Below, piece by piece: positions 1-59,445 of a stretch of DNA of 59,445 nucleotides (positions within the stretch are counted from its first letter, which is position 1; each line of letters starts with the position of its first letter). The DNA comes from Balamuthia mandrillaris (Eukaryota). The position numbers were made by a program, and so were the translations under genes. The stretch spans positions 124,001 through 183,445 of the forward strand of contig JAVKOQ020000091.1 of NCBI GenBank assembly GCA_031835245.2. Reading direction: 5' to 3'. The notes under the pieces are model-generated. The model did no database searches, was not told the origin of the DNA, and saw only the letters and a program-made list of their open reading frames with translations.

Positions 1-12764: not shown

Positions 12765-13112
12765 TTCTTCTTTTCTCTTTTCTCTTTTCTCTTTTTTCTT
12801 TTTCTTCTGTAAGGCATGATTCTTGTCGACACCTTAATCGGCAGAATTTTTGTTGATAATCACAAACTTCTATTCATATTTTGTTAATCGTCGTAATTAT
12901 TCAGATTTTTTTGCTAAAGGCGTAATGTATCGATTATTGCTAGATTTTTTGGAGCCACATAGAGCAGCAGGGGAGAAGCTAAGGGCACGAGCCATCGCCG
13001 CAATAGCTTGACGATATTGTCTCCGGCAAGAGAACGGCTGATGTCTCGGCGCTAGCAAAGCTTGCACGTCCTTGCTTTCTTTCCTTTCTCCGTTTAAACT
13101 TGTTGCTTTATA

Positions 13113-14730
13113 TTAAACATCGTAGCTCTCCAGGTCAACAGCAGCCACCACCTGAGTCTCAGGACACTCCGCTCGTGCCTCTTCGCAAAGATGTTCCACT
13201 GCCAATGGACCGCCTCCCTCCTTCTCCTTCTCCTCCTCCGCATCTCTCTCCTGATGTTGTGGTTGCGAGCCCTCGCTGGAAGTATATCTCATGCTAAAGT
13301 GTGTCAGTATCAGCTTTTTGGCTGCCAGTTCCTTTGCAAACCGTCCTGCCATTTGGCTGGTGGAATGCCCTCCCTCCACAGCTTTTTCTCTGAGGGATGC
13401 ATCATAGGTTGCCTTCGTTGTTTGCATTACGTGCGTTAACAAAACATGAAAGAACAGAAACGAAACAATACAAAAAAAAAAAAAAGAAGTAAAATAAAGA
13501 AGTTCAGAAATAGAAAGCACATACCTCATGAACGAGGAGATCACAACCCTGTCCAGCCTCAAGAACGGAGGATGCATCGCTGGTGTCTCCCAGCAAAACC
13601 ACTTTCTTGCCCTTGCGGGTTGGTCCAATTACATCTGAAGCCTGTCATTGTTCTCGTTAGAGAGAGAGAGAGAGAGAGAGAGCGAGAGTAAAACAAAATG
13701 AAGACTAAACGGAGCCATCGGAACCAAGAACAAAAGTACCTTGATAACTCGACCATCGCTCAACGTAACATCCTTTCCGGCTTTCAGCAAACCCATTTCT
13801 TTGCCTTTCGCTCCCAGTGACGCCGCCTTCTTGGCATCCAGAGCGCCGGCACGCTCCGGCTCTTCCACCACGTAGCCCAAGCATGGCACCTTGTGCACGA
13901 TTGGATGAGCGGTTACCTTCATGGACATGGATGCGGATGCAGAGAGACCGGGTTCGGAAAGGGTGTGGCTTTTGGATGTGTCCAGTTCGATGACCTTGGA
14001 GAGAGAACTGTGAGCGATGAAGAACAAACAGAAACAAGAGAAGGGAAGGAAGAAGCTAGAACAGCAACATAAGAAGAATAGGGCAACGAGAACGAGCAGA
14101 CAGCAGAGAACGGAAGAGAAGAAAAGCGAAGAAAAGAGACCTCCAAGCCATAGGTCAAGTAGGTGACGCTGGAGTCGATGGAAGCGCGGATATACTCCTT
14201 TATACCTGGAGGACCATACAGAAGAACTGGATTCTGACGCTCTCCGCCAACCAATGACAAACTGGCTAAAAGCCTATTGATAAATCATTTGAAAAGATGA
14301 GAAGAAGCAAAGAAGAAGAAGAAGAAGAAGAAGAAGAAGAAGAAGAAGAAGAAGAACAAGAAGAAGAACAAGAAGAAGAACAAGAACAAGAACAAGAACA
14401 AGAACAAGAACAAGAACAAGAAGCGAAGCGTAACCCAGGAAGACCAAAGAGGTGGTCACCGTGAAGGTGGGTGATGAAGATAGCGTCAATCCTAGGCGCT
14501 TTCAGGTCTTTGCTCTTGAGGATCTGGTGTTGAGTTCCCTCTCCGCAGTCAAACAGCCACGCCCTCCCGTTCAAAAACTGAAGAGCATGACTGGTAACCT
14601 TTTTTTTTTTTTTGGTGCGTTATGTTCAAGATGAGAATAATGCGTGAATGATATCGCGACGTCTTTGGCGTACGTTTCTACACTTGGTTGGCGTGGCAGC
14701 GGATGTTCCCAAGAACGTTACGCACTTCAT
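13113..14730 (-). CDS. ELAC1: Ribonuclease Z, short form (metallo-beta-lactamase), multi-exon
   Basis: [80 protein letters not shown]. Confidence 0.92.
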
Positions 14731-15029
14731 CCTTTTCTTCTTCTTCTTCTTCTTCTTTGTGGAAGCGGTTTCTTTTATATCCGTTTTTTTTTTTCAGTGC
14801 TTTCTTTCTTTTCTTTTTCCGTTTCGGTTGGACATGAGAGTGGACAAAATTTTACTGCTTTTTTATGTGCGATGGACATGAGAGAGAAGTCAAATGACTA
14901 CTGTTGTAAACAATAAAAAAATAACGAGTTTAAACGACTGGTTTATATATATATTTAAAAATATCAGTTTCACAACCAACTTCTTGCTTTCTTGCTTGCC
15001 TGCTTTTTGTTGTACGTTTGGTTTCTCCC

Positions 15030-15132
15030 TCGTTTCTTGTCAAACAACAAAGTAAAAGTATGTTGTCAGCTTCTTCTCTTCACTTTGGTTGCAAAGGATT
15101 GCAAGAAGAAGCTTCATCCTAACAAGAAACGA
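15030..15132 (-). promoter_or_regulatory. Eukaryotic type II SECIS element in the 3' UTR of the AhpC/TSA selenoprotein gene
   Basis: Minus strand reads AUGAA-GCUUCUUCUU-GC-AA-UC-CUUUG-CAAC-CAAAG-UGAA-GAGAAGAAGC-UGAC. This gives an AUGA/GA quartet, ~10-bp helix II, unpaired AA 12 nt above the core, an apical mini-stem, and a flanking helix UCGUUUCUUGUU/GACAAGAAACGA. Confidence 0.85.
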
Positions 15133-15237
15133 TTCCAAACAACAATAAAAAGAAGAAGCGAAAGAAGAGCAAAGGAAGAGGAAGTGGATGAACAGAAAAA
15201 ACGCAACCACAAACGAACAAGAAAAAGTTGCTATCGT

Positions 15238-15386
15238 TTAGTGTTCGCTCTGGTCTCGTTCTTCTTGCTGCTGTGGTGGCGGTTTGCAGCCGGCTGCCTC
15301 TAACAACGTATCAATGTTAGACACATCAGAGGGGTGTTCGTGACGATGCTAAGGTGTTGGTTTATAACGTTTATGTTAAACAAAAG

Positions 15387-15437
<51 letters not shown>

Positions 15438-16244
15438 AAGACAGAAACAAACGACAACAGAGAGAGAGAGAGAGAGAGAGAGACGACCCCATTGAGAGAG
15501 AGAGAGAGAGAGGAGACAAAAGAAAAAGGAAGAAATGAAAACACATACCACGTAGTGACAAACAGGGCCAGGACCCACCACAAACTCTCCTCCGAGCTGC
15601 TTGAAGTCGCCGGTGTTCAACCCCGAGGCAAAGACCTTCTTCAGCGACCAGGCCATGCCTCCCATGAACCCGCTCTTCACGTAAGGTGAGGGCTGTCCCT
15701 TCAGCTGAGAGAAGGACTCTGCATGGATCAAGCGCAGGGCGTCGTACACTTTTCTCTCGGGGTCCACAAACATGTCGGCCACTCTCTCCTCCTCTTCTTT
15801 TGAGGAGGAATCAAATTCGAGTTTGTCAAAGTGAGTGTCCTGCTTGAAGGGGAGGATGCCAGAGGGAGGCCCGCAGCCGATGACAAAGAGGGAGGTGTTG
15901 TGCTGTCTGAGCAAAGAGGGAGAAATCTCCTCGCTCAAAGCCTTCACCCAATCGCGGCACACGAATCAGCCAAAGTGGCGAACAAAGGTGATGATGGCCC
16001 TTTGTGTAAAACAACAAAGAAAGGAAAGAAAAAATCAAATCAAAGAGAGAATCAAAGAGCAGTGAGTTTTTCTTCTGATGGGAAGGAGGTTTGCAAAAAA
16101 AAAAAAAAACAACAAGAGGGGAAGAGAGAGAAGAAACACAAACTTGCGTTCTGCGAAAAGGGAAGCAAAGGGGATAGAGCGAGACTCTGCGTCAAACACG
16201 CAGAGCTCCTCATCGAGAGCCGCAAAGTTGACCTCTTCTTCCAT
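15238..16244 (-). CDS. Selenocysteine-containing AhpC/TSA antioxidant-family protein (PRXL2C/AAED1, SelU-like), 3 exons
   Basis: Spliced: MEEEVNFAALDEELCVFDAESRSIPFASLFAERK-AIITFVRHFG[TGA]FVCRDWV...LFVIGCG...FVDPERKVYDALRL...GDFKQLGGEFVVGPGPVCHYV-HRHEHPSD. The in-frame TGA (15966-15968) falls at the first position of the CxxC motif. Confidence 0.88.
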
Positions 16245-16986
16245 TTCTTCTTCTGCTACTCTTTTTTTTTTTGCTTGGGACAACGAATTTTGGTCGACGT
16301 ACATGATCATGATCTCTGCCCAAAAAAAAAGAAAACTGCCTTTTAGTGGCCAATAGAGCGATTGATTTTTGATTGGTGGTTTGAAACTTTCGTCTGAAAG
16401 GTTCATGACGTCTTGGAGCTGAATGACGAGTGAGACACCTTCCAATCGTATTTCATATCATAACCCAACTTGATTATCATTGGTTCATATAAACGAAACT
16501 GTGCACATGGGCTCTAGACTGTAGCGCCGCAAGGTAGACATAATTGGTGAGGGGTCATGTTTTTTCCCGCTGAGACAAAGGGGAATAGTGTGACGTGTAA
16601 TCTTGGTTCTGTCACGGTACTCCTGCGAGCTTACAGCTGTAGACGTCTTCTGGAGCAGATAGACAACCATCCAACCGTATTTCTTCTTCTTTCCTACTAT
16701 CCATAAATTAATTAATTCATTAATAACCTACTAATTTGCCCGATCCAATGATCTATGGCCAGCAGCTGTCATTTTTTTCCCTGTTTGTTTGGCAGTGACG
16801 TGTCCCTCTTGTCTTGTTTGGGATCGATTTTTTTTTTATTCGGTCCGCAGGTCTCCTCCTTCGCTTTTGCTTCTTCTCTCTCCCTCTCTCTTCGCTTCGC
16901 TTTGCTTTCTTCTTCCAAGGCACACACACATACACACACGACGCTTTCCCTTTTCACTAAAAAAAAAAAAAACTCGCACACCCAAA

Positions 16987-18452
16987 ATGGCCAAGCTTGT
17001 GAACGGTTGTTTCTCCCTTTCTCTTCTCGTGGTGGCAGCGGTGGCCTTGGCCTGCTTCGCCGCCACCGCCACGACTGCCTCGGATGTGGTCGTCCTCACC
17101 GACGCCGACTTTTTCGAGCACGTCAAGGAGGGCGACTGGCTGGTTGAATTGTGAGTAGCAGCGAATTTTTTATCATTTGATCGTTGATCGTTTTTGTGTC
17201 CATTTCTCCTCCTCTAATCCCTTTTATAACAATAGCTACGCGCCGTGGTGTGGTCACTGCAAGAAGCTGGCGCCCACGTGGGAGGAGCTCGCCACCGCCG
17301 CCAAGGCGCAAGGCTTCAACGTGGCCAAGGTCGACTGCACCGTTGAGAAGCGTTCGTATTTTTTTCTTTTTTTCCCTCTCGGCTCTCGCTGCAACAAACC
17401 CAACTGATACTTTGTTTATTACGATTATTGTGTTTGTTCCACAGAAACTCCTCCTCAGTTTGGCATCAGAGGTTATCCTACCATCAAATTGTACGTCTTC
17501 TCCCCTCCTTCTCTTCCCTTCTCCTTCTCTTCTCTTCGCATCCTTTTCGTTTTCTCTTTGCGTGTTGCCTCTTCAGTCTTTTTTCCGTGAGATAGCCTGA
17601 CAGTTGGTGACTTTTTCAAACTCGCAGCATTCATGGAGGCAAGTACTATGACTACTCCGGCCCAAGGACCGTGGAGAAGTTCACCGAGTTCGCCAAGGGT
17701 GGCTTTGAGTCCGCCTCCTCTCACCCTCTTCCTGGCGCCAAGCAGGAAGAGGAGGTTGCTGCTCCTGCCGCTACCACCGAGGAGGTTGTCGCTCCCGCTG
17801 CTGCCACTGAGGAAGCTGCCGCTCCTGCCGTTGATGCTGATGCCACCGTAGTGGTCCTCACCGAGCAAACCTTTGCCGAGGCCACCAAAGACGGCATTTG
17901 GATGCTTGAATTGTTCGTTCTCTCTCTCTCTCTCTCTCTCTCTTGCGCTCACTCCCCATCTTCTCACACTCTTTTCGAATGCAGCTATGCTCCCTGGTGC
18001 GGTCACTGCAAGCGTTTGGCCCCTACTTGGGACGAGCTTGCCACCAAGACTGAGGGCAAGTTCAACGTCGGCAAAGTGGATTGTACCGTGGAGAAGGGTC
18101 AGTAAATTGGGAAACAACCAACAACAAACGTTACTAACTCTTCATTTTTCTGTTTATAGCTGTGTGCAGTAAGTTGGGCGTGAGGGGTTATCCTACCATC
18201 AAGCTGTACGTCCTCTTTTCTCTCTCATCTCTCTGTTCACTCTTCTCCCTCATCTCTTATTTTCTCTTTGTCTCACGTATTGCGTTTGTGCGTAACAGCC
18301 GAAATGGAGATAAGCTGTACGCCTATCAGGGCGCCAGGACGGTGGAGGCCTTCAAGGAGTTCGTCAACAGTGGCTACAACAGCGCCACCGTCGCCGACTT
18401 CCCCTCTTTCAGCGAGCCTTTGGCCGCCCAGGGCAAGAAAGATGAGCTCTAA
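16987..18452 (+). CDS. Protein disulfide-isomerase family member (two catalytic thioredoxin domains, ER-retained)
   Basis: Signal peptide, two YAPWCGHCK(K/R)LAPTW domains each followed by GYPTIK, an Ala/Glu-rich linker, and C-terminal KDEL. Confidence 0.93.
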
Positions 18453-18529
18453 ACAGCAACGAAATATAAGATGTCAACTTTGCACTTTGCTTTCACTATA
18501 AACCTTTACTTTTACGCAAACAATAGAAT

Positions 18530-18755
18530 CTCTCTTCTCTTCATCGTTCTCTTCATCGTTCTCTTCATCGTTCTCTTCTCTTCATCGTTCTCTTCTCTTC
18601 TCTTCTCTTCATCGTTCTCTTCTCTTCATCGTTCTCTTCTCTTCCCTTCTCTTCATCGTTCTCTTCTCTTCTCTTCTCTTCTCTTCTCTTCTCTTCTCTT
18701 CTCTTCTCTTCTCTTCTCTTCTCTTCTCTTCTCTTCTCTTCTCTTCTCTTCTCTT
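18530..18755. repeat. (CTCTT)n / (CTCTTCATCGTT)n simple repeat
   Basis: Visible pentamer and dodecamer tandem array downstream of the PDI gene. Confidence 0.85.
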
Positions 18756-18982
18756 TTTATTTTTTTGCGTGGAAGGACACGAGCACAGAGCGGAGAGTGG
18801 GCAAGAAAAAAAATTATCCATCAACAATTTTCGGATAACGTTACTTGAAATAGCACTAATTAACGTATTTTTTTTCACGAAAAACAATTATTTTTGGTAT
18901 TTGTCGACAGCAAAATAAATTATTGAACACAAAAAATTTTTGAAAAAGAGAGAAGAAAAAAAAAGAGAACGCAGTAGTGGGG

Positions 18983-20138
18983 ATGTCACTCGGTAGCAGA
19001 GCCGCCACCTTCTCTTCTTCTTCTTCACCTCGAGCTTTCCCCGGCGGCAGCAGCAGCGGCCCTAACAACGACCTCATGCTCCAGCACTACGACGACGACT
19101 GCTACTTCAACCCTCTGGAGGAGTGCGTCTCCAAGGTGCGAGAGCGAGGGGGCTCCATGACCGCCACCATGACGGGCTCCTCTGGGACGACATCTTTGAC
19201 GGGGTCGACGACGACCTCCAACCCGCTGGCAGGGGAGCTGAGGGGGGAGCGCTCCCTCAGCTCGGGGCACAGCTCCCCTTCCTCCTCCTTCGAGCAGGAC
19301 CGCGACGTGCTCGTCGCGCACTCGGCCGAGCGGGAGCTGCTGCCCTCGGAGGGCAGCTGCAACTCTGGGACTTCCGCAGCGGAGCTCTCTGCGGCCGCCA
19401 AGAAGACCCGCAGGAAGAAGCACAAGGAGAGGAAGAGCAAGAAGAAAGGGAAGGGCGGGCAGCTGAAGGAAACGGACCGGGCGGAGAGAGAGAGGGAGAG
19501 GGAGCGGGAGAGGACGGCGGCCATTGTGGCGGCCCGAAGGAAGGAGAGCGAGTCCCCGAAAGAGAGCCGAGGGAGTAAGTTGGCTGCTGCTTGGCGTAAA
19601 AGGTTTTTTATTCTTCTCGTTCTCGTTCTCGTTCTCGTTCTCGTTCTCGTTCTCGTTCTCGTTCTCGTTCTCGTTCTCGTTCTCGTTCTCGTTCTCGTTC
19701 TCGTTCTCGTTCTCGTTCTCGTTCTCGTTCTCGTTCTCGTTCTCGTTCTCGTTCTCGTTCTCGTTCTCGTTCTCGTTCTCGTTCTCGTTCTTCTTCTTGT
19801 TATTCTTCTTCTTTATTCGTAAGCTGACTCTTTATCCTTCCTTAAACAAACAGTCGGGACAAAGGAAGAAGAGAGCAAGTGACTATTGGCTCATTGCCAG
19901 AAGAAGTTATAGTTCATATTCTTAGCTATTTGCCGCATTTTCCCTATTTAGTGCGTTGCTCCACCGTTTGTCGGCTGTGGCGGCGTCTTGCCTGCTGCGA
20001 ACAACTTTGGCGGGCTGTATATCTAGGAAACTATGAGCACATCGCCTCTGACCAACTACTTGTTCGTTTCTTCTTCCTCTCTCTCCTCCCTCTCCCTCTC
20101 CCTCTCTCTCCCTCTCTCCCCCTCTCCTCTCTCTCCCT

Positions 20139-20172
<34 letters not shown>

Positions 20173-22206
20173 CCCTATTATCTCTCGTTTACATTTCTTA
20201 AATACGAACAACAGGTATGGATAGTAGCAATGAACCCGAGACTAGAAGTGCTCTCTCTGAAAGGGTGCACTCAAGTCAGTGACGTTGGTTTGACGGCAGC
20301 TCTCGGTCGATGCAGCAACCTGAGAGAGCTCCATTTGGAGGATTTGGAGAGGCAGTTCACCGTTAGGTGTTTGTTGATGATCGGCAAACTCTGTCCGAAC
20401 CTTCACACCCTCGTTCTGCCTGGTATTCTTGAACATCCTGATGAAGTCATTCAACCTATCATTCAGTTCTGTCCAAACTTGAGGTGAAGCTTTTTCTTCT
20501 TCTCTTCTTTTCTTTAACTAGTTATTCCTTCGCTTTTGTCACCTTTCATTTTCTCTCTTGCTAACGAATTATTTATTACAGAGTCTTTAAGAGCTTCTCT
20601 CAGTTTTCAGAAATGACGATGCGTTGTCTCTCCGAGACTTGTAAACATTTGAAAAAGCTGCGACTGGGCACCACCACCAAGTCCACCATTCTCACTCAAA
20701 CCGCCGTCAAATACCTCACCAATTGTCCTAAACTTAAATCCCTTGAATGCGGCTACTTTCAGTTACCTATCTTTCATTGTTTTCCTCCTTCATTTTCTTT
20801 TTCTGTTTGTATTTTTATTTTCTATCTTTCATTGTTTTCCTCCTTCATTTTCTTTTTCTTTTTCTTCTTCTTTTCCTTTATCTTGTTCTTCTTCTTGTTC
20901 TTCTTCTTGTTGTTCTTCTTGTTCTTCTTCTTCTTCTTCTTCTTCTTCTTCTTCTTGTTCTTGTTCTTGTTCTTGTTCTTCTTCTTGTTCTTGTTCTTGT
21001 TCTTGTTCTTCTTCTTGTTCTTGTTCTTGTTCTTGTTCTTGTTCTTCTTCTTCTTGTTCTTCTTGTTCTTCTTCTTGTTCTTCTTGTTCTTCTTCTTGTT
21101 CTTGTTCTTCTTGTTCTTCTTGTTCTTCTTCTTCTTCTTCTTCTTCTTCTTGTTCTTCTTCTTCTTCTTCTTCTTCTGCCTGCTGACGTCTTTTTCTTAT
21201 AACAGATTAGGAGTGGTGAACTGGGGCAAGAAACCACTTGTCAACTTCCGCTCCTTCCGTGCCTTTGGCTGGCTCAACATGTCTCCCGAGGCTGTCCGCC
21301 AGCTACTCAAAAGCACGCCCAACCTGGAAGTCCTTCACCTCGTGCACAGCGGCGCCGGCGACATGGACATCGTAATGGACTCCTTCAAGTTCCATTACAT
21401 CAGCAGCCACTGCCCCAACCTTAGAAACATCAACCTGTGTGACTCCCCCTTCAGCGAGTCGGATGTGCAGGTGTTGGTCAAGCAATGCCCTCAGCTGAGG
21501 GAGCTGCGTGTTGGCATGAAGAGCAATCCTGGGACACGATACGAGATCACCGATTCGTGGATTTACGAGGTGATCAACTTCTCGCCGATGATTGAGGTGT
21601 TGAAAGTCTATCATGTTGACCTGAGGACGGAGACGGTCTCCCTCTTGACGAGAGGGTGCAAGCATCTGCGGGTGTTGACGTTGGGACGGTGCTCGCCGAT
21701 CACGCGCTTCACCTCCCATTTGGAGGTGTTGACCTCGTTGCGGAAGCTTTCGTTGAGGAACACGTTGACTAATGACTCGGCATTGCAGATGTTGATGGCG
21801 GCATTCCCTTCCCTTCAGACCGTTACTTTGATTGAGACAGGTACATCTTCTTTCATATTTTTATTCTCCCCCTTCTCTTCCTTCTCCTGCCGCAGTTATT
21901 GACCTTGTTCCCATGCTCTCTTTAATAGGTGTAAGTGATGCATTGATAGGATACATTCTCGGCCGTTACCGTCTTCGCTCGTTGAAGCTGCAGTCACGAG
22001 CGCGCATCACCAACGAAGGCAAGATTCTCTATCGCGGTCGTTCTTCGCGTGGTTTTGCCAAGAAGCAAACCCTCTCTGGGCAAGAGCAGGTCTTCCTCAG
22101 CCTCTTCCAAACAGAACAGGCCGCTCAGTCCATGATCAAGAAACCACCTTCCTCCTCTCCCTACTCTTCCTCCTATTCCAACCTTCCTTCGGAGTATGGA
22201 TGGTAA
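18983..22206 (+). CDS. F-box/leucine-rich-repeat protein, multi-exon
   Basis: F-box LPEEVIVHILSYLPHFPYLVRCSTVCRLWRRL followed by cysteine-containing LRRs (LEVLSLKGCTQVSDVGL, CPNLRNINL, CPQLRELRV). Confidence 0.88.
19613..19790. repeat. Perfect (GTTCTC)n hexamer microsatellite in the first intron of the F-box gene
   Basis: Roughly 29 uninterrupted copies visible. Confidence 0.9.
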
Positions 22207-22497
22207 TGAGTAAACAAGAATCCTGTCTTTTTTTTGTTGATACTCATTTTTGTGAACCATCTATCCTCTTTCGCCCATCGTATCTCTATCTTTTTCTCTC
22301 TCTCTCCTCTTGGTTCTTTCTCTTTCGCTGTTCATTTCGTTGTTTTCTATTTCACCCATCGTTCCTCTTTCTCAGTTTTGCTTTCGTAGTTTCTCCTTCT
22401 CTTTCTTCGTTTCTCTCTTCGTTTATCTCTCTGCAAAAAAGCAAAGAAACAAAAGCGTTACAGTTTACAAGAAGAAGAAGAATGTTGTTTGTTTTGG

Positions 22498-23075
22498 CTA
22501 CACTTGAAAGTTGGAGTTGGATTCCATGCCCCCAATGTCCACGTTCTGAGGCTCCAACGGCATGTAGCTGTGGCTGTAGTCCGCGGTGCTGTCCTTGACG
22601 GCATCCATGGCGACAACGCCTCCCAGGTTTAACGGCCGATACCGCCCAACGGAGCCGTTGATGGAGGGAGAGGAGCTTCCGCGAGGGAAGTGGCTGGGGG
22701 AAGCGGCGGCGCCGCCGCGCATGAATCGTCTTGTCGCTCTCCGGTTGCGGCAGGTGAAGCAGAGGCAGCAGACCAGAAGAGGGACGAGCAGGAAGACGGC
22801 AGCGCCGACCAGAGTCCCGGAGACGATGAGCGCTATGCTCGTGTTCGTCAGAGCAGCGCCTGTTAGGAAGAGGAAGTGATAAGCAACAAGAAGGAAAGAA
22901 AGGAGAGTACGCCAACAAAACGAAGATGAAAAACATAACGGTATGAAGAAAGAAACATCAAAAGAGAACGAGAAAGAGAATAAAGAACGAGAAGAGTACA
23001 GCAAGACAAGTCATCGGTGCCACAGCTGGTATATTTCTTCAATGTCTGCAAGTAGCAAGAATGGTTTTTGTTGTT

Positions 23076-23124
<49 letters not shown>

Positions 23125-23459
23125 TTTGAATGCTTGAGAGGATGTTCTTTTTTTTTATTACGTACGGAGGAACTGTGACAAACGGATTCGGTGGCATCAC
23201 AACAGGAAGCACTGGTCTGGCACGTTACGGGGCATCGAGGGTCGTCTGGAGCCAATCCTCTGGTTTGCCTGGTAGAATAAACATATACAGGTATCAAAAA
23301 AAACAAAACTCCCAGTTGCTTTTCGCTGTTCTCCTTCCTTGTGTCCCTCCTGCTCGTAAGAAAATAGAACCCGAGACGAACGCACCCAAGAAACGACCAC
23401 CAAAGCACGGCAGAGACAAGCACAAGGCGTCGAAGAAAGAGACAGGGCCTTCCTTTCAT
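22498..23459 (-). CDS. Small single-pass membrane protein with Cys-rich ectodomain, multi-exon
   Basis: Hydrophobic N-terminus, exons LAPDDPRCPVTCQTSASCCDATESVC and TLKKYTSCGTDDLSC, TM segment IALIVSGTLVGAAVFLLVPLLVCCLCFTC, then basic residues and a cytosolic tail. Confidence 0.6.
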
Positions 23460-23550
23460 TCTTTTCTTTAAAATTTTATTTATTGTTTATTGTTTATTTG
23501 CTATAGCAGGAAGGGAGGTCACGTGGAGCCCAACTAAAGCGATAATTGAG

Positions 23551-23907
23551 TTACGTCGATGCATGGTCTTGAGGACCATGGCTGCTGTTCTGCGGCCTAC
23601 AATCGTTGATGCACGGTTGGCGATACTGCACCGGGACAAGGCGAGTTCTGTCAACAGCTTCGGCTTTGGCGATCAGCCCATCGTGTGCCACAAGAACGGT
23701 GTTTGCTCCTCCACAAAGTCTTTCACTTTGTCTTTGTTGTCCCTCAGGGACTCGGAAAACTGCGGGGGAAGCAGGTCGGCTGTGAGTCGCTCATTTCGCC
23801 CAGTGATGGTATGCACACCTGTCGTGCAATCAGTAGAGCGGCATCGTTGTCGTATTTGGTGTGGATAACATTGGGAGTCGACTCATCGAAGACCAAAACA
23901 TTGAGGG

Positions 23908-23981
<74 letters not shown>

Positions 23982-26147
23982 GGACGGAAGAGAATTATGA
24001 GACCTTGGGTTCATCAGAAAGCAAAAGTAAATGGTACTTGAGGTTAGGACATCTGACCGCATGGCGAACGGGATAAATTAGTGGTGCTTCAGAAAACTGG
24101 TTCACTGCGTTATAATAGGTAACGGCATAGTGTTCAAGGCACTCCAGTTCCTCCATTCTTTCCAGCTCTGGGGAATTGAAAGGGCAGTGAGAGGCAGCGC
24201 GGCCAGCTGGAAAAATCAGCTCTTTGAGAGAGGCCTCCGAGGTCGTTCTAGTTCTGTGAATGCTGCTTGACATGAAGTTTACAATAGTGTCGCATCTGAC
24301 CCTGAAATGCTGCCTGAGGCTGTCGATAAAGGTTCTAGGATAATCCTTATAGCCATTTGGGTCGAGGAAGACAAATGCCGGTATAGAGGGGGGGTACATG
24401 TAGACAACTGGGAGGCATCTTTCGCAAGCGCTTCTCAACACGGTGACACGAAGGGTGGAGCCCGATGTTGATTCAAAGAAGGCGCAGGTTTTTTCCTGAA
24501 GCCATGTTGGTGGTTTCCCAAGAATATCCTGGATGGATTTCACAAGGTTATGAAAGTGTTGTCTTGCTTTCTCCACGAGAATCATCGAGACTGTCGTTCC
24601 CCGAGGAATGGAACGTTTGCCAATAAGTTGCAGGGCCGTTCCATCTACACATTTGCGATTAATGTAGTACTTGCCCCATCCTGCGAATCCGTCCAAGTAC
24701 ACCACATGCTGGTTTTGTGTTTGTTAGGAAAGATCAGCAAAAACAAAAAAGAAGACGAGAGCAGAATGTACTTGGTGGTTTTCGGCGAGCATGGCGGTCC
24801 ATTGTTCGAAAAAATGACATATTAACGAGGATTTGATGATTTGTCGTGGGTATCCATTAAACGCAAAGATGGTCCCCTGGGAACTGTCCGCCTCGTCTTC
24901 GTCTTCTTCTTCTTCTTCCTCCTCCTCCTCTTCCTTCTCTGCTTCTTTGTTGTTATCTTCGACGTCTCCTTCAGTATTCACGTACTTAATTTCGAAGAGA
25001 GGCTGTGAAGAATATAGATCATCAGGGGTGGTGGATAGAGAAAAAGAAGGCAGGCTAGGGCTTTGAGTGGAGTTCGGGTTTTCATCAGGAAGCAGACTCG
25101 ACAGAAGGTGTATTTCTTGAGTTGCTGAAGCCGTCTGTGATGAGTAACAACACACACTTCTCTCATCCGACTCTCGTTCTGCTCCTGCTTCTTCCACACT
25201 GGCATACATATACTCTTTTTCTCTTTGTTCCATTTCTTCTCTCATTTCTCTACTATCTGCCTTGCTTTTGTAAAATTGCGCTTCGTTTCGCCAATATTCA
25301 GCCACTTGATCAGCCTCGTTTAACTGCCTTTTAAGCTTCTCCATCTCGTGCCTCAACTGTGTCATTGAACTTTCCAGCTCTTCGACAGCATCCTCTGCTT
25401 CGTTCGCCTTCAGTTGCAAAGCTGTTATACGCTCCGTCCTCTCGTCCTCCAGCTGGGTGATGGAACTTAGCTTTGCTCTTGTTTGGCTTAACTCTTCAAA
25501 GAGCTCCGCATTTTTCTTCGTTGCTTCCCTTATGTGCTGTTGCATCTCGAGGATCTGTAACCTGCTCGCCGTTGCAGATTCAGGGTTTTCGTCTTTCTCC
25601 TTCCCTTTCTCTTTTTCCTCTGCTCTGCTTGTATCCATTCCGTCCTTGTTGTCACGTTGTGATGAAACAAGCACAGATTCAAGTTTGCTCAAAAGGGTTT
25701 GTTCCGTCCTATGAAGCCGATGTCCCACTATGTCTTTCAATCGTTGTTCGGACAAACGTAGTTCTACTGGTTCATTTACGAACAATGCTTTTGCAGCCGA
25801 AGATCCCTCAATCTCGAGGCTTCGCTTTGGGGTTGACAGTCTTCTCCATCACCATTCGCTTGGCTGTAGTCACTCGTCGTTCGTTTTCTCTTAGTTGGGG
25901 AAGAATTGTCTTTGTCCGGGGAGTTGCACAAAAGTTGTTGGTTACCGCGCTCTTCCTGAGAACGCCTCCTCTCAGCAGCGGTTGGGCTCAGTTGATGAAG
26001 GCCAGAAGCAGCTGAAGAGAAAGTAGTAGATGTGGAGGAAGAGGCAGCGGGGGAAGCGGAAGAAGAAAAAGAGGAATTAGTTGGGGCTCGAGCTATAGAA
26101 GACGATAATACATTGTAGGCAAGAGGAATGGCATCTCCCACGGACAC
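23551..26147 (-). pseudogene. TcmP/GMT-wHTH-domain gene copy A (coiled-coil N-terminus), frameshifted
   Basis: VYLDGFAGWGKY, AFVFLDPNGY, DTIVNFMSSSIHR, YHLLLLS, VKDFVEEQTPFLW. Frameshift near 25790, an extra AC at ~23685 (TGGCACACGAT), and no recognisable acceptor/start for the penultimate exon next to an (AG)n tract. Start uncertain. Confidence 0.7.
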
Positions 26148-26234
26148 GGTAAGTTCGTTCGCTGTGCTTACCTCGCTCCGCAGAACGTCTCCTTTTTTTC
26201 ATCGTATGGTTTGCATGCATCGGGGTGTATGCGT

Positions 26235-26325
26235 CGGAGGAACTGTGGCAAACGGATTCGGTGGCATCACAACAGGAAGCACTGGTGTGGCACGTTACAG
26301 GGCATCGAGGGTCGTCAGGTGTTGA
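26235..26325 (-). pseudogene. Duplicated exon fragment of the Cys-rich membrane protein gene
   Basis: Near-identical to ~23165-23247 (ggaggaactgtg.caaacggattcggtggcatcacaacaggaagcactgg). Confidence 0.75.
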
Positions 26326-26536
26326 AGAAAGAGTTCCGTTCTTCTTTCATTCTCATCTTTGTATTTTTTTTTAAATATTTTTATTAAAAAAGGCTCCAGG
26401 TCAAACACTGCAAAAAAGGAGGTCACATGGACGAAGAAAGCTTGCCTTCCTGCTTGGCTTGCCTACCTGCTTCTCTGTTGCTCAGGTCGCTGAACTTTCG
26501 TAGAAGCAACAAAAAAACAAAAGTGAGTCATGCTGA

Positions 26537-27649
26537 TCATCCAATGAGGAGGTGGTTCTCCAGTTCTCTTTCATACCGTTCTCTTTCTTGACTATCATCT
26601 TCCACAGGAATGTCGTTCTCTTCAGTCATTGTCATTCTCTGCAATTTGCTTTCCAAGTATTCCACTTTGTCGGTTTCCTCCTCCAATCGAGATTCAAGCT
26701 CTTCTTTCTGCTGTTTAAGCTGCTTATTTTCAGTCTCAAGCTTTTTAATACGTTCCATTGCTTCGTTTGCCTGCTTTTCAAGATCTTCACTACGACGACC
26801 TGTCTTCTTAGCTAGCCTGTTCGCTTCCCGTAGCTGTTTGTTGGTCTGTCTATTCTTTTCATACAGCTTTTCATGTGCCGCTCTCTCATTTCTCAGGCGA
26901 TACTCTAAATCCTTTTTTTCTTGCCGCAGTTTGAGCACCTCTTCATTTTCTTCCTTATTACGTTGTTGGGACGCTTGCAAGACCAGCCAGTCCAGCTTCT
27001 CCACAAGCATCTTTTCCGTCCTTTGAAGCTGCCGTTTCACGATGTCTTCCGCGCGTTGTTCTGACAAGCGTAGCTGCTCAGCAGGTCCTGTAACCAACGT
27101 GTTTATGGCTTTAAGTCTCTCTTCCAAGATCTTGTTTCTAACTGAGGGCTCAGCTTTGGCTTCTTCATTATCGCCATCTTCTTCACTGAGGTCACTCGCA
27201 GTTCTCTTCCTCTTGGTCAGAGATGAATTTTTGTCGTTGTTACGGCTTGGAGAGGAGCTCTGAGGCTGGCTGCTCTCCCTTCGGCTTTGTTGTTGGCCCT
27301 CTTTGCTGGTGGTAGTGCTTTGCGTCGAAGAATGAGGTTCAAAGGCACCAGCTGAAGAAGCAGAAGAAGAGGAGGAGGAGGAGGAGGAGGAAGAAGAAGA
27401 AGAACAAGACGAATAAGAAGGAGAAGAATTACAAGAAGACGAAGGGGAAGATGACGAAGAAGAAGAACAAGAAGAACAAGAAGGCGAAGAAGGAGAATAA
27501 TCGAAACAAAAACATGAAGGCGAGGAAGGAGCAGAATTCTCCTTAATTTGTTCTCCACGCCGAAGAAAGGGCGAGGTCTTTGGTGGCGGTGAGGGAAGAA
27601 CAGCCAACGAGCGAACTGTGTGCGTTGCGGGCAGGGGAGGGGACTCCAT
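26537..27649 (-). CDS. Truncated paralog (copy B): Ser-rich plus coiled-coil N-terminus only, TcmP domain deleted
   Basis: Uninterrupted ORF highly similar to the copy C N-terminus (QQRNKEENEEV.KLRQEKKDL...MTMTEENDIPVEDD), then jumps directly into sequence homologous to the last intron of copy C. Confidence 0.6.
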   Translation of the reverse strand: MESPPLPATHTVRSLAVLPSPPPKTSPFLRRGEQIKENSAPSSPSCFCFDYSPSSPSCSSCSSSSSSSPSSSCNSSPSYSSCSSSSSSSSSSSSSSASSAGAFEPHSSTQSTTTSKEGQQQSRRESSQPQSSSPSRNNDKNSSLTKRKRTASDLSEEDGDNEEAKAEPSVRNKILEERLKAINTLVTGPAEQLRLSEQRAEDIVKRQLQRTEKMLVEKLDWLVLQASQQRNKEENEEVLKLRQEKKDLEYRLRNERAAHEKLYEKNRQTNKQLREANRLAKKTGRRSEDLEKQANEAMERIKKLETENKQLKQQKEELESRLEEETDKVEYLESKLQRMTMTEENDIPVEDDSQERERYERELENHLLIG

Positions 27650-27997
27650 TTCGACCACACCTGCTTGCAAGATTCTTTTGTGAATGAATTGGGACGATTT
27701 GCTGTGAAGAGAATGGCAAATAATTAAACGTAATTTTTAAAATCGATTTAGTCTCCCACGTGTATGCCCACCCCCTGCGGCCAAACACCCACCCACGGTC
27801 CCTTGTAGGCTATAACTTCCACGGGGTGATGGATGGCCACTATCAGGCTTTAAAACAACAATTGAAATTCTTTCTTTTGGGGATGTTGTGTTGTGTGGTG
27901 GTGATGTTTTTTCAGAGGAACCCGCCTTTGGCCATTATTCATGACGGCGCTCTCTTTTTGGCGTTTGGTGCAGACCAAAAAAAGTGATAAGCGGGAG

Positions 27998-28235
27998 AAA
28001 GGGGGTAAGCAACAAGAAGGAAGGGAGGAAAGAAAGGGTAGAGAAAGAAACGAGGATACAAATGAAACAGAGGAGGCAAAAAAAAAAAAACGATAAGAGT
28101 AGAGAAAGAAATGACAGGAACGAGAAGAGGAGAAAGAATACAGCAAGACAAGTCATCGGTGCCACAGCCGGTGTATTTCTTCAAAGTCTGCAAGCAGGCG
28201 AGAATGGTTCTTTGATGTTAGTTAAATAAGATAAT

Positions 28236-28275
<40 letters not shown>

Positions 28276-28385
28276 AATGCGGGATGTATGCGTGCGGAGA
28301 AACCGTGGCAAACGGATTTGGTGGCATCACAACAGGAAGTACTGGTGTGGCACGTTACAGGGCATTGAAGGTGATCTGGAGCCAA
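27998..28385 (-). pseudogene. Second duplicated fragment (two exons) of the Cys-rich membrane protein gene
   Basis: Matches ~22880-23255, including the TLKKYTGCGTDDLSC exon, the (AG)n intron and the CPVTCHTSTSCCDATKSVC exon. Lacks the TM exon. Confidence 0.75.
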
Positions 28386-28496
28386 GGAGAAGTCTTTCTT
28401 TTCTTTAATATTTTTTTATTTTAAAATATTAAAATAGGAAAAGCTCCAGGTCAAACACTGCAGAAAGGGAGGTCACATGGAGCCCAAAAGGTGGAA

Positions 28497-31267
28497 TTAC
28501 GTCGACATGCCCCCTTGTTGTGTCGTCACGAAGAAAGTTTGACTGTATCGCGGAGCCACCGGAGGGAGGCGAGTCCTGTCCACACGCAATGCCTCTGCGA
28601 TCAATGCATCGCTCCACAAGAATGGCGTGTGGTTCTCCACAAAACGTTTTATTTCTTCTCTGTTGTTTAGGTCACCGAACTATAGTAGAAGCAACAACAA
28701 ACAAAGTGAGTCATTCTAATCATCCAAAGATGAGGCGGTTCGTGCATACCTGTCGTACAATCAGTTCAGCGGCATCTTTGTCATGTCTCCTGTAGACAAC
28801 AGAGGCTGGCTTTGACTCCTCGTAGACGAAAACGTCGTGACGTTGATCGTAGGCGGTTATTCTACGACGTAGAATGGCTTGCTTCATGAGGATTCTTGCC
28901 TGTGCGTGTAGAGGCTAAGATGAGAGCCAAGAAGCAAAAGAAGAGCAACAAGGAGCTGTAGGAAGAAGGAGCGAAGAGAAGAGAAGAAGAGGGTGAATTG
29001 CTTACCATTGGGTCAAACGACAGTAAAAGTAAATGATATTTGATTTTGGTGCACCTGACCGCGAGTCGAACCGGATAAATCTGTTGTTCTGCAGGAAGTC
29101 GGTTCACCTCATTGAAGTAGGTTTCAACATAGTATTCAAGGCATTCCTTGTCTTCCTTTCCTACCAGCTTAGATGCATTGAAAGGGTGGTCTGTGGAATT
29201 GTAGTCCTGAGGATATACCAACGCTTTAAGAGAGGAGTCGTTCTGGCGGCGTGCCTTGCCTCTGTGAATGCTGCTTGACATAAAGTTAACAATGATGTCA
29301 CACCTCAAGGTGAAATGCTGCTTCAGGTTGTCAATAAAGGCTCTAGGATATCCCTTCCAACCGAATGGATCAAGGAAGACGAAGGCCGGATCACAGGTAT
29401 GGTGGCGGACCCGCACAACTGGGAGAATTTCCGTGCAAGACATTCGTAAAACGAAAATGTGGAGGGTTGCCTGTAGCTCATTGTTCCTCACCACAAAGCG
29501 TGCTCCTTGTTTTTCGTCCTCCCGGATAGCGGGTTGCTGAAGTAATTCCTTGATGGCTTTCACGAGGCTCTGATAGTGTTTGATCTTTTGCTCCGTAAGG
29601 TACATTGAGACAGTCATTCCCTTCAATTGACATTGGCTATACTTTCTAATGAGTTGAAGTGCGGTGCCATCCACTTCTTTGCCGTTAATCTTATACTTGC
29701 CCCACCCAGCAAATCCGTCCAAATAGAATACATGCTATTCGTAAGTTCATTGTACATAAGTAAGAGAGAAATGAAGACAAAACAAAACAGATGAAAGGTA
29801 CGTTATGGTTTTCAGCAAGCATGTTCAAAAAAGTCGTATATCAAGTCAGATTTGAGCAGTTGACGGGGATTTCCAAGTCTCCACAAGATATTCTCTTGGG
29901 AGCCTTCTTCTTCTTCGTCCTCTTCCTCTTCCTCTTCCTCTTCGTCCTCTGCTTCTTCATCATCGTCGTCAACACCCTCTTCTTCGTCTTCACCCGCCAA
30001 CTGTTCTCTTTCGAATGAAAATTGGGAAGAGTTTTGGCCGTCAGCAGTAGAGGGAAGAGAAAAAGAAGGAGTGTGGATTCCAGCTGTATCAACGGTTTCA
30101 TCAGATGATAGATACTGCATCAACTGCATTATTTCTTGAGATGGTGCGCTGAGGGTCTGGCTTGATACTTGTCTCTCCAGTTCGCTTTCATTCCATTCTC
30201 TTTCTTGTCTATCATCTTCCACAGGAATGTCGTTCTCTTCAGTCATTGTCATTCTCTGCAATTTGCTTTCCAAGTATTCCACTTTGTCTATCAATAGCGC
30301 GGTTTCCTCCTCCAATCGAGATTCAAGCTCTTCTTTCTGCTGTTTAAGCTGCTTATTTTCAGTCTCAAGCTTTTCAATACGCTCCATTGCTTCATTTGCC
30401 TGCTTTTCAAGATCTTCACTACGACGACCTGTCTTCTTAGCTAGCCTGTTCGCTTCCCGTAGCTGTTTGTTGGTCTGGCTATTTTTTTCATACAGCTTTT
30501 TGTATGCCGCTCTCTCATTTCTCAGGCGATCCCACAAGTCCTTTTTTTCTTGCCGCAGTTTGAATACCTCTTCATTTTCTTCCTTATTCCTTTGTTGGGA
30601 TACTTGAAAGACCAGCTCCAGTTTCTCCGCGATCGTCTTTTCTGTCCTTTGAAGCTGCCGTTTCACTCTGTCTTCCACGCGTCGTTCCAACAAGCGTAGC
30701 TGCTCATCATGCCCTGTAATCAGCGTTTTTATGGCTTCGAGTCTCTTTCTCTGTATCTTGTTCTCAACTTCGTCTTCGTTATCGCCATAGTCTTCACTGA
30801 AGCAACTCGCAGTTCTCTTTCTCTTGGTTGGAGAAGAATTTTTGTCGTTGTTACGGCTTGGAGAGGAGCTATGAGGCTGGCTGCTCTCCTTTCGGAATTG
30901 TTGGTCCTCTTCACGGGGTGGTGCAAAAAGAATGAGGCTCAATGGCACCAGCTGATGAAGAAGAAGAAGAAGAACAAGAAGAAGAAGAAGAAGAAGAAGA
31001 AGAAGAAGAAGAAGAAGAAGAAGAAGAAGAAGAAGCAGAAGAAGAAGCAGAAGAAGAAGAAGCAGAAGAATACCAAGAAGCAGAAGAAGCAGAAGAAGAA
31101 CAAGAAGAAGAATAATTGCAACAACAACATGGGAAAGGAGTAGAATTGTTCATTTGCGATCCACGTCGAAGAAAGGGTGAGGTCTTTGGTGGCGGTGAGG
31201 CAAGAACAGCCAACGAGCGAACCGTGTGCGTCCCTGGGACAGCCGCGGACAGGGGAGGAGGCTCCAT
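28497..31267 (-). pseudogene. TcmP/GMT-wHTH-domain gene copy C (Ser-rich/coiled-coil/acidic N-terminus), frameshifted
   Basis: YLDGFAGWGKY, AFVFLDPFGW, DIIVNFMSSSIHR, YHLLLLS, ARILMKQAI, EEIKRFVENHTPFLW. Frameshift at ~30915-30930 and an 11-nt deletion at ~29823 relative to copy A (FFEQWTAMLAENH). Confidence 0.72.
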
Positions 31268-31441
31268 TACGACCACAGATTTTTTCTGAGAAAATGAAAA
31301 ATTTTCCTTCACGTCGACACTAGCCTCATGGGGGGGGGGGGGGTCCCCTTTAGAAAAATAACAGAGTGGGATTCCTGATGCAGAGGCATATCCTTGGTGG
31401 CTGAGAAAAAACAAAAACAAAGACAAAGAATTTGAGAACAT

Positions 31442-33932
31442 TCATGGTTCATTATTTGGGGACATTGGGCTGATTGTTTTGTTCCGTGTGGTGGTGATGT
31501 CCCGCAAAGGAATACGCGCAGGCCCATCAAGGTTCACGGCGCTGCCCTGTTTCTGGCGTTTGCTGTCGAACAGGAAAACAAAAAACGGTTAGAGGACATC
31601 TGCTGGCACAAAACAAAGCAGGGAAGCCAGAAACCTGGAAACGAATCCATTCTCTTGGTCCGAAGAGGAACGTTTGTTTGAGGCAGATGAGCTGCTTCCT
31701 TCATTGCGCATTGGTTTGAATGATAACACAGACTGCTTATGGGTGGTGCAAGTGTTTTTAGCAGCTTTAAGTAACTTATTAGACCAGTTGAAAGGAGTTT
31801 GCTCGCTCACAAAGCGTTCTATTCTGGGAATATCATCCAGCTTTTGCCCAAACTAAAAAAACACAAAAAAAAAATTAAACATAGCATGACCACAGCGAGA
31901 GCAACAATATGTTTACCTCTTTCTTGATGAGGCGAGCAGCGTGCTCCGTCCGGTTGCGCTTATCTAAGTTATTGATCTCCTGCACTTCATCAAAAACAAC
32001 AACCCCATGTTCGTCGTCATACCAGCGCGCCTCTCTTAGAATGGCGGCCTTCATTGTCTGGCGAGCCTGTATGGAAAAGTTAGTAATTCTTATTAAGATA
32101 AGAAGAAAAAAGAAAGGAAAAGTGCAACTTTCTCTGAAACAGCGAGAAAAAGCAAATGGTAGATAGGCGCGTCTGGGGTTTGTCTAACAGCAAGTCGCAC
32201 AGGATACAAGTGATGAACGTCCGTGATATCATTCACTGCATTGAAATACAGCTTGCAGTACTCTTCCACACGAGTTTTGAAGTCCGAGTCCTTCACAGCA
32301 ATGAATGGATTTGGTCCGTTGGAGGAGGACGCCATCCTTTTAAAAGACAATTGTTGTTTTGCTGTCCTGCGGAATCGGTCGATTCTGCTGGACATAAAGT
32401 TCACAAGAATGTCGCACTTTTTAAAGTGGCGCCTCAGGGAGTCCATGAAGGATTTTGGATAACCACTCCAACCATAAGGGTCGAGAAATGCAAAGAGTGG
32501 AATATTGGGGTTATACCTTAACACGTGGTGGTCGCTTGCCTCACAGTTCCCCAAGATAACCTTTATGGTAAGGATGAATCCTTTGCCGAAATCCTTTTTG
32601 AATAGCAGAACAGTTCCGGATATCGCGCACGGTCTCGTTTGAAGCCTTGCACAGAGAGCTGCACTAAGCTTTTCCCAATTTTTCTGTTTTGCTTCCACTA
32701 GAACCATGCGCAGTGTAACCCCCTCGTTATACTTGTGTCGCATGGCTGCTGAGAGGACGCTGAGAGCAGCTGATTCAACCACAGTGCCATCAGGTTGGAA
32801 GTATTTGCCGGGTCCTGCAAATGGATCGTAGTACACAAGCTCCTTCATGCATAACGTTGCGAAAATGTGTGAGAGAAGAAGAAAAAGAATGCTCTGCTCT
32901 TACCTTATGCCCGCTTAGCACGTGTATGGGGAACCAGCTGTCGAAGAACCGTCGGACCACTCCGCACTTTGCTAGTTGTCTAGGTTTTGCAGGATTGTTT
33001 ATCAACTCCTTGGTTGCGTTATTTCTTTTGCCATTGTTGCTCTTTTTGTTGGGCGGTTGTTGGCGTTTGTCCGACTCTTTTTCTTTTTCCTGTGCTTCTG
33101 ATTCTCCTTCTTCTCTTGCTTCTCTTTCATTCGGTTGGGATTGTCCTTGGTTTTTGTCGTTTGTGTGATCTTCATTTATGGGTTCTTGCTCCGCTTCTTG
33201 CTCGATTACTTGGTATCTAAAGTATTTAGTTGCAACGTCTTGTTGTTGTTCTTCTTCTTCCTCTTCCTCTTCATCCGCATAATCACTATCATCTTGTTCT
33301 TCTTGTTCTTGTGCTTGTTCTTCTTCTTCTACTTCTTCTTCTTCTTCTTCTGCTTCTTCTTCTTCTTCTTCTTCTTCTTCTTCTTCTTCTTCTTCTTCTT
33401 CTTCTTCTTCTTCTTCTTGTTCTTCTTCTTCTTCTTCTTCTTCTTCTTCTTCTTCTCTTGCTTCTATTCCCAGTGCAAGTGTTTGAAATGCCTCCATCCT
33501 GCCAGATGCTGGAATGTCATCGTTGCAGCTTGTCGCTGCGACTTGATGGCCATTCCAAAAGTCACACCCAGCGGCCCACTCCGAGCGAAGCTGAATCGCC
33601 TCAGCCTTCTCTCTTAGCTGTTCGTTTTCCTCTCTCAGCATTGCTATGTTGTGCCTGAGGGAGGCTTCCACCTGCTGGCGTTCATTCTTCAGCTTCTCGT
33701 TTTCCCTCCTCAGCTGCTCGTTTTCTTCCCTCAGTTGCGCCTCAGCTTCCCGCCGCTCCTTCCTGATAGAGTGAAACAGCTTCGTTTTCTCTGCCGACCT
33801 TTTTTTGTGCCACCAGTATTTACTATACAACCTGCAAACCTTGGCGGTTATGTCCTGCAGCAGCACCTTCTTCTCCTCTTCAAAGTGCCTGCGAGTGTGT
33901 TCCCATTCGTCACCCTGGTCTTGCCTTTCCAT
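31442..33932 (-). CDS. TcmP (three-Cys-motif partner)/GMT-wHTH-domain protein copy D, apparently intact, with coiled-coil and poly-Glu N-terminus; further 5' exons may extend to ~34.3-34.5 kb
   Basis: RQLAKCGVVRRFFDSW...HK/ELVYYDPFAGPGKY...ESAALSVL...MVLVEAK...VILGNC...LFAFLDPYGWSG...DILVNFMSSRIDR...PIYHLLFLAVSEK/ARQTMKAAI.../IERFVSEQTPF. All introns are GT-AG and frame-preserving. The final short exon (stop at 31442) is inferred; the unspliced alternative stops at 31589. Confidence 0.8.
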
Positions 33933-34583
33933 GGCCTGCTGTTCCTATAACGTTTTGTTTTTTTGTCCTTCACACCAAAAGTGTTCATGTGAGAAAACCA
34001 ACAGACAAGAGAACGAAAAACACAACACAAGGATGACTTATGGTACGCAGAGAGCTGGTTGCGTTCACCTTCGTGTGTGTGTTTCACGTTTTTATGTACC
34101 CTCTGGTCTCTTTTCTTTCGTGAGACAGCTGGTTGGTCGCAGCAATTCCACCTGCTCTCTCCTGCGCACCAAAAAAATGAAGAGATAGTGGCAATAAAGT
34201 GCTCCACTGCATTAACTGCAAATGAAAATCTCCACAGAGAGGAGATGATGGCGACCAAAGTCAAGAGGTGAGGTGAAGAAATGCCCTGGTCTCTCAAGGG
34301 CTCTTTTCACCAAAACAACATGCGAGTGGAAGCAGCAGAGGACTGTACTGTACTCCCTCTCTGTGGCACCAATCGATTGGCCCTGTTCCTTTCTGCCCAC
34401 CAGCGAGGGTACACAAAGGAGAAGGATGAAAAAAGAACAAGAAGGAGAAAGGGACGCAAACAGCGCAAGAAGAAACCATTATAATAATAATCACCCAAAT
34501 AAAAATAAAACATGAAGAACTAGTGGTAACCTTTTACGCTCTGTTCCTCATCAGATGGTATCTCAGCGTCCTTTTCAGCTTGC

Positions 34584-35277
34584 TCAAGGAAGAGACATGG
34601 CAAACTGTAAGAAGATGCCAAAGTTGGGAGTGCCCAAGCCAGTCACGGGGTCCCATCCCTTGTAGCACGGGAAGCCAGGGCAGCAGCCGTCCGGGTTGGA
34701 GCCCTCCGTGATGTCGTGGTAGGCGGCAGGGATCTTCTTGGCGAGGGCGTAGAGCATTGGGTTCAGGTAGCCCAATGGACTCTTGTTAGCCTTGATCCTG
34801 TAACCATTGATCAAACTGAACAGACCTATTTTTGTTGTTGAAAGTAATGAGACATAAGAAAGAAGAAAGAAGAAGAAAGAAGAAAGAAGAAAGAAAAGAC
34901 AAAGGGAAAGAGATGGTACCAGAAAGAATGGGAGCACTGCAGGAAGTGCCACCAATGCTTTGAGTATAACCACCCAAAACAATTTGAACATAATCGGCTG
35001 TAGGACAAAAAAAAAACAAAGTCAACAAACTCAAGAACGAAAAATAAATAAAAGAAAGAGGGCGAACCAGGAGCAGAAATATCAGGAAGGCCACGACCAT
35101 TGCCATTGAAGTAGGAGGTAGGCAGATTGGGGGCATTCTTGAGATAGTAGGCCACGTCCGCGGCTTGCCAAGAGGGAATGGAAAAGTCAGCGGAGAAACC
35201 GCCGGAGCTGCCGTCCCATCCGACCTCATACTTCTGGCCAGAAGAGTCTGCCAATGAAGAGAAAGAAGGTTTGTTAG

Positions 35278-35320
<43 letters not shown>

Positions 35321-36743
35321 GCAGTAAGATGTAGAAGCGAGAATAAACGAAAGAAACAAGAAAGAAGACGTACTTTGTTTCACGACAGTACCACCAACCA
35401 AGGTGATCCAAGGGCTGCTGGGGTAAGGGAACTCGAACTTGGTGCAGTTGTCATTACAACCAACGCCATCGTCTCCGCTGGCTACCAAGATGCTGACTCC
35501 ACGAGCTTTGTATGTTTTATTGTTCATCAGTTTGATATCCCAACAAGAACGAGGCAGAACGAACGACAAACAAAAAGAGAAACATACCGCCAAGCTTCAT
35601 CCATTCGTTGCTGATACGCTGAACTGTGGCGTTGGGGTAGTCTCCACCGTACTCTCCGTAGGACACAGAGTGAATGAGAGGAGGCCTTGGGTCGCTGGCC
35701 AGATCGGTCACCCACCTGAGGAAGGCGTCAAAGATGTCGTCCTCCTTGTAGAGATAGTAGTAAGTGGGACAGAAGCTGCCCATAGCCATGATGTACTGAA
35801 GATCCAAAGCGGCCTCTCCCTCTCCTGTTGTTAAAGTTAGCAAGAAGAAAGAAGAGAAGCAACAAAAGAAGAAAGAAGAACAGGCAAGAAAGAAACAAAG
35901 CGTACCTGGGTCATGAGGATCGTTCTCGGCGTCACCCAGGTCCTTGACGACCTTCTGGCCAACCAAGTTGGGGGCAAAGGAGCGGAAGAACTTTTGAAGG
36001 TCGGAGGTGGAGTAGTCGTCCTGATCCTCCCACACGGCCTGCGTGTTGTTCACGCCGAGGTTGGGCGTGCCCACGGTCACGTTGTAGATCTGCCTGATCA
36101 GAGTGGGGGTGACGTTGACGTTCTTGTCCTTGCCCTTTTGGTTGCTCGCGGCCACGTTGGCGGACGGGTCACGCACGTTCTTGAGGCGCGGGAAGCCGTG
36201 CACGGGCTCGATAAAGTCGATCAAGGGGTGGACGCCCTCCTCCAGGAAGCTGGGGGTGTGGCAGCGCAGCACGGTCTTGGCGGGGGAGAGCACGTGGGAG
36301 AAGGTGCGGAACTGGCAGTTGAGGAGGCGCTCGGCCTGCTCCACCGTGGCCTTGAACCTGATGAAGCTGCGGGAGGCCATCACCTCGTAGTCGGTCACAC
36401 CATGGCGGGACAACCACGCCACCACCTGATCCACAGACTCCTGCTCCGGGGCGGTCAATTCTGTCACCTCCTTGAGGGAGAGCTGGCGGCCGTAGGCGGG
36501 GCTGTCCGGGTCGGCGATGGCCAGGGCCAGCTTCTCAAAGTACTCCAGGTTGCGCTCCTTCAGGGCGGCGTAGAGGGTCAACGGGGCGGTGCGGCCGGCA
36601 GCGGCCTCCTCCCCCCGGAGGAGCGGCTGCCAGTGTGGGGAGCTCACCGGCTGCGACTTGAGGAGAAGGCGCGGGGAAGGCGCGGCGGTCGCCGCCGCAA
36701 CAGCGAGGAGGGACAGCACCACCAGCAAGCAGGCCGTCTTCAT
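34584..36743 (-). CDS. TPP1: Tripeptidyl-peptidase I / sedolisin (peptidase S53), secreted or lysosomal
   Basis: Signal peptide, pro-kumamolisin domain (IADPDSPAYGRQLSLKEV), EAALDLQY, SVSYG, ASGDDG, GRGLPDISA, GGTSCSAP, GWDPVTGLGTPNF. Confidence 0.93.
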
Positions 36744-37141
36744 TCCGTTTCCGTTTGACTGTGAGAGAGAGGAGAGATAAGAAAAAAAATGAAGTGAAAA
36801 CTTTTCTCAAACGAAAGCAAAAAAAAGAGGGGGAAAAGAAAATGGGGAGTGAGGACCGAAAGTTGCACTTACTTTTTCTGCCCGCTGGCCGAATGGCGTC
36901 ATCTGCCCTCACCCCACCCCACCCCCCGTTGGTGGCCCCGAATCGGAGAGGAGAGGAGGCTATCGCGCGCACCGGTCACCCCCTCCTAAAAAGCAGCTTA
37001 AGGCGAAATGTGGACAGCCGAAAATTCCAAAGCTCAGTGGGTCTTTCTCTCTTCGATCTCTTCTCTCTCCTCCGCAATGTTTCTTGCTCTCTCTCTCTCT
37101 CTCTCTCATCTTTCTCTCTCCTTCGGTCTTCTCTGTGTCTT

Positions 37142-37182
<41 letters not shown>

Positions 37183-37278
37183 GTCTCTCCCCTTGCGCGC
37201 TCTCTCCTTCCTCTATCTCTTCTCCTCTGTCTCTCTGTCTCTCCCTTGCGCGCTCTCTCCCTCCTCTGCTCTCTCTCA

Positions 37279-37317
<39 letters not shown>

Positions 37318-37429
37318 TTCCGTCATCCGTTTTCTTTCTTCATTGCACAACAACAAAGGTTAGTAACAACACAAAAAAAAAAACCATAGTTTGAAAAGGG
37401 GTGGAAGAGTTTCACAGAGTGGTTTGGCG

Positions 37430-38018
37430 TTAGTGATGTCCAGAGGAAGCATCCACCTCCTGCTTTGGAGGCAAAGCAGGATAGACCTGGTGCTGGTTGC
37501 TGCCGGGGGGATGAATCAGACGATACATGAAAACGGGGACGGTGAACAGCGGTATCTTGATGGGATCCAAGGTGGACTTCTCCAAAGGGTGTTGGTAGCC
37601 AACGATCTTCCTCAATCGTCGCGGAGAGGGAGAGGGAGGGCGATGCTTGGGGTCGGTAGAGTAAAAGTGTATCGGCAGAGCGCCATCCCTGGTTTGTGTG
37701 CGACAGAGACGGAGGAGGTAGTCATTTGCCTCGCAGTCTTCTAACCCAGTGGCAGCGGCTTTGGCTCGTTCTTTGGTGTGCTTCTTTTGAGAGGGAGAAG
37801 AGGCGGAAGCGGGTTGAAAGGGTTCGGTGACGTAGATGCCGGCATCGGCGTCCCAACGGATGGGACGGCCGTGGCGAATGGAGTGGGTGAAGATGAGGCT
37901 GCTGCGTTCTTGGTCAATGCGGTCCCTTCGCTCCTGCCAAAAGACGTGGTGGCGATCCCTGTCGTAAGTCAGCTGAGGGCCAGAAGAAAGAAAGAAGCAG
38001 AGAAGAAAGAACAGATAC

Positions 38019-38062
<44 letters not shown>

Positions 38063-38255
38063 TTGTTAGGAAACAAAAAGTTGATGAAAAAGAAGTGGGG
38101 GGAAGAAAAAAAAAGAAGCGTACGAAGCGAGGTTGATCAAAGTATTTTTGGCACACGTAGTCAGCAAGGGGCATGGTGATGGAAGCAGATCCCAAGAAGG
38201 CCGCAATGGCCAGGCCCGTAGGGGCCATCTCCCACAACGCACTCACCGACGCCAT
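37430..38255 (-). CDS. Hypothetical protein with hydrophobic N-terminal segment (2 exons)
   Basis: MASVSALWEMAPTGLAIAAFLGSASITMPLADYVCQKYFDQPR spliced to an open frame ending ...EVDASSGHH-TAA. No family recognised. Confidence 0.5.
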
Positions 38256-38824
38256 ATGGAGACCTTGTTTTTTTTAAAACAAAAAAAACAAAACACAAGG
38301 GGGGGAGGGGGAGGGGGAGGGGAAAGATAAAAACAAAAGAGGAGGTCAACAACAGCAAAAAAAAAAACCAACGGAGATTAAAAGTAGCAGATAGATCGTG
38401 CACCTCCTTCCTTCCTTCACAAAATTCGTTCTCTTTTTTTTAAATTCTTACACAGCAAGAATTCTGTCGACAAAGAAAATCTGCCGACAACAAATCGTGT
38501 CGTCTCGAAATCACAACGTCGACAATAACTCCTCTCTATCTCTTCGCCAGACCCTCTCCTGTTGGCCCGATGGGACACCCATGGGTCGGTCGGATGGTGT
38601 GGAGGATAGGGTCCCAGTGCTGTTGTGTTACCGTAAGCATGCTATTTAAACCGGCCTGCCGGCAGTGGCCCGGTCACACAGCGCCAGCTTGGAGTAGATA
38701 TTCTTTTATTCCGTGTTTCTTTTTCTGTATATCTTTTCTCTTTTGCTTTCTTTTTTTTTATCTTTACATAAAAACATAACACACACACATGCACATCTAA
38801 TTAAAAAAAAAAGTATGGCACAAC

Positions 38825-39493
38825 TCAAGAAGAACTTCCAGCGGCCTTGGCGGCAAAAGCAGCGGCAGCAGCTCTCACTCCTCCTCCGCTTGCATTCCTG
38901 TTTCCACTTGCTGGTATGTTGACCTTTCCAGACGCAGAAAGGGAAGGAATGGAGGATGAGGAGGAAGTTACCGGCGAAGAAGATGATGAGGATGATGATG
39001 AAGAAGAAGAAGAATCAAACACGGCTGCTCGTTGCTTTACCAAGTTGGCAGTATTGGTTACGCCTGTAGGGGCTGCAGTTGTTGAAGATGATGAAAAAGT
39101 GGATCTTGGTGTCTGTTGTACAGAAGAAGTTGAAGAGGCAGAAGAAGAAGAAGAGCTAATCACAAAAGCAGAAGAAGGCAACGAAGGAAACAGGGAAGAG
39201 TAGTTCTCTATCATGAGTCGAGTAAGGTGGTTGACTTTGGCCATGGAGTTCATTATCAGGTCCACCGCATCTCCTTGGGGCCAAAGCAGGTTGGGTCCAA
39301 CAACGATGGAGAGGGCCTCGGCCGTCATGCGGTTGGTCTTGCTGTTCTTCTCCAACACCACTTTGTGCCAGTAGGTGAAGAGGAGATGAAGGGTGTTGTA
39401 GTTTACTGGAGGCAGTTGTTGGAGAAGGCTCTTCAACTCGGTTGTTGGCTGTGGAAAACGCGTTTGATCTGCATTGGAGGATGTGGAATGTTA

Positions 39494-39524
<31 letters not shown>

Positions 39525-39735
39525 ACGAGAAAATGAGAAACTAACCTGTACATGCAACCCAACGATCATATAACGCAAAGGTAAGAATGGGGTCGGGCAG
39601 TTCGCGCAAGAATGCTTTTATAAGCCCAGCTACTGCATATGGGTCCATTCCTGGTGCAAATTCTGCTGTCCCTATAGTCCCATAGAGTACAGTTTTTATC
39701 TAAAAAAAAATGCGCAATGGCAAGAGCAAGAGATC

Positions 39736-39781
<46 letters not shown>

Positions 39782-41846
39782 AGATGAAGGAAATACCTTG
39801 ATTTATTTGGTCAACAAGTTCATTATGAGTTTCTAATGCGCCCGACTTCCGGAATATGCCTTCCAACGTGCAAGCTGTAAACAAATGCAGAATGAGAAAA
39901 GGTGTTCAAACTATAAAAACAGCTAACATCAACAAGCAAGATTAAACAAAAAAGATAACAGACAGAGGGCAAAAAGGTGAAGCCACTAAAAGAGAATTAC
40001 CATCAGTACTTTCCAGAAAAGCCAAAGCCTTAACGATCAACACAGGAACCTTCAAAGAAGGATGTTCGGCCTGTTGTAACGCCATTACCTCCTGCAGAGA
40101 AACTCCAAATACCTTTCTCTCGCTCCGTTGTTTCTGAAGTAACTTCTCTTCCTCCTTTTTCCGTTTCTCTTCCTCTTTTTTTCTCTTTTCCTCCTCTTTG
40201 CGAAATCTCTCCGCCTCCTTTTCTCGTTCCCGTTGTTGTCGTTCTTCTTCCTTCTCTTGCTCCCTCCTCTTTCTCTCCTCTTCCTTTTCTTCATCCCTCT
40301 TCTGTTTTTCTATCTCCTTTCTCTTCCGTTCTTCCTCTTTCTCCTCCTCCTTCTTCTGCTTCTCCTCCTCCTTCAACCGGCGTTTCTCCTCCGCTTCCTT
40401 TTGCTTCCTTCGCTCCTCCTGTTCCTTCTGTCTGGCCAACCGAAGAGCCTCCAACTCTTCCATCCTTTGCTGCTCCGATTGCTCCTCCGCTTTGGACTTG
40501 CTCTCCCACAAACTGGCTACCGAGCCAACGCTTCCACTAGGCACCACAGCAGCTGCTTCTTTTGCGGGTGGCAATGATGAGGATGGGATATCTGTCGGGG
40601 ATGAAGCGAGTTTGATGGCCGCCTTTTGCTTCTTCTTCTCCTCCTTCTCTTGTTTCTTTCGTTGTTTTTCTTGCTCGTTCTCCCATTTTTGACCGACTGA
40701 AGTGTTGGTGTCCACTAACTTTCTCACAGAAGAAGCGAGATGCACCTTTGGTAACTTTTGCTTAAACCTATTGATGCTGTTGTCTTCTTTGTCTTTGTGC
40801 TCTTTGTGTTCTTTATGTTCTGGCAAGCCGTTTTGTTCTTGTTTGTTCTTTGGCGGTGATGAAGAAGTTATAGTCGCAGGACACGAAGCAGAAAGAGAAG
40901 AGGGTTGTTGTTGCTGCTGTGGTTGTTGTTCATTGCGAGTAATATCTTCCCATTGGCTTGTAGTCTTTCGAACGCTCACGGTCTTCATGTCGGCATCGAG
41001 CGCTTTGACGGTTGGAATGGCAGAAGAGGAGCACACCATCGGCGGAGCAGAAGAGGAGCGACCGACATTCAGCTTCTGCTTCAACTTGTTGCCCATTCCT
41101 CCGAAGCTTATTGTCTTGCCGCTTTCATGCGGCTCGTGTTCCTCCTTCTCTTTCCTCTTCTTTAGCTTGGCTTCTCCCTCTTCTTTGTGTTGTTGCTCCT
41201 CTCCTTCCCCTTTGTGCTGTTGTTGTTGCTGTTGATCTCCTTCTTCTGACTTGGTGTTTATGTTATGAGATAACTTTTTGGTGGTGTCCTTGACTCGCTT
41301 CGAAGTGTCGTTGACCAAACCTTTCAAGTTGTTCTTCCAGCCTTTCTTGTTGCTATTGTTCTCTCCTTGATGAAGAAGAGGAGGAGAGTCCGCGTTGTTG
41401 TTGTTGCTCTTCATGACAATAGCACTCCCGCCAACCGTTTGTTGTTGTTGAAAACGAGCTTGGGAAAAGGAAGAAGATGAGGAAGAAATGGCAGAAAAAG
41501 TGGCCGAGGAGGTCCCCGAAAAAGTTTGATGGTGGTGATGGTGCCCAGCGGAGACCGTGGAGTCCCAGCCACAACCCCCACCGTTACTGTTGCTGATAAG
41601 CACGGCGCTTCCTCCCCCGCCTCCCCCAACAAAACGAGGAGAAACCATGGGGTGGGAGGCAGAGGAAGCGGCACCGGCGGGCGTGCTGCCACCCAACGCC
41701 AACTCGTGGTAAGAATTGGTGCTGTAGGCTTTGGTGAGGACGGCCGGGCCGCCGCCTCCTCGCCCTCTCCCCCCGCCTCCTCCTCTTCCGGCCGCTCGGA
41801 GTGCTACCGTTCCCCGCGGCGGTGATTGCTGTTGTCCTCGTATCAT
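38825..41846 (-). CDS. RhoGAP-domain protein with long disordered/coiled-coil N-terminus
   Basis: VFGVSLQEVM, VPVLIVKAL, EGIFRKSG (arginine finger), DPYAVAGLIKAFLRELPDPILT, LPPVNYNTL, NRMTAEALSIVVGPNLL. Confidence 0.92.
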
Positions 41847-42213
41847 TGCTGTCGTTGTGAGGTGCCAAGCTGTTTTCTTTCTAACAGTTTTGTTCGTTTG
41901 TTTTGGTGATCTCAAATCTGAATGTAACGCATCAAAAAAAGATTAAAAGGCTATTAGTAGTCCACTCAAATAAGAAAAAAAGGAGTAAAGAAGGAACAAA
42001 AAAAAAAGAAGTAAAACGTAAAGACAATACAAGGCAAAGGCCAGAAGATCGGTCAACCACACAAACACGAGGCACAAACGGTTGTTGTCTTTCGCACACA
42101 CAGCACGGCAAAGAAGAAAGCATAAAAGAAACAAATAAATGGCCCGAAGTTCATTGAGGCGAAACTGACCATCTTGGTTGGTTCGTAAAAAAAAAGGCAT
42201 TTAATCTCAACAA

Positions 42214-42284
42214 GCATCCGTAGTCTAGGGGCATGATTTCCGCCTGCCACGCGGGAGGCCCGGGTTCAACTCCCGGCGGATGCA
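42214..42284 (+). tRNA. tRNA-Gly (GCC)
   Basis: GCATCCG...CGGATGC-A acceptor stem, anticodon loop CTGCCAC, GTTCAAC T-loop, T-run terminator downstream. Confidence 0.95.
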
Positions 42285-42734
42285 CATTCTTTTTGCTCGT
42301 AGGACTTTTTTTTGGTTTGCCTAGCTAGTTGCCAGAAGGAAGTTCAAAGAAAACAAAAAACAAAACAAAACAAAACAAAAACTGATGTACTATCGCGGAA
42401 AACAGCCTATATTTGTTTTGAGTAAATAGAGGTTGCTCGCCAGGCGAAAGCACGAATAATCTTTTCTTCAACCACAACATTAATCCTAGTGATTCATCAT
42501 CATTCCTTTAAGTTATGGGAAGGTGTTTCTTCCCAGGTTCGTCGGAGGAGTCGTCTGTCTCCTACCCTGCTGTCTAAAGTTAACAAATCATGCGAGAGAC
42601 GAGAAGCGATGCCCAGCAAAACCATGGCGTTCAAGAGCACCGCTGTGGTCATTGTGGCCCTCATACTTGGGGGGGGAAAAAAAAAAGAGATTACTTCCAA
42701 CCGCAACAAGTTATAAAAAAGCGCAAAAAGAATG

Positions 42735-42805
42735 TGCATCCGCCGGGAGTTGAACCCGGGCCTCCCGCGTGGCAGGCGGAAATCATGCCCCTAGACTACG
42801 GATGC
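42735..42805 (-). tRNA. tRNA-Gly (GCC), identical inverted copy
   Basis: Exact reverse complement of 42214-42284. Confidence 0.95.
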
Positions 42806-43149
42806 TTGTTGAGTTTTTGAAAAATTCAATATGCACCTGCAATTGCTATGCCTACCTCGGATCCACTGGGCTGCAGTTTTTTGCTGCTTACTCACCTTGT
42901 TCGTCCTGTTGCCCTTTCGCCTCGCAGAACAGTTTCTATCGCCTTGCGCACGTGTTGTCGGGAGTCAACCAGTGAGCATACGCACATCACCGCTGTGATT
43001 TCTTCCAAAGACTATGCAGTGGCCACTTGACGAGGGGTGGGGGCATGTAAGGCCCTAGGGCGGTTAGTGCCTTCTACAGCTGCGTAAAGCGAGGCTAGTG
43101 TAGCGTTAGTGCCCTCAGCAGCTGCGGATTTTTTTTTTCATTGTTCTGT

Positions 43150-44298
43150 TTAATGATTCTCTGGTAGGCTGTAGTAGGATAACAACGTTTGAAGTTGCTG
43201 CTCAGAAACTCCTGTCTTTGTGGCGTACGTCCTCAACGCTTCATCTTGAGCAGCTGATGGTCTCTGCTCTTCTTTGCCTTCTTCCTGCTTTTCCTTTGTT
43301 TGTACTGGGTAGGTGAACAACTCGCCTTTCTCTTTCGCCGAGAGAATGACTCTGAGTTGTTGGTTGTTCAAACGGCCAGACTTTTCCTGGCTGGTCTCGA
43401 AGTAATCATCTCGCGAGTGGACGTTGCGAAGCTTGGGCAGCTTGGCAGATGGGGTGAAGCCTGGCTTACTTGCCGTCGTTGTCCCTTCCTGTTTACCCAC
43501 AAGGTAAGGAAATTCTCTCGTCTCTTCCCTCATCTACTCTCCATGCTCATTTCTCTTCTTTTATCATATTTTCATGTAAGCATTCTTGCATTCTATGCCT
43601 ATGCTTCTCTCCCGCTTTGAAAGAGTTTGGTTTGAGCGTACCTTTCGTCGTTTGCTCTTTTCCAAGTCTTCCGAGCTGACAATCATACCGCTGAGCTGGC
43701 GCATGGCTTGTATCCATTCCATGGGCGGTGGCTCATCCGGGCTCCTAGCAAACGCTGGTTGCTGTGGTTGTTGACCATGTTGCTGTTGCAGTGCTGCTCC
43801 TTCTCTTTGTCCTGTCCCGTGTTCTTCCTGCATTTGTTGCAGCAGCTGATCAAAGGGATCCACTTTTTGTTGGTCTGCTGCTACGTTTGTGATGCGTTCC
43901 TCGCCAACAACAGCCGCAGCAGATTGCTCTTGTTGGTCTTCTCCTTTGTTTTGTTGTTGCATAGCTCTTTCAATGGTGGCCGCAAAATGTCTTTCCATTT
44001 TGATGGAGGAGTCGTGTAGCGAGAGGATGGAGGAGGAGGGCGCGCCAAAGACAGAGGTTAGCGTGGAATCGATGCTCTTCTGGCGGCGTTCGCTGAGGCG
44101 GTCATGTTGTTCGTTCAGCTGTTGGACGTGCTGTCTGGCCCGTTTGGCCTTCTCTGAGAATAGCTTGCCATCATCAACTTCTCGCGGTTCGGGGGGAGCG
44201 TTCTCCTCATCTCGTGGGGGAGGTTCGTTTGAAGAGGAAGAGAAAAAGCGCAGTGGCGTCGCTGCACAACAGCATCGCGAGAAAGCGGGAGCCATCAT
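43150..44298 (-). CDS. Mitochondrial protein, NDUFAF4/UPF0240-like complex I assembly factor (2 exons)
   Basis: Presequence-like N-terminus (MMAPAFSRCCCAATPLRFFSS). C-terminal GRLNNQQLRVIL...YATKTGVSEQQLQTLLSYYSLP resembles the NDUFAF4-type helical tail. Confidence 0.5.
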
Positions 44299-44505
44299 CC
44301 TGCTTTTGGTGGAGCGGCCACTACATCCTTTGGGCACCACCAAAACAAAGTAAAGCTGTTTTCGTGTGGCGCTCATCTTTCCTTTTGTTTTGGTTTTTTT
44401 TTTTTGTATTCTATTCGATTTCATGTCGTCATGGATCTGGTTCCTTTTTTTTCCTTCAGAATTTCTGCAGCCCTTCTGCGTCATTATTATTAACGAGTGA
44501 TATTT

Positions 44506-44540
44506 TGGGTGTACCGGGTGTCGAACCCGGATCCATTTGC
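44506..44540 (-). other. Orphan tRNA 3'-half-like fragment (T-arm/B-box plus acceptor strand)
   Basis: Minus strand CCGGG-TTCGACA-CCCGG-TACACCCA. No matching 5' half found nearby. Confidence 0.4.
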
Positions 44541-44690
44541 TGCCGACAAAAGAAAAAAAAGTGGTCCAAAAACAAAGAAAGCTCCGGAACGGTTTGTGGA
44601 GGGTGGGTGTTCCGCTCTGGCTACCCACTTGCCTCGCCTCAGGTTCATTCACCTCGCTAACTTGTTCTTGTGTTCAAATTGGAAATAGTG

Positions 44691-44927
44691 ATGACGGAGC
44701 ACAAACAACAACCGAGTTTTCTGAGGAGCTCGCCGCTGCTGGCCGGAGTGCGAGCAAACCTGGTCACTGCCCAGCCCTACTTCGCGAATGCGGTTCACTT
44801 TGCAAAGCTCGCCTTCCACTTTGGTTTCGTTCCGCTGATCGTGTTCCTTGGCCTTCGCTCCTTTGCCAAAGACCAAGACCTTTTCTCTCTTATCATGCCT
44901 CCCTCTGCCATCACAGCAAGAATGTAG
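44691..44927 (+). CDS. TOM7: Mitochondrial import receptor subunit Tom7
   Basis: 78-aa ORF with AKLAFHFGFVPLIVFLG, matching the Tom7 H(W/Y/F)GF(I/V)PxxxxLG motif. Confidence 0.8.
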   Translation: MTEHKQQPSFLRSSPLLAGVRANLVTAQPYFANAVHFAKLAFHFGFVPLIVFLGLRSFAKDQDLFSLIMPPSAITARM

Positions 44928-45145
44928 AAATGAAATTAAAAAGAGAAAAGAAAGAAACTGTGAGTGGAGAGAGAGAGAGAGAAAGGGAGGAAGAGCAGCC
45001 TCACAGAAACCGTGTCGACACGGCAAATTTAAAATTTTTCTAGTAAAGATTTCCATTTAGAGGAAAATTTTACCGATCTTTTCAATTAAAAATAAAGTGA
45101 AAAATAAAAAAAAAGGCCAACAAAAGGCTTTGCAAAGATCCAGTG

Positions 45146-46279
45146 ATGCACAGATTACCAGATTCAGCGATACGGGCCATAAGAGCTGGACCCGTCATAG
45201 TGGACGTGCACTCAGTGGTCAAAGAGCTTGTAGAGTATGTATTTACCTTTTTGTGCCATTTTCGTTTTTTCTCTTTCTCCATCTTGTTGTCTCTCATCAT
45301 CTATCATCCCGTTACAACGATTGTTTTTTTTTTTTTTTGATTTTTATTTTTTTCCAAACAGGAATGCCATCGACGGAGGTGCCACGCGCATCACTTTACG
45401 TCTGGAAAGCGGCGGTCTTCGTCTAGTCGAGGTACCAAACTTTTTTTTCTTTTCTTTTTTTCTTTTGGGGTTTTATTTTCATTTTGTTAAAATATTTATT
45501 AAAAATAACAAAGGTGAAAGACAACGGAAGAGGCATCGCTCGGGAGGAGTTATCGCAGTGCGCGTTGGAGTACACCACCTCCAAGCTGAGGGACTATGAG
45601 GACATCACCAACCTGCAAACCTTTGGCTTCCGTGGGGAGGCGCTCAACTCCATCAGCGCCACCGGGCAGCTGACCATCATCACGCGCACGGCAGAGGACG
45701 AGAAGGCCGTCTCCGCCACGTTTGATGCCCATGGCCACATGCTCACGTACGTTTTCCTTTTTTTTGTTTCTTTCTGGTCGTTTCTTTTGTCGTTTGTTTG
45801 TTTGTTTGTTGTGTCTCTCGTCGTTTCGGCGTGTTGTTATCTTGTGTTAACTTCAAGTTTGCAGCTGCACTGAAGTTACACAACATACTGAAGTTGGGAC
45901 CACCGTGAGAGTGACAAACCTCTTCGAACGTTTCGTGGTTAGACAAAAACGACAAAAGACGACCACAGTGATGAAGCTACAAACCAAAAAGATACAACAG
46001 ACCATTCGAGGCTATGCAATCGCCTTTCCTTCACTTTGCTTTTCTCTTTTCTTTCCTCCAAGTCCCGACTTCATAAAGCTTCCTGTCGCGGACATGGGGG
46101 TACGCCTCTCTCTCTCTCTCTCTCCCTCTTATGCTATATATTTTTCTCGTGCTTCTTTGAAATCTAAACTTAAAGAACAATAGGAAGCCATAAAGCAAAT
46201 ATTCACAACGAAAGTGTTTGGTCAACTTTCGCACATCGACTTTCAGTCTCCTGATTCCAACTATCGTTTCACTGGGTTT

Positions 46280-46319
<40 letters not shown>

Positions 46320-48635
46320 TCGTTTTGTTCTAATTATGCCAAAAACCGTTTTCATCACTAAACTGCTAGTTATATTCCGAGCCCGCAAGCGATTCACCGC
46401 TATGTGACACGGTCTTCCAGTGACAGATACTTTCTTTGGATAAACAAACGGCCCGTAGATATACCTTCTATTGCCAAGCTCCTAAACCATGCTGTTCGCA
46501 CGCGTTTCGACCTTCCTTCTGGCCGCTATCCTTTCATAGCCCTGAATGTCGCTGTGGCTGCCTCTTCCTACGACATTAACTGCAGGTTTGTCTTCTGTTG
46601 TATTTGCTTTTGATCTTCTTGTTCACCCTGTTTTTCTCTCTGCCTGCTTCAGTCCAGATAAACGTACCATAGTTTTGCACGACGAAACAGAAATTCTTTC
46701 TCATCTGCAACAATTTTTGGAGGATTTCTATCCTCCACGCGATGAAAGAGACGAATATGCCCAAAGCGATCGTCTCTCTCCCACACAAGATATTTCACTT
46801 TCGTATGAACAAACAGAACAAGATAACATCCTGTTTGTTCGTCTTGGAGGAAAAAGCACACAGAAAGAACGTGATGATGCTTCGTCGTCGTCATCATCTT
46901 CCTCGACTTCCCAATTTATGCATGAAGGTGGAGATGAACCACCAACCCAACCGTATCCTCCTACGAGAACAACCACTGAAGATGAACCTGAAGAAGAGTA
47001 CAGTTTTTGCACTCTTTTTTGTTTCTGTTCTACACTAACAATGTCCCCTTCATTCATTACTTGGTTACTAGAATCGAGCCAATGACCCAGGTTTACGGAT
47101 TAGAGACGCAACAGCCAAACAGCAACCTTGCAAGAGATCAAAATTTTGAACGACTTGAAGAGGTAGTTGGAGGTGAACCAGAACCGGTGGAAGATTTCGA
47201 GGAATCAGTAGCCTCTTATTCCACTTCCACTCCGCTTCCCTTTGCTTCTCGCCCTTCTTCAGATTCTGCAATGATGACTATGGACTCAAGACCTCGTTCT
47301 CGCTTCTCCTCCGACTCTTCTTCTTCTTCCTCTTCTTCTGCGTCTATATTTTCTTCTACACAGCAACATTGGAGTTCAACCCCAAAACGAAAGTTTGACG
47401 CCTTTTTGATTGACGATGAAGAGGAAGAAGAGCCGTTCAGGTTGCATAGACAAGACCGAGGCAGCAACAATAACGACAACAATAACGCCAACAAAGCTGC
47501 AAGAACTTCTTTGGATGATGTAGACGTTCACACCAGACGAGACCAAGATGCTTTTTCTGCTACACCCTCTGGCGTTTCTCCGTCTCCTTCAACGCGAGGA
47601 CCCTCCACCTTGCTTCGAATGGCTGAGGGATTGGGCCAAGAGTTTGCTCAACGCATGAGAACATTGGAACAAGAAGAAGAGGACGAAGAACGCGATATCG
47701 ACCTCTTTGTAGATATTAACGCCATCACGCAACGATGTGATCGTGCATCCGCCATTACAGCCAAGCTCGACCTTCTTTCTTCTCAAAACAGTCAAAACGA
47801 AAATGAAGACAACCACAACGGCACTAACCACGCTGAACCTTCTTCTTCTTCTACATTTGAAGTGGTTGGAGCAATAGACCACAAAGAAGCAACTCGTATT
47901 CCTTTTCATGTCGTTAAGTCAGGAAAAGCGTTGCTCCTTCTCAACACGCAGCACGTACAGGAGACGCTTCGGTTTCAGCAACTACTCTCGTCTGCTGTGC
48001 TGCATAGATTTTCTGTAGAACCTCTTCCTACTCCCATTCCTCTTACTGTGGATAGATTACTTCACGTTTGGCCCAACACTTCTGCTTCTACTGTCAACGC
48101 AGGTGCAAAAGAGAAAGGGAAAGAAATAGTAACAACAACAACTAGACAAGAGGGCAGGTTAAGAGAAAGAATCGGACGAGCACTTTCTTTATTATCATCA
48201 ACGAAAACACAAGCTGGGAGAGTACGTTCTCCGAAGGCTGTGTTGCTTGCCAATGGTTTTGATGTTGGATGCGACGACGAGGAAGCAGAAGGCGTTCCTC
48301 ACTGGAAAGGAGTGACAAAGGAACTTGATCCAAGTTATGGTCTTCACGATCTTGCGAAGCTTTTGGATGCTCTTCTTCATCAACAAGAACGAAGAAGAAG
48401 CGAGGAAGAAGAGGAGGAGGAAGCAGAATTGGACGGAGCTAACCTTTGGACGGAGCAAGTTAAACGGTTATTCGAGGAAGAAGCGAAGCGGTTTGCAGAG
48501 AAAGAAAGTAGGAACTTGGTGGAGGGAGCAACAGTGAAGAACGTGTTGGAACAGTTGCGGAAGGAAACGAAGGAGTGGCCAGAGGTATCCCCTCGCGGCC
48601 AAACCTTGTTACGCTTTTTACATACTCTGTCTTGA
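45146..48635 (+). CDS. PMS1: MutL-family mismatch-repair protein, human-PMS1 type, multi-exon
   Basis: GHKL ATPase motifs VVKELVENAIDGGAT, VKDNGRGI, TTSKL, TFGFRGEALNSI, GTTVRVTNLF; transducer WINKRPVD, YDIN-SPDKRTI; C-terminal LLLLNTQHVQETLRFQQLL resembles human PMS1. Confidence 0.8.
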
Positions 48636-49678
48636 ACCTTCCTTCTTTTTGATACCAAAAAAAATGTGTAAATGTCCCTCTCTGCATCCTCATCTCCCCT
48701 CTTTCTCGTTGCACTTCTTCTTCTTCATTCTTTTGCTTCTCTTCTTCCTCTTGCACCAAACTATCGATAGTGTGAGGCTTGTAGCCATTCAGAATGGCTA
48801 CAACGTTCTTCTGCTTCGCTTCTTCTTCTATTGTTCTTCTCCTTGTTCTTCTTCTTCTTGTTCTTCTTGTTCTTCTTCTGCTTCTTCTTCTTCTTCCTCT
48901 TCTTTCTCTTCTTCTTCTTCTTCTTGTTCTTCTTCTTCTCCTTCTTCTTCTTCTTCTCCTTCTTCTTCTTCTTCTCCTTTTTTCTTCGTTCCTGTTCGTA
49001 AAATGAATGAAGCGTGCTCCTTTTAAGGTGGTTAGGGAATAGGGTTTTTAAGGAGTTACCAGCAAGCCGATCCGGCGAGACACCAAGAGTCCTCAGATGT
49101 TTCCGGGCATATTGATACAACGCCCGCAACGGATTAGACGTTTTCCGGCCCGCATGGCTTCTTTCTTTCAAACGTCTACAACAATGTAGCGCGTCTCTAC
49201 GTGCTCCAAAATTATCGTTTCTTTCATCATTGCAACCTCAAAAAGTTTTCACGAAACAGCAAAAAAAAATAAAATAAAATAAAATAAAATAAAAAAGTGC
49301 ACCGAAAAGAAAAAATAAAATAAAGAAACCGAAAAAAAAAAAGACTTTGACGAGCAAGACAAGCCATTCAGGCTTTTTGAGGGCGAGGAGCGTTATAACA
49401 CTTTGGCCGCGCCCTCGCAACGTTGTTGGGGCGAAAAAAAACTCACCTCTCTCTTTTTCATAAAACCGACGTCTTCAAAGAGAGCTATCAGCTTTCATTT
49501 TTTTTTAAAAAATAAGATCGGTTACCGGTACCGCTTTCTCGTTTGTTACACAGTCTCTGCTTTGCTTTTCATTTTTTTTTTATAAAAAACTTATTCTCTC
49601 CTTTTCATTCTTGTTTGCTTGTTTGTTCTTTGTTTGTGGAGAGCAGGTCCCATTTATAAAAAAGAAAGAAAAAGCGCG

Positions 49679-52600
49679 ATGGGGCAGCATCAATCGGCAC
49701 TGGGCGGAAACCCAGGAGAGAACAACCAACCGGATGGCTCCGCGGCCACCAAGACCAACCAAGACCTCTTGTGGGACATATTCAACAACAATGCTCTCCT
49801 GGAGCAGCAGATCTCCTCCAACCGCTACATCGCCTCCTCCTCCGCCGCAGCGGAAGCGGAGGACCCCTCCTCCCAATTCCGCCTGAGGCAAGATTATTTC
49901 GACGAGGACACGGAGAAGAGCTACCGGGCCAACGAGAAGTACTACCACGGCAGCACGAAATGGTGGTCCGCCCTGCTCTCGCGTCCTCTCTTCGAGGCGC
50001 AAGAAGCGCCGGCACAGACGCAAGCACAGGGCGAGAGGCAGCTCGCCAGGGAGCTGGCCCAGACCATTGCGGTCATGAGGGAGGAGACCGGAACCGCGCA
50101 GGTCCTCAAAGACTCGAGCTTTGACAAGAGGACCGGCTTTTTGATGCACTTCTACAAGGAACTTGCTGATAAAGCGGCCGATTGTTCTGAGGTTTGTTCA
50201 TTCCTTCCATCATTTGGGCTTGCTTTTTGCTATCGTTTCTCTCACCAAAACACAACAACAAACGTAGAGCACAAAAGCGTTCATTTCTATGACAGTGGCG
50301 GAGGAACGAGCGGCTGCTGCGGAAGGAAGCAAAACCCAGGGAACCATTCCGCCTGGCGTACGCCTGTCCATCCGCACCACAATGCAAATCGTGCTGGCCA
50401 TGTTAAACGACAGCACTCGCAACAACCCCTCTTTGTGTGCCCACATACTGGACATTCTTATCAACGCTTTGACGGAAGCACCAGCCCTTTGTTTGCACAA
50501 AGACGACATTCCTAGGTACCATTTTCTTATTCTATCTTTCTTTTCTGCTATCACAATTGACACAAGAGTAAAACATCGAACACGAAACAACCAAAGTACC
50601 TCTCCCTATGTTCAGGTAATATCTGACGGCGTTGCCGAAGTAAGCAAGTTCCTCGCCGTAACAGTGGGGACCTTCAAAGGCAACACCCCGGAAGAAACCC
50701 ACCTCATCAAAACAAAAGCCATAGAAGCTCTTCTTGCCCTCAACATCGCCTCTGGCTCCTTCGAAAGCTCTGTAATGCTTGTGAAGCTCTTGCTTTCTCT
50801 CCACGAAGAAGAGAATCAACAGCAAGAATCTACTTCTTCACACTTTTACTCTCTTCGATGCCCTCAATCGTTGGTATACCTCCTTCAAACGTTGGAAGAG
50901 CCAATCCTTGCTGCGCTACCCAAAGGCATTCAACATGCCGTTTCCTCTGTAACTCAACAAACAGAGCAACAACAAGTGAGACCATGGCAACTGCTTTCCT
51001 TCTTCCTCTGTCAGCTGTTCTCCGTGTGTGTTCTAGAGGAGGAGGAACGACAAGCCAAGGACAGTGCTGCGGCCCTTTCCTTGCCCTTCATCATGAATAT
51101 CAACAAAGAGAGCTTCCAAACGTTATACACTATCTCCACCTCCTGTCGTAACCTTGGCAAGCAACAAAAGCAACAGCAAGAACAAACTGACCAAAGCAGT
51201 ATCTACGACTTTGCCTTGCTGCTCATTTTCAAAATGCTTAAAGTGCATTTTCGACACTTGTCTCTGGCTCGGATACAGCCGAAGGACGTGGGCTTGGCTT
51301 GGCCCGAAACACCAAGCGGAAAGGAGGAAGAGGATAAAGAAAGCAAAGTGTTAGTGGACAAGATATCATCGCTTCTGCGTTACTACATCTTCCAGGCACA
51401 AGGAGAGAGCGAGACAGAGCAGCAGATCCAATTGGAGGCCTGCCAAACTCTTGCCTACGCTCTGGACTACGTCGTTCCCAATCAGAGCGAGCAGCTGAAT
51501 CTCCTCGTGAACGCCCTCCAGGAAGTAAATGCCAAACAAGAGGAGAAGAAAGCTACTGCTTCTGCTTCTGCTTCTGCTTCTCTTCCCGTCGGTGATACGA
51601 CATCCTCTTCTTCTTCCTATAGCGGTGCCTACTTTTTGGAGAAAATGTTGGCGCAACTTTCGGATGCTGCAGCAGTCAACCGGCTCTTCAAGCCGAGTGA
51701 AACAAAGAACAAGACCGAGCAAGCCGAAAAGAAGAAAGAGAAAGACGAAGATAACGTGCAGACGATTCTTCCTCTGATCTTCTCCTATTCTAAACATCAG
51801 TTGGAGCGATCGTTGGAGCGACAGCTGTCGTCTCCGTCATCAAAGAAAGAAGGCGAAGAGGCTAGGCCTGGTTACGTTCGTTTCTTACTTACTTTGCAGA
51901 ACTACATCTTTGCTTCTTTGGCCGAGCAACAACCACAACAAAGCAAAACCGAAGCAGGAGAAGAGAAAGAAATAGAGTCAGAAGAGCAAAAAGCAAAACT
52001 AGAGCAACGCAAACAACAACAGTACTATCTCCGCCAATACTATACACTTCAAGCCATGAATCACTTCCAAGAACAACTCGAGAGCGTTCGCTCCGTTGTG
52101 TCCCACCACAACGCACAAAGTGGAAAAGAAGCTACTGCCGGACTAGGAGCACAAAAGACTGAGCAGCTGCTTCGCTTCCTTACCCGCTCTTCCACCTTTG
52201 CTTTATTGCCAGCCTTGGCATCCTCTTTTATGTTGGACCTCTCTCACTCTTCTGCTTCGTCATCCTCTTCTTATCCCGATCTCACGCGTGAGCTTATGAC
52301 GAAGGTGCTCGCTTTCTTGCGGAACGTGGAGAGTTTGCAGTCAGAGCTCGCTGTTGGCTCGGCTAGTGGCGCTTCTGCGTCGGCATCCTCCTACGGACTT
52401 ACTATAGTGGAGACGCTTCATTCCTATGCGAACAACATGGACATTTGCAAGCATGTGGCAATATCGGATGCTAGCGGTCTCACTCTCGAGTTTGACGAGA
52501 ACAGCCGCACAGAAGAAACGTACGTTTCGGCGTTTTCTTTTCTTTTCTATTCTTTTTTGTTTTTTTTTTTAAAGAAGAGAAAAAAAGTCTTATAGCTACT

Positions 52601-55600
52601 CTGAAACTACAAAACAAACAAAAAGGCACGACTGGCTAAAGCTATTCTTGGCTCCCAACAACTGCAACCAATTCCAAGAGCAACTGACCGGTGGCACCCA
52701 CAAATGGCCCAAGCACCCCCTCCACGTCCCCTCCAACGCCGTTTGGTTCATGTTCCACTCGGACGCCTCCAACGTGGACTGGGGCTTCCGCTGCAAGGTC
52801 AAGTACACCATCAAGAACCGCTTCTGGCTGCCGGAGATGGAGAGGACCCTGCTCTGGATTGTCGTCAAGATCGCCATGAAGATGATGGGTTCCTACACTG
52901 ACAAGGAGCTGCGTTACCTTCCCTGGCTCAACTCCAACCTTCTCAAAGCTGGTATGTCTCAGCAAAGCATCTATGAGGAAGAGAGCAAAGGCAAAGCCGT
53001 TTCCTCAACAACAGAAGAAGAGACGGAGTTCTTGAGAGACCTCATAGAGTTGCGTGGGGACGCTGGTCGCATGCACAAGAAGTTCATCCCCTCCCACCTC
53101 TCCTCATCAGCCTCGCAACTTGCGGGCATCACCTCCAAGTCCGTGGACCGCGCGGTCAGGGTGGTGGTGGCTGCCATCCTGCATCACGCTCATCTCACTC
53201 CCGATGCCATCAAGTTTGCTAACGAGGGCTCCTCTTCCAATCCCTCACCAGCTTTGAAGAGGGCCTATCGCTACGGCTACAAGGTGAAGAAGTGGTTCAT
53301 TCAGCAGCGTCAAAAGGAGGCCAACCAAGGCTCGGAGAGCGACAGTCGCAGCGTGTATGACCGTCTCGCAGAGAAGGTCTCGCAGAAGGCGGAGTGTTTG
53401 CTTCGCTTTACTCCCGTGCTTTCTCGCGAGCAACACTTGGAGAAGACTGGTGCCCTGAAGAGTCAACAGCAACAACGTTCTGTCTCTTTGCGTCGCAGCG
53501 TGGACAGATTGATCGTTCAGGCCGGTGGACAAGTCCCTTCTACGGTAGCTTCAATAGACGACGACAGCAATGACGACGTGTCGTCTGTCTTGGGAGGAGG
53601 TTCTCTTCTGGCCTTGGCAGAAGGCCCAGGAGCTCCTTCTTGGTACTGGGAGCCAGCTGCTCATGCCATTCTTTCCTTTGTGCAGTCGGAGGAGGTCAAC
53701 GCGGAGGACGTGGAGGAGTGCGTGCGGCTGAGGAAGCAAAGGGCCAACGACAGGGCAGAGTGCCTTGCCCTGTTCGCTGACATTGTGACGTCGTTGAAGA
53801 GCTGCTCCTCGCCGGCTCTCTTGCAGGAAGTCATGGCTCTTGTTGGATGGGCCTTGAAGAGCTATGCTCCTCTGAACGATGGAGGTGGCAAGAAGGAGCA
53901 GAGGGACAAGAACCTGGAGAAGGTGTTGAAAGCAAGGACGAAGGGACTTCATCACTACAGCCACGACCTTCAATGCGCCGGAGCGGAGCTGCAGCAAAAA
54001 GTTTCGGACGCGTTCTATCCTCTCTACAAGACTCTACTCTCTCTGCTCGATTCCAGAGCGACCGACGCATCTACTTCCGTGATGCAGGCTTCCGCTTTTG
54101 TATGTGACTGCCTTGCTCTTAAGTTCCACACAGAGAACGACTTTGAGTTCCTTCTCGAGAGCGATATCTTCCAGAAGATTTTGCCACTCGTTCTTGAAGT
54201 GCCATCTGCTTCTACTGCTTCTTCTTCTCTAGCCTCTTCTTCGTCTTCTCCTTCTTCTTCTGACACCGATAAAGGAAAAGAAAAACAAGAACCTGCACAA
54301 GAACAGCAACGAGAAGGAGAGTCTTCTTCATCCTCTGAAGAACAACAAAAGCCTAAACTCAAAGCAAGAAGAATCATCATCGCCAGCAAAGATGACATGG
54401 AGTCAGGAGGACAACAGGAAGGCTGGATAGACGTGGAGGACGAGGAGGACATTCGCTTCCTTATGGGCGGGACCGACGACACAGAAAGCAAAGCCAAGCA
54501 AGAGCGCTTCATAGCTCTCTACAAGAAGCGACAAGCCGCTTGGCTCTTGTTGCAAACTATTGCTTTGCAATGCATCCACCCGTCTTCCAAAGCTAACAGC
54601 AACAAGTCGGGAACAACGACGACCCATCTCTATCCTGCTCAGCTCAAGTTGACACAACAGTTGTTGGATCTTCTTCACGAGCACTTGAACAACTCTTGGA
54701 AGGAGAACACCACTTTGTTTACTGGTGAGAATGGCCCTCGTCGTGTCTCCTTCTTTGGCAAGGGTCTTGGCAAGCGACCCAAACAAACAAAGCTCTTCCG
54801 CCTCAGCGAGGACTGGTCAAAAGACATTGACCAAACAGCTCTCTCTCCAGCGGACATTGGTCTCCTTTTGTTCTCTCTGGCCTCTGCTTCGGCCGTTGTT
54901 CGAGCGGAGCTCTGCACTCCCAAATGGATGTGCCTGTTGATGACTTTCCTCAAAGAGGAAAACGAGGAAGTACCGCCTTTGTTGGTTCCTGAGGAAGCAA
55001 AGGAAGCGGAGAAGGCCAAGGAGAAAGAGAAGGAGGAAGAACAGGAAACAGAGGAAAAGAAAGAGGAAAAGAAGAGGAAACGGGAGATAAGGAGATTGTT
55101 GAAGATATACAACGGAACCAAATCTTTCATGAAGGTGTTAGTCACCCATTTGTTCTCCATCACTTTGCCACAGGTGGATCCCAACAACATCAACAACAAC
55201 GCCAACAACGAATGCAACCAACTGGCAAAGCAAATAGCGGACGAGCTTCTCTCTGGCATCGGTCAAGGCTTAGGTGTGGCGTCTTTCCTCAGCATTGCTG
55301 TTGCCAAGCCAGCTCAGGAAGGAGAGGACGAAGAAGCAGCGCTAGAGAAGGAGTTACAGCATGTCAACCGATTGCCTGCTCTCTCCACGGCTGCCTCCAA
55401 TATGCTCCAAGCGCTGCAACGCTTGTTGAAGAGCTCAGAGCATTGGAAGACCTATATCACTACGTGGGTCATGCAACGTCTGCAAAGCGCCTTGCCAAAG
55501 GTTCTTCCAGCTTTGTTGCTCTCTGGTGAACCACAACAGCAAGCACAGCTCTCGGCACTCATCCAAGAGTCCGTGACTGCTCTTTCCTTGATGGGCAAAC

Positions 55601-58600
55601 GAGGCGTACATTTCACTCCAGGCACCAGAGTCGACCCTCAAGAACCTGTGGTAAGCCATCCGGCACATGCTGTTGGTTTTGTAAAATCTTTCGTTTCTAA
55701 CCGTTTCGCATCTCTCTCTCTCTCTCTCTCTCTCTCATCAAGTTCCACGGAAAAAGTTCTATATTCTCTGTTAGGGACTATACAGAGCTCTATTTGCACG
55801 TTGGCAATGATACGACACAAACGTGGACCCAACCCAAAGACCTCAAGTTGATGCCCGAGGTACAGTTCTTTTTTTATTATTTTTTGTTTTTATTATTAAC
55901 TTGCTCTTTTCATTCTACATTCACAGAAGACAGATGTGACGGCCGAGTTTCTTAACTGCGCCAAACAAATGTTGTCTTTGTTACCTCTGTTCATCGCTAG
56001 TATTCCACCGCAACAAGAAGAGGATGCCAAGCTGTTGCTTGCTGCCAGTTCCGCAGATGAGCCTGAGAACATAAACTATAGAACTCTTTATCATCCTCGC
56101 TGCAAGGATCTTCTCTCGTCCATTGCCTATGCCGAGTTGCAGAGACTTTACTTTAGGACCTTAAGCATGTTCGTGCAACATGCGGATGTTAGACAGGCAC
56201 TTTTGCAAGATCAAGGTTTCTTCTGCTGTTCTTCTTCTGCTTCCTCTTCCTCTTCCTCCTCTATTGTCTCATTCTCGTCTCACATTTTTCAACAAACAAG
56301 GACTTTTGCAAGCTCTTCTGCACATTGTGCTTGACCAGAACAAGGAGGACGGTGCATTGACGCTCACCGCCCAAGAGACTCTGCTTGGAGAGTTAGAGCT
56401 GGAGTGCAGCGCCAGAGGCGCGGTCTACGCAAAAGCCAAACGTGACAGAGCAGCGTTGGCGACCAGTCTGCAGCGACTCAACTTCCCGCTGCAGAAATGT
56501 AACTCGGCGTTGGAGGCCACCGGATATGATGTGTTGGAGAGCTATAGAACTTTGTTGGTATGTATTCAACATCCAGATGTTTCTTCAGCAACGTCTAGTT
56601 TTGTTCTTTTGTGCTTTCTTTGTTCCTTCTTTCTTATTCTTCTATTTCTTTGTCTATTTTTGTGCTCGTTTTACTTTTGTAGAAGGAGAAGTTGCTGCAA
56701 CCTAAGGGAAAGAACCCTACCAAAGATTCCCTACGTACGTTTCCTCTTCTTTGTTTTCCTTTCGTTCTTTATTTAACGGAAGCATCATTACAAAACATTA
56801 TAGCGTTGAGCCTGGAGAACTATATCTGGTCACCTGCAACACACAGTCAGCTCGATGATGTGTCCATCAGACTTATGGACGACCCTAGCAAGACCACCAC
56901 CTCCGCTTTGTCCATGTTGTTCGATCCAGCGGATGCTTCTCGCCCTCCTATTTGGTTCGAGATCCTCCAAATGATGCATCGCCTCTCCTCGCATTACGCT
57001 TTGGACTCCTTGATCCGTCTTATCCTCCACTTCCCTGCTCTTTCTCCTTCTTCTGCTCCTTCTCCTGTATCTTCATCCTCCTCTTCGAAGAAAGGCAAAG
57101 AGAAAGAAGGCGGAGAGGAGCAGAGCGAGTCGCTGTACACCTCTCTTTGGTCGCTGCTCCGACAGCCTTCTACCCTGGCGACCTTCACCAAACGCGTTTT
57201 GGGTGTCCGGTTGAACAAAGAGAGCTACCAGCCCATTGACGTCATGCAAGCGCTAACCGTCCTCACTCGTTGGTCCGAGAAAGAGACTCTCGACAAAGCC
57301 ATGGTTCTCAGCGCTCCTCCCTCCAAACCAACTCCTTCGTCTTCCTCCATGAAGGAAAAGGAAGAAGAAGAAAAGGACAAACCTTCAGCAGAAGCAACGT
57401 TGGCTCGTCTCGTGGCAGAGATGACCAGTTTCCTCTCCACCACTCCCAAACATTTGGCCTCCATCAAAGTGCATCTGGAGGAGTCGGAGCATCCTTATCC
57501 CAACGAGGCAGACTATGAGAAGACCATCAAGCTGGATGGAGCCGAACGACTCATCATCATCTTCGACAAGGAAACTTTGACCGAGAACAACTACGACTGG
57601 CTGCGCTTCTACCAGCCAGACACGCGAGAGCTGATCCATCAGTTCAGCGGACCTTTTACTCAGTTCAAGAACTTTGCGGTCTCGGGCAACCGCTTGCTGA
57701 TGAAGTTCACCAGCGATGCCACCAACAATTATTGGGGATACAAGTTTTATGTGTTTGGAGTCACTTCTCAAACCTCTGATGAGGTTACAAAGGTTTGCTT
57801 TTTAACGTTTGGTTCTCTCTTTGCCTTCAAACAAACTTAGAATATTAAATAACAGGCGCTCAACTTGCTGGAGCTAGTACTGCGCGTAAGCGAGGGAGAC
57901 AACGCCGCCGAGGTCTACTCTCCTGCAGTCTATACAGCGGAGAATCTCAGGCTGTTGACCAAGGCCGTCAGCAACAGTCTCGATGCTGCCACTCGCACCC
58001 GCATTGTCCGTGCCATCCGCCATCTTATTCATCCTCACTTGCTGAAGCACTATAATACCAAGGTCTCTTTTGCTTCTCACTTCCTCGTTGTCTCCTTCCT
58101 TTGTTTCTTTACCCTCCTTTTTTTTTCTTCTTTCTAAAACTGACTTGCCATTCGTCCATTCATTCAGCCGGATCTTATGGAACTTATAACGACAGTCCAA
58201 AAGTCTGTCGTTGCTCTTTATGCCCAACAAAAAGACGACCCTGTCTACTCTAAATCGCTCCAAGCGTTGATTGATCTCTTGCTTCTTGCCTATAACAGCC
58301 TTGATGTTTCTGAATGTACCCTTCTTTCTACTATGTCATCTTTCAACTCCTTATCATTCTTTTCTTGTTTCAAAACAATATTCACAGATGACTCATTGGA
58401 CTGGTTGTTGGTTGGCACTCACTCTCAACTCAGCTCCATCGACTGGACCAACAAGCAACAAATAGCAGAACTCCGACGCGAGTCCGACTGGGAGAAACGC
58501 AAATGGAAGCCAGTGAGAGGACTGAACGGATGCATCTCAGCTGCAGCCTTCAGCTCACGCACTTCCATCGCTAAGTTGCACGACAACAAGCCCATTGCTC

Positions 58601-58790
58601 TGGTTACTGCTGCTGCAACGAAGACCAACGAGAAAGAAAAAGAAAAAGAAGGAGAGGAGGGAGCACAAGCAACGGTTGAGCCGGATCTCAGCCAGACGCA
58701 GGATGGTTGGACGGTTTGTGGTTGGTTCTCGCTCCCGCTTTGTGAGACGACCGGCAAGAATACTTTGATCCAGTTTGACAACGGAGGTCA

Positions 58791-58822
<32 letters not shown>

Positions 58823-59445
58823 TCTCTCTTCTCTGCTCTATCATCTTTTTAGATTGGTACTGAGTAAGCTCATTACCTATCACGCTATCACAGATCAAAT
58901 CGTTTCCACAATGGAGATTGAGGACGGCAGCGAGCTCTTTGGCTCCACCCTCACCTCCAAGAACATCTCGCTGGCAGTTTGGGAGGCAAGCTCCGAGACA
59001 TACCACCCCATTGCCAATCTGCCTGTGCGTAAACACGAACCTGCTGAAGAAAGCAGTTTCTACGAGTATGAGAGCAGCTGGCACTTTATTACTATCAGGT
59101 ATATTCCTTTCGTTCTTGTGGGGGGATTCTTTTGTTTTATGTTTACTTTTTTCTCCAATAAATAGAGCTGTGGCGGGTGGTCCTGTGCGTGGCTACACAG
59201 CGCAAACACTTAAGACAGAAAGCAGCGACCCACTGTCCTCGACGTACAACCCCTCCGCTTCCATCATCGCCATTGGTAACGGCGTGGATCTTGGCGAGCA
59301 GTTTGGTGCCATCGACCAGCTCCATATCGTAACGGATAAGGCGTTGAGTTCGGCTGAATTGCAGAAGATCCATCAAAAAGGTACATTCTCTTCTATTTTA
59401 AAGTGTTATTTTTATCTCTTGTCGTTTTTCTTTGGTTTTCTCTTT
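49679..59445 (+). CDS. Very large multi-exon protein with two CUB-like modules, a UBA-like segment and a LamG-like segment; HERC2/ZZEF1/HECTD4-like probable E3 ligase (3' end outside window)
   Basis: ETLHSYANNMD...GLTLEFDENSRTE...FHSDASNVDWGF and ESEHPYPNEAD...GAERLIIIFD...FTSDATNNYWGYKFYV resemble the HERC2/ZZEF1 CUB-like module. LQRLNFPLQKCNSALEATGYDV is UBA-like; GWTVCGWF...WHFIT...YNG is LamG-like. MGQHQS start. Confidence 0.6.

Follow-up and report, generated by a model that had tools for sequence, protein, structure and literature searches.

The amoeba Balamuthia mandrillaris carries a new eukaryotic, partnerless variant of the uncharacterised TcmP family. TcmP-like copies A, C and D and a remnant, copy B, form a minus-strand tandem array in the 59,445-nt stretch of DNA that was analysed (the window; Table 1), and a second cluster of paralogs sits on a different contig. 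We see about an even chance that copy D encodes a SAM-binding methyltransferase of exocyclic base amines (most likely guanine N2, like Trm1) that acts without a neighbouring radical-SAM partner, as part of a tandem TcmP family of likely prokaryotic origin that has long been in eukaryotes and is duplicating and decaying there. An earlier sequence-only reading had taken the array to hold three working paralogs, which did not hold up: one of the four window copies (D) is intact, and A, B and C are damaged.

Table 1. Coordinates of the TcmP-like copies and associated features in the window
Feature	Position	Strand	Description
Copy A	23551..26202	-	3' end broken; exon 2 (24708-24004) intact; NCBI model QOT17_010554 (= P0004)
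Copy B	26482..27649 (about)	-	no TcmP domain; spliced 26576-26495; about 361 aa
Copy C	28497..31267	-	broken; NCBI model QOT17_010556 (= P0001); exons 29734-29006, 28899-28750, 28679-28497 still open
Copy D	31589..33932	-	exons 33932-32904, 32842-32129, 32066-31917, 31852-31589
Copy D exon 2	32129..32842	-	Rossmann core: strand 1 DPFAGPGKY, acidic strand 2, DPYG, NFMSS, YHLL
Duplicated flanks	22992..28481	-	small membrane-protein gene pieces downstream of A, B and C; repeat families D7, D14, D16, D17

Copies A, C and D are true members of the TcmP family, as the sequence-only reading had proposed. The curated cut-off of the TcmP profile TIGR04474 is 53 bits, and exon 2 alone scored 83.5 bits in D, 60.3 in C and 65.1 in A; 10 of 12 further proteins passed as well, and the off-window paralog P0005 scored 88.6 bits. 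The three copies carry the motifs D(G/P)FAGxGKY, L(V/T)E, F(V/A)FLDP(F/Y/N)G, DxxVNFMSSxIxR, YHLL and TPF in the order described earlier, except that the first helix reads K-x2-hh-x2-FF and not K-x3-hh-x2-FF, and a six-frame scan found this motif set nowhere else in the window. The best PADLOC model was PDC-M30A (E 2e-8 to 1e-5 for the exon-2 pieces and 5e-14 for P0005). An ordinary eukaryotic methyltransferase was considered and rejected, there being no Pfam methyltransferase match whereas TIGR04474 passes; bacterial contamination is ruled out by the introns, the host-like GC content (0.46-0.48) and the eukaryotic neighbours.

The product of copy D is 718 aa long, has no internal stop and is encoded across three GT..AG introns. 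It consists of a coiled coil, an acidic tract, the TcmP domain (from about residue 312) and a three-helix HTH, and it matches a prokaryotic long-TcmP profile with 130 bits over positions 10 to 338 of 363. Copy D retains DPYG, the invariant Lys, DxFxGxGxY, Glu, M..R, Y and MK. The invariant set (K, DxFxGxGxY, strand-2 E, DPxG, M..R and MK) is complete in D and in P0005, which are intact, lie on separate contigs and are 60% identical; copy A lacks MK, and the K helix of copy C is out of frame. Motif IV (D 100, P 100, F 96 and G 100% in 126 prokaryote-like rows) is DPYG in D, DPFG in C and DPNG in A. At positions that hardly vary in prokaryotes, the amoeba copies have R for H in the first helix, SAA or GTA for GSP, D for E and A for G; the first-helix His and GSP, neither of which is kept, occur in 93% and 99-100% of the prokaryote-like rows, and the GTA variant is also found in a homolog from another organism, P0006. 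At the C-terminus, PF22560 (GMT-wHTH, in which our guess is that GMT stands for guanine methyltransferase) had no matches on P0001, P0004 or P0005, and our own wHTH profile matched D over positions 4 to 44 of 72 with a score equalled by none of 500 shuffles. The winged HTH claimed earlier survives as three predicted helices without a recognisable wing; the tail is disordered in the model of copy C.

Copy C matches the NCBI Balamuthia mandrillaris model P0001 letter for letter, and the junctions given there for introns 2 and 3 agree with ours. It is broken twice: when read from the start codon equivalent to that of copy B it meets a stop at 30911, and an 11-nt deletion near 29820 puts the first helix out of frame with the remainder. 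Copy B consists of a C-like N-terminal Ser-rich and coiled-coil part (80% identical to the N-terminus of C; repeats D6, D11, D19 and D20), an internal deletion and a remnant of the old intron 3 and exon 4. Copy A lacks an acceptor for intron 2 at the position used in the other copies: a (TC)n tract has taken over the start of exon 3, including the MKxAI helix, and the frame shifts after TPFLW. The breaks in C and A are probably real, since contigs of the DNA run X1, which is possibly the source of the assembly, are identical to the window at the C break (28874-29900) and in exon 4 of A (23187-23901). Assembly error is an unlikely cause on the same evidence, with the same caveat about X1. The paralog P0007 is likewise broken.

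The array arose by tandem segmental duplication, as pieces of the neighbouring membrane-protein gene recur behind A, B and C; the four repeat families of these flanks are 75-93% identical. Eight of the nine introns in A, C and D are GT..AG, 59 to 106 nt long, in phase 0 and at equivalent positions, so that the earlier claim of three shared phase-0 introns in each copy stands except for the second intron of A. The equivalent positions support the view, also taken in the sequence-only reading, that intron gain predates the copy duplications. Exon-2 dN/dS values of 0.27 (D-A) and 0.29 (C-A) show purifying selection in the past. The evolution of the TcmP array is of the birth-and-death kind.

Splicing, named earlier as a check on these genes, was seen for A, B and one off-window paralog in contigs of runs that we call RNA-like, none of those listed being on record as RNA, but no junction was seen for D. 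Copy B was the best-covered copy, with a joint at 26494/26577 in X4 and a depth of 15-25 in X11 and X4. X4 contigs of copy A had no differences over 24002-24639 and a joint at 24002/23816 that bypasses the exon-3 remnant; the protein read across this joint would stop 24 residues past strand 7. A spliced C-like contig in X4 was rejected as expression of the window copy C, all seven of its amino-acid differences and both small deletions fitting P0007. Two X11 contigs without differences lay on copy D, both short, with weak coverage and no splice junction, and samples of 3-5% of runs X14 and X15 gave two reads and none on D (the X14 sample held just 21 reads over 9.6 kb in all). X9 contigs differed from the coding part of D at 21 positions.

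The AlphaFold model of P0005 (pLDDT 90.7, pTM 0.91; copy C, pLDDT 81.7) is predicted to combine a class I SAM-binding Rossmann methyltransferase fold, in agreement with the sequence-only reading, with a three-helix HTH. In VIA-align searches with this model, Trm1 (Z 15.2, 238 aligned residues, rmsd 6.0; and Z 14.6) was tied with RlmJ (Z 14.8, 217 aligned residues, rmsd 3.8; and Z 14.3), and protein and small-molecule methyltransferases were only 1-2 Z units lower. Residues 2-331 of the model are matched by Trm1 and 6-343 by RlmJ, both matches reaching the C-terminal domain. Motif IV is DPFG in all five archaeal Trm1 proteins and DPSY in both RlmJ proteins; Trm1 uses DPFG in catalysis. Profile links are weak, with hhalign probabilities of 3.5 per cent for Trm1 and 28.5 per cent for RlmJ and no match to Pfam PF02005 (Trm1) or PF04378 (RlmJ). 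The profile built from the three copies matched no sequence in the PDB; in another PDB sequence search RlmJ was the sole methyltransferase to appear, at E 1.3-2.1.

We hypothesize that SAM would be gripped by DxFxGxG and the strand-2 Glu, and that the Asp of DP(Y/F)G and the invariant N-terminal Lys would activate the amine as D164 and K18 do in RlmJ, where both are described as essential (PMC3814359). The HTH may contact nucleic acid, and the coiled coil, with its KRKR-like patches, could serve oligomerisation or nuclear import. The enzyme may act in conflict by marking self or invading nucleic acid, a role that would account for the scattered occurrence of the family and the speed at which its copies turn over. 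No measured activity of any TcmP was found in the literature searched.

The target might instead be adenine N6 or cytosine N4, in the style of RlmJ and the DNA amino-methyltransferases, which we consider rather unlikely: the structural tie at lower rmsd, the PDB sequence search and the placement of the N-terminal Lys and motif-IV Asp all fit RlmJ, but motif IV is DP(F/Y)G like that of Trm1 and not DPPY or DPSY, and the Trm1 match extends into the C-terminal domain, though that of RlmJ does too. It is also unlikely, in our judgement, that D is the last unbroken copy of a decaying family with no current catalytic role, the coiled-coil product of B being what is retained. The loss of three of the four window copies and P0007, the high coverage of B against the scarcity of D in RNA-like data and the several altered conserved residues would suit such a relic, yet two copies on different contigs remain intact with all invariant core residues at 60% identity, dN/dS is about 0.3, none of the 21 X9 differences in D creates a stop, and the spliced gene has seemingly persisted since the split from the organism of P0006. 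We note that the broken copies, and a best-covered transcript (B) that lacks the domain, count against the reading of D as a guanine-N2 methyltransferase, as do the junction-free RNA-like data for D, the lack of a recognisable wing, the changed prokaryotic residues, the weak Trm1 and RlmJ profile links, the nearness of protein and small-molecule methyltransferases in the structure search and a single eukaryotic origin contested by FastTree and the AU test.

Of 83 prokaryotic and viral loci, 67 have DUF5131 next to TcmP and 6 have another radical-SAM family there, which is SPL-like; TcmP may hence not act alone, which also weighs against the reading that we prefer. These loci would favour an intact two-part system in which D, though able to bind SAM and nucleic acid, needs a radical-SAM partner, DUF5131 or SPL-like, encoded elsewhere in the genome. 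We regard this as quite improbable; the six frames of the window gave no match to DUF5131 (best E 0.54), as had been noted earlier, and no DUF5131 fusion was present among the TcmP proteins fetched.

Named eukaryotic homologs came from the fungus Jimgerdemannia, the crinoid Anneissia and the mussels Sinanodonta and Mytilus, with further records in ENA, Logan and JGI; UniRef already labels the fungal and mussel records TcmP. Of the horizontal acquisition and domestication in an amoeba proposed earlier, the prokaryotic ancestry is likely, since nearly all homologs listed resemble prokaryotic long TcmP, but an event specific to the amoeba does not agree with the crinoid, mussel and fungal homologs. 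In P0006, whose identity to D is 28%, V or Q falls precisely on four intron boundaries and an insert of 20 residues lies at intron 2 (rough chance 5e-6 to 7e-5); the P0006 gene seems to keep all three introns, and these traces suggest that the spliced gene is older than the amoeba genus. The amoeba and other eukaryotic TcmP proteins may share one origin: in a mixture-model tree, 21 eukaryote-like rows form one clade (96/93) that leaves out 37 of the 38 rows assigned to prokaryotes, and the remaining row, P0016, is eukaryote-like in sequence. No surrounding DNA turned up for either P0006 or P0016. There is nearly an even chance, however, that the amoeba lineage acquired its TcmP from a prokaryote in an event of its own, independent of animals and fungi. 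In a FastTree phylogeny of 309 rows the 30 eukaryote-like ones fall into three groups, a grouping of the amoeba rows with three prokaryote-like rows was not rejected by the AU test (p = 0.128), the identity of D to fungal or crinoid TcmP (24-25%) is no higher than to a prokaryote-like one (25%), and the amoeba clade has motif changes of its own. The mixture-model clade speaks against separate uptake, as does the failure of the searches to turn up a close donor among prokaryotes or viruses. In the searches for a viral donor, which were limited to patterns and so are weak, none of 154 IMG/VR pattern matches was related to the amoeba alignment, the eukaryote alignment recovered three prokaryote-type loci, and the GenBank phages found were just Gordonia phages at 22-32%.

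A bolder proposal, unlikely to be right in full, is that these genes represent an overlooked eukaryotic family of Trm1-like, radical-SAM-independent guanine-N2 methyltransferases, acquired a single time, ahead of the amoeba/opisthokont split, from a defence module of prokaryotes, now patchy in amoebae, fungi, molluscs and echinoderms, and writing an unrecognised DNA or RNA mark when in conflict with viruses or mobile elements. TcmP is widespread, and its partnerless eukaryotic copies offer a direct route to solo action and to the base that is marked, for which the Trm1-like DPFG motif supplies a specific first guess, guanine N2. The mussel, crinoid and fungal homologs make this more than the oddity of a single amoeba. 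Activity on DNA or viral RNA would make the enzyme a new writer among the few bacterial methyltransferases that eukaryotes have recruited; if inactive, it would still be a clear case of an old gene transfer after which introns were gained and copies turned over by birth and death.

Among known systems, Trm1 (tRNA guanine-N2 dimethyltransferase) is the top structural match and shares the DPFG motif, but identity is 8-9%, rmsd is about 6 and PF02005 is unmatched. RlmJ (23S rRNA adenine-N6 methyltransferase) is alike in structure and would place its N-terminal Lys and motif-IV Asp similarly, but has DPPY or DPSY where TcmP has DP(F/Y)G, and PF04378 is unmatched. The PADLOC candidates PDC-M30 and PDC-M41 pair TcmP with DUF5131, and PDC-M30A is the best PADLOC match, but the amoeba window holds no second component; the PDC set is presented as predicted candidates (10.1101/2024.01.29.577857), and M30 and M41 are unnamed in the main text of that report (10.1101/2024.01.29.577857). 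With the prokaryotic long form of TcmP (TIGR04474/PF22560) the amoeba copies share the profile, the invariant core and the domain order up to HTH helix 3; they differ in three introns, an N-terminal coiled-coil and low-complexity extension of 300-430 aa, the lack of a recognisable wing and of an adjacent DUF5131, R in place of H and SAA/GTA in place of GSP, and tandem copies that are mostly broken. The other eukaryotic TcmP proteins still have H and GSP, match the wHTH in full, have no long N-terminal coiled coil and are 24-25% identical to D, but they pass the TIGR04474 cut-off and share a clade with the amoeba copies in the mixture-model tree.

The window holds a real, spliced eukaryotic TcmP (three-Cys-motif partner protein) variant, coiled-coil-fused, with one intact copy and without a partner gene there. 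Translation gave one domain in three minus-strand copies (A, C, and D), and a six-frame scan confined the motifs listed in the sequence-only reading to these sites. The family call was borne out by profile search: open frames of exon 2 scored 83.5 (D), 65.1 (A), and 60.3 (C) bits against TIGR04474 in NCBIfam, whose curated cutoff is 53 bits. No other NCBIfam model was matched by these frames, and Pfam gave no match over cutoff, ordinary methyltransferase families included. Three common phase 0 introns had also been proposed; eight of the nine expected in A, C, and D are GT..AG, phase 0, and 59 to 106 nt long, and the exception is copy A, where a (TC)n tract has taken the place of the exon 3 acceptor and of the 5' half of that exon. 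The open part of copy C is letter-identical to the NCBI Balamuthia mandrillaris model QOT17_010556 (P0001), and copy A corresponds to QOT17_010554 (P0004), which places the window in an amoeba. Ordinary eukaryotic genes surround the array, and exon GC (0.46 to 0.48) is similar to that of the whole window.

The picture of three working paralogs did not hold. Only copy D is whole (four exons, 718 amino acids, no internal stops); copy C is interrupted by a stop and a deletion, and copy A also shifts frame after TPFLW. Contigs of DNA run X1, from which the assembly itself may derive, show 0 differences from the window over A exon 4 and over the deletion in C. Segments of the adjacent gene are repeated behind A, B, and C at 75 to 93% identity, which indicates expansion of the array through tandem segmental duplication. 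A second TcmP cluster on another contig contains P0005 (QOT17_000938), about 61% identical to D with a complete domain, and P0007 (QOT17_000941), a fragment 69% identical to C. The dN/dS of exon 2 was 0.27 (D-A) and 0.29 (C-A) and was saturated for the D-C pair. The array was under purifying selection in the past, most copies decayed recently, and it is turning over via duplication and decay. At its C-terminal end, the P0005 model repeats part of the KTRVEEYC..YPVRLAVR segment, so the second cluster may have undergone a further partial duplication. X1 depth is uneven and contigs have loose ends, and the array may differ between haplotypes.

Features of the window, with positions and strand
Feature	Position	Strand	Remarks
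TcmP copies A, B, C, and D	23551-33932	-	copy D with four exons and three introns
Copy B	about 26482-27649	-	C-like, 80% identity in N-terminal part; TcmP domain deleted
Copy C, deletion	near 29820	-	11 nt; first helix out of frame
Copy C, stop	30911	-	reading from start codon equivalent to that of B
F-box gene	21260-22200		X1 depth ~90
Most of TcmP array	23187-30880		X1 depth ~35-60, loose ends
Small membrane gene	about 22500-23460	-	predicted signal peptide, Cys-rich part, one membrane helix; spliced in X11; last exon frame scanned without Pfam match
Partial copies of small membrane gene	26231-26431, 27950-28481		one spliced in X11 and X4
Ankyrin gene	4120-5703	+	single exon, 528 codons, WCxW-type repeats; Pfam ankyrin matches
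Sedolisin-type peptidase gene	34829-36806	-	upstream of copy D; pro-kumamolisin domain; GC 0.66
Very long multiexon gene	50268-59445	+	three large open frames without Pfam match

The 5' exons of the small membrane gene were coduplicated with the TcmP copies. The repeats of the ankyrin gene presumably resemble those of giant-virus ankyrin proteins.

Expression was assessed in contigs of runs X4 and X11. No matching run is recorded as RNA; these two were treated as such because their contigs skip GT..AG introns in several genes. Copy A exon 2 is covered by 0-difference contigs in X4, where a joint leads from the exon 2 donor to the end of the exon 3 remnant and the protein would stop 24 residues on. 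Copy B, the best-covered family member (depth 15 to 25 in X11 and X4), is spliced from a new donor to the old intron 3 acceptor; with only the coiled coil left, its product could act as a regulator or decoy. In X4, a C-like contig lacks introns 2 and 3, both excised where predicted, but it was rejected as a copy C transcript, since all seven amino acid differences and two small deletions match the broken paralog P0007. In X11, copy D is covered by two contigs without differences (235 and 320 nt, depth 6 to 9), and small samples of raw RNA runs contained two diverged reads (X14) and none (X15) for it. The splicing expected of the family was seen as joints in A, B, and P0007, and none was seen for D in X11 contigs.

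Domestication in the amoeba alone is not supported, given homologs in other eukaryotes. HMMER against 1.84 billion representatives returned 506 matches at E 0.001 and three at 1e-30, all Balamuthia. The matches listed, from the best 150 of the 506 plus one further search, include the crinoid Anneissia japonica, the mussels Sinanodonta woodiana, Mytilus galloprovincialis, and M. edulis, the fungus Jimgerdemannia flammicorona, and many further look-alike proteins; the fungal and mussel proteins are already labeled TcmP in UniRef. The best non-Balamuthia match among those 150, P0006, is 28% identical to D. In it, a Q directly precedes exon 2 and a V directly follows it; an insert of 20 residues, with Q as its last, precedes the MK helix, and another V follows LIxxx (rough chance of these boundary residues, 5e-6 to 7e-5). 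Judged from the protein, it looks like a translation through three retained introns, the same as those of the Balamuthia copies.

A mixture-model IQ-TREE analysis (58 rows, 357 columns, with rows below about 290 amino acids and near-duplicates excluded and most "prokaryote" rows classed by likeness) recovered one clade of 21 rows, eight from named eukaryotes and 13 others, at support 96/93, and grouped Balamuthia with P0006 at 99/91. In FastTree, with named prokaryotes added (309 rows), 30 eukaryote-like rows fell in three groups, and a topology that unites the amoeba rows with three prokaryote-like rows was not rejected by an AU test (p = 0.128). Weighing clade against split, we slightly favor one old eukaryotic origin, in trees with several long branches. 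Searches of viral, phage, and prokaryote-type sequences, limited by sequence patterns for the viruses, found no close donor of the amoeba genes. P0026 (Logan), TcmP-like in its N-terminal part, lies near the amoeba copies in the IQ-TREE tree and elsewhere in FastTree; the stretch that follows resembles what we take to be a Hint domain, and the model may be misjoined. The animal-like proteins P0164 and P0165 (ENA; clusters of 119 and 85 members) lie on short contigs and are apparently encoded by single-exon genes.

Among 83 TcmP loci from prokaryotes and viruses, 67 have one neighbor family within 2.5 to 5 kb, and all three members scanned were DUF5131; a second family, SPL-like in both members scanned, occurs in six. 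A profile of the 67 found no DUF5131 in the window (best E 0.54), as the sequence-only reading had stated, and no fusion in any fetched TcmP protein. A full-text search, with most subscription papers outside its coverage, returned no paper on what TcmP does or on its presence in eukaryotes. In excerpts, TcmP is a mere table entry (PMC12445080, PMC12429752), DUF5131 is a radical-SAM cluster (PMC9477430), and the PDC set of the PADLOC preprint (10.1101/2024.01.29.577857) consists of predicted candidates; keyword passages of the Balamuthia papers PMC10471605 and PMC8569187 do not mention TcmP, nor do excerpts of PMC10853773 and PMC6313347 mention GMT-wHTH or DPFG.

Spliced in silico, copy D matched a 363-position profile built from 103 long prokaryote-like TcmPs, aligning over positions 10 to 338 (130 bits). 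A C-terminal profile matched three helices of the winged HTH in D (none of 500 shuffles scored as high) but not the wing. PF22560 was unmatched in a Pfam scan of P0001, P0004, and P0005, and the tail of the copy C model is disordered.

P0005 served to model the complete TcmP domain, from an alignment of 146 rows (pLDDT 90.7, pTM 0.91). Foldseek matched the model to class I SAM-dependent methyltransferases, in keeping with the fold predicted earlier. Among 48,161 chains, VIA-align ranked Trm1 best (Z 15.2, 238 aligned, rmsd 6.0), followed by RlmJ (Z 14.8, 217 aligned, rmsd 3.8), Trm1 again (14.6), and an RlmJ homolog (14.3), these four being tied, with leucine carboxyl methyltransferase next (13.8).

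Trm1, the tRNA guanine-N2 methyltransferase, uses the Asp of its DPFG motif catalytically. Prokaryote-like TcmP rows retain D, P, F, and G there at 100, 100, 96, and 100%, and the first helix has an invariant Lys, retained in D and P0005. In RlmJ, the 23S rRNA adenine-N6 methyltransferase, N-terminal Lys18 and motif IV Asp164 are essential, according to excerpts of PMC3814359. From the structural match, the DPFG motif, and the Lys/Asp parallels we infer a base-methylation mechanism in which the domain would bind SAM, Asp and Lys would activate the amine, and the methyl would pass to guanine N2, the preferred target, or to adenine N6. This mechanism is opposed by weak profile-profile links to Trm1 and RlmJ and by changes in the amoeba copies, in which Arg replaces the first-helix His, SAA or GTA replaces GSP, and two more near-invariant positions differ. 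Base methylation at guanine N2 is the most likely predicted activity of D. Trm1 has DPFG after strand 4 in all five archaeal proteins compared, prokaryote-like TcmP has a near-invariant DPFG, and copy D has DPYG, whereas both RlmJ proteins have DPSY.
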